Below are positions 1 through 64,000 of a stretch of DNA of 64,000 bases, in pieces. Source of the DNA: Candidatus Latescibacterota bacterium (GTDB lineage Bacteria; Latescibacterota; UBA2968; UBA8231); the NCBI GenBank assembly GCA_964291625.2, contig OZ220090.1, positions 352,001-416,000 of the forward strand, written 5' to 3'. How positions within the stretch are numbered: the stretch's first letter is position 1; each line of letters begins with the position of its first letter. The notes beneath the pieces are model-generated. The model was not told the origin of the DNA. It was given only the letters and a program-made list of their open reading frames with translations, and did not search any database. Made by a program: the position numbers and the translations under genes.

Positions 1-238
1 GCCGGCTGATCTCGGACTCCGGCCCCAGGGACGGCGGCGGCGGCCTGTGGCTGGGCCGCCTGCCCGCCGACGGCCTGTCCCGGTCGAGGACTGGACGTGG
101 CTGCTGAACCCGCGCTCGACGTGGCGCAAGGAGAGCCATATCCACCCCTTCCTGTCGCCGGACGGACGCGCCGGGTTCTTCAACTCCGACGAGAGCGGCG
201 TCCACCAGTGCTACATGGTGAGGGGCTGGGAAGACTGA
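1..238 (+). CDS. C-terminal part of an oligogalacturonate lyase/TolB-like beta-propeller protein (5' end outside window; apparent frameshift near 80)
   Basis: Ends ...HIHPFLSPDGRAGFFNSDESG.., the HP-FSPDG-FNSD blade typical of this family. The upstream reading RLISDSGPRDGGGGLWLGRL is in another frame. Confidence 0.55.
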   Translation, partial: PADLGLRPQGRRRRPVAGPPARRRPVPVEDWTWLLNPRSTWRKESHIHPFLSPDGRAGFFNSDESGVHQCYMVRGWED

Positions 239-250
239 CCCCGGCCGAGC

Positions 251-1336
251 TCAGTTGCCGAAGCCCTCGCTGTCGTAGCGGGCGCGGATGCGGCCCTCGT
301 CCTCGAGGTTGGAGTTGCCGAGGATGGCGACCTCGAGCTGCTCCTTGTTGGACTCGGGGTTGGTGATGGGGCTGGTGTAGGTGAGCAGGTAGAAGCTCCT
401 CGACAGGTCGGTGATCTCCTTCTGGATCTCGAGGAAGGCCTGCTTCAGCTCGGAGAGGATGTCGGCCTCGAAGAAGCCCATGGTGCGGAAGGTGAGGCGC
501 CGCAGGGGCCCCCGTTCGAGGTCTTCGGTGTTGAGGGCGGCCACGTAGATCTTCTTGAGCTCGCCGTCGGAGCCGACCATGGCGTCGATGGCGTCCTCGA
601 CCTTCAGGCTCGGGTCGGCGTTGTGGAAGCCGTCGGTGAAGACCACCAGGCTGCCGTCGACGATCCCGGTGAGGGAGACCCGGTCCTCCCACAGGCCGGC
701 CACGTCCATGATCGCCCCGTAGAGGTTGGTCGAGGGGATCAGGTCGTCCTCGGGGATCGAGGCCACGGCGCCGGCCAGGACCGCGGGGTCGGAGGTGAAG
801 TCCTGGATCCGCCGCGTCTCGCTGTCGAAGACGTAGATGGCCATCTCCTGGTTCTCGCTGATGCTCTCCACCAGGAAGGTGACGGCCTCCTTGATCTGCG
901 GCACCTGGCCGCGCACGCTGGAGCTCATGTCGAGGAGGAGCACCGTGGGGATGGTGAAGGGAATCGCCGAAGTGCTCACCGTGAGGTCGGACTCGACGCC
1001 GACCTTGCGGCCGTTCTCGGCGACGACGAAGTCCGCCTCGCTCAGGCCGGGGACGCCGCGGCCCCCGTCGTCCTTCACCTGCAGCAGGAGGCCCACCTCG
1101 CGCGCCTGCGGATCGACGGAGAGCTCGTACTCGGTGAGGTAGTAGAACCGTTCGGAGTCGTATTCGCAGCTGCCGTCGTCGCTGTTGGCGGAACGCGAGT
1201 AGTTGGTGCCGGCTATGTCGGTGCAGCCGGGAATCTCCGGCTCCTCGGGGATGTCGACGGGGTTCTTGCCGCCGCCCCCGCAGCCGATGGCAAGGGCCGC
1301 TGCCAGGCCTGTCAGGGAGAGCACTCTTCGTGTCAT
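251..1336 (-). CDS. von Willebrand factor A domain lipoprotein
   Basis: Lipobox-like ALAIGC; GCTD..GTNY...ANSDDGSC motif; MIDAS DMSSS...T...VFTDG. Confidence 0.8.
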   Translation of the reverse strand: MTRRVLSLTGLAAALAIGCGGGGKNPVDIPEEPEIPGCTDIAGTNYSRSANSDDGSCEYDSERFYYLTEYELSVDPQAREVGLLLQVKDDGGRGVPGLSEADFVVAENGRKVGVESDLTVSTSAIPFTIPTVLLLDMSSSVRGQVPQIKEAVTFLVESISENQEMAIYVFDSETRRIQDFTSDPAVLAGAVASIPEDDLIPSTNLYGAIMDVAGLWEDRVSLTGIVDGSLVVFTDGFHNADPSLKVEDAIDAMVGSDGELKKIYVAALNTEDLERGPLRRLTFRTMGFFEADILSELKQAFLEIQKEITDLSRSFYLLTYTSPITNPESNKEQLEVAILGNSNLEDEGRIRARYDSEGFGN

Positions 1337-1417
1337 CGCTCGGGTTCTTCCACTCCTTCCGCCCTTGGATAACCACGTTCCCGCAGAATGTCAAGCAAGG
1401 GGAGGGGGCCCCGAGTC

Positions 1418-1446
1418 TTGAGCAAGTGCGGGCCCCGGGATAAGAT
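1418..1446 (+). promoter_or_regulatory. sigma70-like promoter for the membrane protein gene
   Basis: TTGAGC-17 bp-TAAGAT upstream of 1474. A divergent TTGACA lies on the minus strand at 1394-1389, upstream of the vWA gene. Confidence 0.5.
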
Positions 1447-1473
1447 GAAGAGCGCCATGGACAAGACCATCCG

Positions 1474-3420
1474 ATGACGGAGCACCCCCCCCCGGGCACA
1501 GGTCCGGTGCGGGCTCCGCGCACCCTGGTGGCCGGCTCGGCCATGTGCGTGCTCATCGCCGCCTGGGGGCCCTACAACCTTCTCGTGCACCGCGGGTCCT
1601 GCCTGACGATCGACTTCTCCACGGGGGCGGCGATCGCCGTCCTGTTCTTCGCCGTCTTCTTCCTCAACGGCCTGCTGCGCGCCTTCCTCCCGGGGCTGTC
1701 CCTCTCCTCCGGCGAGCTCTCCATCAGCTACCTGATGGCGGCGATCGCCTGCTCGATCTGCACCATGGGGCTGACCCTGCAGCTGGTGCCCCTGGTACCG
1801 GCCATGGACTACCTGGCCTCGCCGGAGAACGAGTGGGCCCGCGACATCCTGCCCTACGTGCCCCACTGGCTGCGGCTGCAGGGGGAAGACGTGATCCTCG
1901 GCTTCTACGAGGGCCTCTCCGAGGGCGAGTCGATCCCGTGGGGGGCCTGGGCGAAGCCGCTGCTGGCGTGGATGCCGGTGATCATCGGCCTCTACCTGGT
2001 CATGATCTCCCTGGCCGTGCTCTTCAGCCGCCAGTGGATCGAGCACGAGCGCCTCGCCTACCCCCTGGCCCAGGTGCCCCTGGTCATGACCTCCCAGGAG
2101 GAGGGCCGGGCCCTGAACGCCTTCTTCCGCAACCCGGTCATGTGGCTGGGCTTCTCCGTGCCCTTCACCAACACCGGCCTGAACGGCCTCCACTTCTACC
2201 ACCACTTCGTGCCGAATTTCTATCTGAACACCCACATCAACCTCTTCCACGACATGCCCGCCCTGTGGTTCAACCTCACCTTCCCGATGATGGGCTTCGC
2301 CTACCTGGTCCATCAGGAGGTGGCCCTGAGCGTCTGGCTGTTCTACCTGGTGGGCTACGCCGTCTCCGGCGTCTTCGCCCAGGTCGGCATCACCCGGAGC
2401 GTGACGCTGGACTACTACGCCCAGGCCGACGGCGGTCCGATCTTCTCCTACGTCCAGTTCGGCGCCCTCATGGCCCTGGTCGGCTATACCCTGTGGACGG
2501 CGCGGGGGCACCTGCGCGGCAGCTGGCGGGAAGCCTGGCGCTCGTCGACCTCCTCGGCCGGGGACGCCATGTCCATGCGCAGCGTCTACGTGCAGCTGAT
2601 CCTGGGGCTGGTGCTGATGACGGGATGGTTCGTCGCCGTGGGCGTGCCTCTCTGGGCGGGAGCGGCCTTCGTCCTGGTGATGACGGCCACCTTCCTGGGG
2701 ATCACCCGCATCCTCTGCGAGGCGGGGCTGGCCCGGACCCGGGCGCAGCTTCCCACGCCCACGGTGCTGCGCTCCATGGCCGGCACCGCCCACCTGGGCC
2801 CGGCCGGGACGATCGGCGTCCTGGGCTACGGGCAGGTCTGGATGAGCGACGTGCGCACCTTCGTCATGGCCGCCACCGCCAACGGCCTCAAGCTGACGGC
2901 CTCGATCCGGGGCAAGGCCCTGGTCCTGGGGAGCACGGTGCTGGCGGTGGTCCTCGCCCTCGTCGCGTCGATCGGGTCGACCCTCTACTTCGCCTACGAG
3001 AGCGGCGCCCACAACGCCAACAGCTGGTTCTTCATCCGCGCCCCCCGGTACATCGTCGACTTCGCCGCCGGGTACGTGCGGGAGCCGGCGGCCGTCGACG
3101 TGGCGGGCATGGGGCTGATGGGGCTGGGCGGGGCGGGCATGCTCGGCCTCTACTGGATCCGCGCCCACTTCATGGGCTTTCCCATCCACCCCCTGGGGCT
3201 CGCCGTCTCGCAGATGGCCCTCACCCGCCACCTGTGGTTCGCCATGTTCGTCGTCTGGCTGCTGAAGGCGGTCATGATCCGCTACGGCGGCCCCCGGCTG
3301 CTGCTGCGGGTGCGGCCCTTCTTCCTCGGCTTCATCCTCGGGGAGTTCGTGGCCCTCGCCACGTGGCTGATGATCGACCTGGCCACGGGGGCCCAGGGCA
3401 ACAGCCTCTACAACGTCTGA
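1474..3420 (+). CDS. Polytopic membrane protein, DUF6785/DUF6784 (OPT-like putative peptide transporter) family
   Basis: 648 aa with many TM helices; motifs RQWIEHERLAYPLAQVP, FPIHPLG, RYGG...RPFFLGFILGE. Confidence 0.75.
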   Translation: MTEHPPPGTGPVRAPRTLVAGSAMCVLIAAWGPYNLLVHRGSCLTIDFSTGAAIAVLFFAVFFLNGLLRAFLPGLSLSSGELSISYLMAAIACSICTMGLTLQLVPLVPAMDYLASPENEWARDILPYVPHWLRLQGEDVILGFYEGLSEGESIPWGAWAKPLLAWMPVIIGLYLVMISLAVLFSRQWIEHERLAYPLAQVPLVMTSQEEGRALNAFFRNPVMWLGFSVPFTNTGLNGLHFYHHFVPNFYLNTHINLFHDMPALWFNLTFPMMGFAYLVHQEVALSVWLFYLVGYAVSGVFAQVGITRSVTLDYYAQADGGPIFSYVQFGALMALVGYTLWTARGHLRGSWREAWRSSTSSAGDAMSMRSVYVQLILGLVLMTGWFVAVGVPLWAGAAFVLVMTATFLGITRILCEAGLARTRAQLPTPTVLRSMAGTAHLGPAGTIGVLGYGQVWMSDVRTFVMAATANGLKLTASIRGKALVLGSTVLAVVLALVASIGSTLYFAYESGAHNANSWFFIRAPRYIVDFAAGYVREPAAVDVAGMGLMGLGGAGMLGLYWIRAHFMGFPIHPLGLAVSQMALTRHLWFAMFVVWLLKAVMIRYGGPRLLLRVRPFFLGFILGEFVALATWLMIDLATGAQGNSLYNV

Positions 3421-3426
3421 CTCCCC

Positions 3427-4173
3427 TCAGCCCTCCCGTTCCTTCTTCCAGGCCTCGTACTCGGGACGCGCCTCCTCCGACAGGGGGTAATACTTCCTCA
3501 GGTGGCCGCCCTCGAGCAGCCGCAGGCGGCTGAACTCCTCCCACTCGGCGTGGGAGCCGGCGGCCTCCACGAGCTCGGCAGCCAGCTTCGCCGGCACCGC
3601 CACGACCCCGTCGTCGTCGGCGACGATGATGTCCCCGGGCAGGACCAGGCTGTCGTTGAGGGCGATGGGCACGTTCACCGCGTAGGGGAAGATGCTCGTC
3701 TGGGTGTGGAAGTTGGGGGTCACCCCCCGCAGCCACAGGCCCAGGTCGAGGTCCCGCTGCACGATGGGGTAGTCGCGGATGCAGCCGTCGACGACGACGC
3801 CGGCGCCACCGCGGCCCTGGAAGAAGGTGAGCATCATGTTGCCGAAGACGCCGCTCTTCATGTCGCCCCGGGCGTCGACGCAGACCACGTCGCCCGGCTG
3901 CGTGTGGTAGAGCACGTGGCGGTGGAGCTGCGACTCCGGGTCGGCGTACTCGTCCTGGTCGTACACGTCCTCGCGCTGGGGCATGAACTGCAGGGTGAGG
4001 GCCGGGCCGACGACGCTCTTTCCGGGGGTGAAGGGCACGGGCCCGAGGACGTGGGGGTCCTGGATGCCGAGGCGCTTGAGCTCACCGGCGGCGGTGGCCG
4101 AGCCGATCTCCCGGAGCCCGTCGATGATCTCCGGCGGCGGGCGCTCGATGTCGGGGGTGTGGGTGTCGGCCAT
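3427..4173 (-). CDS. RraA/HMG aldolase family protein
   Basis: VVGPALTLQFMPQRED, GVFGNMM, VVDGCIRD, VLPGDIIVADDDGVVAVP; purine-rich RBS before ATG at 4173. Confidence 0.85.
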   Translation of the reverse strand: MADTHTPDIERPPPEIIDGLREIGSATAAGELKRLGIQDPHVLGPVPFTPGKSVVGPALTLQFMPQREDVYDQDEYADPESQLHRHVLYHTQPGDVVCVDARGDMKSGVFGNMMLTFFQGRGGAGVVVDGCIRDYPIVQRDLDLGLWLRGVTPNFHTQTSIFPYAVNVPIALNDSLVLPGDIIVADDDGVVAVPAKLAAELVEAAGSHAEWEEFSRLRLLEGGHLRKYYPLSEEARPEYEAWKKEREG

Positions 4174-4321
4174 CTCTTCCTCCTCGCGGTTTCGGTGGGC
4201 CCCTGTCTTTGCCGGCGGGAGAAGGTAGGCAAGAACCCCGGCCCCATGGTGTCCACACTGACGTCCGGTTGACGGCCCCCGCGGCATGACGTTAGCTCCC
4301 TGACCGCCGAAGGCATCCCCC

Positions 4322-6169
4322 ATGAACGAAGCCCTCCTCATCGCCGCCGCCGTCGTCGTCCTCGCCGCGCTCCTCGCCCTGCGCAGACGGCGGGGGAGCG
4401 GCGGCCACCTCGACAGCTCCTACGACGAGTCCGAGGGCGAACGCCGCCTGCACAAGTGGGGATACTCGGACACCCGCTTCGAGTTCGACGGCCCGCGCAG
4501 CGTCCGGGTCACCGGATCCCGCTACCCGCTGGCCGGGTACAGCCTGCCGTTCTTCGTGCCCTTCGCCGAGGAGGTTCTCGGCGTGCCGATCACGCCCGGG
4601 GAGATGGTGCCCGAAGTGGAGCGCGGGCCCCTGCCGCCGGGGCGCCCCTGCGAGGCCTTCCTCGACGCCTGCCGGCAGCGCCTCGGCGAGGACCGCACCG
4701 CCACCGACGACGAGACCCGCCTCACCCACAGCCACGGCCAGCTCAGCGTCGACGAGATCTACCGCCTCCTCTACATCGGCAGCCTGCCGCGGGTGGCCGA
4801 CCTCGTGGTCTTTCCCGAGAGCGAGGAGGAGGCGCGCCGACTCGTGAGCCTGGCGGCGGAGCACGGCGTCTGCCTGGTGCCCTACGGGGGCGGCACCAAC
4901 GTCAGCGGCGCCCTCTCCCTGCCGCCGTCGGAGGAGCGCCCCATCGCCTCCGTCGACATGAGCCGCATGAACCGCATCCTGTGGCTGGACGAGGACAACC
5001 TGCAGGCCTGCGTCGAGGCGGGGATCACCGGCAAGGAGCTGGAGCGCCTCCTCGGGGAGCGCGGCTACACCACGGGCCACGACCCCGACAGCGTCGAGCT
5101 CTCCACCCTGGGGGGCTGGATCGCCACCAACGCCAGCGGCATGAAGAAGAACCGCTACGGCAACATCGAGGACATCGTCGTCGAGGCGACCCTGGCGACG
5201 CCGGCGGGGGAGGTCGAGTCCCGCCGCCCCACGCCGCGCAACTCCACCGGGGTGGCGCCGCGCCTCTGGCTCTTCGGCTGCGAGGGCAACCTCGGCCTGA
5301 TCACCAAGGCGGTGATCAAGATCCACCCGCGGCCCGAAGCGCGGGAGTACGGCTCCCTGGTCTTCCCCTCCCTCGACCACGGGGTCCGCTACCTGAAAGC
5401 CCTGCGCCGCGAGGGGGGCCTGCCGGCGAGCATCCGCCTGGTGAACAACACCGAGTTCCGCTTCGGTCAGGCCCTGAAGCCGGCGCCCTCGGCCGTGACC
5501 CGCGTCAAGACGGCGGTGCAGCGCTTCGTCCTGGCGCGGGTGAAGGGCTTCGACCTGCGAAGCCTGGCGGCGTGCACCATCGTCATGGAGGGCACCCGCC
5601 GCGAGCTGGCCTGGCAGAAGCGCATCATCTTCTCCCTGGCCAAGGGCTTCGGCGGCGTCAGCGGCGGCGCCCACAACGGCCGGCGCGGCTACATGCTCAC
5701 CTTCGCCATCGCCTACATCCGCGACTTCCTCAACCAGTTCCACATCATGGGCGAGACCTTCGAGACCTCGGTGCCCTGGGACCGCATCCATGACGTGACC
5801 GGCGCCGTCGAGGAGAAGCTCGCCGAGCAGTGCCGCAGCCACGGCGTGCGGGGGACGCCCTACCTGTCCTACCGCATCACCCAGACCTATCACACCGGGG
5901 TGTGCATCTACTTCACCATGGGCTTCAGCGGCAAGGACCTGGAGGCGCCCGACCGCGTCTACCACGACGTGGAGGCGAGTCTGCGGCAGGCGATCCTCGA
6001 CCACGGCGGCTCCCTGTCCCACCACCACGGCGTCGGCAAGATCCGCGCCGCCTTCCTGCCGGAGGTGCAGACCGAGGCCAGCCTGAAGATCCTGCGCGAG
6101 ACCAAGCGGGCCATGGACCCGGACGACGTCTTCGGCATCGCCAACGGCGCCCTCGCCGCCGACCGCTGA
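4322..6169 (+). CDS. agpS: Alkyldihydroxyacetonephosphate synthase (AGPS-like FAD-linked enzyme)
   Basis: PYGGGTNV, GHDPDSVELSTLGGWIATNASGMKKNRYGNIED, PASIRL, GYMLTFAIAYIRD, ETFETSVPWDR, RITQTY..GVCIYF, GSLSHHHGVGKIR are hallmark AGPS motifs; N-terminal TM helix. Confidence 0.85.
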   Translation: MNEALLIAAAVVVLAALLALRRRRGSGGHLDSSYDESEGERRLHKWGYSDTRFEFDGPRSVRVTGSRYPLAGYSLPFFVPFAEEVLGVPITPGEMVPEVERGPLPPGRPCEAFLDACRQRLGEDRTATDDETRLTHSHGQLSVDEIYRLLYIGSLPRVADLVVFPESEEEARRLVSLAAEHGVCLVPYGGGTNVSGALSLPPSEERPIASVDMSRMNRILWLDEDNLQACVEAGITGKELERLLGERGYTTGHDPDSVELSTLGGWIATNASGMKKNRYGNIEDIVVEATLATPAGEVESRRPTPRNSTGVAPRLWLFGCEGNLGLITKAVIKIHPRPEAREYGSLVFPSLDHGVRYLKALRREGGLPASIRLVNNTEFRFGQALKPAPSAVTRVKTAVQRFVLARVKGFDLRSLAACTIVMEGTRRELAWQKRIIFSLAKGFGGVSGGAHNGRRGYMLTFAIAYIRDFLNQFHIMGETFETSVPWDRIHDVTGAVEEKLAEQCRSHGVRGTPYLSYRITQTYHTGVCIYFTMGFSGKDLEAPDRVYHDVEASLRQAILDHGGSLSHHHGVGKIRAAFLPEVQTEASLKILRETKRAMDPDDVFGIANGALAADR

Positions 6170-6177
6170 GCCGCCCG

Positions 6178-7029
6178 GTGTCCGGGGAACCTTCGGTCGT
6201 CATCACCGGCGCCTCCTCCGGCCTGGGAGCGGCCCTGGCCGGCGCCTTCGCCCGCGACGGCGCCCGTCTGACGCTGATGGCCCGCCGGGCGGACCGCCTG
6301 GCGGAGGTCGCCGAGGCCTGCGGCCCCCGGGTGGAGACCGTGCCGGGGGACGTCACCGTCCCCGGTGACGGGGAACGGCTCGTGGAGGCTGCCGTCGCCG
6401 CCCACGGCGGCATCGACTGCCTCGTCGCCAACGCCGGCATGAGCATGTGGGCCCCCTTCGAGGAGGTGCGCGACCTGTCCCTGTTCCGCCGGCTCATGGA
6501 AGTCAACTATCTCGGCGCCGTGCACTGCGTCCACCCGGCGCTGCCCCATCTGAAGGAGAGCCGCGGGCAGTTCGTGGCGATCTCGTCGATCCAGGGCCGC
6601 GTGGGGGTGCCGCAGCACACGGGGTACTCGGCCTCCAAGCACGCCCTGCAGGGGTTCTGCGACGCTCTGCGCATGGAGCTGGAGGGCAGCGGCGTCGACG
6701 TCCTCACCGTGGTCCTGCACTGGCTCGGGGGCACGGAGCTGCGGGAGCAGGCCCTGGCCGCCGACGGCCGGCCCTTCGGCGAGGGCCGCCGCCGGCCGAG
6801 CCGCGACGCCATCGGCCTCGAGGAGACCTGCGGCGCCGTCCTGCGGGCGGTGAAGGAGCGCCGCCGCGAGCTGGTGATGCCCTGGAAGCTGAAGGCCCTC
6901 CTCGCCATCCGCGCCCTGAGGCCGCGGCTGTCGGAGGCGCTTGTGCGCCGGGCGGTGGACCGCCAGGGGGGCGAGGCCGTGGGGGAGGCGCCGGAGTCCG
7001 ACCCCGAGAGTGGAGAGGACCGGCCGTGA
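6178..7029 (+). CDS. SDR oxidoreductase, DHRS7B/PexRAP-like
   Basis: TGASSGLG, ANAG, VAISSIQG, YSASK catalytic motif; GTG start 8 bp after the AGPS stop. Confidence 0.8.
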   Translation: MSGEPSVVITGASSGLGAALAGAFARDGARLTLMARRADRLAEVAEACGPRVETVPGDVTVPGDGERLVEAAVAAHGGIDCLVANAGMSMWAPFEEVRDLSLFRRLMEVNYLGAVHCVHPALPHLKESRGQFVAISSIQGRVGVPQHTGYSASKHALQGFCDALRMELEGSGVDVLTVVLHWLGGTELREQALAADGRPFGEGRRRPSRDAIGLEETCGAVLRAVKERRRELVMPWKLKALLAIRALRPRLSEALVRRAVDRQGGEAVGEAPESDPESGEDRP

Positions 7030-7124
7030 ACCTCGGAATGATCGGGCGATTGCCCGCATCCGCAATCGTTGGCAAGTTTTCTCCCTCTCCGCCGCTCCCC
7101 TCACCCCGTCGAATCGGAAAACCC

Positions 7125-10004
7125 ATGACGCGCCGGCCATCCCTCGCCCCGACCCTTCCCCTCCTCGCCGTCGTCCTGTCCCTCGCCGGCTGCGCCGCCC
7201 GGCCCTCCGCCACCGGGACCGCCGCCGAGGCCGCCGCCGACAGCCTGGACCCGGTGCTGCCCGCCGATCCCAAGGTCACCCTCGGGACCCTCGACAACGG
7301 CCTGCGCTACGTCATTCGGGCCAACGCCAAGCCCGAGAACCGGGCCGAGCTGCGTCTCGCCCTCGACGTGGGCTCGATCCTGGAGACCGACGAGGAGCAG
7401 GGGCTGGCCCACTTCGCCGAGCACATGGCCTTCAACGGCACCACCCACTTCGAGAAGCAGGAGCTGTGGTCCTACCTGGAGTCGGTGGGGCTGCGCACGG
7501 GAGCCGACCTCAACGCCCACACCAGCTTCGACGAGACCGTGTACAAGCTCACCGTGCCCCTCGACTCGGTGCGGGTGGTGGAGCAGGCCTTCCAGATCTT
7601 CGAGGACTGGGCCCACGGAATCAGCTTCGACGGCGAGGAGATCGAGAAGGAGCGGGGCGTCGTCATCGAGGAGTGGCGCCGCGGCCAGGGCGCCGGCCTG
7701 CGCATGCTCTACAAGCAACTGCCCGTACTGTTCGCCGACTCCAGGTACGCCGACCGCATCCCCATCGGGCAGAAGGCGGTTCTCGACACCTTCCACCACG
7801 ACACGCTCCGCGAGTTCTACCGCCGCTGGTACCGGCCGGACCTGATGGGGTTCGTCGCCGTGGGCGACTTCGAGCCCGCCTACATGGAGAGCCTGATCAC
7901 CGAGTATCTGGGGAGGATCCCGGCCGCCGAAGAGGCCACGGTGCGGCCCGAGGCGCCGGTGCCCGATCACGAGGAGACCCTCTTCGCCATCGTCACCGAC
8001 CCGGAGGCCACCTCCAACGTCGTCCGCGTCATGCACAAGGAGGACCCGGGCGAGGACTCGACCCGGGGCGGCTACCGGCAGCGCCTGATCGAGAGCCTCT
8101 ACCACGGCATGCTCAACCGGCGGCTCTACGAGCTGACCACCAGGGCGGAGCCGCCCTTCCTCGGGGCCTTCTCCGGCGGCTACTACTCGGTGCGCACCAA
8201 GGAGATGATCCAACTCGCCGCCGGCGTCGAGAACAACGGTTTCGACCGCGGCCTGGAGGCCCTGCTCACCGAGGCCGAGCGCGTCCGCCAGCACGGCTTC
8301 ACGGCCACCGAGATGGCGCGCCAGAAGAAGGAGCAGCTGCGCGCCATGGAGCAGTCCTGGCGCGAGCGCGACAAGCTCCAGTCCCGGGGCTTCGCCGCCG
8401 AGTACGTGCGCCACCTGCTGGAGGGCGAGCCGATCCCCGGCATCGAGGGGGAGTACGAGCTCCACCAGGAGCTGCTCCCCACCATCACCCTGGAGGATGT
8501 GAACGAGCTGGCGGGGGAGTGGACCGGCGGCGGCAACCGCGTCATCACCGTCACCGCTCCCGACAAGGAGGGGGTCGGCGTGCCCACCGAGGAGGAGCTG
8601 CTCGCCATCCTGGAGATGGTCGCCGCCCGTCCGGTGGAAGCCTACGTCGACCAGGGCGCCGACCTGCCGCTGCTGCCCGACGAGCCCATGGGGGGGTCCG
8701 TGGCCTCCCGCGCCGAGATCCCGGAGCTCGGGGTCACCCGGTGGGAGCTGTCCAACGGGGTGCGCGTCTTCCTCAAGCCCACGGACTTCAAGAACGACCA
8801 GATCCTGTTCAGGGCGTACAGCCCCGGCGGCCACTCCCTCGTGGAGGACGAGGAGTTCGTCGCCGCCTCCACCGCCGCCACCGTGGTCACCGAGGGCGGC
8901 CTCGGGAACTTCGACAAGGTGGGCCTCATCAAGTGGCTCAGCGGCAAGGTGGTGAGCGTCTCGCCATACGTCTCGGAGCTGGAGGAGGGGCTGTCGGGCT
9001 CGGCCTCGCCCCAGGACGCGGAGACGATGTTCCAGATGATCCACGCCTACTTCACCGCCACGCGCTCGGACAGCGCCGCCTTCACCTCCCTCCACACCCG
9101 CCTGCGGGCGTGGCTGGAGAACCGCAGCGCCGACCCCGAGACCGCCTTCGCCGATACGGTCTCGGTGACCATGTCCCAGTACCACCACCGGGCCCGCCCC
9201 TGGTCGCTGGCCATGCTCGACGAGCTCGACCTGGAGGCCTCGGTGCGGATCTTCCGAGACCGCTTCGCCGACGCCTCGGACTTCACCTTCATCTTCGTCG
9301 GCAACTTCAGCGCCGAGGCGATGGAACCCCTGGTCAACCGCTACCTGGCGAGCCTGCCGGCGCCGGGACGCGGGGAGAGCTGGCGCGACGTGGACATCGA
9401 CCCGCCCGCGGGGGTGGTGACGAAGGTCGTCCGCGCCGGCATGGAGCCGAAGAGCCAGACCCGCATCCTCTTCACCGGCCCCTTCGACTTCGACGTGCGC
9501 GCCGACCGGATCCACCTGAGCCTGATGGCCCAGGCCTTCCAGATCAAGCTGCGCGAGGTCCTGCGCGAGGACCTGGGCGGCACCTACAGCGTCGGCGTGC
9601 GCGCCTCCCTCTCCCACTGGCCCGAGGAGCGCTACCAGCTGCGGGTGAGCTTCGGCAGCGACCCGGAGCGGGCCGAGGAGCTGAGCGCCGTGGTCTTCGA
9701 TCAGATCGACAGCCTGCGCTCCTCCGGCCTCGACTCGACGTACGTGGAGAGGGTCAGGGAGATCCGCCGCCGCGAGCACGAGGTCGCCCTGAAGGAGAAC
9801 AACTGGTGGCTCGGCAGCCTGCGCTATGCCGACACCCACGGGATCGACCCGCTGCTGATCCTCGACCGGTCCCTGGTGGAGGGGCTGACGGCGGCCGACG
9901 TGCACCGCATGGCGCAGCGCTTCGACACCGGCAACTACGCCCGGTTCGTCATGCTGCCGGCGCCGGTGGACAGCACCGCGGCCGAGGTGGAACCCGGGCC
10001 GTGA
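7125..10004 (+). CDS. M16 family zinc peptidase (PqqL-like) lipoprotein
   Basis: Lipobox LAGC; inverted zinc motif HFAEH; LDNGLRY, NAHTSFDETVY, LSNGVRV, LREDLGGTYS. Confidence 0.9.
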   Translation: MTRRPSLAPTLPLLAVVLSLAGCAARPSATGTAAEAAADSLDPVLPADPKVTLGTLDNGLRYVIRANAKPENRAELRLALDVGSILETDEEQGLAHFAEHMAFNGTTHFEKQELWSYLESVGLRTGADLNAHTSFDETVYKLTVPLDSVRVVEQAFQIFEDWAHGISFDGEEIEKERGVVIEEWRRGQGAGLRMLYKQLPVLFADSRYADRIPIGQKAVLDTFHHDTLREFYRRWYRPDLMGFVAVGDFEPAYMESLITEYLGRIPAAEEATVRPEAPVPDHEETLFAIVTDPEATSNVVRVMHKEDPGEDSTRGGYRQRLIESLYHGMLNRRLYELTTRAEPPFLGAFSGGYYSVRTKEMIQLAAGVENNGFDRGLEALLTEAERVRQHGFTATEMARQKKEQLRAMEQSWRERDKLQSRGFAAEYVRHLLEGEPIPGIEGEYELHQELLPTITLEDVNELAGEWTGGGNRVITVTAPDKEGVGVPTEEELLAILEMVAARPVEAYVDQGADLPLLPDEPMGGSVASRAEIPELGVTRWELSNGVRVFLKPTDFKNDQILFRAYSPGGHSLVEDEEFVAASTAATVVTEGGLGNFDKVGLIKWLSGKVVSVSPYVSELEEGLSGSASPQDAETMFQMIHAYFTATRSDSAAFTSLHTRLRAWLENRSADPETAFADTVSVTMSQYHHRARPWSLAMLDELDLEASVRIFRDRFADASDFTFIFVGNFSAEAMEPLVNRYLASLPAPGRGESWRDVDIDPPAGVVTKVVRAGMEPKSQTRILFTGPFDFDVRADRIHLSLMAQAFQIKLREVLREDLGGTYSVGVRASLSHWPEERYQLRVSFGSDPERAEELSAVVFDQIDSLRSSGLDSTYVERVREIRRREHEVALKENNWWLGSLRYADTHGIDPLLILDRSLVEGLTAADVHRMAQRFDTGNYARFVMLPAPVDSTAAEVEPGP

Positions 10005-11044
10005 AGGTCGCCTCCCTGGAGCAGGAGGAGCTCTTCGTCAGCGGCGAGGGCGGCTGCCACACCTACCGCATACCCGCCCTGGCGGTCACCGCCGGGGGCG
10101 CGGTCCTGGCCTTCTGCGAGGGCCGCCGCGACAGCCGCTCGGACAGCGGCCAGATCGACCTGCTCCTGCGCCGAAGCACCGACGGCGGCCGCACCTGGAA
10201 CCCTCCCCGGGTGGTGGTCACCGAGCCGGGCATGACCTGCGGCAACCCCTGTCCCGTGGTCGACGCCCTCAGCGGCCGGGTGTGGCTGCCGTTCTGCAAG
10301 AACCTGGCCGACGGCCCGGAGAGCCTGATCATCGAGGGTAAAGCGCCGCGCACGGTGTGGGTCACCCACTCCGATGACGACGGCGAGAGCTGGTCCGAGC
10401 CCCGGGAGATCACGGCGCAGGTGAAGGCGCCGGAGTGGACCTGGTACGCCACCGGCCCCTGTCACGGGATTCAGCTCGGCAGCGGCCGGCTGGTGGTCCC
10501 CTGCGACCACATCGTGGGTCTGCACCACGATGCCCGGCGCGATCCCTACCACTCGCACGTGATCCTGTCCGACGATGGCGGGCAGAGCTGGCGCATCGGC
10601 GGCATCGTCGACGAGGGCACCAACGAGTGCTGCGTGGTGGAGACGGCGGACGGCTCCCTCTACCTCAACGCCCGCAGCTACCATGGGCGCAAGCTCCGGT
10701 CCAGCGCCCGCAGCGGCGACGGCGGCAACAGCTTCGAGCCTCGGGTCTGCGAGGAGAGCCTGCCGGAGCCGGTCTGCCAGGGGAGCCTGGTGAGCCTGGG
10801 GTCTCCGCCCAGCGATCCGGCCCTGTTCGCCAATCCCGCCAGCCCCGAGGCGCGGGAGAACCTCACCTTGCGGGCTACCGCCGACGGCGGCCGAACCTGG
10901 ACCGTCGTGCGCAGCCTCTACGAGGGGCCTTCGGCCTACTCCGACCTGGCGGTCACCGCCGCGGGCGAGGTCCTCTGCCTCTACGAGCGTGGCGCCGACC
11001 ACCCTTACGAAACCCTCACCCTGGCGCGCTTCACCCTCGGCTGA
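10001..11044 (+). CDS. Exo-alpha-sialidase (GH33)
   Basis: YRIP motif; Asp-boxes STDGGRTW, SDDDGESW, SDDGGQSW; TNEC, VCQGS, AYSDL; GTGA overlap with the peptidase stop. Confidence 0.9.
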   Translation: MKVASLEQEELFVSGEGGCHTYRIPALAVTAGGAVLAFCEGRRDSRSDSGQIDLLLRRSTDGGRTWNPPRVVVTEPGMTCGNPCPVVDALSGRVWLPFCKNLADGPESLIIEGKAPRTVWVTHSDDDGESWSEPREITAQVKAPEWTWYATGPCHGIQLGSGRLVVPCDHIVGLHHDARRDPYHSHVILSDDGGQSWRIGGIVDEGTNECCVVETADGSLYLNARSYHGRKLRSSARSGDGGNSFEPRVCEESLPEPVCQGSLVSLGSPPSDPALFANPASPEARENLTLRATADGGRTWTVVRSLYEGPSAYSDLAVTAAGEVLCLYERGADHPYETLTLARFTLG

Positions 11045-11085
11045 GCCGCCGCGGCGGTCCTGCGCCGATGCCGGCGCCGCCGGCT

Positions 11086-11113
11086 TTGACCGGCAGACGG
11101 GCGCGCCTAGGTT
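11086..11113 (+). promoter_or_regulatory. Putative sigma70 promoter for the cyclase-amidohydrolase operon
   Basis: TTGACC-16 bp-TAGGTT, followed by RBS AAGGAGG before ATG 11155. Confidence 0.4.
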
Positions 11114-11154
11114 TTGCCCCCCTCGCGCGGGAAGCTCTCCAAGGAGGCACGACC

Positions 11155-12148
11155 ATGCCACGGTCCATCACCCTCGCACTCGCACTCGGCGCCATCCTGC
11201 TCGCCGGCGGTCGGGCCGACGGACAGACCCGGGAGCAGGGCCCCTGGTGGCCCCACCCGGTGTGGGGGCCCGACGACCAGGCCGGCGGCTCGAACTGGAT
11301 CACCCCGGAGGTCGTGCTGCGCGCCGCCCGCCTGGTGGAGACCGGCCAGGTCTACGAGCTCGGCCAGGTCTACGAGTTCGGCATGCCCCTCTTCGGGCAG
11401 CGCACCTACGCCATGAGCATCCCGGGCTCGCCCACGGGCGGACCCTTCGGCGAGGAACAATCAGCTCGTCTACTTCGACGACTTCCTGTGCGGCGAGATC
11501 GGCCAGATCGGCACCCAGTTCGACGGCCCCGGCCACATCGGCACGCGCATGACCATGGGCGACGGCTCCAGGGCCGACGTGTTCTACAACGGCTTCACGC
11601 GGCAGGAGATCGAGGGATCGTACGGTCTGAAGGAGCTGGGCGTCGAGAACATCAAGCCCTTCTTCACCCGGGGGGTGCTCATCGACATCGCCGGCCTCAA
11701 GGGGGTCGACGCCCTCGACCACAGCTACGAGGTCACCGTGGCCGACGTGCGCGGCGCCCTCGAGCGCCAGGGGATGTCGGAAGGGGACCTGCAGCCCGGC
11801 GACGCCCTGCTCTTCCGCTACGGCTGGTCGAAGCACTGGAGGAACCCGCTGAAGTACAACACCGACCCGCCCGGCATCGGCATGGAGGTGGCGGCCTGGC
11901 TCGTGGAGCGCCAGCCGTCGATGATCGGCTCCGACCAGTGGACCACGGAGGTCGTGCCGAACCCCGACCCGGAGCTGCAGTTCCCCGTGCACCAGGAGCT
12001 GATCACCAAGGCCGGCATCTGGAACCTGGAGAACATGGTCTACGAGACTCTCGTCGAGGACGGGGTCCACGAGTTCCTCTTCGTCTTCACCCCGGTCCGC
12101 TTCAGGGGCGGCACGGGATCCCCCGGCCGGCCGATCGCGATCCGATGA
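11155..12148 (+). CDS. Secreted cyclase family (kynurenine formamidase-like) metal hydrolase; frameshift near 11455
   Basis: Signal peptide and WGPDDQAG in one frame, then GQIGTQFDGPGHIG, TRGVLIDIA, PVHQELI, GGTGSPGRPIA in the next frame. Confidence 0.8.
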
Positions 12149-14815
12149 CGGTACCGACACCCGTCACCCTGCGCCGCCTCTGCCGCGGCGCCCTGCCGGC
12201 CATCCTCGGCGCCAGCGACGGCAAGGGGATGATGAAGATGGTGGAGGAGGTCGTCCGCCACGACCGCTGGAACTCCTTCGACCGCTTCCACGATACCACC
12301 GGGGTCCTCGTCGACATGTACGAGAAGGCGGGGGCCGGCGCCGAGGTGACCCCGGTGCAGACCGGGGGCCGCATCGGCACCGGGCGCTGGATCATCCAGG
12401 AGGCCCAGGACGTCAGCTCGGCCACCCTCGACGTGGTGCGGCCCTTCCGCGAGCGCGTCGCCGACTACCGCGACAACCCCTGGCACGCGGTCCAGTGGAC
12501 GGCGGCCACCCCCAGGGGCGGGCTGCGCTGCGAGCTGGTCGTGGTCGACGACGAGGCCGCCCTCGACCGCATGGGGCCCGACAGCCTCGAGCGGGCGGGC
12601 GGTGCTCACCCGCCTCGACATCCGCGGCCGCATGGAGCGGTTCGCCCAGAAGGGAGCGGCGGCGGTGATCATGGAGAAGGAGGTGCCCAACAACCCCGGC
12701 GCCGTGGCCTGGATCAAGTTCGGCTGGGGCGCCGTGCCCATGGCTCACGCCACGGCCAGGCTGGTGGGGCTGGTCGTGTCCCGGCGCCAGGGGGACCGCC
12801 TCCGGGGGCAGCTTCGGCAGCATGGGCGCCTCGTGGTGCAGGTCCGCGTCGACGCCCGGCGCTACGTGGGCAGCCACGACGTCGTCTGCGGGGTGGTCCC
12901 CGGCGGCGGCGATCCTCAGGACGAGGTCTGGGCCATCGCCCACTCCGCCGAGCCGGGGGCCGTGGACAACGCCTCGGGCTGCGCCGTCACCGTCGAGATC
13001 GCCCGGGTCCTCGAGGGGCTCATCGCCTCCGGCGCGCTGCCGCGCCCGAGGCGGACGATCCGCCTGATCAACGGCTACGAGTGCTACGGCTTCTTCGCCT
13101 ACCTGGAGAGGGTCAAGCGGCTGCAGCCGCCCCTGGCCGGGGTCTGCATCGACACCCTCGGCTCCCGGCCGGGGATCTGCGACGGCCGCCTCGAGTGGCG
13201 GTCCACGGTGCCGGGCTCCGCGGGCTTCGTCGACTGGATCGGGGAGAAGATCCTGCGCTCCACCCTGCGGCAGTACCGGGCCGCCGGTTACCACCTCGCC
13301 CTCGGTCCCTTCATGGCCACCAGCGACACCCTCATAGGCGATCCCCAGTACGGCTACCCCTGTCCTTGGATCACCAACCACCACAAGCGCGACGGCAGCT
13401 CCTGGGACGCCTACCACACCTCCGCGGACCAGCTCGAGCTGCTGAGCCCGGCGGGCCTCAAGACCTGCGCCGCGGCCATGGCCGCCTACCTCTACTACCT
13501 GGCCGACGCCGCCACGCCGGAAGTCCTGCAGATCGCCCGCTCCGAGACCGAGCGCCTGACCGGGGAGCTGCGCGCCCACCGCCGCCGCCTCGACCGCGAC
13601 GGCGCCGAGTTCCTGCGCCGCGCTCACGAGACCAGCCTGACGCGGCTGCAGCGCTGGCTCTGGGGGGGTGACCGCCGCGAGGTGATGGCCGAGCTGGGCG
13701 AGATGAGTCGCCAGATGGGACAGGCCGCCTCCAGCGTCCGCCGCCGCGGACCGGCTGTCCGCTCCACCGCGGCCCTGCGCCGCATCCCGCGCCGCAAGGC
13801 CCTGCTGACGCCGACTACCGAGAACCTGCCCACGCCGGTGGCCCGCAGGATCTCCGGCGCCCGCCAGAGTCCATGGGCTTTGTACTGGGCCGACGGCCGC
13901 CTCACCCTCGCCGAGATCACCGCCGCCCTCGCCTGGGAGCGGGGGGGCCTGCTGGCGCCCGGGGCGACCCCGAGGCGGGGAGAGGTCAGGAGCGAAGACG
14001 TGGTCCGGTTCTTCGAGGCCCACGCCGAGATCGACTACGTCGACCTGCCCGAGCGCCATGAGATGGTCGACAAGGCGAAGATCGTCGCCGACCTGCGCCG
14101 CCTCGGCGTCGAGCGCGGCATGGACCTCATGGTCCACAGCTCCCTGTCGAAGATCGGACACGTGGAGGGCGGCGCCGAAACGGTCGTCTCGGCCCTGCTG
14201 CAGGCGGTGGGATCATCGGGGACGCTGCTCATGCCCTCCTTCAACCACCGCGCCGCCCAGGTCTACAACCGCATGGCGACGCCGACCACCAACGGCGCCA
14301 TCCCCGACGCCTTCTGGCGCCGTCCCGGGGCGGTGCGCAGCGAGCACCCCACCCACGCGGTGGCCGCCATCGGGCCGCGCGCCGAGCGCTACTGCGCCTC
14401 CCACCTGGAGGCGGGGATCTGGGAGCCGGAGAGCCCCATCGGCCAGCTGGTCCACGGCGGCGGCTGGATCCTGGCCCTCGGCACCACCCACTGGACCTCC
14501 ACGGCCTACCACGTGGCCGAGATGTCCGTGCCCTGCGGCTGCATCGACCCCTTCGGCAACATCGACCGCGTCGTCGGCGGCGACGGCCGCGTCGAGGAGG
14601 TCTGGGGACTGGCCTTCCGCCGGGGGGAGTGCCCGGTGGAGATCTCCCCCAAGCTCGACGACGCCCTCGACCGCCGCGGACTGCAGCGGCGCGGCAGGGT
14701 GGGGGAGGCGGAGTGCGAGCTGGTCCGGGCCGAGGACCTGTGGCGGGTTCGCCGCGAGCACCTGCGGACGGTCTGCCCGACCTGCCGCATCGCCCCCAGC
14801 TACCGGGACGGGTGA
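12145..14815 (+). CDS. Fusion of a DUF4910/M28-like aminopeptidase domain and an AAC(3)-family N-acetyltransferase domain; frameshift near 12595
   Basis: IAHSAEPGAVDNASG and YHTSAD (M28-like); C-terminal DLRRLGV..G..LMVHSSLSKIG.VEGG, GTLLMPSF, RSEHPTHAVAAIG (Antibiotic_NAT). ATG overlaps the cyclase stop. Confidence 0.75.
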
Positions 14816-15585
14816 AGGCTTCCTTCTTGAGCGAGCTCTCCTTCCGCGCCGACAGGGAAGTGATCGACGCCAACGTCGGCGTCGGCCACCGCCACGACCG
14901 GCCCGCCCCCTTCGAGGACGCCGCCGGTCTGCTGGCGGAGATGGACCGCCACGGCGTCGACGCCGCCGTCGTCTACCACGTGCAGGGCGAGTCGGTGAGC
15001 GCCCTCGACGGCAATGACCTGCTCCGCGGGTGGGTCGAGGGCCAGCCGCGGCTGATTCCCCAGTGGGTGGCGGGCTCCGACCCGGCCACCCACCGGCAGC
15101 TGGAGGGGCTGCACGCCGAGGGCCGGTTGGGCAGCGTGCGCCTCCACGACACCGCGTCCTGCCGCGCCCCCTTGACCGACTGGATCTACGGCGACCTGCT
15201 GGCGTGGCTGGAGGCAGAGGGGATCCCCTTGTGGATCTCCTTGGCGGACAACGACCTCGCGCAGCTGGCCGACACTCTCGGCCGCTATCCGGAACTGGTG
15301 AGCGTGCTCCTGGGCGCCCACTACACGCACGCCGCCCTCGTGCGTCCGCTGATGCGGAAGCTGCCCCGGTCGGTGCTGGAGCTGAGCCGCCACGAGACCC
15401 CCGGCGACGTCGAGGCCCTGGGGCGCGACGTGGGCGCCCGCCGCCTGGTCTACGGCTCCTTCTACCCCCGGTATGCCATGGGCCCCATCCTCTACTACCT
15501 GCACCGGTGCGACCTTGCCGCACCGCAGCTCGACCTGATCTGCGCCGGCAACGTACGCCGCCTCCTCGGGGAGAAGGTCGGATGA
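14812..15585 (+). CDS. Amidohydrolase_2-like protein with a degenerate metal site
   Basis: VIDANVGVG in place of DxHxH; EMDRHGVD, GARRLVYGSFYP, ICAGNVRRLL. Confidence 0.7.
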   Translation: MKASFLSELSFRADREVIDANVGVGHRHDRPAPFEDAAGLLAEMDRHGVDAAVVYHVQGESVSALDGNDLLRGWVEGQPRLIPQWVAGSDPATHRQLEGLHAEGRLGSVRLHDTASCRAPLTDWIYGDLLAWLEAEGIPLWISLADNDLAQLADTLGRYPELVSVLLGAHYTHAALVRPLMRKLPRSVLELSRHETPGDVEALGRDVGARRLVYGSFYPRYAMGPILYYLHRCDLAAPQLDLICAGNVRRLLGEKVG

Positions 15586-16331
15586 TCTCCGGCACCCGCG
15601 TCATCGACGCCCACGGCCACGTGGGCAACTGGGAGGTACTCGGCATGCGCGACGACGCCGGGGAGGTCCTGCGGACCATGGACCGCGCCGGCATCGACGT
15701 GGCCGTCGTCTTCGGCATCTTCCACCCCGAGGGCCGGAGGTCCAACGACGCCGCGGCCGCCTTCGTGGCCGCCCACCCGGACCGCTTCGCCGCCCTGGCC
15801 TACGCCTCACCGCTGATGCCGGAGGGCATGGTCTCCGAGCTGCGCCGGGCGATCGACGACCTCGGCTTCCTGGGCGTGAAGATCTATCCGCCGTACACGC
15901 CCTGGCCCCTGGACCACGAGGCCTGGGACCCGGTCTACGCCTTCGTCGAGGAGCGCGGCCTGCCGCTGCTGTCCCACACCGACGCCGGCGACGTCTCCCG
16001 GCCGGCCCAGCTGGCGGCGGCGGCCCGGCGCTTCCCCGGGGCCTCCTTCATCGCCGGCCACTCCGGCAACGTCGAGCCCGCGCGTTCGGAGGCGATCCGG
16101 GCGGCGCAGGAGCTGCCCAACTACTACCTCGAGACCTGCTCCACCTACCGCACGCCCGGAGTCATCGAGGAACTGGTGGCCGGAGCCGGCTCCGAGCGCG
16201 TGCTCTTCGGGTCCGATCAGCCGCTGATGGACCCGCGCCCCCAGTTGGGCAAGATCGTCACCGCGGACCTGACCGACGAGGACAAACGGCTGGTCCTCGG
16301 CGGCAACGCCGCCCGCCTGCTGGGGCTGTAG
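15582..16331 (+). CDS. Amidohydrolase_2 family metal-dependent hydrolase
   Basis: IDAHGH, GVKIYP, LSHT, AGHSG, RVLFGSDQP, GGNAARLLGL. Confidence 0.85.
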   Translation: MISGTRVIDAHGHVGNWEVLGMRDDAGEVLRTMDRAGIDVAVVFGIFHPEGRRSNDAAAAFVAAHPDRFAALAYASPLMPEGMVSELRRAIDDLGFLGVKIYPPYTPWPLDHEAWDPVYAFVEERGLPLLSHTDAGDVSRPAQLAAAARRFPGASFIAGHSGNVEPARSEAIRAAQELPNYYLETCSTYRTPGVIEELVAGAGSERVLFGSDQPLMDPRPQLGKIVTADLTDEDKRLVLGGNAARLLGL

Positions 16332-16333
16332 CC

Positions 16334-17233
16334 GTGGCCGGCCCCCTGACCCTGCTCAGCATCGGCGCCCACCCGGCCGATATCTTCGACCAGTCGGGCG
16401 GCACCATGGCCCACCACGTGGAGCGCGGCGACCGCGTCGCCTGCGCCGTCCTCACCCACGGGGCCCGGGTCCACGACGCCGAGGTGAGCGACGCCATGTT
16501 CCACCGGGATCGGGTGCCGGAGGCCGGGGAGTTGAGGGACCTCATGGCCGAGCGCGCCGAGGTCAAGGCCGGGGAGGTCCGCCGCGCCTGCGCCCTCCTC
16601 GGCGTGGAGGAGATCCACTTCCTCGGCTTCGACGACGCCGTGCTGCAGGCGACCGAGGAGATCGTGCGCCGCCTGGCGAGCCTGCTGCGCCAAGTGCGCC
16701 CCCACGTGGTCCTCACCCACTTCCCGTACGAGGGCGACGCCGTCAACGCCCACGCCGTCACCGGCCGCATCTGCCTGCAAGCCCTGGGGCTGGCCGGCAG
16801 CGTCGACCCCGGCGACCGGAACCCGCCGCACAAGACGGCGCAGGTCTTCTTCTTCGGCACCGGCGCCGCGCCCCTGCCGCGGAACGTGTGGGGCGCCCGG
16901 GGCGGCTTCTACAACGACATCTTCATCGACATCGGCGACGTGGTGGAGAAGAAGCTCGCCGCCCTCGATGCCCTGGTGAGCCAGGGCTACGGGGGCGCCT
17001 ACGCCCGCAAGCGCATCGAGACCTCGGACGGCGCCTTCGGCAACGCCGCCCACTGCAGCTACGCCGAGGGCTTCATCAAGATGAACGCCGAGTGCCACCA
17101 CCACCTGCCGGTGACCGACCGGGCCCTCGAGCTGGCGGGACTGAGCGACCACGAGGTGATCCCCCGGGCCTCGGTCCGGCACGATCCGGGTCCACGCGAG
17201 GCCGGCTCCGGGGGGCCGGATCGTACGGCTTGA
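16334..17233 (+). CDS. PIG-L/LmbE family deacetylase-like protein
   Basis: IGAHPADIF, LTHG, ACALLGV, VRPHVVLTH, DIGDVVEKKLAAL, YAEGF. HPAD in place of HPDD resembles the GalB-type variants. Confidence 0.75.
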   Translation: MAGPLTLLSIGAHPADIFDQSGGTMAHHVERGDRVACAVLTHGARVHDAEVSDAMFHRDRVPEAGELRDLMAERAEVKAGEVRRACALLGVEEIHFLGFDDAVLQATEEIVRRLASLLRQVRPHVVLTHFPYEGDAVNAHAVTGRICLQALGLAGSVDPGDRNPPHKTAQVFFFGTGAAPLPRNVWGARGGFYNDIFIDIGDVVEKKLAALDALVSQGYGGAYARKRIETSDGAFGNAAHCSYAEGFIKMNAECHHHLPVTDRALELAGLSDHEVIPRASVRHDPGPREAGSGGPDRTA

Positions 17234-17258
17234 CATGGAACGCCCCCCGGCGTAAGGT
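17230..17258 (+). promoter_or_regulatory. sigma70-like promoter
   Basis: Perfect TTGACA (17230-17235), 17 bp spacer, TAAGGT (17253-17258). Confidence 0.65.
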
Positions 17259-17264
17259 ACTGAC

Positions 17265-17423
17265 ATCCCCACGGCCGGCTCCTCCGGGAACCGGCCAGAA
17301 CCGGATCGACGGTAGGCCGCCTCGTACCGCCGTTCCGGAAAAGTCGAGCGGTCCTCTGCTTTCTCCTACGCTCGACTCTGTTTCTCCATAGACAGGGGGC
17401 CCTCGGGCCTCCTGTCTATTTTT
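17265..17423 (+). ncRNA. Candidate small RNA or structured leader with four hairpins and CU-rich (anti-SD-like) single-stranded segments
   Basis: Hairpins at 17273-17296, 17301-17338 and 17342-17377 (AGTCGAGCG/CGCTCGACT), then the terminator hairpin; lies between a promoter and a T-tract; no plausible ORF. Confidence 0.55.
17388..17423 (+). terminator. Rho-independent terminator
   Basis: ATAGACAGGGGGCC-CTCG-GGCCTCCTGTCTAT stem (14 bp with one G-U) followed by TTTT. Confidence 0.8.
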
Positions 17424-17466
17424 CTTGCGCCCCTTACGGACTCCCTCCTCCTCGACCCCCCGGCCC

Positions 17467-18765
17467 ATGCTCCTCGCCCCCGAAGCCGCCGCCCTCGACC
17501 GGCGGCTGGATCTGGTCGACGCCTCCGAGCCCCGGATCCGGGCCCTGGTCCCGGAGGCGGACCGTCGCCGCCGCCTGGTCACCGAGATGGGGGCCGCGCC
17601 CGAGGGCTCCCTGCGGCACCTGCTGGTGGGTGTGAAGGACATCTTTCACGCCCGGGGCCTGCCCACCCGGGCAGGTACCGCCTTGCCGGGCGGCCTCTTC
17701 GCCGCGGAGGGCGTGGAGGAGGCCGACGCCGACTGCGTCGCCGCCCTGCGGGCGGCGGGAGCCGTGGTTCTGGGCAAGGCGGTGACCACCGAGTTCGCCT
17801 ACTTCGAGCCGGGGCCGACGCGCAACCCGCGAGAGCTCGCCCACACCCCGGGCGGTTCCTCCAGCGGCTCGGCGGCGGCGGTGGCGGCCAGGTACTGCGA
17901 GCTGGCACTGGGGTCCCAGACCGTGGGCTCCGTCATGCGGCCAGCCGCCTACTGCGGCGTCGTCGGCTTCAAGCCGACCTTCGGGCGCGTCTCCCGGGGC
18001 GGCCTGCTGGCTTGCTCGCCCTCGGTGGACACGGTGGGGCTCTTCGCCCCGGACACGGCTACCGCGGCCCGGGGGGCGGCGGTGATCCTCGATGCCTGGG
18101 ACCCCGCCGCCGCCGAGGGCCACCGGGAGGCGCCCCGGCCCGTCCTCGGGGTTCCGGAAGGGCCGTACCTGCGGCAGGCTACGCCCGAGGGACTCGCGGG
18201 GTTCGAGGAGCAGGCGGCGCGCCTGGAATCCGCCGGCTTCCGGGTGGAGCGGCTGGAGATCCTGACCGACATCGACGAGGTCAACCAGCGCCACCGCGAC
18301 CTGCACGGGGCGGAGATGGCCCTCGAGCACGCCCCGTGGATGGAGGAGCACCTCCATCTCTACAAGCCGCTGACCCGCCAGTTCCTGCTGCGCGGACGGG
18401 AGATCCCCGAGGCACGGCTCCTGGCTGGCAGGGAAGGGCGAGGCCGCCTGCGGCAACAGTTGGAGCAGATCATGGCGGCGGAAGGCGTCGACCTCTGGAT
18501 CTGTCCGTCGGCGCCGGGGCCCGCCCCCCGGGGGCTGCAGGCCACGGGGGACCCGGTCATGAACCTGCCCTGGACCCACGCCGGCCTGCCGGCCCTGAGC
18601 CTGCCGGCGGGCCTCGTGGGCCAGCTGCCCCTGGGGCTGCAGTGCGTCGCCGCCCACGGCCGCGACGAGGCCCTCCTGGCATGGGGCGCCGCCCTCGAGG
18701 CGGCCCTCGGTCCCGGCGGCGGCCGAGCTTCGACCCACGCGAGCGCCGGTCCTATATTTCACTGA
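17467..18765 (+). CDS. Amidase signature family protein (start uncertain)
   Basis: VGVKDIF, LGKAVTTEFA, HTPGGSSSGSAAAVA, GSQTVGSVMRPAAYCG. Confidence 0.85.
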   Translation: MLLAPEAAALDRRLDLVDASEPRIRALVPEADRRRRLVTEMGAAPEGSLRHLLVGVKDIFHARGLPTRAGTALPGGLFAAEGVEEADADCVAALRAAGAVVLGKAVTTEFAYFEPGPTRNPRELAHTPGGSSSGSAAAVAARYCELALGSQTVGSVMRPAAYCGVVGFKPTFGRVSRGGLLACSPSVDTVGLFAPDTATAARGAAVILDAWDPAAAEGHREAPRPVLGVPEGPYLRQATPEGLAGFEEQAARLESAGFRVERLEILTDIDEVNQRHRDLHGAEMALEHAPWMEEHLHLYKPLTRQFLLRGREIPEARLLAGREGRGRLRQQLEQIMAAEGVDLWICPSAPGPAPRGLQATGDPVMNLPWTHAGLPALSLPAGLVGQLPLGLQCVAAHGRDEALLAWGAALEAALGPGGGRASTHASAGPIFH

Positions 18766-18791
18766 TTCATCAGATTTCGCGGAGAGGACGG

Positions 18792-19658
18792 ATGCAGCTG
18801 ACAGTGGACCAGATCGAGTTCTATCGCGAGAAGGGTTACCTCGGTGTGGAGGGCGTGTTCTCCGCGGCCGAGGTCGGAGAGTTGCAGCGGGTGACCGACG
18901 AGTTCGTGGAGAAGTCGCGCAGCGTCACCGATCACGACGATGTCTTCGACCTCGAGCCCGACCACACTCCCGAGTTTCCCAAGCTGCGGCGCTTGAAGAA
19001 CCCGGCCAGGCAGCACGAGGCCTACGGCCGCGCCCTGCGCAACGACCGCGTCCTCGACATCGTCAGCCAGCTCGTAGGCACCGAGGCCGTGCGCGGCCAC
19101 GGCAACAAGCTCAACATCAAGGCCGCCGACTTCGGCAGCCCCGTGGAGTGGCACCAGGACTGGGCCTTCTACCCCCACACCAACGACGACATGCTGGCCG
19201 TCGGCGTCTGCATCGACGAGATGAGCGAGGCGAACGGCTGCCTCCTCATCATCCCCGGCTCCCACAAGGGGCCCGTCCTCGACCACCACCTGGATGGCCG
19301 CTTCGCCGGAGCCGTCACCGAGCCCGACTTCGACGACTCCACGGCCGAGAAGGTGGAGCTGCCCGCCGGCGGCATCTCCCTGCACCATGTGCGGGTCCTC
19401 CACGGCTCGCTGCCCAACCGCTCGCCGAACCCGCGGCGCCTGCTGCTGTTCGAGTACGGCGCCGGCGACGCCTGGCCCCTCAGGGGCTCGGACTGGGACG
19501 CCTTCTGCGACTCCTTCGTCCGCGGCGAGCCCTCCAACGAGCCCCGCCTGGAGCCGGTCCCGGTGCGGCTGGCCCTGCCGGTGGCGCTCCGGGCCGGCTC
19601 GATCTACGAGAACCAGAGCGTCCTCAGGGGCTCGACCTTCAAGTCCCCCGGGGGCTGA
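18792..19658 (+). CDS. Phytanoyl-CoA dioxygenase (PhyH) family Fe(II)/2OG dioxygenase
   Basis: WHQDW HxD motif, NGCL.IIPGSH, LHGS.PNRS..RR. Confidence 0.9.
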   Translation: MQLTVDQIEFYREKGYLGVEGVFSAAEVGELQRVTDEFVEKSRSVTDHDDVFDLEPDHTPEFPKLRRLKNPARQHEAYGRALRNDRVLDIVSQLVGTEAVRGHGNKLNIKAADFGSPVEWHQDWAFYPHTNDDMLAVGVCIDEMSEANGCLLIIPGSHKGPVLDHHLDGRFAGAVTEPDFDDSTAEKVELPAGGISLHHVRVLHGSLPNRSPNPRRLLLFEYGAGDAWPLRGSDWDAFCDSFVRGEPSNEPRLEPVPVRLALPVALRAGSIYENQSVLRGSTFKSPGG

Positions 19659-19665
19659 GCCTCCC

Positions 19666-20691
19666 ATGGCCGGCCACCCCATCGACCGGATCGAGCCGGG
19701 CCTGAAGATCGCCGCCCAGGTGACGCCCGAGCCGACCCGGGAGGACCTGGACTTCGTGCGCCGCATGGGCGTGGAGCACGTCGTCTGCTGGACCGACGCC
19801 GCCCACTCGAGCTACGACTACTACGCCAGCCGCCGCGACCTCTTCGGCGAGGCCGGGATCCAGGTCTACGGCTTCGGCAACGGCGACGTCCACAACCAGG
19901 ACGCCATCGTCCTCGGGCTGGCCGGCCGCGACGCCAAGATCGACCAGTACAAGCGGCACATCACCGACCTGGGCCGCGCCGGCATCCCCTACACGACCTA
20001 TGCCCACATGGGCAACGGCATCTGGAGCACGGAGCGCGAGACGACCCGCGGCGGCGCTTCGGCCCGCGGCTTCGACCTGGAGCGCGCCGAGGCCGGCCAC
20101 TGGGGCGGCCGCAGCTACCGGCTGCCCCTGACCCACGGCCGCGCGTTCTCCGAGAAGGAGATGTGGTCCCACTTCGAGCACTGGGCGCAGGAGGTCCGGC
20201 CCGTGGCCGAGGGGGCGGGCGTGCTCATCGGCATCCACCCCGACGACCCGCCGGTGCCCGATCTCGGCGGCGTGCCGCGGTGCATCTTCTCGAGCTTCGA
20301 CGGCTACCAGAAGGCGATGGAGATCGCCGACAGCCCCAACATCGGCATCTGCTTCTGCGTCGGCTGCTGGCTGGAGGGGGGCGACCTGATGGGGCGGGAC
20401 GTGCTCTCCGCCATCGAGCACTTCGGCGGGCGGCAGATCTTCAAGGTCCACTTCCGCAACGTCGACCGGCCCCTGCCGCACTTCGTGGAGACCTTCGTCG
20501 ACGACGGCTGTCAGGACATGTACCTGGTGATGAAGAGCCTGGAGCGCGTCGGCTTCCGCGGCGTCCTGATCCCCGACCACATCCCGGAGATGGCCGACGA
20601 CCCGCGGGTGGGGACGGCCTGGACGATCGCCTACATGAAGGCGCTGAAGGAGCGCGCCGAGTCGGAGGTCGCCCTGGAGAGGGCGAACTGA
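19666..20691 (+). CDS. uxuA: Mannonate dehydratase (UxuA family)
   Basis: TRGGA.AR.FD, IHPDDPPVP.LGGVPR, VHFRNV, FVETFVDDG, LIPDHIP. Confidence 0.75.
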   Translation: MAGHPIDRIEPGLKIAAQVTPEPTREDLDFVRRMGVEHVVCWTDAAHSSYDYYASRRDLFGEAGIQVYGFGNGDVHNQDAIVLGLAGRDAKIDQYKRHITDLGRAGIPYTTYAHMGNGIWSTERETTRGGASARGFDLERAEAGHWGGRSYRLPLTHGRAFSEKEMWSHFEHWAQEVRPVAEGAGVLIGIHPDDPPVPDLGGVPRCIFSSFDGYQKAMEIADSPNIGICFCVGCWLEGGDLMGRDVLSAIEHFGGRQIFKVHFRNVDRPLPHFVETFVDDGCQDMYLVMKSLERVGFRGVLIPDHIPEMADDPRVGTAWTIAYMKALKERAESEVALERAN

Positions 20692-21512
20692 TGGGCTCCG
20701 TCGACTCCCTCCAGGACCAGGTCCTCGATAAGGGATTCTGCATCATCGAGGACGTCATCCCCGCCGGCCGCGTCGGCCCGGTGCGCGACGACGTGCTGCG
20801 GGCGGCGGCCTCCCACAACCGGGCGGACGCGCCGGCCAACCGCGGCGCCGTCTCGGGGCTGATCAACCATACCCAGGAGTTCGCCCCCTACCTGGCCGAC
20901 CCGCGGCTGAAGGGCCTGACCGAGGCCCTGCTGGGCCGGCCTGTGCGCGTCTCCTTCACCTCCACCATCATCAGCTATCCCCAGGCCGAGCGCCTGCAGT
21001 GGCACGCCGACTGGCCCTTCAACCAGAACAACGCCGGCCACATCCCGGCGCCCTACCTCGACGCCGTCGTCCACCTCACCTCGATCTGGATGCTCAGCGA
21101 CTTCACCGTCGCCAACGGCGCCACCCTCATCGTGCCGGGCAGCCACCGCGAGGCGAACAACCCCACCGGCGGCAACGGCGTGCCCATGTTCGAGCCTCAC
21201 GCGGACGAGATTCACGTCGAGGGCAAGGCGGGGACGGTGATGGTCATGGACAGCCGCATGTGGCACGCCACTCCGGCCAACGACAGCGACGAGATCCGCG
21301 TTGGACTGGCGATCCGCTGGGCCCCGTGGTGGCTGAACCTCGACGTGCTGATGCCGGCCTCCGACGACCGCGCCCGCCAGCTGGAGGAGACGGGGGGCAA
21401 GGAGAACCAAGTGCCCCTGGTGGAGCCGGAGGTCTTCGCGGCCCTGCCCGCGGACGTGCAGCCCCTCTTCCGGCACTGGCTCCGCGGCGGCGGCAACTGG
21501 CCCGGGGCCTGA
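20691..21512 (+). CDS. Phytanoyl-CoA dioxygenase (PhyH) family protein
   Basis: WHADWP, NGAT.IVPGSH, DSRMWHA; overlaps the uxuA stop. Confidence 0.88.
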   Translation: MGSVDSLQDQVLDKGFCIIEDVIPAGRVGPVRDDVLRAAASHNRADAPANRGAVSGLINHTQEFAPYLADPRLKGLTEALLGRPVRVSFTSTIISYPQAERLQWHADWPFNQNNAGHIPAPYLDAVVHLTSIWMLSDFTVANGATLIVPGSHREANNPTGGNGVPMFEPHADEIHVEGKAGTVMVMDSRMWHATPANDSDEIRVGLAIRWAPWWLNLDVLMPASDDRARQLEETGGKENQVPLVEPEVFAALPADVQPLFRHWLRGGGNWPGA

Positions 21513-21680
21513 GCCCGGCCGAAGCCGCCTTCCCTGCCGGTCATCCGCTCACCCCCTTCTCAGCGGGTGGCGGCCTTGCGGGCCGGTCCCGACCGGCCCT
21601 GCGCGCAGGGGCATCGACGATTCCGAAGGCAGTACGCCAGTCCCTTCCTGACAGTCCGGACCGCCTCGCGGGCCGTCCGC

Positions 21681-22133
21681 TCACTCCGCTGCTGACTCGT
21701 CCCGCCTGGCCTGGGCGGCGGCGAGGTGCTCCTCGATCTTTCCGACGATCTCGGCGGCGGTGTTCTTCTTCGTCACCGTCTCCAGCAGGCTCCTGTCCCC
21801 GGGGTCGATGAGCAGGACCAGGCCGGTCTTGTTGTTGGCCTTGAGGTGATCCTCCACCCCCAGGGCCGCGGCCAGGAGGCGGGCCTGGGCCGTCCGGGTC
21901 GAGTCGGTGACGTCCAGCTGCACGAAGAGGACGGGCTCGTCGGCAACCGCGGCCCGGACTTCCTCGAGGATGGGCACCAGGGTCTGGCAGGAGCCGCACC
22001 AGTCGGCGTGGACCTTGGCCACGTACAGCTCCGGGCCGCCTTCGCCTTCCACGGGTACCGCGGCGGCGAGGGTGGGGGCGGGGGCCACCAGGAAGGCCAG
22101 GGCGGCGAGGGCGGAGGCGCATCGGGTCAACAT
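21681..22133 (-). CDS. Exported thioredoxin-like protein
   Basis: Signal peptide; HADWCGSC CxxC motif. Confidence 0.8.
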   Translation of the reverse strand: MLTRCASALAALAFLVAPAPTLAAAVPVEGEGGPELYVAKVHADWCGSCQTLVPILEEVRAAVADEPVLFVQLDVTDSTRTAQARLLAAALGVEDHLKANNKTGLVLLIDPGDRSLLETVTKKNTAAEIVGKIEEHLAAAQARRDESAAE

Positions 22134-22231
22134 GCAGATGTCCCTTCCATTGAGGGTTGGTGGTGGGAGTCGGGTGGATCGCAGATCCGTTGAAGGACGT
22201 CCTGCCTCGCCGGGGAGTTCCTCGCCCGTGC

Positions 22232-23230
22232 CTATCGCTTGACGACGGGGGCCATGGCCGCGATGTGCTCCGGCCCCGAGGCGCAGCAGCCGCCGATGAT
22301 CTGCGCCCCCATCTCCTTCCATTGGCCGGCGAACTCGGCCATGCGCGAGGGGTAGTACTCGGCGTTCTGCAGGATGTCCGCGCCGGCGCTCGGCTTCTGG
22401 TTTGTCAGCATCAGCCGGTTGGCGAGAGGCCCGGTGGGGTTGTACCCGAGGTTGGGGTAGGCCCCCACGGGGCCGGCGAAGGCCTCCCGCAGGATCGGCA
22501 GGCCGGCGGAGACGCTCTCGGGGTTGCTGCACATGAGCAGGACGGCGTCGACGGGACGGCCCTCGAGGGTGGCGGCCAGATCGCGCAGGCTCTCGTCGTA
22601 CTGCATGGCCCCGTTCTCCTGGATGTGACGGACCCCGAGGAAGACGGGCAGGCCGGCCTCGGCGCAGGCGTCGACCGCGGCCTCGCAGTCCTCGATGAAG
22701 CCCACGTACTCCGCCAGGATCAGGTCCGCCCCCTCGTCGGCCAGGAGCCTGGCGTGGTCGGCCCACTCGCGGCGGTACGCCTCGAGGCCCATGACGCGGA
22801 TGTCCGAGACGGGGACGTCCGCCGGCATCGGCCACTGGAGGCAGGGCGCGGCGATCCCGCCGGCCACGCAGGCCGAGCTGCCCATGGAGTCGCGGGCCTC
22901 GACGGCGTTGCGGATGGCCGCCGTGGCGTAGGTCCTCCAGGTCCGGCTTTCCCCGATGGTGTCGAGGCGCGACGGCGTCGTCCAGAAGTTGTTGCTGGTG
23001 ATGATGTCGGCGCCCACCCGCAGGTAGTCGGAGTGCACCTGACGGACCAGGTCAGCACACTCCACGTTGGCCGTCGCCGACCACGCCTTGAGTCGGTCCT
23101 CGGCCTCCTTGAGCACGTCGGCGCCGCGGCGCTGCAGCTCCGAGCCGGTGCCGCCGTCGAGCAGCAGCATCTCGCGCCGGCCCAGTCTCTCGGTGATTCC
23201 CTGAGGAGCCATCGGGTCTGCCTCCGGCAT
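22232..23230 (-). CDS. Homocysteine S-methyltransferase family protein
   Basis: LLLDGGTGSEL, HSDYLRVGADII, GAYPN, IIGGCC zinc ligands. Confidence 0.85.
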   Translation of the reverse strand: MPEADPMAPQGITERLGRREMLLLDGGTGSELQRRGADVLKEAEDRLKAWSATANVECADLVRQVHSDYLRVGADIITSNNFWTTPSRLDTIGESRTWRTYATAAIRNAVEARDSMGSSACVAGGIAAPCLQWPMPADVPVSDIRVMGLEAYRREWADHARLLADEGADLILAEYVGFIEDCEAAVDACAEAGLPVFLGVRHIQENGAMQYDESLRDLAATLEGRPVDAVLLMCSNPESVSAGLPILREAFAGPVGAYPNLGYNPTGPLANRLMLTNQKPSAGADILQNAEYYPSRMAEFAGQWKEMGAQIIGGCCASGPEHIAAMAPVVKR

Positions 23231-24060
23231 CTACTCGAGGAACACAAGGCGCCGTGTCTGCCGCCCACCAGGGTAGCGCAGGGCGCCGAGATAGACCCCG
23301 GCCGCCAGCGCCCGGCCCCGTTCGTCCCGGGCATCCCAGTGGACGCGGTGCCAACCGGCGCTCTGGACCTGGTCGACCAGGGTGCGCACGACCTGGCCCA
23401 GGATGTTGTAGACATCGAGGCGCACCGGACCTGCCTCTGTCAGGCGGTAGGGGATCAGGGTGCCGGCGTTGAAAGGGTTGGGGAAGGAGGGGTCCAGGCC
23501 GCTGGCCGCGGGCACCGCCGGTACCGCGGCCGGTTTGGCCGCGGCGAGGGATTCGACGGTATCCAGGCGGACGCCGCCGTCGAGGATGAGTTGCAGGAAG
23601 TGGCGCCGGTGCGGGTTGATGGGGATGCTGTACCACCGGCCCGCGATCTGTCCGTCAGGAGTGCGGGCGCGGGCCTGGTACAAGCCGGTGACGCCCGGTG
23701 GAGCAAGGGAGCTCATGGCAAATGCCAGGCTCCCGTCCTCGTCGGTGCGGCCGCCCCAGACGTAGTCGGGCCGGCGGCCGGAGATGGCGCGAGAGAACTC
23801 GAGGGTGAGGCCGGGGTTCCTCTCCATCTGGAAATGGGCCTCTCCGGCGACCAGTTCAGGAAAGCGTCTCCGGCCAGCTCGTCGCGAAGCCCGAGGAGCA
23901 CCGCGCAGTCCGCCACCAGCAAGGGGTGGTCTTCCGGCTCGGGCACGACAATGCCGTTGGTGCACGGGTTCGGGAGCGGGTCTTCCTGGGCCACCATCCG
24001 TCCTGGCCATCCGGCCGCGCAAGCGATGAGAAGCGCCGCGGCAGGCCGGACGAAGCGAGC
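23231..24060 (-). pseudogene. Exported protein with an LRR N-cap joined out of frame to a C-terminal FlgD/T9SS-like sorting domain (internally deleted or frameshifted; start approximate)
   Basis: N-part CTNGIVVP...LVADCAVLL.LRDELAG...LNWS...ISRWRG (cap that usually precedes LRRs); frame switch near 23815; C-part LEFSRAISGR...SFPNPFN...LDVYNILGQVVRTLV...WDARDERG..LAAGVY. Confidence 0.6.
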
Positions 24061-24202
24061 CCGGGGACGGATGTGAGGCTCGCGGTCCGTCCCGGCCGGG
24101 AGAGTACTGCATTGCATGATCTGTTCCAGTATGGCCGCCAGGATGGTAGTCCGCTTAGATTCGGCCCATGTCAGCCTCGACCGTCAAGGGAGATCCTAGT
24201 CC

Positions 24203-26491
24203 ATGCGCGACTACGAAGCCAACGCCGTCCTGTCGACGAAGGAGTACCGCGTCGTCGGGCGCCGTCCGGTGCGCCACGACGGTGCCGACAAGGTGACGGG
24301 CAAGGCTCGCTACGGCGCCGACATGGTTCTGCCGCGAATGCTCTACGGCAGGATTCTGCGCTCGCCTCACGCCCACGCCCGCATCGAGTCCCTCGACACC
24401 AGCCGCGCCGAGGCCGCCCCCGGGGTGAAGGCCGTGGTCACGGCCCGGGATTTCCCGGAACCGGGTGGGCCGCCCGGCTGCTTCCAGCTGCTCAACCTGA
24501 TGGCCCGCGGCAAGGTGTTCTACAAGGGTCACGCCGTGGCCGCCGTCGCCGCCGCCAGTCCCCACGAGGCCGAGGAGGCCCTCGACCTGATCGACGTGCG
24601 CTACACGCCGCTCCCGGCGGTCTTCGACGCGCCGCAGGCCATGGCCGACGGCGCACCCCTGCTGCACGAGGACCTGCAGGAGGCGATCGATCCGGACAGC
24701 CTCGACCTGGAGACCTGGCCCCCGAACGTGGCCAATCACCTCGAGAGCGAGCTCGGCGACGTGGACGAGGGCTTCCGCCGGGCCGAGGTGATCGTGGAGA
24801 AGAGCACCACCACCAAGGCCGTGCACCAGGGATACATCGAGCCCCACGCGGGCACCGCCATGTGGCACGAGGACGGGCGGCTGACGATCTGGAGCAGCAG
24901 CCAGGGCCACTTCTCGGTGCGCGAGCAGACGGCCCGGGTCTGCGGCGTGCCGGTCTCCCGGGTGCGCGCCGTGCCGCTGGAGATCGGCGGCGGCTTCGGC
25001 GCCAAGCTGCGTGTCTACGTGGAACCGGTGGCGGCCCTGCTGGCGCGCAAGGCGTGGGTGCCGGTGAAGGTCGCCATGACCCGGTCCGAGGTCTTCGAGG
25101 CCACCGGCCCCGCCTCGGGCACGCAGATCCAGGTGCGCATCGGGGCCACCCGGGAGGGCCGCATCACCGCCGCCTCGGCCCGCCTGGTCTACGAGGCCGG
25201 CTGCTTCCCCGGCTCCTCCGTGGGCGCCGGCCTGCGCTGCATGTTCTCCCCCTACGACATCCCCCACGCCGCCATCGAGGGCTTCGACGTGGTCGTCAAT
25301 CGCCCGAAGACCGCCGCCTACCGGGCGCCGGGCACGCCGGCGGCGGCCTACGCCGTGGAGACCGCCCTCGACGAGCTGGCCGAGCGCCTGGGCATGGACC
25401 CCCTCGAGCTGCGCCTGAAGAACTGCGCCGCCGAGGGCACGCGCACCATCGCCGGCACGGCCCTGCCAAGGGTCGGGTTCGCCGAGGTTCTGGAGGCGGC
25501 GCGCGGCCACCACCACTACCGCACGCCTCTCGAGGGAGCGTGGAGGGGGCGGGGCGTGGCCAGCGGCTACTGGGGCAACGGCTCCGGGCCTTCGAGCGCC
25601 GTGGCGGTGGTCAACGCCGACGGCACCGTGCACCTGGCCGAGGGCTCGCCCGACATCGGCGGCACCCGCACCTCGGTGGCCCAGCAGTTCGCCGAGACCC
25701 TGGGCCTGGACGTGGAGGACGTGCGCCCCGAGGTGGCCGACACCGACTCGGTGGGCCAGACCTCCAACACCGGCGGCAGCGGCGTCACCTTCAAGACCGG
25801 CCACGCGGCGATCGCCGCGGCCGAGGACGTGAGGCGCCAGCTCGTCGAGCGCGCCGCCCGCATCTGGGAGTGCGATCCCGGGCAGGTGAGCTATGCCGAC
25901 GGGGTGCTGGCCCAAGAGGGCGATCCGGAGCTGCGCCTCACCCTGAGGGAGATCGCCGCCGGCGCCGCCGCCACCGGCGGCCCCATCGTCGGCCGGGCCG
26001 GGGTCAGCCCCTCCGGCGCCGGACCCGCCCTGGCGACCCACATCGTCGACGTCGAGGTCGACCCCGAGACCGGCAAGGTGGAGATCCTGCGCTACACCGC
26101 CGTGCAGGACGCGGGCAAGGCGATCCACCCCGGCTACGTGGAGGGCCAGATCCAGGGCGCCGTCGCCCAAGGGGTGGGCTGGGCCCTGAACGAGGAGTAC
26201 TTCACCAACGCCGAGGGCGTCATGGAGAACTCCACCTTCCTCGACTACCGCATGCCCACCAGCCTCGACCTGCCCATGGTCGACACGGTGATCGTCGAGG
26301 TCCACAACCCCGGCCACCCCTTCGGCGTCCGCGGCGTCGGCGAGGTGCCGATCGTGCCGCCCCTGGCGGCCGTGGCCAACGCCGTGTACGCCGCCACCGG
26401 CGCCCGCATCGACGACCTGCCCATGAACCCGCCGGCGGTGGCGGCGGCGATCGCCCGGGGCCGGGAGGAGCGGGTGGCGGCCGGGGGCTGA
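24203..26491 (+). CDS. Xanthine dehydrogenase family molybdopterin-binding (large) subunit
   Basis: DKVTGKARYGAD, RSPHAHARI, IGGGFGAK, AYRAPG, VEGQIQG, GVRGVGE. Confidence 0.9.
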   Translation: MRDYEANAVLSTKEYRVVGRRPVRHDGADKVTGKARYGADMVLPRMLYGRILRSPHAHARIESLDTSRAEAAPGVKAVVTARDFPEPGGPPGCFQLLNLMARGKVFYKGHAVAAVAAASPHEAEEALDLIDVRYTPLPAVFDAPQAMADGAPLLHEDLQEAIDPDSLDLETWPPNVANHLESELGDVDEGFRRAEVIVEKSTTTKAVHQGYIEPHAGTAMWHEDGRLTIWSSSQGHFSVREQTARVCGVPVSRVRAVPLEIGGGFGAKLRVYVEPVAALLARKAWVPVKVAMTRSEVFEATGPASGTQIQVRIGATREGRITAASARLVYEAGCFPGSSVGAGLRCMFSPYDIPHAAIEGFDVVVNRPKTAAYRAPGTPAAAYAVETALDELAERLGMDPLELRLKNCAAEGTRTIAGTALPRVGFAEVLEAARGHHHYRTPLEGAWRGRGVASGYWGNGSGPSSAVAVVNADGTVHLAEGSPDIGGTRTSVAQQFAETLGLDVEDVRPEVADTDSVGQTSNTGGSGVTFKTGHAAIAAAEDVRRQLVERAARIWECDPGQVSYADGVLAQEGDPELRLTLREIAAGAAATGGPIVGRAGVSPSGAGPALATHIVDVEVDPETGKVEILRYTAVQDAGKAIHPGYVEGQIQGAVAQGVGWALNEEYFTNAEGVMENSTFLDYRMPTSLDLPMVDTVIVEVHNPGHPFGVRGVGEVPIVPPLAAVANAVYAATGARIDDLPMNPPAVAAAIARGREERVAAGG

Positions 26492-26494
26492 GCC

Positions 26495-28893
26495 GTGAGG
26501 GCCTACCCGCAGCCGGCGGCGGTCTTCGGGGAGGCGCGGTGGATCACCGTGCCGGGGCCGCACCCGCAGAATTGCACCTTCCTCGCCCGCCGCGGCTTCG
26601 AGGTCTCCCGGGTCTCGCGGCCGGCCACCCTGCTCATCGCCGCGGAGGCGCGCTACGCGGTCTGGTTCAACGGCCGCTACCTCGGCTCGGGGCCCGCTCG
26701 GGGCACCCACTACCGCTACTTCTACGACAGCTACGACGTGGGCGGCCTGCTGGCGGCCGGCCGCAACACCCTCGCCGTGCGCGTCCACTGCCCGCTGGGC
26801 GGCACCACCGGCACGGTGCCGCCGCCCCTGCCGGCGCTGATCGCGCGCCTCGATCCCCTGGTCGCCAGCGACGCCTCCTGGCAGGTCTGCGCCGACCCCG
26901 CCCATCGCGCCGACGCGCTCCTCTACAACCTCCACATCGGCTACTCCGAGTACCGCGACCTGCGCCGCGATCCCGAGGGCTGGGAGGTCGGCGAGGACCG
27001 GTTCGCCGGCTGGCGGGAGGCATGCGAGGTGGGCGCCGCCGGGGAAGCTCTCGAAGGCCGGCTGCTCTCCCCGAGAGACATTCCTCTCCTCACCGAACGC
27101 CACTACCGGCCTGCGCGCATCGTCGACACCGGCGCCGTGCCGCTCCACCGACCGGGGGTCGAGGACGATCTGGACTACGCCGGGCTCATGCAGGTGGAGA
27201 TGCATCTGGGCCTCTCGCACGAGCTCTTCGCCGACGTCGAGGCGCTCACCCGGGGAGGGGCGGCGACGATCCGGCCCTCCCCGCGGCTCACCACCCTGGC
27301 GGCGGCCGAGGGCGCCTACCTGATCGCCGACTTCGAGCGCGCCGTCTGCGGGCACCTGGTGCTCGACATCGAGGCCCCCGCCGGCACCATCGTCGACGTC
27401 GGCTACGACGAGGCCCTCGGCAACGGGCGCCTGGACCCGAAGCGGTTCAACCCCCTCGGGCCGATCTACCGGTTCGCCGACCGCTTCATCCTGCGGGCCG
27501 GGCGGCAGCGGGTGGCCAGCCGGCTCCACGACCGGGGCGCCCGCATCGTGCAGCTCACCCTGCGCCGGTTCTCCGAGCCGGTCCGCGTCCACGGACTGGA
27601 GCTGGTGGACCGTGTCTACCCGCTGCCCCTGCAGGCATCCTTCGAATGCGATCAGCCTTCCTCAACCGGCTCTGGGAGAAGTCGTGCGCCACCGTGGCCG
27701 CCTGCAGCACCGACCTCTTCATCGACTGCCCGTGGCGCGAGCAGACCTTCTGGCTCGACGACTACTACGAGGAGAACCTCTACTATCTCTGCCTGACCGC
27801 CGAGCGCACCTTCCTGGAGCGCAACCTGCGGGTGAGCGCCGAGGCGGCGTTTGCCGACGGCCAGATGCCCGGCCGCTACCCGTCGGCCCGCGACGCTCGG
27901 CTGCCGGTGACCACCGCCAACTGGATCATGGTCCTGGCCGACTACTACCGGTACACCGGCGACCTGGCCCTGGTGCGCGAGCTGCTGCCCGTGGCCGACG
28001 CGGCCCTGGGGTGGTTCGACTCGCTGCGCGACGCGGATCTGCTGGTGCCGGACCAGGCCGACCAGTGGAACTTCATCGACTGGGGGTACGACACGGCCGG
28101 CATCCAGCTCGGGGGCAAGACGGCGGTCCTCAACATGCTGGTGGCCGCGGTCTGCAGGGAGGCGGCGCGGCTCCACGAGGCGGCCGGCGACCCGGCCCGG
28201 GCCCGCCACCTGGAGGCGCGCTCCGCGGATACGGTCGCCGCCCTGCTGAAGGCCCTGTGGAGTTCCGGGGAAGGCCGCCTCCTCGACTGCACCGAGCCCG
28301 GGGACGGCCGGCGCACCTTCAGCCAGATCCCCCACGCTCTCGGCCTCTACTACGATCTGCTGGCGGGTGAGCACCGGCAGGGGGCGCTGGAGGCCCTCCT
28401 CGATCCGGAGGTCGTGCGCGCCGAGCTCGGCTACCAGTACTTCGTGCTCGCCTCCCTGGCGCGCGCCGGCCGCGGCGGGCGGGCCCTGGCCGTGCTGCGC
28501 GAGGTGTGGGGCGGGATGGCCGCCGCCGACACGCCGACCCTGTGGGAGGTCGTCGACGGCCGTTCCTCCATGAGCGGCTGCGGCAGCCTCTGCCACGCCT
28601 ACGCCTGCGCGCCCCTGCCGATCCTGCAGGGCACGGTCCTCGGGGTCAGCCCGCTGCGGCCGGGTTTCTCCGAGTTCCGCTTCGCTCCTCGGGGCCTGGG
28701 GATCCACTGGGCCGAAGGACGGGTGCCGACACCCTGCGGCGCCGTGGAGGTCTCCTGGTCGCAGCGGGAGGCGGACGGGCCCCTGGCGGCCACCATCGCG
28801 GTGCCGGAGGGGACGGCGGCGGTCTGCGCCGATGGACGGCGCCTGGAGCCGGGGTCCCACTCCCTGCAGATCGCCCCGGAACCGTCCGCCTGA
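26495..28893 (+). CDS. Alpha-L-rhamnosidase-like glycoside hydrolase (GH78); frameshift near 27655
   Basis: N-terminal G.GPAR domain, then in the next frame DCPWREQ.FW.DD, FIDWG, TLWE, SLCHAY, GRVPTP.G.V.VSW. Confidence 0.8.
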
Positions 28894-28969
28894 GCGGCGC
28901 CCGGACCGGGAGCGCCACGGCCCTGCGCGCCCGTCGGCCGGTCGGCCCGCCGGAGAGACGAGATCCCCC

Positions 28970-31735
28970 ATGAGAGCTGAAATGGTCCTGCACTACGCCT
29001 TCGGCGCCGCCGACGATCCCGTGGAACGCGACCTGAGCGGAGCCGGCCATGACGGCCGGATCGTCGGAGGGGCCCGGCGCGTGGAGGGGGAGTTCGGCAG
29101 CGCCCTGGAGCTCGACGGGACCGATGGCCACGTCGATTGCGGGGCCGGTCCGGGCCTGGACCTCGGCGAGGCCGGGACGATCATGCTCTGGCTGAAGCCC
29201 GCGTCCCCGCGGCAGGGAGGGATCGTCAGCTGGTCGGCGGGCCCGGAGGAGGCGGACCAGCGCCTGGTCGTCTCGCTGAACACCTGGAGGGAGAGCGGCT
29301 TCGCCGGGGAGCAGGTCCACGAAGCCCTGGGCACCTACTTCGCCAACGGCGAGCACTTCGCGGAGCAGTTCCGCACGCCGGAGCACAAGCCGTGGTTCCC
29401 GCCGGCCGGGGAGTGGGTCTTCTGGGCGGTCACCTTCGACGGCCGCGCGGTGGACTACTACCGCGACGGGGTGGCCGTGGAGACGCGGTTCCAGACGCTG
29501 CGCCCCGACACCGGGGACGCTGCCCTGTGGCTCGGCCGGTGCGTCGGACTCGGCGGAGCGGGCGACTACTACAGGGGACTGCTCGCCGACGTGCGCGTCT
29601 ACCGGGGCGCCCTGAGCGCCAGGGAGATCTACCTGCGCTACATGGAGTCGGCCGCGGGCCGGGGCAAGAAGACCTCCCACTTCGGCTCCCTCGCCATCGA
29701 GACGGCGGTCAATCCCGAGGCGGGCACGATCTTCGCCGACCTGGACTACCGCGGGCTGGCGCCGATGGCCGGCCGGCCCGCGCTCGCGGCGACGCTTGTC
29801 GACGGCAGGGGAGAGGTCGCGGCCGCGGCGAAGGTGCGCACGGCGCCTTCCTGGGGACATGCCGAGGCGGTGGTGGACGTCTCGGAGCTCCCGGCCGGCA
29901 GTTACACCTTGCGGGTCGAGCCCGACAGGGGCCGGCCGGCCAGCGAGCCTGTCGAGTGGCCCGGAAGGGCGAGGGGCTGGGAGTCGGTGCGGGTGCTGAA
30001 CAACTTCTGCTGGGAGCTTCTGGACGAGCGGCCGGCCACCCGGCGGTCCGAGTACTCCTTCACCAACCCGCGGCGCGGCTGGGTCTGGTTCCGCACCGAG
30101 AGCGAAGGCGGCCTGACCCTTCGGGTGCCGGGGGCTGCGCCGCAGGTGATCAACGATCCGGGGAGGGCCGGCGGGCAGGAGGCGATGCGCTGGATGGAGG
30201 CCGGCCGGCACCGCGTCGTACTCAGCGGCCCGGGCACGCTCCACCGCCTGACCGTCCGCTCCGTGCCCATCCTCCTGTTTTGGCACTACCCTCACATCGG
30301 CCCGGGAACCGGCGACGACGGCGAGTACCTGGACCGGCACGTCCTCGGTCCGTGCAACCTGATCCACACCCACCGCCCGGAACCCGGCTCCGACACGGCC
30401 AAGTTCCTGGAGGAGTGGGTGGAGCGGCGAGGACTCTTCGCACTCGAAGGCCTCTACCTGCTGCAGGACGTCCACGACACGTTCGAGGACGACACGGCAG
30501 AGCAGCGGATCACGGAGTTCCTGACCGGGAACGCGGGCCTGGGGGAGACCCGGTACCGGGGGGTGATCATCGACGAGTTCTCACCCGGCGACGACGTGCA
30601 GATGTTCAACAGGAGCTACTACGACGAGTGGACGCGGGCCTGCGCCGCCGTGCTCGACGATCCCCGGTACGCCGGCCGCTTCATCATGCCCGCCATGGGC
30701 TACAACATGTACGACTTCGACAAGAGCGCCGCCTTCCTCACCCGGCTGATCGAGCACGGTTCCTACGTCATCGAGGAACACTACCTGAGCGAGTGCGACA
30801 CCGAGGATCAGGCCTGGCGGTCGATCCACGAGATCGGCGCCGCCCTCGAGCCGAGGCGGCAGGAGGCGAGTCCCGGGTACACCCGGGGCGCGATCAAGCT
30901 GCTCAGCTACCTGCAGCGCGAGATCTGGAATCCGGCCTGCAACTTCCGGGTCTTCCTGGACATGCAGTTCGAGCACCACGCCACGCGGCCCGAGTTCTTC
31001 GGCGTCGGCGGCATCGGCGCCTACTCCAGCTACAACTGCAACAACGAGGAGTACGTCCGCTGGGTCTCGGCTCTGATGCGGCACTATGCCATCGAAGGCG
31101 GCACCGGCCGCTTGAGCTCCGAGCCGTACGAAGTGGAACAGATCCGGAATCCCGACTTTCTCGAGGGGACCGAAGGCTGGACGCTGCAGCCGGCGGAGGA
31201 GGGGAGCATGGAGGTGAGGAGCCGCGAGGGCTACGGCCTCACCCAGGAACGGCGCCCCCACCGGAGCCACACGGAGATGCCCTTCCTCTGGACCCGCCGT
31301 TCGGCGTCGAGGCCGAACCGCTTCTCCCAGGAGATCCGCAACCTGGAAGCGGGGGAGCTCTATCTCGCGCGCCTGTGGGTGGGGGACTACACCGAGCTGC
31401 TGGCCGGGGAGTCGAGAGACGAGCCGCGGGCGGTCGGTCTTCGAGTGGAGGGGGCCGAGACATGGGATGACTGGTACCGCAGCCAGGCCTGGGAGGGGGG
31501 CCAGTTCACCTTCGCCAGCTACCTGCCGCCCTTCAGCGCCGACAACCGATACCACTTCAGGATCCACCAGCTCGTCTTCCGCGCCGGCGGACCCACGGCT
31601 CGACTGGTCGTCGAAGACTGGAAGAGCGGTTCGCGGCCGGGGGGGCCGGTCGGCCAGGAGCTGATGTTCAACATGATCGACGTGCACCCCTACTTCGAAG
31701 CGGAAGGGGGTGCCGCCAGCCGTCACTCCCCGTAG
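28970..31735 (+). CDS. Large protein with an N-terminal LamG/concanavalin-like domain and an uncharacterised C-terminal region
   Basis: DLSGAGHDG...GSALELDG...GLLADVRVYRGALS (LamG); later NPDF.EG..GW CBM-like motif. Confidence 0.65.
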   Translation: MRAEMVLHYAFGAADDPVERDLSGAGHDGRIVGGARRVEGEFGSALELDGTDGHVDCGAGPGLDLGEAGTIMLWLKPASPRQGGIVSWSAGPEEADQRLVVSLNTWRESGFAGEQVHEALGTYFANGEHFAEQFRTPEHKPWFPPAGEWVFWAVTFDGRAVDYYRDGVAVETRFQTLRPDTGDAALWLGRCVGLGGAGDYYRGLLADVRVYRGALSAREIYLRYMESAAGRGKKTSHFGSLAIETAVNPEAGTIFADLDYRGLAPMAGRPALAATLVDGRGEVAAAAKVRTAPSWGHAEAVVDVSELPAGSYTLRVEPDRGRPASEPVEWPGRARGWESVRVLNNFCWELLDERPATRRSEYSFTNPRRGWVWFRTESEGGLTLRVPGAAPQVINDPGRAGGQEAMRWMEAGRHRVVLSGPGTLHRLTVRSVPILLFWHYPHIGPGTGDDGEYLDRHVLGPCNLIHTHRPEPGSDTAKFLEEWVERRGLFALEGLYLLQDVHDTFEDDTAEQRITEFLTGNAGLGETRYRGVIIDEFSPGDDVQMFNRSYYDEWTRACAAVLDDPRYAGRFIMPAMGYNMYDFDKSAAFLTRLIEHGSYVIEEHYLSECDTEDQAWRSIHEIGAALEPRRQEASPGYTRGAIKLLSYLQREIWNPACNFRVFLDMQFEHHATRPEFFGVGGIGAYSSYNCNNEEYVRWVSALMRHYAIEGGTGRLSSEPYEVEQIRNPDFLEGTEGWTLQPAEEGSMEVRSREGYGLTQERRPHRSHTEMPFLWTRRSASRPNRFSQEIRNLEAGELYLARLWVGDYTELLAGESRDEPRAVGLRVEGAETWDDWYRSQAWEGGQFTFASYLPPFSADNRYHFRIHQLVFRAGGPTARLVVEDWKSGSRPGGPVGQELMFNMIDVHPYFEAEGGAASRHSP

Positions 31736-32817
31736 AACCAGTCCAGCCCGACCCGGGCCAGCCGTATCCCGTCGAGGGCGTGGTAGTTCACCAGGGCGAC
31801 GCGGTCGCCGTCGATCCAGGTGAGGCCCGGATAGCCGTAGTCCCCGTGGCCGCCCTGCGGATCCGGCGCGATGCGGCGGAACCGCCCCCAGCTCCGGCCT
31901 CCATCCGTCGAGACCGCCGAGGTCAGGGGCGAGCGCACCTTGCCGAGGGGGATCTCCAGCTCGCCGACGCGGACCGCCGGCTGCTGCTCGCCGCGGTAGA
32001 AGGCAGGCGCCAGGGGGTTCCTGCAGAAGATGACCAGGAGGTCCCCGGTGGCGGGGATGCGCGTCGCCAGGAAGCCGGCGCACGGGTCGGTCAGCTCCGG
32101 GACCAACTCGGGCCCGGACCAGGTGACGGCGTCGTCTTCGGAATAGCAGCGGGCGAGATACCCCTGCCGGGTGCGGCACATCATGATCAGCCGGCCGTCC
32201 TCCAGCTCGACGACGCTCGGCTCTTCGGTGGAGTCCCCGAGGTCGACGAAGCTGCGGCTCGGCCACCAGGAGTACCCGTCGTCGTCCGAGTAGAAGCAGA
32301 GGGAGACGCAGTGGTCCCCGGAGGTGAGCCAGAATCCCTCGACGGGAATGACGATGCGCCCCGACGACAGCCGGACCACCTTGTCGGCCTGGCTCTGGCA
32401 CGACCCCGGGTAGTGGGCGGCGCAGACCGCCGAGCTCCAGCTCTCTCCCTCGTCCGCCGACCTGCGCACGTACACGTGCTGGTCCAGGGTCGGCGTGTGA
32501 TCCCCCCATCCCTCGGGCCGCGCGCTGAGCACCTCCAGCGTGTAGAACAGCAGCACCTCGCCGCTCTCCAGCCGCAGCAGGGTGGGGGCGATCGTCTCGA
32601 AGTTGTCCTCCCTCGGCAGCGGCGGGAACGGGTCCCCCCACGTGCGGCCGTCGTCCCGGGACCTGCGGGCCTCGAGCCAGCACTCGCCCTTCAGGGGGTT
32701 GGTCTCGATGGCGTGAACGAAAAGCAGGGAGCCGTCCTCCATGCGGAGGATGCTGCCGGAGATGCCGCGGTGGGTGCGGTCGGGCGGCAGGGGGACGACC
32801 ACGCGCTCCTCAAACAC
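31723..32817 (-). CDS. BNR/Asp-box sialidase-like protein
   Basis: Asp-boxes SRDDGRTW, SADEGESW, SDDDGYSW, SEDDAVTW, STDGGRSW; EEPSVVEL.DG; RSPL; YGYP. Confidence 0.8.
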   Translation of the reverse strand: MFEERVVVPLPPDRTHRGISGSILRMEDGSLLFVHAIETNPLKGECWLEARRSRDDGRTWGDPFPPLPREDNFETIAPTLLRLESGEVLLFYTLEVLSARPEGWGDHTPTLDQHVYVRRSADEGESWSSAVCAAHYPGSCQSQADKVVRLSSGRIVIPVEGFWLTSGDHCVSLCFYSDDDGYSWWPSRSFVDLGDSTEEPSVVELEDGRLIMMCRTRQGYLARCYSEDDAVTWSGPELVPELTDPCAGFLATRIPATGDLLVIFCRNPLAPAFYRGEQQPAVRVGELEIPLGKVRSPLTSAVSTDGGRSWGRFRRIAPDPQGGHGDYGYPGLTWIDGDRVALVNYHALDGIRLARVGLDWFYGE

Positions 32818-33022
32818 GGGCGGGCCGGTCCTCGTCGGGGTGCCAGTGGGTCCAGGTCTCGCCCCCGTCCGTCGACTCGAGGACCGGCCAGCCGCCCATG
32901 CCCAGGTGATCGCCGCCGTGCGAGGAGATGCAGCCGATGGCGAGGCGTCCACCGGAGAGCCGATGCAGGACGGGGAAGGCGTTGTAACGGCCCTCTTCCC
33001 TCGGGACGATGGTGTGCTTCAC
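32810..33022 (-). pseudogene. 70-aa N-terminal fragment of a BNR/sialidase-like protein
   Basis: RYNAFP..RL..G.L and a single Asp-box ESTDGGETW, then a stop overlapping the next gene's start. Confidence 0.45.
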
Positions 33023-33137
33023 GCCGGTGCTCCCTTGCAGGGCCGGGGGCCGCGGACGTGATTCCAGCACCCCGCCGGGGCAAGGTAGAGGAGGGGCGAA
33101 GGGCCAACAACCTCGGGGCGGCGCCTGTCATGAATCG

Positions 33138-33995
33138 ATGGAACTGACCGCAACCCTCCAGGATCTCGGCCTGCCCTCGGAGGCCCTGCTGTGGCAGGCG
33201 GTGCTGCTCACCGTCATCTCCTTCGGCGTCGGCATCGTGGGCGGCTTCGTCGGCCTCGCCCTCGGCACGGTGAGGCTGCCCGTCCTCCTCTTCCTCGGCA
33301 TGCCGTCGACCCTGGCGGCCGGGACCAACATCATCGTCAGCACCGCCAGCTCCCTCTTCGGGGCCCTGCGCCATATGCGGGAGGGGAGGGTCGACCTGCG
33401 GGTCGTCCTGATCATGGGCGTGCCCAGCTTCGCCGGCGCCTTTCTCGGCGGCTACTACGCCGGCGCCGCCCCCGAGGGACTGCTGGTCCTCGTGGTGGGG
33501 ATCCTCGTGCTCTGGCAGGGGATCGAGCTGGCCGCCAAGGCCCGCGCCGCGGCGGAGAGCTCCGGCGGTCCCGGGGCGGCCATGGCCGGCGCCCTGGCCG
33601 GTGGGACGGACCGCCGACGCCACCCGGCCCTGGCCGCGTCCATGGGACTGGTCATCGGCGTGACGGGGGGCGCCGTGGGCCTGATCCTGGGGAGCCTGCG
33701 GCTGCCGGGGCTGATCCGCGTCCTGGGCATGGACCCGCGAGTCGCCGCCGGGACCAACCTCTTCATCGGCTTCGCCATGGGCGCCTCGGGCTGGACGGGC
33801 CACGTCGCCCGGGGCCAGGTCGACTACCCCCTGGCGGTGCTCATGGGCCTGGCCGCCGTGGCCGGCGTCAACATCGGCGCCCGTCAGACCGGCCGCGCCG
33901 GCCTGCGCACCCTGCTGGCGTCGATGGGGGCGGTGCTGATCGTCGTCGGCGTCCTGATGGCCTGGCGGGGCGTGGACGGGTGGCTGCTCCGCTGA
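33138..33995 (+). CDS. Sulfite exporter TauE/SafE family membrane protein
   Basis: Two repeats of G..GG.VGL.LG..RLP...AAGTN; hydrophobic throughout. Confidence 0.8.
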   Translation: MELTATLQDLGLPSEALLWQAVLLTVISFGVGIVGGFVGLALGTVRLPVLLFLGMPSTLAAGTNIIVSTASSLFGALRHMREGRVDLRVVLIMGVPSFAGAFLGGYYAGAAPEGLLVLVVGILVLWQGIELAAKARAAAESSGGPGAAMAGALAGGTDRRRHPALAASMGLVIGVTGGAVGLILGSLRLPGLIRVLGMDPRVAAGTNLFIGFAMGASGWTGHVARGQVDYPLAVLMGLAAVAGVNIGARQTGRAGLRTLLASMGAVLIVVGVLMAWRGVDGWLLR

Positions 33996-33998
33996 GTC

Positions 33999-34769
33999 CT
34001 ACTCGGTGCGGCAGAGCAGGCCGCCGTCGACGGCCAGGTGGGTGCCGGTAACGAAGGAAGCCTCGTCCGACGCCAGGTAGAGGACGGCGTTGGCGATGTC
34101 GCCGCCGTGGCCCAGCCGTTTGGCCGGCACCATCTCGGCGTAGCGCCGCCGCTCCTCTTCCGGGACCTCCAGGTTGTCCCACAGTGGGGTGAGGATCGCC
34201 CCGGGCAGCACCGCGTTGACGCGGATGTCGGGACCGTAGTCGAGGGCGAGGACGCGCGTGAGTCCGAGGATCCCGGCCTTGGCTGAGTCGTACGCGGTGC
34301 AGGTGGCGAAGCTGACGAGGGAGTGGACGGAGCCGGTGTTGATGATCGCCCCTCCGCCGGTCTTGCGCATCACGGGGATGCCGAACTTCGAGGCCAGGAA
34401 GACCGCCTTCAGGCCGACGTTCAGGGTGAGGTCCCAGCCCGCTTCGTCGAGCTCGGTAGCGGAGCCGTGCCGGAAGGCGATGGCGTTGTTGTGCAGGATA
34501 TCGAGACGTCCGAAGCGCTCCTCGGTGCGGGCGACCATGCCCTCGATCTCGTCGGTCCGGCTCAGGTCGGTGCGGATGAACACGCTCTCACCCCCCGTTT
34601 CCCTGATTTCCGCGGCCACACGCTCTCCGTTGATCTCGTCGATGTCGGCCACCGCTACCGAGGCCCCTTCTTCGGCCAAGCGCCTTGCGGTCGCTTCTCC
34701 GATCCCGGAGGCGGCCCCGGTGACGATGGCTGTCTTGCCGGCGACGCGGCCGGGCTGGTCCGAGTCCAT
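33999..34769 (-). CDS. SDR family NAD(P)-dependent oxidoreductase
   Basis: TGAASGIG, HNNA, YDSAK, IRVNAVLPG, ASFVTG..L.VDGG. Confidence 0.9.
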   Translation of the reverse strand: MDSDQPGRVAGKTAIVTGAASGIGEATARRLAEEGASVAVADIDEINGERVAAEIRETGGESVFIRTDLSRTDEIEGMVARTEERFGRLDILHNNAIAFRHGSATELDEAGWDLTLNVGLKAVFLASKFGIPVMRKTGGGAIINTGSVHSLVSFATCTAYDSAKAGILGLTRVLALDYGPDIRVNAVLPGAILTPLWDNLEVPEEERRRYAEMVPAKRLGHGGDIANAVLYLASDEASFVTGTHLAVDGGLLCRTE

Positions 34770-34870
34770 GACAGTCTCCTCGTTGGGGGTCTGAAGGAAG
34801 GGACAGCCACCCGGGACCTCAAGATCTCAAGCCACGGATTTCCCTGGGGCATCCGGTCTCGACTTTTTTC

Positions 34871-34884
34871 TGCAAACGCATGCA
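34871..34884. promoter_or_regulatory. Putative LacI/GalR-family operator
   Basis: TGCAAACGCATGCA matches TGNAANCGNTTNCA with one mismatch; sits in the AT-rich divergent promoter region before the TonB receptor. Confidence 0.4.
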
Positions 34885-34936
34885 AAATCACTTATCTTCC
34901 GGCCAATTCGGGACCGTCGATCAGAGGAGGCTGCTC

Positions 34937-37900
34937 ATGCTGAACCGTTCTTTGTATCGCCTTTCGGTAGCTGCCGCCCTCGCCGCTCTGGCGGGGGCCG
35001 GCACGGCACACGCCGCCGCCGGGAAGATCGCCGGCACGGTGACCGATGCCGGCACCGGGTCGGCGCTGGCCAATGCCAACGTCCTGCTGATGGAGACGGA
35101 GGCCGCCGCCTCCACCGATTCCGAGGGCCGCTTCTTCCTCCTCAACGTCTCCCCCGGGATCTACACCCTGAGAGTCACCTACGTAGGGTACCGCCCCGTC
35201 ATCATCGAGGAGGTGCGCGTGTCGGCGGACCTCACCACCAATCTCGAGTTCCGCCTCGGCGGCGAGGCGATCGAGGTCGAGGAGGTGGTGATCAAGGCGG
35301 AGCGCCCCATCATCGACAAGAACGCCACCAACGCGGTGCGCATCGTCGAGGCCGAAGACATCGAGATCCTGCCCGGCCGGGGACTGGGCTCGGTGATCAA
35401 CCTCCAGCCCGGGGTGGTCATTGACGAAGGCGCCCTGCACATCCGCGGCTCCCGCTCCGACGAGGTCGGCTACTTCGTCGACGGGGCCAGCGCCCGCAAC
35501 CCGGTTTCGGGAGGCAGGGCGGTCGCCGTGATCGACGAGGCCCTGCAGGAGATCCAGCTTCAGGCCGGCGGCTTCAATGCCGAGTACGGCGGCGCCAACG
35601 CCGGCATCATCCTCCAGGAACTGCGCACCGGCGCGCCCGACTGGGAGGTCGGGCTGCTGACCGAGAGCGATGGCTTCACCTCCAAGTACGAGGAACGCTT
35701 CGGAACCTACTCCTACGGCTACTCCAACCAGGTCCTCACCCTGAGCGGTCCGGTGGCCGGCAACAGGGTCCGGGCCTTCCTGGCCGGCCAGCGCCGGATC
35801 CAGGACTCGGTTCCCACCTATTGGGAGGGATTCGAGTTCGACGACTTGGTCGACACGGGAGACCGCGGCGGACGGATCCACTGGCGCGAGGACGAGGAAG
35901 GCAACGCCATCCCCGACACGGTGAACCTGCGGCTGCAGCCGGGCAACATCGATCACACCCGCTCGGAGCTCCTCAGCTTCAACGGCACCCTGCTCGTCGA
36001 CCTGCAGCCCTTCCAGTTGCGTCTCACCAGCCTCTACTCCACCTCGGAAGGGGAGAACAACGGCGCCCCCGTGTACAGCATGCTCAACACGGCGCGCCTC
36101 TCCGAGGACGAGACGGAGTCGAGTCTGCACAATCTCAAGGCCACCCACTTCCTCGGTCCGCGGACGTTCTACGAGGTGAACGTCAGTCTCTACGATCAGG
36201 GCCGCCGAGTCTTCGACCCGGCCTTCGGAGACGCCTACCTGCTCTACAACGACAGCCTCGCCGTGGCCCGGGTCGATCCCGAGTTCATCCCCTACTCGGC
36301 CCAGGGGATCTCGCTACGGTCGTATGATCTCAACGGCTTCCCCTTTGCCCGCCGGGGCGACCTGGCCGCCGGCTACGGCAAGGCGGAGGAGAGCTACTAC
36401 GGGGTCAGCGGCAGCCTGACGCGCCAGACCGACGCCCACGAGTACAAGGTCGGCTTCGACTTCCAGCGCTGGACCTCGCGGCGCTACGGCGTCAGCACGG
36501 GCGGCCTCCGCCTCGCCATCGAGAACACCTACCCGGAGCTGGATGCGGTCTACGACCAGTACTACGACGGGACGATCGCCGCCGGCGAGCTGCTGGACGC
36601 GATCATCGCCAAGGCCGAGACCTTGGATGACGGCGAGGGCAGCCTGGAGGACTTCGCCAGCCTCGTCCGCAATACCAGCCGGGCCGACTACTTCGGCTTC
36701 GACGCCTTCGGACGGCGGGACCAGGGCAGCGGCCTGGAGGCGCCGCGCCACCCGGTGCTGGCCTCGGCCTTCGTCCAGGACAAGGTCGAGTACGGGGATC
36801 TCATCGTGAACGCCGGCCTGCGCTGGGACTACTACGATGTCGACAGCTACCGTTTCAAGGACCCTGCGGCTCCCGAGCGGGACGACACGCGTTACACCAT
36901 CGATCTCGATTCGATGACGAAGACCCGCACCTTCAGCGAGCTCACCCCGAGGCTCGGGTTCTCCTTCCCCGTGTCGGACGTGACCGTATTCCACGTCCAG
37001 TACGGCCGCTTCACGCAGATGCCGGCCATGCGCTCCATGTTCGCCGGCGGGGCCCGGCTGGCCCTGGAGCTGGGCGGGCAGAACTTCATCTCCGTGCCCA
37101 CGGCCCTGGACATCGAGCCGGTCCGCACCACCCAGTACGAGATCGGGTTCGAGCGCCAGTTCACCGCGGACGCCTCCTTCGACATCACCGGCTTCTACCG
37201 GGACGTCAAGGGTCAGCTCCATCTGCAGCGGCAGGACGTCTCGGCCGAAGCGGTGAAAGCCAGTGCCTACAACTTCCTGCAGAACGGCGACTTCGCCACC
37301 ACCAAGGGTCTCGAGTTCGTCTTCAAGCTGCGCCGCGTCAACCGCCTGCGCAGCGAGCTCAACTATACCTTGTCGGACGCCCGCGGCACCGGGTCGTCGA
37401 TCAACTCGGCCGTCTCCGGGGTGGAGAACAACACCAACCTGCCGACGATCATCTCGCCCCTGGACTTCAACGAGACCCACCGGGGCAACATCTTCCTCGA
37501 CTACCGCTTCGCCGAGAACGACGGCGGCGCCATCCTGGAGAACCTGGGGGCCAACCTGCTGATGAAGTTCAGCAGCGGCCACAACTTCACCCTCTTCACC
37601 GGGTCCATCGGCCAGCGGGGGCCGGAGGAAGGCGGGATCCTGGCCGGCGACGATCCGCGATCGCGCAAGCCCGCCGAGAGCATCAACGTCTCCTCGACCC
37701 CGTGGACCTTCGAGGTCGATCTCAAGGTCGACAAGGGGGTCGATCTCTTCGGAGTCGACACCAATCTCTATCTGTACGTGTACAACCTCTTCAACCGCAG
37801 GAACGTGATCAACGTGTACGGCCGTACCGGAAACGCCGAGGACGACGGCTTCCTGACCAACCCGGATCTGAGCAGCCAGATCGTCGAGGCGAGCGGCGGC

Positions 37901-38026
37901 CAGACCTACCGGCAGCTGTACGAGGCGATCAACCTCGTCAACCGGCAGCACTACTGGACGACCCAGGGCGGCGACATTCTCGGCGATCCGCGCCAGATCC
38001 GCTTCGGCGTCGAGCTGGGACTCTAG
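34937..38026 (+). CDS. TonB-dependent receptor with an N-terminal carboxypeptidase-regulatory-like domain
   Basis: RBS GAGGAGG, signal peptide, GKIAGTVTD, HIRGSR..EV.YFVDG, GGFNAEYG, PRLGFSFP, C-terminal PRQIRFGVELGL. Confidence 0.9.
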   Translation: MLNRSLYRLSVAAALAALAGAGTAHAAAGKIAGTVTDAGTGSALANANVLLMETEAAASTDSEGRFFLLNVSPGIYTLRVTYVGYRPVIIEEVRVSADLTTNLEFRLGGEAIEVEEVVIKAERPIIDKNATNAVRIVEAEDIEILPGRGLGSVINLQPGVVIDEGALHIRGSRSDEVGYFVDGASARNPVSGGRAVAVIDEALQEIQLQAGGFNAEYGGANAGIILQELRTGAPDWEVGLLTESDGFTSKYEERFGTYSYGYSNQVLTLSGPVAGNRVRAFLAGQRRIQDSVPTYWEGFEFDDLVDTGDRGGRIHWREDEEGNAIPDTVNLRLQPGNIDHTRSELLSFNGTLLVDLQPFQLRLTSLYSTSEGENNGAPVYSMLNTARLSEDETESSLHNLKATHFLGPRTFYEVNVSLYDQGRRVFDPAFGDAYLLYNDSLAVARVDPEFIPYSAQGISLRSYDLNGFPFARRGDLAAGYGKAEESYYGVSGSLTRQTDAHEYKVGFDFQRWTSRRYGVSTGGLRLAIENTYPELDAVYDQYYDGTIAAGELLDAIIAKAETLDDGEGSLEDFASLVRNTSRADYFGFDAFGRRDQGSGLEAPRHPVLASAFVQDKVEYGDLIVNAGLRWDYYDVDSYRFKDPAAPERDDTRYTIDLDSMTKTRTFSELTPRLGFSFPVSDVTVFHVQYGRFTQMPAMRSMFAGGARLALELGGQNFISVPTALDIEPVRTTQYEIGFERQFTADASFDITGFYRDVKGQLHLQRQDVSAEAVKASAYNFLQNGDFATTKGLEFVFKLRRVNRLRSELNYTLSDARGTGSSINSAVSGVENNTNLPTIISPLDFNETHRGNIFLDYRFAENDGGAILENLGANLLMKFSSGHNFTLFTGSIGQRGPEEGGILAGDDPRSRKPAESINVSSTPWTFEVDLKVDKGVDLFGVDTNLYLYVYNLFNRRNVINVYGRTGNAEDDGFLTNPDLSSQIVEASGGQTYRQLYEAINLVNRQHYWTTQGGDILGDPRQIRFGVELGL

Positions 38027-38047
38027 AGAGGGAAGGGGGAGCGACCC

Positions 38048-41000
38048 GTGAAGAAGCTCATCACCTTCGTGGCGGCCGGGGCGCTGCTGGGAGCCACCGG
38101 TGCCGTGGAAGGCCGCGGCCTCCAGGCCTACGGGGCGGCCAAGGCCGCCCAGGACGAGGCCAGACCCGGCCAGCAGGCCCTGATCAACGTCAACAACATG
38201 GCCATGTGGTTCCGGAGCGACGGCATGACCGGGCACAACCCTCTCAATGGCAATTCGGGCGTGACTTTTCCGCGCTCCACCGGCCAGGTCATCTACTGGG
38301 ACGGCCTGATCTGGGGTGGCATCGTCAAGGACGGCGATCCCCAGGAGTTGCGCGTCGGCGGCCAGACCTACGAGATCGGCACCGTTCCCGGCGGCATCGT
38401 CAGCCGGGGCGTGGCCGAGGATCCGGACGACCCCGGGGTGCGCATCTACCGCATCCGCCGGGACTTCCGGACCGCGGACCTGCGCCTCGACGTGTCCGAG
38501 ATGCAGGGGATTGGGCTGGGCGAGGTCACCGATGGTGACGTCGAGGAATTGCGGGCCCAGTACGAGCGCGACTGGCAGGAGTGGCCTTGGCAGAAGGGGG
38601 CGCCGTACTACGACAACGACGGCAGCGGCTCGTACGACCCGGATGTCGACGAACCGGGCGTGGCCGGGGCCGACCAGGTGGCCTGGTTCGTGGTCAACGA
38701 CCTCGCCGAGGGACCGGTCAACTCGCTCTACGGGTCCAAGCCCATCGGCCTGGAAGTGCAGATGCTGTTCTGGGCCTATGCCCGCACCGACGCCCTGGGA
38801 GACGTGATCTTCAAGAAGTTCACCGTCATCTACGAGGGCACGAGCGCCACCCCCGACACGGCCCGCATCGAGGACATGTACTTCGCCCAGTGGTCCGACC
38901 CGGACTTGGGCGACTTTGGCGACGACTTCGCCGGGTCCGACGTCGATCTGAGCCTGGGTTACGTGTACAACTCCTCGGACAACGATCACACCTACGAATT
39001 CTACGGGCTGGCGCCGCCGGCCGTGGGCTACGACTTCCTCCAGGGGCCTGTCGTACCGGTCTTCCTCAAGGACGAGAACGGCGACACCGTCCTCGACGAG
39101 CAGGGACAACCCGTCCTCGACACGAGTTCCCAAGCGATCTTCAACTTTGGCCTGCGTCCCGGCTTCCGCAACCTGCCCATGACCTCCTTCGTCTACTTCG
39201 CCGCCGGCTCGGCGATCAGCGATCCGGATCTTGGAGACTACGTCGGCACCCAGCAGTGGTACAACCTGCTGCGCGGCTTCCAGCCGCAGCCCGACATCGA
39301 CAATCCGGTGCCCTACACGAACCCCCTGACCGGCGAGGCCACCCTCTTCACCCTCGACGGCGATCCGACCACGGCCCAGGGCTGGAACGACGGCGTCCCC
39401 CTGCCCTCGGGAGACCGGCGCATCGTGCTGAATACGGGGCCTTTCGAGATGGCCCTGGGAGACACGCAGGAGGTGGTGGTGGCCCTGCTGGGCGGCATCT
39501 CCACCGACCGCCTGCGCAGCGTCTCCAAGCTCAAGTTCAGCGACCAGTTCGTGCAGGACGCGTACAACAGCTTCTTCCAGGTGCCGTCGCCGCCGGCGGG
39601 CCCCGACGTGCGGGTCACCGAGCTGGAGGCCCGGGTCCTGCTCGACTGGGGCTGGAACGACGAGGCGATCCGCCAGACCGAGGCCGATGACGGCTCGGGG
39701 TTCCTCTTCGAGGGCTACAACCTCTACCAGCTGCCCTCGGCCGAGGCCCCCCTCGACCAGGGGACCCGCCTGGCTACATATGACCTGGAGAACGGGGTCG
39801 CCGCGGTTCTCGGCATCGCCCTCGACGACGAGTCGGGGGTCATCCTGGAGGTGCCCCTTCAGGTCGGGTCCGACTTCGGGGTCCGGCGCCGGGCCTGGGT
39901 GACCCACGATGCCCTGCGCGGAGGCCCCCTGGTCAACGGTCAGGAGTACTACTTCGCGGTCACCGCCTACAACCGGAACACCGCCGAAGGGGCCGCCGTG
40001 ACCACCCTGGAGAGCAGCCCCCGGACGCTCATCTGCGTGCCCCGGAAGCCGCCCCTGGGGACCCGCTACGGCACCGAGGCGGACGACACCCTGCCTGTCG
40101 ACCACGTCGGAGGCAGCGAGGGAACGGTGGTGGTCAAGGTGGTGGACCCGACCCGCACCACCGGGCACTCCTATCAGGTCGAGTTCGGGGAGGAGGAAGG
40201 GGTGGTGGTCTGGGACCTGGTCAACACGACCTCGGGACAGACGGTCCTGGAGAACCAGACCGACCAGGCGGGATCGGCCTTCTATCTCCCCGATGACGGA
40301 TTCGAGGTGATGGTCTCCGGCCCGCCCCTCTCCATCAGGAGCTGGGAGTGGCTGCGCGACGGCGAGCCGAACAACGACGACCGCTGGCTCAGCGGGGTCA
40401 ACTGGGGAGGCAGCTCCTTCTTCGGCGGCGCCGACCTCGGGATGAACTTCTTCGGCAGCTCGATCACCACGGGGGCGGAGTTCGTCGCCGTCGAGATCCG
40501 CTTCAGCAACACGAACACCCAGAAGGCCTACCGCTACCTGAGAGGGGGAGACCCCAACTACGGATTCCAGGACTTCGTCGACGTGCCCTTCACCGTCTGG
40601 GACATCGACAGTGATCCGCCGAGGCAGTTGAACGCCGCCTTCGTGGAGAACAGCGAGTCCCCCGCCGAAGACGGCACTTGGCTCCCCGTCACTTTCGAGG
40701 AAGACCTCGGCGGGCGGGAGTACCTTTTCATCCTGAAGAGCGACTACAGCGACGAGTCACTGGCCCAATACGCGGAGAGCAACATAGCGGCCACCGCGGC
40801 AGACTTCGACGTCCTCTACGCCATGTGGCCGGTCCTGCGGCCCGGGCATGAGAATACGGAGCTGGCCGACGGCCAGGCCCTGCGTTTTACCCCCTACCGC
40901 GTCAACACCTCGGCCGATGTCTTCCGCTTCGAGGTGCCCGGCACCCTGTTCGATTCCGAGCAGCAGAAGGAGGACGTGGCCCTCATCAACGTCTTCCCCA

Positions 41001-41293
41001 ATCCTTACTACGGGGTCAACGAGGCCGAGACCTCCCCGTACAGCCACTTCGTTACCTTCAGCCACCTGCCGCCGAGGGCGACGGTGCGGCTCTACGACCT
41101 GGCCGGCAACCTGGTGCGGGTTCTGGAGAAGAGCGATCCCGCCTCGTTCCTGCGCTGGGACCTCAACAACCACAACGGCCTGCCGGTGGCCAGCGGCATC
41201 TACCTCGCCCACCTGGAGTTGCCCGACATCGGCGCGAACCGGACCCTGAAACTGGTGATCGTGCAGGAGCAGCAGTTCCTGGAGAGCTACTGA
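38048..41293 (+). CDS. Large exported protein with a C-terminal T9SS type-A-like/FlgD sorting domain
   Basis: Signal peptide; DNDGSGSYD Ca-binding-type loop; FEGY..Y and NGQEYYFAVTAY FnIII-like segment; C-terminal INVFPNPY...VRLYDLAGNLVR...WDL.N.NG.PVASGIY. Confidence 0.8.
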   Translation: MKKLITFVAAGALLGATGAVEGRGLQAYGAAKAAQDEARPGQQALINVNNMAMWFRSDGMTGHNPLNGNSGVTFPRSTGQVIYWDGLIWGGIVKDGDPQELRVGGQTYEIGTVPGGIVSRGVAEDPDDPGVRIYRIRRDFRTADLRLDVSEMQGIGLGEVTDGDVEELRAQYERDWQEWPWQKGAPYYDNDGSGSYDPDVDEPGVAGADQVAWFVVNDLAEGPVNSLYGSKPIGLEVQMLFWAYARTDALGDVIFKKFTVIYEGTSATPDTARIEDMYFAQWSDPDLGDFGDDFAGSDVDLSLGYVYNSSDNDHTYEFYGLAPPAVGYDFLQGPVVPVFLKDENGDTVLDEQGQPVLDTSSQAIFNFGLRPGFRNLPMTSFVYFAAGSAISDPDLGDYVGTQQWYNLLRGFQPQPDIDNPVPYTNPLTGEATLFTLDGDPTTAQGWNDGVPLPSGDRRIVLNTGPFEMALGDTQEVVVALLGGISTDRLRSVSKLKFSDQFVQDAYNSFFQVPSPPAGPDVRVTELEARVLLDWGWNDEAIRQTEADDGSGFLFEGYNLYQLPSAEAPLDQGTRLATYDLENGVAAVLGIALDDESGVILEVPLQVGSDFGVRRRAWVTHDALRGGPLVNGQEYYFAVTAYNRNTAEGAAVTTLESSPRTLICVPRKPPLGTRYGTEADDTLPVDHVGGSEGTVVVKVVDPTRTTGHSYQVEFGEEEGVVVWDLVNTTSGQTVLENQTDQAGSAFYLPDDGFEVMVSGPPLSIRSWEWLRDGEPNNDDRWLSGVNWGGSSFFGGADLGMNFFGSSITTGAEFVAVEIRFSNTNTQKAYRYLRGGDPNYGFQDFVDVPFTVWDIDSDPPRQLNAAFVENSESPAEDGTWLPVTFEEDLGGREYLFILKSDYSDESLAQYAESNIAATAADFDVLYAMWPVLRPGHENTELADGQALRFTPYRVNTSADVFRFEVPGTLFDSEQQKEDVALINVFPNPYYGVNEAETSPYSHFVTFSHLPPRATVRLYDLAGNLVRVLEKSDPASFLRWDLNNHNGLPVASGIYLAHLELPDIGANRTLKLVIVQEQQFLESY

Positions 41294-41304
41294 GGAGACC
41301 TGTC

Positions 41305-42330
41305 ATGACTCGCATCGAAAAGACCGTCCCCCTGCTGCTGGCGGGCCTTCTCTTCCTCGGAGGCACCCAGGCCGACGCGGCCGGGCGCGACCGCATCGGA
41401 ACCTCCGCGGCGCCGGAGCTGCTGATTCCGGTGGGGGCCCGCGGCATGGCCCTCGGGGGCGCTTCCATCGCCACCGCCTCAGGGGTCGACGCCCTGTACT
41501 GGAATCCCGCGGGACTCTTCCGGTCCGCCAACCGGGTCGATCTGATGGTGTCGACCATGGACTACATCGCCGGGATCCAGGTCAACTACCTGGCCGTGGG
41601 CAGCCACTTTTCCGGCCTCGGCAACCTCGCCGTGAGTATCAAGTCGCTGGACATCGGGGACATCCCGATCACCACCGAGGGCCAACCTGACGGGACGGGG
41701 GGCAGCTTCAGGCCGACCTTCTTCACCGTGGGTGTTCACTACGGCCGCGGTCTGACGGACCGCATCGGCCTGGGCACCACCCTTCACTACATCACCAACC
41801 GGGTCGACCGCGCCCAGGCGACGGGTCTCTCCTTCAGCGCCGGGCTCCAGTATCTCGACCTGGCCGACATCCCGGGGCTGGACCTGGGGGTGACGGTCAA
41901 GCACATCGGCCAGCGAATGAGGTTCGAGGGGCCGGGTCTGCTGAACCGGGGCGACCTGGGTACCCTGCGGCGCGGCCCTTCCTTCTACAACGTCGAGGCG
42001 AGCTCGGCCGATCTGCCCTCGATCTTCGAGCTGGGCCTGTCCTGGAACCGCCCGCTGCCGGGGATGGCGGAGCTGAACCTCAGCTCCGTCTTCCAGCACC
42101 ACAACTACAGCTACGACCAGTACAAGGTGGGAGTCGAGTACGAGTACAACGACTTCCTGGCCTTGCGAGGCGGTTTCGACTACGCCTCCGACGCCGAGGA
42201 CGACACCTACCTCTTCGGCAACAGCTTCGGCCTCGGGTTGGGCCTGGGCCCCGGAACCCTCGACTACTCCTACGGCGGCGTCGACCGCTTCGACGCGCTC
42301 CACACCTTCACCTTCCAGCTCGGCTTCTGA
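41305..42330 (+). CDS. PorV/PorQ family outer-membrane beta-barrel
   Basis: L.IPVGARGMALG, ALYWNPAG, GVEY.Y...LALRGG, DYSY, terminal F. Confidence 0.8.
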   Translation: MTRIEKTVPLLLAGLLFLGGTQADAAGRDRIGTSAAPELLIPVGARGMALGGASIATASGVDALYWNPAGLFRSANRVDLMVSTMDYIAGIQVNYLAVGSHFSGLGNLAVSIKSLDIGDIPITTEGQPDGTGGSFRPTFFTVGVHYGRGLTDRIGLGTTLHYITNRVDRAQATGLSFSAGLQYLDLADIPGLDLGVTVKHIGQRMRFEGPGLLNRGDLGTLRRGPSFYNVEASSADLPSIFELGLSWNRPLPGMAELNLSSVFQHHNYSYDQYKVGVEYEYNDFLALRGGFDYASDAEDDTYLFGNSFGLGLGLGPGTLDYSYGGVDRFDALHTFTFQLGF

Positions 42331-42364
42331 CTCCAGCTCCGTTTTCGAAACGGCCGCCGGTCCC

Positions 42365-45300
42365 ATGGGGACCCGGCGGCCGCGCCGTCGCCGTCCTGCT
42401 GTGGACCCTGCTGCCCTGGGGGTACGCCGAGGCCCAGTCCCAGGCGACCACCGGCGTGATCCGCGGTCTGGTGCAGGATCAGTTCGGCCGTCCCGTGGCC
42501 GGGGCCGGGATCGCCCTCCGGGAGAGCCGCACCAACTACGAGCGCAGCCTCGCCTCGTCGGACCTGGGGCGGTTCACCGCGGCCCTGCTGCCCCTCGGTT
42601 CCTACGAGGTGACCGTGCGCGCCCCCGGGTGGAGCGAGGTGCGCCGGACCGGGGTGCGGGTGCGCGTGGGGCAGACGGTGGAGCTGACGATCGAGCTCCT
42701 GCCGCAGATGGAGGAGGTCGTCGTCGAGGCCGCGGCGCCGGCGGTGGATGTCACCCGCAGCGGCCCGGCCACCCGCCTTCCGGAGGAGGCCGTGGGGGAG
42801 CTGCCCAACAACGGCCGCAACTTCCTCGACCTGACCTTGCTGACCCCGGGGGCGGCGATCGTCCAGGGCCCCGACGGCGACGAGCTGAGCATCGCCGGCC
42901 AGCGGGGCATCCACAACAACATCTCCGTGGACGGGGCCGACTTCAACAACCCCTTCTTCGGCGAGCAGCGCGGGGGCCAGCGCCCGGCCTTCACCTTCAA
43001 CCTCGACGCCGTCCAGGAGATGGTCGTCGTGCCCCAGGGGGCCAACGCCGAGTTCGGCCGTTCGAGCGGCGGCTTCGTCAACGTCATCACCAAGTCGGGC
43101 GGCAACGACCTGCGCGGCTCCCTGCACCTCTTCGGCAAGAGCTCGGCCCTGTCGGGCAAGGCCCGCCACGACGGCCTGGAGCGGGAGCCGGACTTCCGCC
43201 AGGGTCAGTTCGGCTTCACCCTCGGCGGGCCCCTGAAGAAGGACCGCGCCTTCTACTTCATCGCCTACGACCAGCAGGCCCTGCGCGACACCCGGCAGGC
43301 CGACGCGGAGCGCATCGACGCCCGGCTGCGCGCCTTCATGGACACCGCCTTCGACGGCGCCCTGGCCGGCGACTACGGCCCCATCGCCCGCACCGACGAC
43401 GCCCGGGCCCTGCTCGCCAAGGTCGACTGGCACCTCTCCGACCGCCACTACGCCACCCTCAAGTACAACCACACCCGGTCCGAGCAGGTGAACGGCACCT
43501 TCGACGTCGACTCGTGGGCGCGCAGCGCCAATGCCGTGGAGAGGGACTGGTCCCACGCCTTCAACGGCAGCCTGGTCTCGCTGTTGTCGCCGGCGGCGAC
43601 CAACGAGCTGCGCTTCCAGCTCTCCCGCGAGGACCGCCCGCGGCCCTACCGGGGCCCGGACAACCCCCGCACCGGGAGGCCCTTCCCGGACACAGCCATG
43701 GACTTCGACCACGGCTACCGCTTCGGGATGCCCTACTTCATCCCCGTGGAGTACCACGACACCCGCCTCCAGCTGCTGAACAACGTCTCCCTGGCCCGGG
43801 GCGGCCACCTCTTCAAGGCCGGCGTCGAGTGGAACCGCGTCGAGTCGGCGCAGACCTTCATCGGCTTCGCCAACGGCCGCTACATCTTCAGCTCGGTCGA
43901 GGGCTTCCTGAGCTTCGCCGAGCAGGGCCCCGGGTACGTGGAGTGCTCCGACGGCAGCACGGCTACCGGCGGAGACTGCCCCGAGGGTACCGAGATCACC
44001 GGACCGGTCCTGGTCTACCTGCAGCAGTCCGGCGTCGGCGGCCTGACCGTGGAGCAGGCCGGCACCCAGCAAATCCCGCAGCACGAGCTGGCCCTGTTCT
44101 TGCAGGACAGCTGGAAGGCCACCGACCGGCTCACCGTCGACTACGGCCTGCGCTGGGAGGCCCAGATCCAACCCGACCCGATCACCGATCCGGAGGACGT
44201 GTTCTACGCCGGCTTCATCGGCCGCGAGGTGACCAACGAGACCGGGAGCTACGAGTTCCCGTCCGACGGCCGCATCCCCTCCGACCGGGACATGCTCCAG
44301 CCCCGCCTGGGGGTGGCCTGGGACGTGCAGGGCGACGGCCGCACCCTGGCGCGCGCCAGCGCCGGCCTCTACCACGCCCGTATCCCCGGTCTCAACCTGG
44401 CCAGCTCGCGCTCGACCAACGGCTCCCGCGGACAGTCGATCTTCCGCTCCAGCGCCCTGACGCCGGTCCTGGGGCCGCCGCCGCCCTTCGGCGAGCTGCT
44501 TCCCGCGCCCCCCGGCGAACCGTTTCGCCCGAGCGTTTTCGTCTTCCACCGGGAGTTCGAGAACCCGCGCACCCTCAGCCTCCACGCGGGGCTCGAGCGG
44601 GAGCTGCACGCCTCGGTGGTGGGCTCCGTCGACTACACCCACGCCCGCACCGACGGCCTGACGCGCTTCGTCAACCACAACGACGCCGCCTTCGGCTCTC
44701 CGTGGTCCTCGGGCCTGGGGGCCGACGGCGGCAACGGCCTCGGGGACCTCACCGTGGTGGAGAGCACCGCCCGGTCGCGCTACCACGGCCTCGGCCTGGG
44801 CCTGCGGCGCACGGCGGGGGCGGGGGAGGTTCAGTTGCAGGTCAACTACACCCTGTCGTGGGACAGGTCCGACGACGACAACGAGCGCGACCCCTTCACC
44901 TTCCGCTACGTCGACCCCACGCGGCTGGAGCGCGAGTGGGGGTGGTCCGACCGCGATCAGCGCCACCGCCTCAACGCCTGGGCCCTGGCGCCGCTGCCCG
45001 GCGGACTGTTCCTCAACCAGCGTCTGAGCTGGTACTCGGCGCAGCCCGTCTCCGAGGCCTGCGGCGACGATGACCGCGGCACGGGCCAGCCGGCGGTCAA
45101 CCCCTGGGGCGCCCTCTCCGACCGCATCTGCCCGGACGGCACCATCCTCCGGCGCAACACCCTGCGCAAGGAGCGGGGGTTCTTCTCGTGGGACCTGCGC
45201 CTGACGCGGCCCATCCCGCTCGGGGAGGGCCGGCTGGAGGCGATCGTCGAGGTCTTCAACCTCCTCGACACCGACAACTACCGCGAGCCCTCGAGCGCCG

Positions 45301-45386
45301 GCCTGCTCTTCAACTTCGACGGCACCGTGCAGTCGGGCCTGGGAGACCCCCGCGAGGTGCAGGTCGGCCTGCGCTGCGCCTGGTAG
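42365..45386 (+). CDS. TonB-dependent receptor (Oar-like); probable 1-bp frameshift in the G-run at 42367-42370 within the signal peptide
   Basis: AQSQATTG.IRG.V.D, LP.NGRNFLDL.LLTPG, AEFGRSSGG..NVITKSG.N, QFGFTLGGP, PREVQVGLR. The signal peptide is in frame with 42456 but ATG 42365 is one base off. Confidence 0.85.
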
Positions 45387-45387
45387 C

Positions 45388-46623
45388 GTGGAACGTCTCG
45401 TCAGCCTCTTCGGCCTGCTGGTGATGGTCGCCCTGGCCTTCGCCCTGAGCGCCGACCGCCGCCGCGTCGACCTGCGCCTGGTGGCCGCCGGGGTGGGGCT
45501 GCAGTTCGTCCTCGCCCTGCTGGTCCTGAAGACGGGGCCGGGACAGGCCCTGTTCTCCCACGCCGGCGCCTTCTTCACCGGCCTCCTCGGCTACGTCGAC
45601 CTCGGCTCCCGCTTCGTCTTCGGCGACGCCTTCGAGGACCACTTCTTCGCCTTCAAGGTCCTGCCCACGATCATCTTCTTCTCGGCCCTCATGAGCGTCC
45701 TCTACCACCTCGGCCTGATGCAGCCGGTGGTGGCGGCCCTCGCCTGGGTCATGCGCCGCACCCTGCGGACCTCGGGCGCCGAGAGCCTGGCGGCGGCGGC
45801 CAACATCTTCATCGGCCAGACCGAGGCGCCCCTGGTGGTGCGGCCCTACGTGGCCGCCATGACCCGCTCGGAGCTGATGGCCCTGATGGTGGGCGGCTTC
45901 GCCACCATCGCCGGCGCCGTGCTGGCCGCCTTCGTCGGCCTCGGGATCGACGCCGCCCACCTGCTGGCGGCCTCGGTGATCTCGGCCCCGGCGGCGCTCA
46001 TGGCCGCCAAGGTGATGGAGCCCGAGTCGGAGGTCCCCGCCACCCGGGGGAGGGCGGCGGCGCGGGTGGAGCGCACCGCCGACAACGTCGTGGAGGCGGC
46101 GGCCAACGGCACCCTCGACGGGCTGCGGCTGGCCCTCAACGTGGCGGCCATGCTCATCGCCGCCCTGGGGCTGATCGCCCTCCTCGACGGGGTCCTGGGC
46201 TGGGCCGGCCGGGGCGCGGGCTGGGTCCTCGGCCTGGAGGGGATGGAGTGGTCCCTGTCGGCGGCCCTGGGCTACCTCTTCGCCCCCTTCGCCTGGCTCA
46301 TGGGCATCGAGGCCGCCGACTGCCTGCGCGCCGGCGAGCTGCTGGGCAAGAAGATGGTGGCCAACGAGTTCGTCTCCTACGTACAGTTGAGCCAATGGAT
46401 GCAGCCCGGCTCGGGGGTCGAGCTGAGCCAGCGCTCGGTGGTGATCCTGACCTACGCCCTGTGCGGCTTCGCCAACTTCAGCAGCATCGGCATCCAGATC
46501 GGCGGCATCGGCGGCATCGCCCCCGAACGGCGGTCCGACCTGGCCCGCCTCGGCTTCCGGGCCATGCTCGGCGGCACCCTGGCCTGCTTCATGACCGCCT
46601 GCGTGGCCGGGATCCTGCTGTAG
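45388..46623 (+). CDS. Concentrative Na+/H+ nucleoside transporter (CNT/NupC family)
   Basis: VLPTIIFFSAL..LYHLG, ANIFIGQTEAP, GGFATIAG, NEFVSY, YALCGFANFSSIGIQIGG. Confidence 0.92.
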   Translation: MERLVSLFGLLVMVALAFALSADRRRVDLRLVAAGVGLQFVLALLVLKTGPGQALFSHAGAFFTGLLGYVDLGSRFVFGDAFEDHFFAFKVLPTIIFFSALMSVLYHLGLMQPVVAALAWVMRRTLRTSGAESLAAAANIFIGQTEAPLVVRPYVAAMTRSELMALMVGGFATIAGAVLAAFVGLGIDAAHLLAASVISAPAALMAAKVMEPESEVPATRGRAAARVERTADNVVEAAANGTLDGLRLALNVAAMLIAALGLIALLDGVLGWAGRGAGWVLGLEGMEWSLSAALGYLFAPFAWLMGIEAADCLRAGELLGKKMVANEFVSYVQLSQWMQPGSGVELSQRSVVILTYALCGFANFSSIGIQIGGIGGIAPERRSDLARLGFRAMLGGTLACFMTACVAGILL

Positions 46624-46646
46624 ATTCCACTCCCGGAGGAGGAACC

Positions 46647-47330
46647 ATGGTGCCACCACGAGACTCGGCGGCCCGTACCGCGGGGTGGCTGCTGCTGCTC
46701 ACCGCCGCCGCCACCGTCCTGGCGGTCATCGGCCGGGTGGGCGCCACCGAGCTTGTCCCGCTGTACGACTCTCTGACCGCCATCGCCGCCAACCCGGGGC
46801 TCTACGGGTTCGGCGGCGCGGCCCGGCTCGTCTCGGGATGCACCCTCTACGTCGGGGCCTGGTACCTGTTGCGCACCTGGATCATGCGCCGGCGCCTCGG
46901 CTCACGGCCGGTGCCGGTGCTGCTGGCGATCTCCGGAGCGGCCACGGCCATCTCCGGCGCCTGTGCGGTCGCCCTGGCGGCCACCGCGCCCCAGCTCTAC
47001 TTCGTGGGCGAGTTCGAATACGTGCCTCCGCCCACGGTCGTGCTGCTGCACGCCACCTGGATCACCGGCAAGGCCGGGTTCAGCCTGGCCGGTCTGGCCC
47101 TGATCGCGGCGGCCCACCGCCAGTGGCGCGCCGGGGGCTTCCTGCAACCGATCGCCCCGGTCTCGGCGGCGATCGGCGCCGGCATGCAGCTCATCTGGTT
47201 CGGGGCCGCGGTGGCGGCCCACTACATCACGGGACCCGCCTTCGTGGTGTGGCTGACGGGCATCGGCATCCTGCTGGTGACCGGCCGCGTGGAACAGCGC
47301 TTCGCCGCCCTGGCGGAGGAGGGATCGTAG
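46647..47330 (+). CDS. Hypothetical membrane protein (about 6 TM helices)
   Basis: Strong RBS GGAGGAGG; alternating hydrophobic helices. Confidence 0.6.
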   Translation: MVPPRDSAARTAGWLLLLTAAATVLAVIGRVGATELVPLYDSLTAIAANPGLYGFGGAARLVSGCTLYVGAWYLLRTWIMRRRLGSRPVPVLLAISGAATAISGACAVALAATAPQLYFVGEFEYVPPPTVVLLHATWITGKAGFSLAGLALIAAAHRQWRAGGFLQPIAPVSAAIGAGMQLIWFGAAVAAHYITGPAFVVWLTGIGILLVTGRVEQRFAALAEEGS

Positions 47331-47331
47331 C

Positions 47332-48633
47332 ATGGAGACCCCGATGAACACGGATCGCCGCACCTTTCTGGGCCATCTCCTCGCCGCTGGCTGGGGGCTG
47401 GGCAGCGCCTCGCTCCTGCGCGCCCAGGACCTGGTGCCGCCCTCGGGCGAGGCCCGCAGGAAGATCGCCTTCCTCGGCACGGTGGTGCATACGCACTCGC
47501 ATTCCCAGCACTTCCTCGACCGCATGGCCATGGGGTACGGCTGGGGCGGGCACTGGCAGGAGCCGCGCCTCGAGATCGCCTCGGTCTACCTCGACCAGTT
47601 CCCGGAGAGAGACCTGGGGCGGCAACGTGTCGACAAGTACGGGCTGAGGCTCTATCCCAGCATCGAGGAAGCCCTCACCCTCGGCACCGGCCAGCTCGCC
47701 GTCGACGGGGTGGTCATCATCGCCGAGCACGGGGACTACCCCAGCAACGAGAAGGGTCAGAGACTCTACCCGCGCTACAAGTGGTTCAAGGAGTGCGTGA
47801 AGGTCTTCGAGCAGTCCGGCCGGTCGGTTCCGGTCTTCAACGACAAGCACCTCTCCACCGACTGGGAGGAGTGCGTCGAGATGGTGGAGGACTCCAGGCG
47901 CCTCGATTTCCCGTTCTTCGCCGGCTCCTCCCTTCCGGTCACGCGCCGCATGCCCTGCCTCGACATGCCCCACGGGACCCCTCTCGCCGAGAGCGTCTGC
48001 GTCGCCTACGGCGGCCCCGACAGCTACGACATCCACGCCCTGGAGACGGCCCAGTGCATGTCGGAACGCCGCCAGGGCGGCGAGGTCGGCATCCGGAGCG
48101 TCCTCGCCCTTCGCGATCAGGCGATGTGGGACCACGTCTTCCGCAGCGACCGGGCCGGCACCCGCCGCCTGATCGAATCCGCATTGACCCGCAGCCACAA
48201 CCTCCCAGTGAGCGGCGGCTACTACACCGACCCCATCACCTGCGAGTGGGCCCGCGACAACTTCGCCCGGGCCACCGGCTACTTCATCGAGCACCGCGAC
48301 GGGTTCCGCACCTCCATGTTCCTGGTCGGCATCCAGGACTTCAACTACGCCGGGCTTCGCGCCGATACAGGTGAGATCATCTCGACCCAGATGTATCTTC
48401 CCATGCCGACCCACGGCTCCACCACCGCCGACTTCTTCAACCCCCTCGTGCGGCACATCGAGGAGACCGTCCTCACCGGCCAGGTCCCGTACCCCGCCGA
48501 ACGCACCCTCCTCACCTCCGGCATGGTCATCGCCGGAGTGGAGAGTCTGCACCGGGGCGGCGTGCCGGTCGACACGCCGGAGATGGCGGTGCGCTACACG
48601 GTGGGGCCGGAATCGACCTACTGGCGGGGGTGA
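47332..48633 (+). CDS. Tat-exported conserved protein, Gfo/Idh/MocA-like oxidoreductase fold
   Basis: Twin-arginine DRRTFL; LAVDGVVIIAEHGDYP, VFNDKHLS, FAGSSLP, PYPAERTLLTSG. Confidence 0.65.
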   Translation: METPMNTDRRTFLGHLLAAGWGLGSASLLRAQDLVPPSGEARRKIAFLGTVVHTHSHSQHFLDRMAMGYGWGGHWQEPRLEIASVYLDQFPERDLGRQRVDKYGLRLYPSIEEALTLGTGQLAVDGVVIIAEHGDYPSNEKGQRLYPRYKWFKECVKVFEQSGRSVPVFNDKHLSTDWEECVEMVEDSRRLDFPFFAGSSLPVTRRMPCLDMPHGTPLAESVCVAYGGPDSYDIHALETAQCMSERRQGGEVGIRSVLALRDQAMWDHVFRSDRAGTRRLIESALTRSHNLPVSGGYYTDPITCEWARDNFARATGYFIEHRDGFRTSMFLVGIQDFNYAGLRADTGEIISTQMYLPMPTHGSTTADFFNPLVRHIEETVLTGQVPYPAERTLLTSGMVIAGVESLHRGGVPVDTPEMAVRYTVGPESTYWRG

Positions 48634-48641
48634 GGGGATCT

Positions 48642-48715
48642 GTGAGCAACGGCGACCTCAACTGGATCGCGAACTACATCTGGGGCATCGCCGACGACGT
48701 CCTGCGCGACCTCTA
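48642..48715 (+). pseudogene. hsdM: 5' fragment of type I R-M methyltransferase hsdM, interrupted by an IS
   Basis: Translates MSNGDLNWIANYIWGIADDVLRDL, which joins YVRGKYRDVILPMTVLRR on the far side of the IS. Confidence 0.9.
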
Positions 48716-50013
48716 AGGAACTGTCCAGAAATAAGTGCTGTTCTTTTTGGTGGCAGGGTGTTACCTTTGATGCGTGGACACGGAGAGCACTCTGCGGGCG
48801 AAATACAAAGCCCTGGCGCCGGTGTTGAACGAGCGCACGGGACGGTTGTGGGCCGCGTCGGAGGCGCAAGCCCTGGGGCATGGCGGCATTGCCGTGGTGG
48901 CTCGGGCCACGGGCCTGTCGCGGACCCGGATCGCTCGCGGCCTGCAGGAACTGCAGTCGGACGCCCCGTTGGATCCCGGCCGGGTGCGTCGGCCGGGCGG
49001 CGGTCGCAAGCGACGCGTCGACACCGACGTGACGCTGTTGTCGGACCTCAACGCCCTGGTCGAACCGGTCACCGCCGGGGCGCCGGACGACAGCCCCTTG
49101 CGATGGACGTCGAAGAGCACCCGCAAGTTGGCGGCCGAGTTGCAGGCCCTGGGCCATTCGGTGAGTCCTGGCCTCGTCAGCGGACTGTTGCGCGAGCTTG
49201 GCTACACGCTGCAGGCCAATCGCAAGACGAGAGAAGGCACCCAACACCCGGATCGGGACGCCCAGTTTCACTATCTCAACGACCAGGTCCAAAGGGCCCA
49301 GGCTCAAGGCCAGCCGGTCATTTCGGTGGACACCAAGAAGAAGGAGCTGATCGGCGACTTCAAGAACGGGGGCCGGGCCTGGCGTCCGAAGGGCGAGCCG
49401 GAGCGCGTGAAGGTGCACGATTTCGTCATCCCCGCCCAGGGCAAGGCGATTCCCTACGGGGTCTACGACCTGAACCGCAACGAAGGCTGGGTCAGCGTCG
49501 GGGTCGACCACGACACGGCCGGTTTCGCGGTGAACGCCATCCGCAGCTGGTGGAAACGCATGGGGCGTCCGGCCTACCCGGCGGCCTCGCACCTGTGGAT
49601 CACGGCCGATGCGGGGGGCAGCAACGGCCCGAGACTGCGGCTGTGGAAATGGGAATTGCAGCGCTTCGCCGATCGCACGGGCCTGACGATCACCGTCTGT
49701 CACTATCCTCCGGGCACGAGCAAGTGGAACCGCATCGAGCATCGCCTGTTCTCCTATATCGCCAAGAACTGGCGAGGCCAGCCGTTGGTCAGTCTGGCCA
49801 CGGTGGTCAACCTGATCGGCCGGACGACCACGAAGAAAGGGCTTCGGGTACGCGCGGAGATCGACAAGCGATCGTATCCCAAAGCGGTGGTCGTCAAGGA
49901 CGAGCAAATGGAGCGCATCGATCTCTCGCCCCATGAGTTTCACGGGGACTGGAACTACACGATCCGGCCCACAGCGGCCAGCCGAAGTGAATCATCTGTT
50001 TCGTGACAAAGCC
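48716..50013 (+). mobile_element. ISAzo13-family insertion sequence (ends uncertain by about 2 bp)
   Basis: Imperfect terminal IRs: GGAACTGTCCAGAAATAAGTG versus the reverse complement of the right end, GGCTTTGTCACGAAACAGATG. Short target duplication CTA (48713-48715 and 50013-50015) inside hsdM. Confidence 0.88.
48774..50006 (+). CDS. ISAzo13-family DDE transposase
   Basis: RVRRPGGGRK, SPLRWTSKS, HPDRDAQF, ISVDTKKKELIG, ADAGGSNG, PPGTSKWNRIEHRLFS, FHGDWNY. Confidence 0.95.
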   Translation: MDTESTLRAKYKALAPVLNERTGRLWAASEAQALGHGGIAVVARATGLSRTRIARGLQELQSDAPLDPGRVRRPGGGRKRRVDTDVTLLSDLNALVEPVTAGAPDDSPLRWTSKSTRKLAAELQALGHSVSPGLVSGLLRELGYTLQANRKTREGTQHPDRDAQFHYLNDQVQRAQAQGQPVISVDTKKKELIGDFKNGGRAWRPKGEPERVKVHDFVIPAQGKAIPYGVYDLNRNEGWVSVGVDHDTAGFAVNAIRSWWKRMGRPAYPAASHLWITADAGGSNGPRLRLWKWELQRFADRTGLTITVCHYPPGTSKWNRIEHRLFSYIAKNWRGQPLVSLATVVNLIGRTTTKKGLRVRAEIDKRSYPKAVVVKDEQMERIDLSPHEFHGDWNYTIRPTAASRSESSVS

Positions 50014-52379
50014 TACGTGCGCGGCAAGTACCGCGACGTGATCCTGCCCATGACCGTGCTGCGCCGGCTGGACGCGGTGCTGGAGGAGAGCAAGCAGGAG
50101 GTCCTGGGGATGAAGGCCACCCTCGACCAGGCCGGCGTCGTCGAGCAGGACGCCACCCTGCGGCAGACCGCCGGGCAGGCCTTCTACAACACCTCGAAGT
50201 TCACCCTGAAGGACCTGAGGGCCCGCGCCAACCGCCAGCAGCTCGAGGCCGACTTCCGGGCCTGGCTCGACGGGTTCTCGCCCAACGTGCAGGACATCCT
50301 CGACAACTTCGAGTTCCGCAACCAGATCCAGCGGCTCTCCCGGGCCGACGCCCTGGGCACGCTGATCGAGAAGCTGACCTCGCCCGACATCAACCTGAGC
50401 CCGGTCCCGGTCCACGGTTCCGACGGCACGGTCCGGCACCCCGGCCTGGACAACCACGGCATGGGCACGATCTTCGAGGAGCTGATCCGGCGCTTCAACG
50501 AGGAGAACAACGAGGAGGCGGGCGAGCACTGGACCCCCCGCGACGCCGTGACCCTGATGGCCAAGCTCGTCTTCCTGCCCGTGGCCGACCGGATCAAGTC
50601 CGGCACCTACCTGATCTACGACGGGGCCTGCGGCACCGGGGGCATGCTGACCGTGGCCGAAGACGTGCTCCAGCAGCTCGCCGCCGACCACGGCCGGCAG
50701 GTCTCCACCCATCTCTATGGCCAGGAGATCAATGCCGAGACCTACGCCATCTGCAAGGCCGACCTGCTGCTGAAGGGGGAAGGGGACGCGGCCGACAACA
50801 TCGTGGGCGGCCCCGAGCACTCGACCCTGGCCAACGACGCCTTCCCGTCCCGCGAGTTCGACTTCATGCTCTCCAATCCGCCCTACGGCAAGAGCTGGAA
50901 GACCGACCTGGAACGCATGGGCGGCAAGCGCGACATGCGCGACCCGCGCTTCGTGATCGAGCACGACGGCGATCCCGAGTACTCCCTGGTCACCCGCTCC
51001 AGCGACGGCCAGATGCTCTTCCTCGCCAACAAGCTCTCCAAGATGAAGCCGGGCGGCAGCCGCATCGCCGAGGTCCACAACGGCAGCTCCCTGTTCACCG
51101 GCGACGCCGGCCAGGGCGAGAGCAACATCCGCCGCTGGATCATCGAGAACGACTGGCTGGAGGCGATCGTCGCCCTGCCCCTCAACATGTTCTACAACAC
51201 CGGCATCGCCACCTACGTCTGGGTCCTCAGCAACCGCAAGCCGGAGCACCGCCGCGGCAAGGTGCAGCTGATCGACGCTACCGGGTGGCACCGGCCCCTG
51301 CGCAAGAACCTGGGCAAGAAGAACTGCGAGCTCGGCGAGGAGGACATCCAGCGTATCTGCGACACCTTTCTCGCCTTCGAGGAGAGCGAGCAGAGCAAGA
51401 TCTTCGACAACGCCGCCTTCGGCTACTGGAAGGTGACGGTCGAGCGGCCGCTGCGCCTCGAAGGAGCCGACCCCGACCGCGCCTGCAAGGCCGCCGAGAT
51501 CAAGAAGCTGAAGGAGAGCTGCGAGCGCAGCGAGAGTGCTCCGGCTGTCATCAGGAAGATCCACAAGCGAGGCACGGAAGCCGATCCGCTACGCGGCCGG
51601 TTCGAGGCGACGGTGAACGGCCGACACGCCGTGGTGGAGTACGAGCCGGACACCGCCCTGCGCGACACCGAGCAGATCCCGCTGCAGGAGGAGGGCGGCA
51701 TCGAGGCGTTCCTGCGGCGGGAGGTCCTGCCATATGCCCCCGACGCCTGGTACCAGCCGGACAGCGTGAGAATCGGCTACGAGATCAGCTTCACGCGGTA
51801 TTTCTACAAGCCCCAGCCGATGCGCACGCTGGAGGAGATCGGTGCGGACATCCTGGCGTTGGAGAGGGAGACGGAAGGGCTGCTCGACGATCTGCCCCTG
51901 GTGCGCGAACCGGCGACTGAGTACGGCAAGCCGCGCATCTACGTGGATACCTCGGTGATCGGCGGCTGCCATGACGATGAATTCCGCGAGCCATCGATGC
52001 AGTTGTTCGAGATGTTTCGCCAGGGAGAAGCCACGATGCTTCTCTCGGGCATCACTCTGGATGAACTAGCGGATGCTCCGCCCCCATCAGGCAGGCCACC
52101 AGCACCGTTCCCTCGGAACACAAGGAGCTCCTTGCCGTTTCAAGAGAGGCAGAAGAGCTCGCCGATGCCTACATCGCGGCTGGGGCCATGGGTGGGGCCA
52201 ACCTGAACGATGCGCTGCACATCGCTCTCGCGACCCTGGCCAAGGCCGATGTCCTGGTGAGCTGGAACTTCAGGCACATGGTGAACTGGCGGCGCATCAG
52301 GGCCTGCAACGAGGTCAATCGCAAGAATGGATACCATGCCATCGACATTCGCACCCCGGAGGAAACCGTCCATGACTGA
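50014..52379 (+). CDS. hsdM: Type I R-M methyltransferase HsdM (main part) fused at its C-terminus to a PIN domain; frameshift in the C-run near 52082
   Basis: AGEHWTPRD, YDGACGTGG (motif I), NPPY (motif IV), GYEISFTRYFY, then without a stop into KPRIYVDTSVIGG (PIN). Confidence 0.85.
51928..52379 (+). CDS. PIN (VapC-like) nuclease domain at the 3' end of hsdM
   Basis: IYVDTSVIGG..D.EF, S.ITLDEL, frameshift, then ELADAYI..G, DALHIALAT...DVLVSWNFRHMVN..RI...N...GY..IDIRTP. Confidence 0.8.
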
Positions 52380-52587
52380 AGACCGTCCCACCAAGAAGAG
52401 ATTCGACTGCGTCAAGTTCATGCGCGAGGCCCGCGCCCGCAGTGCCGCAAAGACAGCCCACATGACGACTGGCGAACGGATTGAGTGGTTCAATACCCGT
52501 CGGTATGACGACCCCGTGCTGGAAGAAATGGCCGCGCGATTGCGCCAATCCATACAGGACAGGGCGACGGATAGCCGCGCAGACTGA
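52372..52587 (+). CDS. Small protein, probable antitoxin partner of the PIN domain
   Basis: 71 aa; RBS GGAGGA; start overlaps the PIN stop; KKRFDCVKFMREAR motif resembles small genes I recall next to this PIN class. Confidence 0.6.
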   Translation: MTEDRPTKKRFDCVKFMREARARSAAKTAHMTTGERIEWFNTRRYDDPVLEEMAARLRQSIQDRATDSRAD

Positions 52588-52619
52588 CAGGCCGAGAAGC
52601 GATTCCACCGGAGGGAGCA

Positions 52620-52754
52620 ATGCCTTACGCGGAAGACTGGAACGACCCGAAGGCCATGTTGCGAGACGCCGTGCTCTGCCATTTCGACGACACCACGCCG
52701 CGACCCAGGTTGATTCGCCTTCATTCTGTCCGCGATGAGGTCCACTTGGCATGA
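52620..52754 (+). pseudogene. 44-aa remnant of a HicB-like antitoxin (not in the ORF track)
   Basis: RBS GGAGGGAG, then MPYAEDWNDPKAMLRDAVLCHFDDTTPRPRLIRLHSVRDEVHLA; DAV.CHFD...P..IRLH.VRDE matches the C-terminal half of a HicB-fold family; stop overlaps the hsdS ATG. Confidence 0.55.
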
Positions 52755-54187
52755 AATCGCCAAACGTCCGGGAATTGAAGCCGTATCCGGAAATGAAGGA
52801 CTCTGGCGTCGAGTGGCTCGGGGAAGTGCCTGCGCATTGGGAGGTCAAACCCAACCGCACCCTCTTTGATGAGGTAAGGGAGCGAGGTCGACCAGAAGAA
52901 CCGATGCTATCAGTAACGATCAAACGGGGTGTCATACGCCAGAGTGACCTCCTGGAGAATGCATCAAAGAAGGATGGTTCAAACCTGGACAAATCGGCCT
53001 ACAAACTGGTCAAACCTGGGGACATCGCATACAACAAGATGAGAGCATGGCAAGGTGCGGTGGGGGCGTCTGAGTATCGAGGCATCGTTAGTCCTGCCTA
53101 CGTTGTTGAGCGTCCACGCAATGGAGTCAGCTCTGGCTTCCTCCATTACTTGCTTCGGATGCCCGGTTTCGCAAAAGAGGCCGAACGCTGGTCATACGGG
53201 ATTACATCGGACATGTGGAGCCTACGGCCTGAACACTTCAAGATGATCTACGCATGCCTTCCTCCTTCCATCGAACAAACCGCCATCGTCCGCTTCCTCG
53301 ACCACGCCGACCGACGCATCCGGCGCTACATCCGCGCCAAGCAGAAGCTGATTGCGCTGCTGGAGGAGCAGAAGCAGGCCATCATCCACCAAGCCGTTAT
53401 AGGCCAGATGGACCTCCGGACTGGACGCCCCTATCCGTCGTACAAGGACTCAGGCGTGGAGTGGTTAGGCGACTTGCCTGATCATTGGGAAGTGAGACGG
53501 ATAGGCAGTCTTGCCAAAGTAGGTAATGGCTCGACACCTGCTCGCAGTAATCAAGCATATTGGAGTGACGGTTCGTATCCCTGGCTGAACAGTTCCAGCG
53601 TGAACCAGGGTAGGATAACGGAGGCTGACCAGTTCGTAACAGAGACAGCGCTTCGAGAGTGCCATTTGCCGAGAGTCCCTGCGGACAGCGTGCTTGTTGG
53701 AATCACCGGGCAGGGAAAGACGCGGGGTATGGCCGCAGTGTTGGCGATTGAAGTGACGATCAACCAGCATTTGGCGTACATAACACCAAGAGCCGGCAGG
53801 GCGTGGTTGACCTCCGGCTATCTTCACATGTGCCTCACTGCGGCGTATACAGAGTTGCGCGCAATCAGCAGCGCTTCCGGCAGCACTAAGGGTGCCCTGA
53901 CATGCGAGGACATCAAGTCCTTCAGCGTTCCACTGCCTCCGATGGAGGAACAAGAAGCGGTGCTCTTGTCGATCAGGAGGAGTCTTACCCCTCTAGAGAA
54001 CTGTGTGGACCTAGCGCAGCGCCAGATTGAACTTCTGAAGGGGTACCGCGCCCGCCTCATCGCGGATGTCGTCACCGGCAAGCTCGATGTGCGCGGGGCG
54101 GCGGCTGGGTTGCCTTCGGAAGACATCCCCGGGGACCTCGATAAGCCAGCGGAAGAGGACGGAGTCGACAGAGAGATAGCCGTATGA
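52751..54187 (+). CDS. hsdS: Type I R-M specificity subunit HsdS
   Basis: Two repeats of YP..KDSGVEWLG..P.HWEV, two lower-GC TRDs, P..EQ helical spacers, LIADVVTGKLDVR. Confidence 0.93.
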   Translation: MKSPNVRELKPYPEMKDSGVEWLGEVPAHWEVKPNRTLFDEVRERGRPEEPMLSVTIKRGVIRQSDLLENASKKDGSNLDKSAYKLVKPGDIAYNKMRAWQGAVGASEYRGIVSPAYVVERPRNGVSSGFLHYLLRMPGFAKEAERWSYGITSDMWSLRPEHFKMIYACLPPSIEQTAIVRFLDHADRRIRRYIRAKQKLIALLEEQKQAIIHQAVIGQMDLRTGRPYPSYKDSGVEWLGDLPDHWEVRRIGSLAKVGNGSTPARSNQAYWSDGSYPWLNSSSVNQGRITEADQFVTETALRECHLPRVPADSVLVGITGQGKTRGMAAVLAIEVTINQHLAYITPRAGRAWLTSGYLHMCLTAAYTELRAISSASGSTKGALTCEDIKSFSVPLPPMEEQEAVLLSIRRSLTPLENCVDLAQRQIELLKGYRARLIADVVTGKLDVRGAAAGLPSEDIPGDLDKPAEEDGVDREIAV

Positions 54188-54241
54188 CGCTCGGCCAGCC
54201 GAGCCATCCCTATTATGTTTCCATCGCAAAGGAGGCAACGC

Positions 54242-54759
54242 ATGACAGACGGGAGCAAGTGGCGTGCGGTGGAGAGCGTGCCCGGCCGACTCAGCGGGGC
54301 CTGGGTTTTCGGGGGCACTCGGCTGCCCGTGTCGGCCCTCTTCGGCAACTGGCGGAGGGCGCGACCGTCCACGACTTCATCGAGTGGTTCGGCGGGGTGG
54401 ACGAAGAACAGATGCGGGATGTAATGAGAGTCACCGTATCCATTGACGAAGAGACCTATCGGCTCGCCCGAGTCCGAGCGGCGGAATTGGACACCTCGGT
54501 GTCAGCCTTGGTACGGGGCTACCTGGAGAGCTTGGTCGAGGACGACGGCTCTGGCGCGACGGCGACCGGTAGCAGAGACGCAGAGAAAGAGGCCAAGCGT
54601 CGGCGTGAGTTGATGAGGCGGGTCTTCCAAGACTTCGACGCCCGTGGCATCGGCCTGAGGATGTCCGATAATAGCCAGGTCCGAGGCTCAGGCGGCGGCC
54701 GCCGCCGAAGTCCAAGACAACCGTGGGTGACCGCCATGGACTCTCTCCAGACTAACTAG
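54242..54759 (+). pseudogene. DUF433 domain joined to a ribbon-helix-helix antitoxin domain; frameshift near 54349 and a probably damaged C-terminus
   Basis: VESVPGRLSGAWVFGGTRLPVSALF.N / LAEGATVHDFIEWF.GV (DUF433), continuing into MRVTVSIDEETYRLARVRAAELDTSVSALVRGYL (RHH). Confidence 0.65.
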
Positions 54760-54763
54760 CGGA

Positions 54764-57700
54764 ATGCCCACCGACACCACCGAACGCGGCCTCGAGCGCC
54801 TTATCTGCACCACCCTGGCCGGCCATCCCTGTGACGCGCCTCCGGGCCCCACTGTAGGCGAGCCTCCAGCCCCCTACACCGGGTCCGGTTGGAGCGGCGG
54901 GAACTTCCACGACTACGACCGCGAGTACTGCGTCGACCTGGCCCAGCTCTCCGCCTTCCTGCGCGCCACCCAGCCGGAAGCATCCGAGTCCCTGAGCCTG
55001 TCCGAAACCGGCCCGACGCGCCGCCGGTTCCTGGCCCGGCTCCAGGGAGAGATCAGCAAGCGGGGCACCATCGACGTGCTGCGCCACGGCATCCGGCACG
55101 GGGCCCACGATCTCGACCTGTTTTACGGCACGCCCTCGGCCGACAACCCGGAGGCGCAGGAGCGCTTCGGGCAGAACCGCTTTACCGTCACCCGCCAGCT
55201 CCGCTACAGCCGCGACGAGACCCAGCGGGCCCTCGACATCGGGCTGTTCATCAACGGCCTGCCGGTCCTCACCTTCGAGCTGAAGAACAGCCTCACCAAG
55301 CAGACGGTCGACGACGCCGTCCAGCAGTACCAGCGCGACCGCAACCCGCGGGAGAGGCTGTTCGAACTGGGCCGCTGCGTTGCCCACTTCGCCGTGGACG
55401 AGAGCGAGGTCCGGTTCTGCACCCACCTCCGGGGCAAGGCCTCGTGGTTCCTGCCCTTCAACCGGGGCTGGAACGACGGCGCCGGCAACCCGCCCAACGC
55501 CAGCGGCATCAAGGCCGACTACCTGTGGCGCGAGGTGCTGACCCCGGAGAGTCTGACCGACATCCTCGAGAACTACGCCCAGGTGGTGGAGGCGAGGGAC
55601 GAGAAGACGGGCCGGCGGAGCCGGAGCCAGGTCTGGCCGCGCTACCACCAGCTCGACGTGGTGCGCCGCCTGCTCTCGGACGCGGGCGACCGCGGCGCCG
55701 GAGAGCGCTACCTGATCCAGCACTCGGCCGGCAGCGGCAAGAGCAACTCCATCGCCTGGCTGGCCCACCAGTTGATCGGGCTGACGCGGGACGGCGTTCC
55801 CGCCTTCGATTCGATCATCGTCGTCACCGACCGGGTGATCCTGGACCGGCAGATCCGCGACACGATCCGCCAGTACGCCCAAGTCTCGGCGACCGTGGGT
55901 CACGCCGACCGCTCCGGCGACCTGCGCCGGTTCATCGAGAGCGGCAAGAAGATCATCATCTCCACGGTGCAGAAGTTCCCCTTCATCCTCGACGAGATCG
56001 GCAACGAGCAGCGGGGGCGCCGCTTCGCCATCATCATCGACGAGGCCCACTCGAGCCAGGGAGGCCGCGCCAGCTCGGCCATGGCCCGGGCCCTCTCCGA
56101 GGCCGGGGAAGAGGAGGAGGACGAGACTTTCGAGGACCGCATCAACCGCCTCATGGAGTCGCGCAAGCTGCTGCCCAACGCCAGCTACTTCGCCTTTACC
56201 GCCACGCCGAAGAACAAGACCCTGGAGAGATCTTCGGCGCCCCCGACCCGCGGCCCGACGGGGCGGTCCGGCACCACGCCTTCCACAGCTACACCATGAA
56301 GCAGGCGATCCAGGAGGGCTTCATCCTCGACGTGCTCGCCCACTACATGCCGGTGGCCAGCTACTACAGGCTCGCCAAGACCGTGGAGGAGGACCCGGAG
56401 TTCGACGTGAGGAAGGCCCAGAAGAAGCTGCGCCGCTTCGTCGAGGGCAGCGGCCACGCCATCCGGCTCAAGGCCGAGATCATGGTCGACCACTTCCACG
56501 ACCAGGTCCTGGCCCAGGGCAAGGTCGGCGGCCAGGCCCGGGCCATGGTGGTCACCAACGGCGTCGAGCGGGCGATCCAGTACTACCACGCCATCCGCGA
56601 CTACCTCCTGGAGCGCAAGAGCCCCCACCGGGCGATCGTCGCCTTCTCGGGGGAGCACGACTTCGGCGGGGGCCGGGTGACCGAGGCCTCCCTGAACGAA
56701 TTCCCCTCCGGCCGGATCGCCGAGCAGTTCCAGGGGGAGCCATACCGCTTCCTGGTCTGCGCCGACAAGTTCCAGACCGGGTACGACGAGCCCCCCTGCT
56801 GCACACGATGTACGTCGACAAGACGCTCTCCGGTATCAAGGCGGTGCAGACCCTGTCCCGGCTCAACCGGGCCCACCCGAAGAAGCACGACGTCTTTGTC
56901 CTCGACTTCCTCAACGACGAGGAGATCATCAAGCACGCCTTCTCCGACTACTACCGGGCCACGATCCTGGCCGACGAGACCGACCCCGACAAGCTCCACG
57001 ACCTGCAGGCGGACCTGGACGGCGCCCAGGTATACGACCCCGCGCAGGTCGACGACCTGGTCGAGCGCTACCTCGGCGGCGCCGAGCGCGACCAGCTCGA
57101 CCCGATCCTCGACGCCTGCGTGGCGGTCTACCGGAGTCTGGACGAGGACCGGCAGGTCGACTTCAAGGGCCAGGCCAAGGGCTTCGTGCGGACCTACGCC
57201 TTCCTCTCCTCCGTGCTGCCCTACAGCGACGAGGGCTGGGAGAAGCGCTCGATCTTCCTGAACTTCCTGATCCCGAAGCTGCCGGCGCCCGAGGAGGAGG
57301 ACCTGTCGAAGGGGATCCTCGACGCCATCGACCTCGACAGCTACCGGGTGGAGAAGCAGGAGATGAGGAAGATCCTGCTGCCCGACGAGGACGCCGAGGT
57401 CGACCCGGTGCCGGCCGCCGGGGGAGGGCACCGCCCCGAGCAGGAGCTGGACCGGCTGTCGAACATCCTCAGGACCTTCAACGACCACTGGGGCACCGAC
57501 TGGGAGGACGGCGACCGTGTGGGACAGCTGATCACCGAGGTGATACCCTCCAAGGTGGCCGCCGACACCGCCTTCCGGAACGCCCGCCAGAACTCGGACC
57601 GCGAGAACACCCGCATCGAGGGCGACAAGGTGCTGATCCGGGTCATGAACTCGGTGATGAAGGACGACACCCAGTTGTTCAAGAAGTTCATGGACGACCC

Positions 57701-57767
57701 CGGATTCCAGCGCTGGATGGCGGATACGGTCTTCGGGCTTGCGTACGAGCAGGCCCGGGGCCCCTGA
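54764..57767 (+). CDS. hsdR: Type I R-M restriction subunit HsdR; frameshifts near 56228 and 56795
   Basis: D..LFINGLP...ELK nuclease motif, HSAGSGKS, IIDEAHSSQ, FAFTATPK, YTMKQAIQEGFILDV, KFQTGYDEP, MYVDK.L.GIKAVQTLSRLNR, spread over three frames. Confidence 0.9.
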
Positions 57768-57778
57768 ACAAGCTGCAC

Positions 57779-58594
57779 GTGGAGCCTGAGCGACAACAAG
57801 GGAGGTCTGCGGCTCCGGACCGTCCCACGCCTCGCGTGAAGGCGTTCTGCGTCGGCCAGGCGAAGTCGGGTACCGCCTCGATAGCAGGACTGCTGTCCGC
57901 CAACTACCGTGTGGCCCATGAGCCCGAACGGGCGGCAACGCTCGACCTGATCCTCCGGCACGGGCGCGGTGAACTCTCGGACATGGCCGTCCGGGAACGT
58001 CTGCGCGAGCGGGATGTCCGGCTCGACCTCGAGTACGACGTGGCATGGGCGAACCAATTCCTCATCCGTCACCTGCTGGTCGTCTTTCCCACCGCGAGAT
58101 TCATCGTGCTGATCCGAGACTGCTACACGTGGCTGCCGTCGATCACCGATCACCTCGCCCTCCGCGATGTGCCCGGTGACGTTCGCGAGTTCATGAAGTG
58201 GTGGTTCAGGCCGGACCAGTATCCGCACGGAGCCGCCGATCGCGTCCTCGAGGCCCGCGGGCTGTTCTCGGTATCGGCCTACCTTCACGCGTGGAACCGG
58301 CATGTCGACTCCTGCATCGGGTCGATTCCAGCCGAACGGCGGTTGGTGCTGCGGACCAACGAGCTCGGTGCCTCACATCGGCGCTTGGCGGGCTTCCTGG
58401 AGATACCCGTCAGCTCTCTCGACGCGGCCCAGGGCCACGTCAACCGCGGTACGCCGATGGAGCCAATAGCATCTGTCGTGGCCCCCGGATACATCGACGA
58501 GATGGTACACTCCATCTGCGGGGTCAACATGGCGCGTTACTTCCCCTCGATAGGAGACAGGCTGCCTCGACCATGCATGGAAGCGCCGCACTGA
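57779..58594 (+). CDS. Sulfotransferase-family (P-loop) protein
   Basis: FCVGQAKSGTASI (5'-PSB loop), AHEP, FPTARFIVLIRD...W..S (3'-PB), RRLAGFL. Confidence 0.7.
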   Translation: MEPERQQGRSAAPDRPTPRVKAFCVGQAKSGTASIAGLLSANYRVAHEPERAATLDLILRHGRGELSDMAVRERLRERDVRLDLEYDVAWANQFLIRHLLVVFPTARFIVLIRDCYTWLPSITDHLALRDVPGDVREFMKWWFRPDQYPHGAADRVLEARGLFSVSAYLHAWNRHVDSCIGSIPAERRLVLRTNELGASHRRLAGFLEIPVSSLDAAQGHVNRGTPMEPIASVVAPGYIDEMVHSICGVNMARYFPSIGDRLPRPCMEAPH

Positions 58595-61058
58595 CCGCTC
58601 AGGTCCGCGCACGGGTGGATGCGGACGAAGAGCTCGATGTCGAGGCCGGACTGTTGGTTCTTGGGGCACTCGAGGGGGACGAGGCGCTGGATCGTGCCCT
58701 GTCGGAGGATGCTGACGCTGCGGAAGCACGACCGGATGCAGAGGCCGATGCGGTCCAGGCCCCTGCGAGACGTGCGTACCTCGACAAGATCTCGGTCCAG
58801 GGGTTTCGCGGTATCGGCTCCGGTTGCGACCTGAAGATCACCCCCGGCCCCGGCCTTACGCTGGTTGTGGGGCGCAACGGCAGCGGCAAGTCGAGCTTCG
58901 CGGAAGCTCTGGAGCTCTTGCTGACCGGCAAGAACCGGCGCTGGGAGGACCGGTCGGCGGTCTGGAAGGAGGGTTGGCGGAACCTGCACTGGTCCGGATC
59001 CGGCGGAGATCGCGGCGACCTTTTCGGTCGAAGAGCGGCCACAGCCGCTTGCCGCAAGACGCGTGTGGGTGGAGGGTGCTGATCTGGATGCCGGCACCGA
59101 TGAGGTGGATGGTGTCCAGGGAGGCCAACTCCCGCGCCGCGGCCCTGGGCTGGGACGAGGCGATCGTCAGTCCTATCGTCCCGTTTCTGCCCTACAACGA
59201 ACTGGGATCGATTCCTGACTCCCGGCCTACGGAGCTCTACGACATGATGTCGGCGGCCCTGGGTCTGGAGGCGCTGGTGGAGGCTCGCCAGCGGTTGCGT
59301 CAGCGGAGACTTGACCGTGGCAAGCGGATTCGTACCGCGGAGGACGAACGGCGAGAGTGGTTCTCCCAGGTCGAGGGACTCGACGATGAACGGGCGCGGA
59401 CCTGCGCCCAGGCAATCAAGAGAGCCAAGTCGACCACATGGGATCTCGACGCGGTGGAACTGATCCTGGAGGGAGCACTCGAACCGGAGGGCGAGGGAGT
59501 AATCGCCCTGCTGGGTGAACTCGCCACCCTCCCCGTTCCGGGCGCCGAAGAAGTGCAGTTGGCGGCAGACGAGTTGCGGGCGGCTACAGAGGCTGTGAGG
59601 TCCGCCGAACGGACCGATGCCGGCCGCGCCCGGCAGACCGCCGACCTGCTCGACCGCGCACTTGTGGTGCACGCCGCACATGGAGATCAACCATGCCCGG
59701 TCTGCGGCTCCGGGGAGTTGACCGTTGAGTGGCGGTCGCGTACGGAGGCCGAAGTGGCACGCTTGCGTACAGAGGCGGGTACGGCGGACCAGGCTCAGAA
59801 GACGCTTGGCAGGGCTCGCCGTGCCGCCCAGGCCCTGGTGGCCGCGCCGCCGGAGATTCTGGGTCGTTCGGACACGGCGGGTCTCGACGCGACCGCCCTG
59901 CAGGAGGCCTGGAGAGGTTGGGCGGGTCTCCGGGAAGCAGCGGATGGCAGCCTGATCGAGCACCTGGCAGAGGAACACCGCAAGCTCGCCGCCACCGCGG
60001 ACTCGTTCCGGGCGCAGGCCGCCGCCGAGTTGGCGCGCCTGGAGGAAGCCTGGCGTCCCCTGGTCGATACCCTGCGCTCCTGGCTGCCAACCGCACGCGA
60101 CGCGGTGCAGGCTTCCCGGGTGGTCCCGTATCTGAGTAGCGCGGAGAAGTGGCTCAACTCGGAGACCGACCTGATCCGGGCCGAACGGTTCGGTCCCATT
60201 GCGAAGCGGGCCTCGGAGGTGTGGGAGACTCTGAGACAGAACAGCAGCGTGACGCTGGATCACCTCAAGCTCGAGGGTTCGGCGACCCAGCGTCATCTCG
60301 TCTTGGACGTCAGCGTCGACGGAACCGACGGGCAGGCCCTCGGAGTGATGAGCCAGGGCGAGATACACGCCCTTGCTCTCAGTCTGTTCCTGCCACGGGT
60401 GCTGCTGCCGGAATCCCCCTTCGGATTCGTCGTGATCGACGATCCGGTGCAGGCGATGGACCCGGGGAAAGTCGACGGTCTGGCGCGCGTGCTCTCCATG
60501 GTGTCCCAGGAGCGGCAGGTCGTCGTCTTCACCCATGACGAACGACTGCCCGAGTCGGTTCGTCGGCTGCAGATTCCGGCACAGGTGGTCGAAGTCACGC
60601 GCCAATCCGGCTCGCAGGTGGCGTGCCGGACCATCGGCGACCCGGTTGCGCAGTACCTGGCCGATGCCCGGGCGCTGCAGCACACCGACGACCTTCCGAC
60701 GGAAGCCGCGGCGCGGGCTTTGCCCCAGTTCTGCCGCCTGGCCATCGAAGCGGCGTGCACGGAGGTCGTCCGCCGCCGACGCATCGGGCGCGGTGAGCCG
60801 CACTCCGACACGGACGAGGTGTTGAACGACGCCCGCACGCTGACCCAGAAACTCGCCCTCGCTCTGTTCGACGACGTCGAGCGCGGAGGAGAGGTGCTGG
60901 CCCGTCTCAACAGGTCCGACTCCAGATGGGCCGATGCAGTCCGGTGGGCGAACCGGGGTGTGCACGGAGCTGCGGGGGGCACGCCGGACCTGGCGTCGAT
61001 GGTCGGGTCCACCGAGCGACTGGCAGGATGGCTCGTCATGCTCGATGGCAACCCATGA
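58573..61058 (+). CDS. SMC/Rad50-like ABC ATPase with a zinc hook and a possible HEPN-like tail; frameshifts near 59000 and 59120
   Basis: ISVQGFRGI, Walker A GRNGSGKSS, coiled coils around CPVC, signature MSQGE, Walker B/D-loop VVIDDPVQAMD, H-loop FTHD, C-terminal RWANRGVH. Confidence 0.8.
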
Positions 61059-61432
61059 CTCCCGTCGAGATCATCGATGCGGCCGACGCGCTGGTAGAAC
61101 CCCGCAACAGCAGCCGGGTACAAGGATGGCCGAGGATTGCAGCAGTGCTCTGCCGACATGCGATCGAGGAGGCCCTTCGGCAATACTGGTCCCTGCGCGA
61201 GCCCGGCCTGGACCGCTGCAGCGGACGCGCACAACTGCTGTGCCTCACCGTCTACCTGAGAGACCGCGACCTAGGCCGCGAGACTTTCTCCGCGTGGTCC
61301 GATCTGAGCCGTGCCTGTCACCACCACGCATACGAGCTCGCTCCGACAGCCGAGGAATTGCGGAACTTGCTGGACGTGGCACGGCGGTTCACGTGCGAGG
61401 TTTCGCGCCAGATTGCTGCCCACCGGACGTGA
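61055..61432 (+). CDS. Small HEPN-like helical protein
   Basis: 125 aa; ATGA overlap with the ATPase stop; WPRIAAVLCRHAIEEAL...LSRACHHHAYELAPT..EL (R-x-H motif). Confidence 0.6.
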   Translation: MTPVEIIDAADALVEPRNSSRVQGWPRIAAVLCRHAIEEALRQYWSLREPGLDRCSGRAQLLCLTVYLRDRDLGRETFSAWSDLSRACHHHAYELAPTAEELRNLLDVARRFTCEVSRQIAAHRT

Positions 61433-61464
61433 CTCCCATACGCCTGTCGCCGTGATCCGAGCGG

Positions 61465-61554
61465 CTCCTCGGCTGATCCACCGCCGCCCCCGCTGGCCCC
61501 CTGCGGTGGCAACGTCGACTGGGCCGACCTCGACGACTGACGGATCGTCGTCGC
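61465..61554 (+). repeat. Degenerate direct-repeat copy of the 5' end of the downstream DUF4838 gene
   Basis: The core GTCGACTGGGCCGACCTCGACGACTGACGGATCGTCGTCGC matches 62954-62994 at 37 of 41 nt; weaker similarity extends back to CTCCTCGGC. Confidence 0.7.
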
Positions 61555-61587
61555 CTACGAGCAGGCCGGGGCCTCTGAACAGGTGTC

Positions 61588-61616
61588 TTGACACGATCGA
61601 TTTATTGTTGTATATC
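61588..61616 (+). promoter_or_regulatory. Putative sigma70 promoter
   Basis: TTGACA-17 bp-TATATC in an AT-rich patch, 19 bp before ATG 61636. Confidence 0.45.
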
Positions 61617-61635
61617 CAACTGTCTGAGAGTGGAT

Positions 61636-62808
61636 ATGCAACAATTCGTGGATCGTCCCCGTTTGCTGGCCGCAGTCTCGGAGGGCCTTCGAGAGGCGCC
61701 GGTCGTCGCCCTGCTGGGCGCTCGGCAGGTTGGCAAGACCACGCTGGCCCGGCAGGTCGCGGCGGCGTGGCCGGGACCGACGAGGGTCCTCGATCTCGAA
61801 GTGGCCGCTGTCCGGGAGGGGCTCGCCCAGACGCCGGAGGCCGTCCTTCGCCATGGCGAAGGCCTGGTAGTCATCGACGAGGTGCAGCGGATGCCGGCCC
61901 TCTTCGAGATCCTGCGCCCGATCTGCGACGATCCGTCGCGCAAGGGGGTCTTTCTCCTGTTGGGCAGCGCTTCGTGGGATCTGATCCGGGGTGTCTCGGA
62001 AACCCTCGCGGGCCGGGTGCTGTTCGTCGATGTCGCCGGCTTCTCGCTCTCGGAGGTCGGTGCCGATCATCAACGTCGGCTGTGGATGCGAGGCGGTTTT
62101 CCGCGCGCCTGGCTGGCTTCGTCCTCCGCCGCATGGGGGCGATGGATGCAGGCCTTCACGCAGACATTCCTGGAGCGCGACATCCCCGGCCTGGGATCAC
62201 GCGTGTCGCCGGCCGCGATCGGTCGGTTCTGGCGGATGCTCGCCCACTCTCACGGTCAGGTCTGGAACGCGTCCTCGCTGGCGCGTTCCATGGACGCCAC
62301 CCCCACCTCCGTGAACCGCTACCGCGACCTGCTGGCCGGCACGTTCATGATTCGCGTCCTGCCGCCGTGGTTCGAGAACCTCGGCAAGCGGCTGGTGAAG
62401 TCGCCGAAGGTGTATCTGCGCGACAGCGGCATCCTGCACTTCCTGCTCGGGCTCGAGGATGCCGACGAGCTGCCGATGCATCCACGGTACGGCGCTAGCT
62501 GGGAAGGATTCGCCCTGGAACAGACCCTGGTCGCCCTCGGTGCTCGCGATGCCTTCTTTTACGCCACCCAGCGCGGCGCGGAGCTGGACCTGATGCTGCT
62601 GCGAAGGGGCAGGCGCTGGGGCTTCGAGTTCAAGTGCACCGACGCGCCCCGCACGACGAAGGCGATGCACATTGCCATCGAAGACCTCGGCCTGGAGCAC
62701 CTGTGGGTCGTCTACCCCGGCCGTCTCCGCTACCCGATCACGGACGGAATTACCGCACTGCCGCTGGCCGAAGTGGACGAGACCACCATCCGTACCTGCC
62801 CGGCGTAA
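61636..62808 (+). CDS. AAA_14 ATPase with a DUF4143 domain
   Basis: GARQVGKTT, IDEVQR, LLGSAS, ETLAGR, KRLVKSPKVYLRDSG, GASWEGF, ELDL..FEFK. Confidence 0.92.
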   Translation: MQQFVDRPRLLAAVSEGLREAPVVALLGARQVGKTTLARQVAAAWPGPTRVLDLEVAAVREGLAQTPEAVLRHGEGLVVIDEVQRMPALFEILRPICDDPSRKGVFLLLGSASWDLIRGVSETLAGRVLFVDVAGFSLSEVGADHQRRLWMRGGFPRAWLASSSAAWGRWMQAFTQTFLERDIPGLGSRVSPAAIGRFWRMLAHSHGQVWNASSLARSMDATPTSVNRYRDLLAGTFMIRVLPPWFENLGKRLVKSPKVYLRDSGILHFLLGLEDADELPMHPRYGASWEGFALEQTLVALGARDAFFYATQRGAELDLMLLRRGRRWGFEFKCTDAPRTTKAMHIAIEDLGLEHLWVVYPGRLRYPITDGITALPLAEVDETTIRTCPA

Positions 62809-62812
62809 CCTC

Positions 62813-64000
62813 GTGCCTGCATTGCGCGCCCGCGTCGAGCCCACCACACGGTGCCGCCGATGGCGTCCTCGAGGATCGGGGCCACCGACGGATCGCCTCC
62901 TCCTCCTCGGCCTCCTGATCACCGCCGCCTCCGCGGCCCCCCTGGCCGCCGCCGTCGACCTGGCCGACCTCCACGACTGGCGGATCGTCGTCGCGCCCGG
63001 CGCCATCGCCTCCGAGGAGTACGCGGCCGAGGAGCTCCGCGCGCACCTGGTCCTCGCCGGCGGCCCCGAGCTGCAGATCGTCTCCGCGGCTGAAGGCCCC
63101 GGCGGCCACTTCTTCATCGGCCCGGACGCCGCCAGCCAGAGTCCCGCCGGCTTCGATCCCGCCGACTACGGCCCCGAGGACCTGCGCATCGTCGTGCGGC
63201 CCGGGGCCATCGTCGTGGCCGGCGGCCGGCCGCGGGGGACCCTCTACGGGGTCTACACCTTCCTCGAGGATTACCTCGGCGTGCGCTTCGTCACCGCCGA
63301 CCACACCCACGTGCCGCCCCTGGGCCCGGAGCGCCGTATCGAGGCCGTGGACCGGGTCTACCGGCCGCCCCTGGAGTGGCGCTGGTCCGACTTCGAGAGC
63401 AACTACGCGCGCCCGGACTTCGCCGCCCGGCTGCGGCTGAACGCGGGGCGGGTCGAGGCCCTGCCCCCGGGCAGCGACGACTGGAGCCTGGTGGGCCGCT
63501 ACGGCGGCCGCTCTCCCGTGCACTTGGTGGAGCACTCCTTCAACGCCCTGCTGCCGCCCTCGGAGTACGCCGTCGACCATCCCGAGTACTACTGCCTCTT
63601 CGAGGGCGAGCGCTGGGCCCACCGCCGCTACGAGGACGGCCGCTTCCACGAGGACCTGCAGCCGTGCATGACCCACCCCGAGGTCCTGCGCCTGATCACC
63701 CGCGCGGCCCTGGGGCAGCTGGCGGCCCGCCCCCGCCAGATGGACGTCAGCGTCGGCCAGAACGACGGCAGCGTCTGGTGCCAGTGCCCGTCGTGCCGGG
63801 CGATCAACGAGCGCGAGGGCACGCCCATGGGCTCGCTGCTGACGCTGGTGAACGCGGTCGCCGACGAGGCGGCCGCCGCCCACCCGGGGCGGCTGGTCTC
63901 GACCCTGGCCTACGCCTACAGCGCGCCGCCGCCGCGCTCCCTGAGGCCGCGGGAGAACGTCCTGATCACTTGGTGCAGCATCGACGCCTGCTTCATCCAC
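62813..64000 (+). CDS. DUF4838 domain (glycoside hydrolase-like) exported protein; partial at window end, start uncertain
   Basis: Open frame RLLLLGLLITAASAAPLAAA..SEEYAAEEL..GGRPRGTLYGVY.FLEDYLGVRF...HSF..LLP...HPEYY...QPCMTHPEV...QNDG..WCQC..C...TLAYAYS. Confidence 0.8.
   Translation, partial: MPALRARVEPTTRCRRWRPRGSGPPTDRLLLLGLLITAASAAPLAAAVDLADLHDWRIVVAPGAIASEEYAAEELRAHLVLAGGPELQIVSAAEGPGGHFFIGPDAASQSPAGFDPADYGPEDLRIVVRPGAIVVAGGRPRGTLYGVYTFLEDYLGVRFVTADHTHVPPLGPERRIEAVDRVYRPPLEWRWSDFESNYARPDFAARLRLNAGRVEALPPGSDDWSLVGRYGGRSPVHLVEHSFNALLPPSEYAVDHPEYYCLFEGERWAHRRYEDGRFHEDLQPCMTHPEVLRLITRAALGQLAARPRQMDVSVGQNDGSVWCQCPSCRAINEREGTPMGSLLTLVNAVADEAAAAHPGRLVSTLAYAYSAPPPRSLRPRENVLITWCSIDACFIH
62903..62994 (+). 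repeat. Intact copy of the repeat, within the DUF4838 gene's signal peptide/N-terminus
   Basis: Partner of 61465-61554. Confidence 0.7.

Follow-up and report, generated by a model that had tools for sequence, protein, structure and literature searches.

To our knowledge, AGPS-type ether-lipid synthesis has been shown genetically among bacteria only in Myxococcus. The M. xanthus agps operon consists of MXAN_1676, MXAN_1675 and MXAN_1674, and deletion of MXAN_1676 lowers both alkyl and vinyl ether lipids (PMC9131029 and PMC13012113); in PMC9131029 the agps route is described as the minor one in this organism, and the last gene of the operon, MXAN_1674, encodes an NAD-dependent Rossmann protein. 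An earlier reading made from the DNA alone (the sequence-only reading) had held that the characterized bacterial ether-lipid routes differ from the animal one, a statement that this operon makes incomplete. In Latescibacterota, agps homologs have been counted in 67 of 92 MAGs (PMC11868695), and standalone elbD homologs have been noted along with agps (preprint 10.64898/2026.06.23.733905). The AGPS part alone is thus not new, and the route is known in outline from myxobacteria; we found no published account of the agps-SDR pairing or of the split FAR/acyltransferase cluster, and no published bacterial enzyme named for alkyl-DHAP reduction.

The gene pair described here lies in a 64,000-nucleotide stretch of contig OZ220090.1 from an uncultured, sponge-associated Candidatus Latescibacterota bacterium, the whole of which we call the window (Table 1). 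Like the M. xanthus operon it places a bacterial AGPS ortholog beside a Rossmann-fold NAD(P) protein, and FAR (fatty acyl reductase) and acyltransferase functions belong to both systems. Judged by the published descriptions, the two differ in that M. xanthus has its FAR and a GNPAT-like acyltransferase fused in one protein (FARAT, MXAN_1675) whose gene adjoins agps, whereas neither is adjacent in the window, and in that the window AGPS has an N-terminal membrane anchor. With the animal peroxisomal pathway (FAR1, GNPAT, AGPS and DHRS7B/PexRAP) the locus shares the proposed reaction order, an orthologous AGPS and the assignment of keto reduction to a classical SDR. Animal AGPS carries a presequence; the bacterium, unlike animals, has no peroxisomes, and its AGPS would be anchored by the N-terminal helix.

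Table 1. Positions of the agps-SDR pair, of motifs in its two proteins and of candidate partner genes
Feature	Position	Strand	Basis
agps, putative alkylglycerone-phosphate (alkyl-DHAP) synthase ortholog (EC 2.5.1.26), FAD-dependent, 615 aa	4322..6169	+	Pfam, PDB search, aligned catalytic residues
N-terminal hydrophobic membrane anchor of AGPS, residues 4-20, then RRRR	4331..4381	+	hydropathy
Spacer of 8 bases, agps stop codon to SDR start codon	6170..6177	+	read off sequence
Classical SDR, 283 aa, proposed alkyl/acyl-DHAP reductase	6178..7029	+	Pfam, NCBIfam, gene context
WGYSDTRF	AGPS residues 46-53		exact string search
VTGSRYPL	AGPS residues 63-70		exact string search
PASIRL	AGPS residues 368-373		exact string search
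GYMLTFAIAYIRD	AGPS residues 456-468		exact string search
ETFETSVPWDR	AGPS residues 478-488		exact string search
RITQTYHTGVCIYF	AGPS residues 518-531		exact string search
SHHHGVG	AGPS residues 566-572		exact string search
TGASSGLG (Gly-rich dinucleotide motif)	SDR residues 10-17		exact string search
SSIQG	SDR residues 136-140		exact string search
YSASK	SDR residues 150-154		exact string search
ADGRPFG	SDR residues 195-201		exact string search
ElbD-like protein, FAR-Sterile-AMP-binding, 1397 aa	C1:4598131-4602321		own genome
Candidate acyltransferase, 649 aa, C-terminal third with PlsC-type fold and HX4D	C1:3772974-3774923		own genome

The flavoenzyme

Pfam recognizes FAD_binding_4 (PF01565, residues 160-298, E 3.7e-38) and FAD-oxidase_C (PF02913, residues 337-604, E 7.2e-35) in the agps product. 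In a PDB search its residues 43-608 align with residues 93-656 of guinea-pig AGPS (4bby; 514 bits, E 5e-153), and since the alignment begins at residue 43 it covers the AGPS-specific N-terminal region. Dictyostelium AGPS (2uuu) gives 309 bits (E 6e-91). Outside AGPS, the highest-scoring flavoenzyme is D-lactate dehydrogenase 8jdb with 84.7 bits (E 5e-23), and other VAO-family enzymes reach at most 85 bits. The genome has a single agps copy, its next FAD oxidases standing at E 5e-23 or worse.

Window residues Arg372, Tyr530 and His567-569 align with guinea-pig Arg419, Tyr578 and His615-617, the last being the HHH loop, which has a role in AGPS; PASIRL and SHHHGVG are also conserved, and the Tyr of CIYF aligns with a position at which the sequences printed for PDB 4bby and 4bca disagree. 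Guinea-pig positions 578 and 419 correspond to Dictyostelium 508 (the catalytic Tyr) and 352 (the active-site Arg); in Dictyostelium numbering Tyr508, Arg352 and Arg447 are catalytically important (PMC3509576). The sequence-only reading had seen an FAD enzyme resembling animal AGPS from end to end, and the scores agree with it, as does the recovery by exact string search of every motif that it quoted from this protein and from the SDR. They support placing the flavoenzyme as an AGPS ortholog, distinct from generic glycolate and lactate oxidases.

The N-terminal membrane anchor claimed in that reading is present as well, with a mean Kyte-Doolittle hydropathy of 3.09 across its 17 residues. A like segment, with a start codon upstream, stands 37-48 residues ahead of the WGY motif in 60 of 80 related loci, and by the positive-inside rule the catalytic domain would be cytoplasmic.

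The SDR and its linkage to agps

The second gene lies within an open reading frame at 5830-7029 (+), and actually begins at an in-frame GTG (position 6178), giving the eight-bp interval first reported. No promoter-like or terminator-like sites were found within 3900-7600. Of the 30 bins of 4200-7100, 27 are covered by contigs from a metatranscriptome run on sponge (X2), and one contig, 212 bases long with one mismatch, bridges the agps-SDR junction (6092-6303); this is a hint of expression, as RNA libraries can contain DNA.

Conservation of the pair, for which the sequence-only reading had proposed a check, is extensive. In 67 of the 80 related loci the SDR gene is found downstream of agps in the same orientation, within 200 bp in 51 of these by a count of the locus table, and the pair also occurs in a locus labeled Neomarinimicrobiota (L079). 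It is absent from eight of the 80 with at least 6 kb downstream; three of these (L020, L024, L025) belong to the same group and five (L074, L075, L076, L078, L080) to other phyla, and the agps neighbors there are unrelated (a HAD hydrolase, ABC transporters and DUF885, for example). Among 121 sampled genomes of the phylum, 76 have both genes, five AGPS only, none the SDR only and 40 neither, so that the SDR, at a threshold of E <= 1e-40 that the five fail, accompanies agps in 76 of 81 positive genomes and occurs in 0 of 40 negative ones, counts whose independence is overstated by the relatedness of the genomes. Each positive genome has exactly one match at this threshold among its 25-94 SDR candidates. 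Within the class, agps is found in 38/40, 27/29 and 13/13 genomes of three families. The SDR is tightly tied to AGPS by position and by co-occurrence.

Its substrate is less easily approached. The protein matches Pfam adh_short (E 5.6e-45), with the Rossmann fold beginning at residue 7, and NCBIfam NF004825 (PRK06181; 274.9 bits, cut-off 215; residues 6-262 on model positions 8-265 of 268). PRK06181 is a broad family without an assigned function, and look-alike clusters in the Atlas occur most often in Pseudomonadota and Planctomycetota; PRK06181 membership is therefore no guide to the substrate. A profile of 35 orthologs scores 140.5 bits on clavaldehyde dehydrogenase 2jah, about 123 on 11-beta-HSD1 entries and 115 or less on FabG-type entries. 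Clavaldehyde dehydrogenase and 11-beta-HSD1-like SDRs are thus the nearest solved structures, and because their substrates are unrelated the match says no more than that the protein is a classical SDR. The tetrad Asn110, Ser137, Tyr150 and Lys154 is invariant in 35/35 orthologs. The residue after beta-strand 2 usually sets NADP preference in SDRs; here it is Arg in 16 of the 35 and Pro in 15, and so gives no consistent pointer to NAD(H) or NADP(H).

The sequence-only reading had gone further and likened the SDR to DHRS7B/PexRAP, a member of the 11-beta-HSD1-like subgroup, and this specific kinship found no support. Neither name appears among the best 120 relatives listed, the Atlas clusters listed, or ten looked-up proteins of the best 150 representatives (five of the ten eukaryotic, unnamed or called 'ketoreductase domain-containing'); nor does it among the best 120 relatives listed for a choanoflagellate protein, P0214. 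In the tree, the AGPS-linked SDR clade includes none of the six eukaryotic relatives. DHRS7B has an N-terminal transmembrane segment at about residues 18-38 (PMC13256971), and the window SDR does not, its most hydrophobic 17 residues (7-23) averaging 1.51. The function of an SDR cannot be read from its sequence; in Dictyostelium the top BLAST match to DHRS7B was not the functional reductase (PMC13256971).

Reductase and acyltransferase partners

Within the window there is no FAR, ElbD-like or acyltransferase homolog, and the genes downstream of the pair encode an M16 peptidase and a BNR protein. In sister families, 31 of the 80 loci have the order FAR, 645-aa PlsC-type-fold protein, AGPS, SDR. 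The FAR (NAD_binding_4 plus Sterile) is encoded about 2 kb upstream of agps in these and directly upstream in one more, and the gene between encodes a protein of 640-666 aa; from the published descriptions, this arrangement of separate upstream genes differs from that of M. xanthus. Families f2 and f3 have, in place of an ElbD-like protein, just a standalone FAR about 540 aa long.

A check of the window's own genome, also suggested in the sequence-only reading, turned up both a FAR domain and a candidate acyltransferase. The FAR domain belongs to a 1397-aa protein encoded on a different contig from agps; as a FAR plus AMP-binding protein it fits the published description of M. xanthus ElbD (elbA-E cluster), and unlike ElbD it has no acyltransferase domain detected by Pfam. 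Inspected by eye, the C-terminal region of the protein shows motifs resembling FPEG and VPV but no HX4D.

The candidate acyltransferase is the genome's own homolog (43% identity) of the protein encoded between FAR and AGPS elsewhere. In its predicted fold (pLDDT 83, pTM 0.87) the best Foldseek match, and the sole one at E <= 0.001, is Thermotoga maritima PlsC (5kym; E 4.9e-4, probability 1.00, target TM 0.63), and His449 of the HX4(D/E) motif is invariant in 32/32 sequences; the Pfam Acyltransferase model does not recognize it (E 0.12). It may use DHAP as acceptor. Two further differences from the animal pathway are its roughly 400-residue helical N-terminal region, which has no fold match, and PEDS1: a PF10520 search of the 95% complete genome, run without a positive control, found no PEDS1/CarF desaturase, so the expected products would be alkyl (plasmanyl) lipids and not plasmalogens. 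Pathway genes are also linked, in two distinct arrangements, to the gene for a lipid kinase of the YegS/DAGK type.

The proposed pathway and its alternatives

We consider it fairly probable that agps and the SDR gene form an operon for two central steps of the AGPS-type (aerobic, 'eukaryote-like') ether-lipid pathway. By homology and retained catalytic residues only, the membrane-anchored AGPS would replace the acyl chain on 1-acyl-DHAP with a fatty alcohol, giving 1-O-alkyl-DHAP; the SDR, from its gene context, would then reduce the C2 keto group with NAD(P)H to give 1-O-alkyl-sn-glycerol-3-phosphate, which ordinary PlsC-type acylation would take into phospholipids. The fatty alcohol could be supplied by the FAR domain of the ElbD-like protein and acyl-DHAP by the 649-aa PlsC-fold protein. 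The FAR domain, acyltransferase, agps and SDR together fit two consecutive steps of such a route; it is likely that the bacterium makes alkyl ether lipids in an animal-like way, and the paired SDR probably carries out the step after AGPS. Keto reduction is proposed for it because the FAR-acyltransferase-AGPS cluster offers a candidate for every other step of the animal pathway, and in animals, yeast (Ayr1) and Dictyostelium classical SDRs perform this reduction (PMC13256971). Of the eukaryote-type two-gene operon put forward in the sequence-only reading, AGPS orthology, SDR linkage and the presence of FAR and acyltransferase stand, and the DHRS7B kinship is left unsupported.

It is unlikely, though worth weighing, that AGPS acts as proposed while the SDR serves this lipid pathway in a different way (converting fatty aldehyde to alcohol, or acting on a head group or another lipid ketone) and an unlinked enzyme reduces alkyl-DHAP. 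Linkage demonstrates a functional tie to AGPS and not a substrate, and there are many further SDR candidates in the genome (63 at first look). The M. xanthus operon has a different type of Rossmann protein, MXAN_1674, so no reductase type appears fixed to AGPS (PMC9131029). Against this, keto reduction would again be left without a candidate in the cluster. The cluster FARs also carry a C-terminal Sterile domain like the eukaryotic alcohol-forming FARs; Sterile-domain FARs take the reduction through to the alcohol, which leaves no obvious need for a separate aldehyde reductase.

Quite improbable is a salvage role, the alternative named in the sequence-only reading, in which the pair would remodel ether-lipid intermediates of a sponge host, taking acyl-DHAP or fatty alcohols from it rather than making them de novo. 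Several runs labeled sponge metagenome do contain the agps-SDR stretch, the two genes are not clustered with FAR or acyltransferase in the window's genome, and the YegS/DAGK-type kinase could, speculatively, phosphorylate alkylglycerols. Yet the genome encodes a FAR domain and candidate acyltransferase of its own, the pair is near-universal in three families, a spread unlike that of a recent, host-specific gain, and we know of no phosphorylated intermediate such as acyl-DHAP that crosses membranes. A third alternative is that the flavoenzyme is some other VAO-family oxidase or dehydrogenase acting on a different substrate, the SDR being a neighbor unrelated to it. Its NCBIfam matches might suggest this, as they are only sub-threshold GlcD-type ones (144.6 bits, cut-off 567.9), NCBIfam showing no AGPS model. 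This alternative is hardly credible beside the PDB scores, the aligned AGPS-specific N-terminal region, the retained catalytic Tyr, Arg and HHH, and the clustering with FAR and acyltransferase in the sister families.

The conserved agps-SDR pair offers a concrete candidate for the bacterial alkyl-DHAP reduction step, and the four-gene cluster of the sister families is a compact, co-expressible gene set for the possible synthesis of alkyl glycerol ethers in an uncultured phylum. Ether lipids are sediment biomarkers and abundant in sponges, and as far as we know their bacterial producers are largely unknown. A broader and decidedly tentative proposal is that this clade of PRK06181-type SDRs is the bacterial acyl/alkyl-DHAP reductase and the 640-666-aa protein a new DHAP acyltransferase family, which with a standalone FAR and the anchored AGPS would make up a complete unfused four-gene cassette, near-universal in one Latescibacterota class and sometimes joined by the YegS/DAGK-type kinase as a fifth gene; such bacteria, sponge symbionts included, might then be a major unrecognized source of the 1-O-monoalkyl glycerol ethers of sponges and sediments. 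It has been proposed that eukaryotes acquired the fused FARAT from myxobacteria, in a paper that found too little phylogenetic signal in AGPS (PMC13012113), and the presence of the pathway in bacteria with unfused FAR and acyltransferase bears on that proposal. Should the four-gene cassette reading be true, it would bring an unfused bacterial version of the pathway into the debate on the origin of eukaryotic ether lipids.

AGPS and the SDR gene behind it

By sequence comparison, the flavoenzyme encoded by agps is an orthologue of alkylglycerone-phosphate synthase (AGPS). In a search of all PDB sequences its top match is guinea-pig AGPS (4bby; E 5.1e-153, 514 bits, query residues 43-608 against chain residues 93-656), Dictyostelium AGPS (2uuu) matches at E 6.3e-91, and the top non-AGPS entry, a D-lactate dehydrogenase, comes at E 5.2e-23. 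NCBIfam returns nothing above threshold for this protein and only GlcD-type matches below it, so routine annotation would probably call it a generic FAD-linked oxidase. Counted along the alignment, Arg372 of the PASIRL motif corresponds to guinea-pig Arg419, Tyr530 of CIYF to Tyr578 (the sole position at which the printed 4bby and 4bca sequences disagree), and His567-569 of SHHHGVG to His615-617. Excerpts of a flavoenzyme review (PMC3509576) describe a covalent flavin mechanism for Dictyostelium AGPS, catalysis by which requires Tyr508, Arg352 and Arg447. The own genome holds one AGPS copy. A strongly hydrophobic stretch, residues 4-20, precedes RRRR in the protein, and a comparable N-terminal segment with an upstream start codon occurs in 60 of 80 related loci; the positive-inside rule predicts a cytoplasmic catalytic domain.

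The sequence-only reading had described agps as the first gene of a two-gene operon, and this is confirmed. Frames are commonly open far upstream in GC-rich DNA, and the window has about 70% G+C; the frame at 5830-7029 (+) is likewise open far 5′ of the short-chain dehydrogenase/reductase (SDR) domain, which itself starts at an in-frame GTG, with the agps stop codon 8 bases before it. The gene encodes a classical SDR (adh_short E 5.6e-45), which at 274.9 bits exceeds the cut-off of 215 set for NCBIfam PRK06181, a family without assigned function. Across 35 aligned orthologues Asn110, Ser137, Tyr150 and Lys154 are invariant, as are His181, Trp182, Thr186, Arg189 and Gly197 in the stretch 181-201 past the catalytic Tyr/Lys; one might speculate that the conserved Arg contacts the phosphate of the substrate. 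At the residue that commonly decides NADP preference, 16 of the 35 have Arg and 15 have Pro. No longer protein containing a window-type SDR was found at E <= 1e-30, which the search itself rates as weak evidence on fusions. A promoter/terminator scan of 3900-7600 gave no site, a result that is uninformative at 70% GC, and tRNA and Rfam scans of the whole window gave no match.

Features in the window and related features elsewhere in the genome and in one related locus
Feature	Position	Strand	Remarks
DUF6785 + DUF6784 protein	1474-3420	+	upstream of operon
RraA-like protein	3427-4341	-	divergent; listed start would overlap agps start
agps	4322-6169	+	615 aa; FAD_binding_4 + FAD-oxidase_C
SDR gene	6178-7029	+	283 aa
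M16 peptidase, then BNR-repeat protein	about 7.3-11.0 kb	+	downstream of operon; M16 domains from ~7311
ISAZ013-type DDE transposase	48774-50006		adjoins type I restriction-modification set; region 48774-57261
Type I restriction-modification set	HsdM 49933-52206; HsdS 52751-54187; HsdR-like from 54764		
ElbD-like protein	own genome C1:4598131-4602321 (L087:8131-12324)		1397 aa; NAD_binding_4 + Sterile (FAR), then AMP-binding
Homologue of 640-666-aa protein	own genome C1:3772974-3774923		43% identity, E 7.8e-169
YegS/DAGK_cat-type lipid kinase	own genome (G000) C1:4597 kb (L087:6907-7848)	-	divergent to ElbD-like gene
YegS/DAGK_cat-type kinase homologue	related locus L053:9881-10798		same strand as SDR

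The M16 peptidase and BNR-repeat genes are not kept beside agps and the SDR gene in the other loci scanned. Further along, an ORF at 12602-14815 (+) joins N-terminal M28 peptidase/DUF4910 matches to a full aminoglycoside 3-N-acetyltransferase domain in its C-terminal part (Antibiotic_NAT, E 4.5e-47). A dip in G+C to 0.58 at 52-54 kb coincides with the transposase/restriction-modification region, which is probably a mobile island.

Sequencing runs from 11 studies contain the window stretch, several of them labelled sponge metagenome. Contigs of the sponge metatranscriptome X2 reach 27 of the 30 bins of 4200-7100 and differ from it at few positions, and one of them (212 bases, a single mismatch) bridges the agps/SDR junction at 6092-6303; RNA libraries can contain DNA and a contig is not equal to a transcript, and we take this as no more than a hint of agps/SDR expression. 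Two other RNA runs, X18 and X19, cover 8/30 and 13/30 bins, holes in such cover being uninformative; the X19 pieces have up to 16 differing positions and may stem from relatives.

Conservation of the gene pair

A scan of one genome per species gave 548 AGPS relatives, the best 80 of which were retained; these loci are mostly from MAGs labelled Candidatus Latescibacterota or Gemmatimonadota. In 67 of the 80, agps has an SDR homologue downstream on its own strand; for 51 of these 67 the gap (tblastn gap, counted from the locus table) does not exceed 200 bp. Larger gaps, looked at in 14 loci, contain inserted ORFs of no evident relation or nothing clear. In L061, L038, L047, L052, L057, L072, L018 and L073, 0.7-1.1 kb of foreign-looking small ORFs stands between the two genes, as pairs of about 190 and 100 aa, one pair of 74 and 111 aa, or an ORF of 280 aa; their appearance is that of small gene pairs that have been inserted. 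Among the 13 loci lacking the SDR, three have less than 300 bp of downstream DNA (L004, L064, L066) and two about 1.1 kb (L027, L033). The gene is truly missing downstream in eight loci with at least 6 kb (L020, L024, L025, L074, L075, L076, L078, L080), the last five of which belong to other phyla. Neighbours in the SDR-less loci include HAD hydrolase, M81 peptidase, MacB/HlyD-type transporter, TPR, GCV_T-SHMT and DUF885 genes, and no alternative reductase was present among 10 ORFs scanned beside SDR-less agps.

Across 121 genomes drawn evenly from the phylum (the own genome included; being related, they are not independent of one another), AGPS is present in 81 at E <= 1e-60. By family these amount to 38/40, 27/29 and 13/13 in three families of one class (f1, f2 and f3, respectively), and 2/38 in all other families pooled. 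The SDR is found at E <= 1e-40 in 76 genomes, as a single match each out of 25-94 SDR candidates per genome. All 76 are AGPS-positive; none of the 121 has the SDR alone, 40 have neither gene, and five (G082, G085, G094, G108, G020) have AGPS alone. This pattern of one match per genome and of co-occurrence says that the SDR is a distinct orthologous group travelling with AGPS.

Relationship of the SDR to eukaryotic reductases

The SDR had also been likened to animal DHRS7B, and membership of that lineage is not supported by indirect tests, namely relative listings and a tree in which no named DHRS7B sequence was compared. Bacterial and unnamed proteins make up the best 120 relatives, and an Atlas search returned bacterial clusters only; among solved structures, a profile of the orthologues found clavaldehyde dehydrogenase first (140.5 bits) and then 11-beta-HSD1 entries (~123 bits). 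A search of 1.84 billion representatives gave 140,470 matches at E <= 0.001 and 370 at E <= 1e-30. Ten of the best 150, picked for N-terminal extensions, were looked up, and five proved eukaryotic, from Barroeca (a choanoflagellate), Pharyngomonas (a heterolobosean), Thecamonas, Spizellomyces (a chytrid) and Chlorokybus. These five (P0214, P0238, P0244, P0251, P0263) are 38-41% identical to the SDR, being among the best 150 of 140,470; they are unnamed or called 'ketoreductase domain-containing', and none of the ten bears the name DHRS7B. The choanoflagellate protein P0214 has as its own relatives a Salpingoeca 'SDR 10c' and then bacterial SDRs, with no DHRS7B among the best 120.

In a quick maximum-likelihood tree of 128 rows (representatives limited to 250-370 aa), 14 of 120 close relatives were taken as AGPS-linked, the adjacency of each being assumed. 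The 15 rows so taken form one group (SH-aLRT 88) within a 39-row group (97), and six eukaryotic relatives lie elsewhere, scattered among bacterial sequences. With no DHRS7B-named relative among those listed and these six outside the AGPS-linked group, the claim of DHRS7B kinship finds no support. One paper reports AGPS and no other pathway enzyme in Thecamonas (PMC13012113). Passages of two further papers assign the eukaryotic reductase step to classical SDRs (Ayr1, DHRS7B, DHRS7 and two Dictyostelium proteins) that are hard to recognise by sequence (PMC13256971; PMC13200781). From its context, it is plausible that the SDR works like DHRS7B.

Pathway partners and proposed function

The own genome (5.9 Mb, 2 contigs, 95% complete, 6.6% contamination) encodes a protein whose fatty acyl reductase (FAR) and AMP-binding domains fit the published description of ElbD; its gene is adjoined by a divergent YegS/DAGK-type lipid kinase gene and by Lgt. 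Pfam finds no acyltransferase domain in its C-terminus, and in this lineage the acyltransferase portion may be without activity or highly diverged. By eye, the last ~250 residues have FPEG-like and VPV-like motifs and no HX4D. Two small PlsC-type acyltransferases are also present. PEDS1/CarF (PF10520) has no match, and control genomes are equally without one, so that search is uninformative on absence.

A phylum search with the ElbD-like query found no more than a standalone FAR (~540 aa), in most cases a few kb away from AGPS, in f2, f3 and part of f1. Among the 80 agps loci, 31 encode a FAR ~2 kb upstream of AGPS and on its strand, and in one further locus, L078, the FAR is immediately upstream; in those 31 a protein of 640-666 aa is encoded between the two. 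The SDR follows in 30 of the 31, the exception, L066, stopping 229 bp past AGPS; the order in sister-family clusters is FAR, acyltransferase, AGPS, SDR, as at L053 2434-8680, where the second protein has 645 aa. The 640-666-aa protein is unrecognised by Pfam (Acyltransferase E 0.12) and has no PDB sequence match. An AlphaFold2 model of its own-genome homologue from 32 aligned sequences (pLDDT 83, pTM 0.87) matches a single Foldseek entry at E <= 0.001, namely PlsC of T. maritima, a lysophosphatidate acyltransferase (5kym; E 4.9e-4, probability 1.00, TM 0.63 normalised to target), the next being mycobacterial PatA at E 0.39. His449 of an HX4(D/E) motif is invariant in the 32 sequences, and the ~400-residue helical N-terminal part has no Foldseek match. 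On this model the protein is a putative acyltransferase. The neighbours of its own-genome gene include O-methyltransferase-like and enolase-superfamily proteins and none that is lipid-linked. The search proposed earlier for an acyltransferase and a fatty acyl reductase in this genome turned up a candidate for the one and a FAR domain, in the ElbD-like protein, for the other. In 11/80 loci the SDR gene has a YegS/DAGK-type kinase gene downstream on its own strand, directly after it in, for example, L055, L056, L063 and L071; such homologues near agps are 39-44% identical to the own-genome kinase, which might be an alkylglycerol or alkylacylglycerol kinase.

The sequence-only reading was wrong that characterised bacterial routes differ, since M. 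xanthus has an agps operon. As described in portions of two papers (PMC9131029; PMC13012113), it comprises MXAN_1676 (AGPS, sharing ~42% identity with the human enzyme), MXAN_1675 (a fusion of FAR and a GNPAT-like acyltransferase) and MXAN_1674 (a member of the NAD-dependent epimerase/dehydratase family); without MXAN_1676 ether lipids fall slightly, the main route being ElbD. FAR and acyltransferase are fused there, whereas they are unfused in the sister-family loci. Excerpts of a Black Sea study report agps homologues in 67/92 and elbD homologues in 50/92 Latescibacterota MAGs (PMC11868695), and those of a 2026 sponge-symbiont preprint report standalone elbD plus agps in such MAGs (10.64898/2026.06.23.733905). 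Supplements aside, 'DHRS7B' does not occur in PMC13012113 or PMC9131029, nor 'SDR' or 'short-chain dehydrogenase' in the preprint. In the literature searched, again supplements aside, we did not find agps and the SDR described as a conserved operon, a cluster of unfused FAR, acyltransferase (the Pfam-invisible one), AGPS and SDR, or an AGPS membrane anchor; agps neighbourhoods may be listed in Tables S8 and S14 of PMC11868695, in the preprint's supplementary table 2 and in the PMC13012113 datasets.

Alkyl-DHAP reduction is assigned to the SDR as the sole reaction of the animal pathway not covered by FAR, acyltransferase and AGPS. The idea of a eukaryote-type route stands in part: it keeps the AGPS orthology and the SDR as a very probable pathway partner, and the SDR's kinship to DHRS7B finds no support. 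With fair confidence, we regard that partner as most likely the alkyl-DHAP reductase, an enzyme that would reduce the alkyl-DHAP made by AGPS.

Follow-up and report, generated by a model that had tools for sequence, protein, structure and literature searches.

We analyzed a stretch of 64,000 nucleotides (hereafter, the window) from the genome of a Candidatus Latescibacterota bacterium (contig OZ220090.1, positions 352,001 to 416,000). The window contains a type I restriction-modification (R-M) operon with hsdM, embedded genes, hsdS, further embedded genes, and hsdR, in that order (Table 1). Within the hsdM ORF, Pfam identifies HsdM_N (PF12161, E = 7e-19) and N6_Mtase (PF02384, E = 4.6e-52), and the translation includes the catalytic motifs SNPPYG and DGACGTGG. 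An intact relative (P0126) matches PADLOC's MTase_I model with E = 2.5e-233. Against the NCBIfam model TIGR00497, the score of this HsdM (87.7 bits) is far below the cut-off (242.75), so it is not that equivalog. HsdS matches PADLOC's Specificity_I model (E = 5.1e-106), with positions 1–433 of the 434 in the profile covered.

Table 1. Features of the R-M operon, in window coordinates.
Feature	Positions	Strand	Description
hsdM 5' fragment	48642..48715	+	GTG start and 24 codons; a stop arises at the IS junction
Insertion sequence (IS), ISAzo13 family	48716..50012	+	Transposase ORF 48774-50006, PF07592 DDE_Tnp_ISAZ013 E = 1.7e-140
hsdM remainder	50013..51888	+	Rest of HsdM_N, N6_Mtase with NPPY, long C-terminal region to ...ETEGLLDD
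HsdM/PIN linker	51889..51933	+	DLPLVREPATEYGKP; stop-free; GTG at 51901
PIN, first half	51934..52085	+	hsdM frame, RIYVDTSVIGG...LDELADAPP, up to the C-run
PIN, second half	52080..52379	+	-1 frame, APIRQATSTVPSEHKELL...NDALHIALATLAKADVLVSWNFRHMV...ETVHD, then stop
Partner gene, 71 aa, antitoxin-like	52372..52587	+	Intact; 8-nt overlap with the PIN stop
44-aa ORF	52620..52754	+	Apparently the surviving C-terminal part of a 72-aa gene found complete in G007 (P0176)
hsdS, 478 aa	52751..54187	+	Apparently intact; PF01420 E = 7.1e-21
Small-gene remains	54184..54759	+	Split DUF433-like piece and a ribbon-helix-helix-like antitoxin gene
hsdR, three frames	54764..57767	+	HSDR_N, SWI2_SNF2, ResIII (Pfam, first piece)

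The 44-aa ORF overlaps the start of hsdS, and its likeness to P0176, from the related genome G007, was judged by eye. The DNA of this stretch is kept before hsdS in several relatives (query positions 1233–1301), and Pfam has no family for either the ORF or P0176. The small-gene remains between hsdS and hsdR have sub-threshold hits in Pfam (DUF433, E = 0.0041; DUF6364, E = 0.0013). At the equivalent site, G007 has a DUF6364/FitA-like gene followed by a PIN gene (PF01850, 43 bits); the PIN gene that trails the antitoxin gene there is absent from the window.

A first-pass annotation of the window had started the hsdM feature at 50014. This is the right edge of the IS and not the start of a gene: the true start is the GTG at 48642, and the IS severs the first 24 codons of hsdM from the remainder. 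The translation of the 5' fragment agrees with the N-terminus of intact relatives (MSNGDLNWIANYIWGIADDVLRDL). The three letters CTA are common to both sides of the element (the left copy is at 48713–48715), as would fit a target duplication. No terminal inverted repeat turned up when the ends of the IS were searched, and by eye the ends match only weakly. Partial copies of the IS are present elsewhere in the genome. Contigs from four public sequencing runs have joints that lack the IS (48712 to 50013/50014). In one of these runs, X24, the IS-free joints have a depth of 84–132, versus about 6–10 for exact contigs of this genome. The X24 joints probably stem from related organisms, so they are no evidence of an IS polymorphism within this strain.

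The first-pass annotation had also proposed that a single indel in a C-run near 52082 splits the PIN domain, and that this run should be verified in reads. The run at 52081–52085 is indeed one base short relative to five relatives (alignment A1, column 290; CCCCC in the window and CCCCCC in G025), and the PIN domain resumes in another frame from 52080. The deletion recurs in read-derived data: a 412-nt contig of depth 10 from run X24, which is perhaps the sample of the window's own assembly, equals 51987–52398 with 0 differences and 0 gaps. The frameshift in this genome looks real. Runs X1–X3 contain 9–13% of the sampled words, with about 6–9% differing letters, and represent relatives' versions rather than this genome.

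Compared with its counterpart in G007, hsdR of the window gains 2 bases at 56225 and another 2 at 56791, which gives two +2 frameshifts. The 2 bases at 56791 are left out in contigs of four runs. (G007's hsdR has a 1-base gap of its own, at a CC.) Neither the IS in hsdM nor the two hsdR frameshifts appeared in the first-pass annotation. With the IS in hsdM, the split PIN domain, and the frameshifts in hsdR, the system in this genome looks like a dead, decayed relic, and only the partner gene and hsdS look intact. As a side observation, we compared the window to G007 over about 50 kb: most of the non-triplet indels come in pairs or fall in diverged regions, and the aberrant genome might be either of the two, so the comparison yields no frameshift rate.

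As first described, there is no stop codon between HsdM and PIN in the window; the hsdM frame remains open into the PIN domain (...ILALERETEGLLDDLPLVREPATEYGKPRIYVDTSVIGG...). Sister hsdM genes of the same clade that lack the PIN domain (G027, G042, G056, and G059) encode the same HsdM domains and are 76–87% identical at the DNA level until hsdM ends. Their DNA similarity to the window stops at query positions 488–491 (about 51887–51890), and their stop codons lie 7–17 residues past ETEGLL. Where these sisters have a tail and a stop, the fused clade has a linker and a PIN domain of about 150 residues. The linker is about 15 residues long; it varies among the fusions and is not conserved across the clade.

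The same architecture is found in other genomes. We searched 61 genomes, including the window's own, and 7 had a match that spans the junction. All 6 of the relatives with the locus have one open hsdM-PIN frame, from the hsdM start or the edge of the locus to the end of PIN. Among 52 longer database homologues, 30 are HsdM-PIN proteins of 810–865 amino acids with both PF02384 and PF12161. And of the 80 best PIN-family loci in genomes, 10 have an HsdM of this clade directly upstream of PIN, with an open frame of at least 814 amino acids in 8 of these 10. In a phylogenetic tree, which was built without L031 and L060 (they were missed by our motif filter), all 9 of the HsdM-linked PIN domains fall in one clade (support 98/82; 96% of bootstrap trees), with hosts from the Latescibacterota, the Acidobacteriota, and the Gammaproteobacteria. 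Going by these sequences, the HsdM-PIN fusion traces back to one origin in the tree of sampled sequences and is conserved across three phyla. Three of the copies linked to HsdM are disrupted (those of the window, L016, and L031); judging from these sequences, the fusion could be costly or weakly selected. One candidate, L038, has a 649-amino-acid open frame that ends in a PIN domain, but without similarity to HsdM, and we did not count it as a fusion.

These results support the first-pass annotation in part. HsdM-plus-PIN proteins do occur in other genomes, where it had suggested looking, and form one clade in three phyla. Its alternative, an accidental deletion fusion, does not hold up given the same architecture in the 6 relatives, the 30 database homologues, and the 10 loci. 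It had also named a combination that would count against it: a fusion that is unique to this genome and a genuine frameshift in the PIN domain. The frameshift does seem to be real, whereas the fusion recurs in other genomes; this copy therefore looks dead, while the architecture is genuine.

By sequence, the second piece of the window's PIN domain is 82–83% identical to its best-matching shorter database entries (127–145 amino acids) and 74–89% identical to most of the fused forms. Against PF01850, this piece scores 15.3 bits (E = 0.032), and the first piece matches no family. An intact fused relative scores 19.3 bits, which is under the curated cut-off of 23.6, while a free homologue (P0015) scores 26.1 bits, which is over it. 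Many of the PIN homologues carry precomputed PF01850 or PF13470 annotations; NCBIfam and PADLOC gave nothing for the PIN domain. In one-genome-per-species data, we confirmed 594 stretches of this PIN family.

The AlphaFold model of the PIN domain from G007 has a pLDDT of 88.7. When compared to the PDB with Foldseek, it matches 1w8i (E = 7.1e-5), VapC from Shigella (3tnd, TMt 0.67), and VapCs from Mycobacterium tuberculosis (TMt 0.62–0.66). PIN/VapC entries (1w8i, 3tnd, 5x3t, and 8wmm_G) are prominent among the top matches, although the second-ranked match is not a PIN protein (9c5w). The predicted structure confirms the PIN fold of the intact relative. The acidic residues of the active site are also in place, as had been noticed at first: the Asp of YVDTS and the Glu of DE are on the window's first piece, and the Asp of DALH and the Asp of ADVLVSWNF are on the second. 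In alignments A2 and A4, D18, E57, and the D119 equivalent are invariant, and conservation of D106 is 90% or higher; likewise, the 23 fused sequences all share the first Asp, the Glu, and the last Asp, and the DALH Asp reaches at least 90% conservation in them. By eye, Ala replaces the DALH Asp in a fused protein (P0158) and in a 204-amino-acid entry (P0155).

We also folded the full-length, 812-amino-acid HsdM-PIN protein (alignment A4, with 23 rows). The mean pLDDT was 43.5 and the pTM was 0.30, and the model was confident only at about 662–812, which is the PIN domain. With such low confidence, neither the placement of PIN on HsdM nor the flexibility of the linker can be read from this model.

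The gene behind the PIN domain starts at the ATG of ATGACTGA. Its 8-nt overlap with the end of the PIN gene, reported in the first-pass annotation as an overlap with the PIN stop, is common to all five aligned relatives. At 78 of the best 80 PIN-family loci, there is an ORF downstream of PIN. A single-sequence search (phmmer) finds that 43 of these 78 ORFs are similar to the window's 71-amino-acid protein, and 77 of the 78 are similar after profile iteration. K9, D12, R18, and R21 are invariant in this partner family. Pfam, NCBIfam, and PADLOC have no family for the partner, and the Pfam hits for its homologues are at chance level only. Similarly, no DNA-binding domain is recognizable in it by Pfam or NCBIfam. 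A look-up in the ESM Atlas returned clusters of "hypothetical protein" only (score 0.93–0.94, with recognition below its mark).

Structure prediction suggests that the partner binds the PIN domain. The predicted complex has a score of 0.80, and the best control scored 0.00. The mark for this score was attained by 116 of 157 solved complexes and by 2 of 215 mismatched pairs. (The prediction used our own alignments; at least 97% of the contacts agree between runs, and the pLDDT of the partner is at least 78.) The predicted interface on PIN comprises residues 18–24, 55–63, 102–106, and 124–128. The partner is predicted to cover the catalytic pocket of PIN, with a stretch that contains the invariant Lys, Asp, and Arg residues (9–25) facing the acidic site. 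The score of the model could partly reflect memory of VapBC complexes. Together, the recurrence of this family behind PIN and its predicted position over the active site fit the original description of the 71-amino-acid gene as antitoxin-like, and we consider the family, which is so far unnamed, to be a candidate new antitoxin family.

The PIN domain and its small downstream partner mostly occur as a free-standing, two-gene module: no type I R-M gene lies closer than 4 kb at 70 of the 80 best PIN-family loci. A homologue on a Leptospira plasmid, which is 43% identical and is annotated as a VapC family toxin, adjoins a gene for replication initiation, and a homologue of the partner comes after it (hmmsearch, E = 7.9e-10). 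With a mostly free-standing distribution and a plasmid context, a generic toxin-antitoxin (TA) module fits at least as well as a guard of the R-M system.

In classical VapBC systems, the antitoxin gene is usually upstream of the toxin gene. The module at this locus resembles VapBC in its PIN fold, its acidic pocket, and its small adjacent gene that overlaps the toxin gene; furthermore, the partner is predicted to lie over the active site, and the plasmid homologue is annotated as VapC family. It differs in that the partner is downstream and has no recognizable DNA-binding domain or curated family, and in that the toxin is a domain of an 812-amino-acid methylase instead of a protein of about 150 amino acids.

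We propose that a TA-like module was captured between hsdM and hsdS and that its toxin became fused to HsdM, and we consider this account probable. The captured module would have comprised the gene of a VapC-like PIN nuclease and, behind it, that of a small partner whose translation is coupled to the nuclease's. With the stop codon of hsdM lost, the methylase subunit would carry PIN at its C-terminus, joined through a variable linker. One message would yield both HsdM-PIN and the partner, and the partner would silence the tethered nuclease. If the supply of the partner ended, whether by loss of the cassette or by a shut-off of host expression during infection, then the partner would decay. (We infer, and purely so, that it would decay faster than HsdM-PIN.) The freed PIN domain, still on HsdM or on the M2S complex, would then cut RNA and halt growth. 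The outcome would be an addictive R-M cassette and possibly an abortive back-up. As an extension of this proposal, the covalent tether might let the assembly state of the methylase gate PIN, with no need for a separate sensor: an anti-restriction protein on M2S, or a loss of assembly, would expose PIN or remove the inhibitor. We think that this extension is distinctly unlikely.

The capture of a TA-like module is reminiscent of what is seen in related hsdM genes. By eye, from their translations, the genes behind the PIN-less sister hsdM genes are HigB/HigA-like or P0176-like. From these sequences, it appears that the slot between hsdM and hsdS is a landing site for TA modules, with different modules in the sister loci. 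That PIN and other TA genes nest in type I R-M operons is already known. A passage of Matelska et al. 2017 (PMC5499597) describes PIN-like genes that are coupled to HsdM/HsdS as separate genes, and a passage of PMC7517352 places vapC21 of Mycobacterium tuberculosis beside hsdS.1 and hsdM. In those cases too, a PIN module lies inside a type I R-M cluster, but the PIN or VapBC genes are separate, whereas the toxin of the fusion shares one covalent chain with HsdM. According to section 17 of PMC5499597, TA and R-M systems had not, as of 2017, been demonstrated to interact directly. That section makes no mention of a fusion, and a full-text literature search found no description of an HsdM-PIN fusion. 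Relative to that section of the 2017 survey, a conserved covalent attachment of a toxin to an R-M subunit is new.

Anti-restriction DNA mimics such as Ocr and ArdA target the methylase subunit. We also considered that the HsdM-tethered PIN domain might be a PrrC-like sensor-effector: anti-restriction proteins that disable M2S or R2M2S would free the nuclease and lead to abortive infection. The subunit targeted by Ocr and ArdA itself carries the toxin, and the fusion is intact across three phyla, which suggests that the tether itself matters. There is a precedent by analogy, as a passage of PMC12707154 describes PrrC in EcoprrI as an RNA-cutting toxin that is embedded in a type I R-M operon; a passage of bioRxiv 10.1101/2024.01.29.577857 likewise covers this precedent. 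As with PrrC, the toxin here is embedded and is a potential back-up when restriction fails. However, PrrC is an anticodon nuclease of the ABC-ATPase type that is silenced by non-covalent binding to the R-M complex and has no antitoxin gene, while at this locus a PIN domain has its own small, inhibitor-like partner and is covalently linked to HsdM. The Pfam outputs contain no ATPase domain. Furthermore, the PIN-partner module is free-standing at most loci and also adjoins a plasmid replication gene, so the silencing would come from its own partner, as the predicted complex suggests, and not from the R-M complex, as with PrrC. We consider a PrrC-like guard to be rather unlikely.

A quite improbable alternative is that PIN is an auxiliary nuclease that cuts DNA together with the R-M complex, as the PIN-like protein PcrIIC1 does with Cas9, rather than an RNase toxin, and that the small protein regulates or bridges it. 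The third Foldseek match (8wmm_G, TMt 0.68) is from the CbCas9-PcrIIC1 complex, and a tether to a DNA-bound methylase would put the nuclease on DNA. But several of the other matches are VapC toxins from TA pairs, with similar TM-scores, and the free two-gene form and the plasmid context fit a TA module. Also, 4 of the 10 loci linked to HsdM have hsdR-like sequence in their 4-kb flank, and both the window and G007 contain hsdR; in these cases, then, a nuclease does not appear to be lacking.

Another reading is that the junction is a lost stop within one frame that still yields two proteins, with PIN made separately from an internal start (an ATG-GTG, or the GTG at 51901). The linker has ATG-GTG codons in the five aligned close relatives and in G057, and a possible start (ATG, GTG, or TTG) lies between the end of HsdM and the first strand of PIN at 8 of the 10 HsdM-linked loci; at these 8, going by the codons, separate translation of PIN may occur. 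But the window has CTG-GTG instead, with the ATG lost, and the other two loci (L016 and L024) have no ATG, GTG, or TTG in this interval. The lack of conservation of the linker also argues against an internal start, and by eye there is no Shine-Dalgarno-like stretch before the GTG in the window. In any case, the long fused product would be made anyway, and we view production of PIN as a separate protein as very improbable.

Finally, we reject, as extremely improbable, an assembly error at the junction or the frameshift or a one-off deletion fusion: the assembly has 2 contigs and 95% completeness, run X24 has no recorded platform, and the 1-base gap at CC in G007's hsdR makes homopolymer errors conceivable, but the same junction is common to 6 relatives and about 30 database proteins, an independently built contig repeats the C-run deletion exactly, and read errors do not typically look like an IS insertion or like the two +2 insertions in hsdR.

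The fusion offers a testable system for how R-M cassettes become stabilized or abortively backed up. If gating by the tether were true as well, the fusion would be a built-in guard of the R-M system, with a class of antitoxin that is common to hundreds of free-standing modules. The precomputed domain annotations of the 812-amino-acid proteins are those of HsdM only, so the nuclease domain is easily overlooked. As for the names that the source databases give to the fused proteins, one is "N-6 DNA methylase, partial" and another is "type I restriction enzyme M protein."

After ...ILALERETEGLLDDL, the translated hsdM frame of the window runs on without a stop into PLVREPATEYGKPRIYVDTSVIGG..., so that the type I methylase is joined in frame to a PIN nuclease (HsdM-PIN). 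The first-pass annotation had described this open frame, as well as the overlap between the PIN stop and the 71-aa gene behind it, and we find both. The gene start that it gave, 50014, is actually the right-hand boundary of an insertion sequence.

Features of the hsdM-PIN locus in the window
Feature	Position	Evidence or remarks
ISAzo13-family element inside hsdM	48716-50012	transposase 48774-50006, PF07592 E 1.7e-140
hsdM frame	49933-52206	HsdM_N E 7e-19, N6_Mtase E 4.6e-52 (Pfam)
PIN second piece, other frame	from 52080	reads APIRQATSTVPSEHKELLAVSREAEELADAYIAAGAMGGANLNDALHIALATLAKADVLVSWNFRHMV...ETVHD
71-aa ORF	52372-52587	start inside ATGACTGA, 8-nt overlap with PIN stop
hsdS	52751-54187	PF01420
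hsdR	from 54764 (54764-57767)	HSDR_N, ResIII, SWI2_SNF2

Does the same architecture, which the first-pass annotation had proposed to look for, occur elsewhere? A junction-spanning match was found in 7 of 61 genomes (the window's own and relatives), and all six relatives with the junction have an open frame from the hsdM start to the end of PIN (in G025, from the locus edge). Among 52 database homologues of more than 174 aa, 30 are proteins of 810–865 aa with PF02384 and PF12161, and four further ones, with PF02384, are cut short. In a collection with one genome per species, 594 stretches encode a relative of this PIN. Of the best 80 of these loci, 10 have an HsdM of the same clade (73–95% identical) directly upstream of PIN; the frame is open in 8 of the 10 (814–948 aa), while hsdM is frameshifted in L016, and in L031 hsdM is broken and there is a stop at the first strand of PIN. 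Within 4 kb of the other 70, nothing similar to type I R-M was found.

When 78 PIN domains (without L031 and L060, which a motif filter dropped) were placed in a maximum-likelihood tree, all 9 fused rows fell in one clade (support 98/82; 96% of bootstrap trees). By record titles, this clade spans Latescibacterota, Acidobacteriota and Gammaproteobacteria. Judged from these sequences, the sampled tree shows a single origin of the fusion. An accidental deletion fusion had also been considered, but the same open frame in six of six relatives and the single clade show that the fusion is not an accident of the window genome. The HsdM parts of the fused proteins are much more similar to each other than the PIN parts are, which makes it seem that the R-M/PIN cassette travels as a unit.

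Sister hsdM genes without PIN indicate where the join was made. Their DNA similarity ends at query position 488–491 of the junction search (about 51887–51890), and they stop 7–17 residues past ETEGLL. Free PINs start 3–5 residues ahead of the first strand (for instance, MKPRIY.DTS), and the linker in fused proteins is variable, with about 15 residues. Thus, the fusion swapped the tail and stop of HsdM for a linker. A minor alternative is that PIN is separately initiated from an internal start: the linker reads ATG-GTG in close relatives (CTG-GTG in the window). However, 2 of the 10 HsdM-linked loci have no candidate start in the linker, so separate initiation is not the general rule.

Behind the PIN-less sister genes lie small genes that, by eye, are HigB/HigA-like or resemble P0176, a 72-aa protein of G007 that matches no Pfam family. 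It seems that different toxin-antitoxin modules gather between hsdM and hsdS in this R-M clade. At one such locus (L008, in G027), the PIN-less hsdM is followed by lookalikes, again by eye, of a HigB-like toxin and an HTH antitoxin.

An intact fused relative scores 19.3 bits against PF01850, under the cut-off of 23.6, and the free-standing homologue P0015 scores 26.1 bits. In the window, the second piece alone matches PF01850 with E 0.032, and a Pfam search with the first piece matched no family. For the predicted structure of the G007 PIN (pLDDT 88.7), PIN and VapC structures recur among the top Foldseek matches (1w8i, VapC 3tnd of Shigella, VapCs of M. tuberculosis, and 8wmm_G, which is PcrIIC1), with a cyclodehydratase entry, 9c5w, at rank 2. 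The acidic motifs had been reported as all present, and their positions are indeed invariant or nearly so in alignments of 14 and 23 sequences.

An ORF of 45–128 aa lies behind PIN, mostly overlapping its stop, at 78 of the best 80 loci; at one of the other two, PIN is near the locus end. Using phmmer with the window's 71-aa protein, we matched 43 of these 78 ORFs. An iterated profile matched 77, which is partly circular, as the profile was built on the same ORFs. The family shares the motif K..FD.V..MR..RD. It matched no Pfam, NCBIfam or PADLOC family, and its Atlas matches are "hypothetical protein" clusters only. A homologue of the PIN on a Leptospira plasmid (43% identical) is annotated as "type II toxin-antitoxin system VapC family toxin"; it adjoins a replication initiation gene and has a homologue of the partner behind it (E 7.9e-10).

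For PIN and partner from G007, the predicted complex scored 0.80 (best control, 0.00). Of solved complexes, 116 of 157 reach that mark, as do 2 of 215 mismatched pairs; these counts hold only approximately for this prediction, which used alignments built for the present analysis, and the model's memory of VapBC complexes possibly contributes to the score. At least 97% of contacts agree between runs, and the partner's pLDDT is at least 78. The interface comprises PIN residues 18–24, 55–63, 102–106 and 124–128 and partner residues 9–25, and includes the four conserved acidic positions of PIN. The partner is thus predicted to bind PIN and cover its active site, and is a candidate for a new antitoxin family.

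The architecture is conserved, the appended domain has the PIN fold and its acidic residues, and a partner lies downstream at nearly every locus. The best-supported explanation is a toxin-antitoxin-like module whose toxin turned into the C-terminal domain of HsdM. The partner would be labile; its loss would free the tethered RNase and arrest growth, which would either stabilise the cassette or provide an abortive back-up. By analogy to PrrC and EcoprrI, the precedent for a guard (PMC12707154; bioRxiv 10.1101/2024.01.29.577857), PIN might instead guard the R-M complex. But the module is mostly found in R-M-free settings, so we argue that PIN is silenced by its own partner. Another, minor alternative to a tethered RNase toxin is that PIN is a DNA nuclease.

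A 2017 PIN survey describes PIN genes that are coupled to genes for subunits of type I R-M systems and states that direct interaction between toxin-antitoxin and R-M systems was not yet demonstrated (PMC5499597); in M. tuberculosis, vapC21 has hsdS.1 and hsdM as adjacent genes (PMC7517352). The surveyed PIN genes are separate, whereas HsdM-PIN is fused. Among the matches listed in full-text searches on type I R-M with PIN, VapC or toxin-antitoxin systems, none indicates such a fusion. HsdM-PIN is genuine and conserved, and apparently a hitherto undescribed variant of the toxin-antitoxin modules embedded in type I R-M loci.

The window's own copy is inactivated. As the first-pass annotation had noticed, an indel in a C-run splits PIN: relative to five relatives (85–89% identity), one base is missing at 52081–52085 (column 290 of the DNA alignment), and the relatives read DAPPSV/PPV-RQATS in a single frame. 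Checking reads had been proposed. A 412-nt contig (depth 10) from the public run X24 equals 51987–52398 exactly, with 0 differences and 0 gaps, so the deletion is present in read-derived data. X24, with 65% of the sampled words, is possibly the source sample. Since its platform is not on record, a systematic homopolymer error is still conceivable. Contigs from X1 and X3 over the site have about 6–9% differences and one gap each (position not given), consistent with intact relatives.

The true hsdM start is a GTG at 48642, and the first 24 codons agree with the N-termini of intact relatives; this 5' piece ends where the ISAzo13-family element starts. Contigs of four public runs have an IS-free joint (48712 to 50013/50014). 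Three letters are common to both sides, which fits a CTA target duplication; a search for clear terminal inverted repeats at the element found none. Other copies in the genome are partial (the best two, on contig C1, have 91–95% identity), with weaker fragments elsewhere.

The window's hsdR reads in three frames, with 2 extra bases at 56225 and 2 at 56791 relative to G007; contigs of four runs leave out 2 at 56791. G007 has its own 1-base gap in hsdR, at the place matching 55645. (hsdR appears broken or mis-assembled independently in these two related genomes.) Given the IS and the frameshifts in PIN (one) and hsdR (two), the locus has the look of a relic; hsdS and the 71-aa gene look intact. 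All that the window has between hsdS and hsdR (54184–54759) is a split piece similar to DUF433 and an RHH-like (DUF6364/FitA-like) gene, both sub-threshold. In G007 (L101 7464–8227), another PIN gene (PF01850, 43 bits), absent from the window, comes after the RHH-like gene. Several further genes lie in this interval in G007 and G035.

We also noticed other variation around these loci. In X1–X3 and X24 (labelled as sponge or marine metagenomes), contigs like the window's hsdM/hsdR (50000–57500) have a summed depth in the thousands, and the PIN-partner stretch has coverage of only about 8–43; this R-M clade is plentiful in these runs as many variants, of which the majority apparently lack this PIN. 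P0128 and P0132 are examples of fused proteins with 865 aa rather than 812; in P0128, the additional length comes from an insert of ~53 residues that follows ...VERPLRL in the C-terminal region of HsdM. In L038 (Thermoanaerobaculia), a 649-aa open frame without HsdM similarity ends in this PIN; this could be another kind of N-terminal fusion or a mere open frame in G+C-rich DNA. A 44-aa ORF in the window (52620–52754) overlaps the hsdS start and resembles the C-terminal part of P0176, which is whole in G007 (L002 2724–2942); similar genes lie behind hsdM in the PIN-less sister loci L009 and L011. Finally, the fused PIN and partner of G057 (L007, about 2480–3900) are followed by a second partner-like ORF, and G057 also has a second stretch similar to the 3' part of PIN and to the beginning of the partner gene. 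In G052 (L006, about 2706), a PIN remnant of 75 aa is left. These finds suggest that the module was duplicated, with copies in tandem or decayed.
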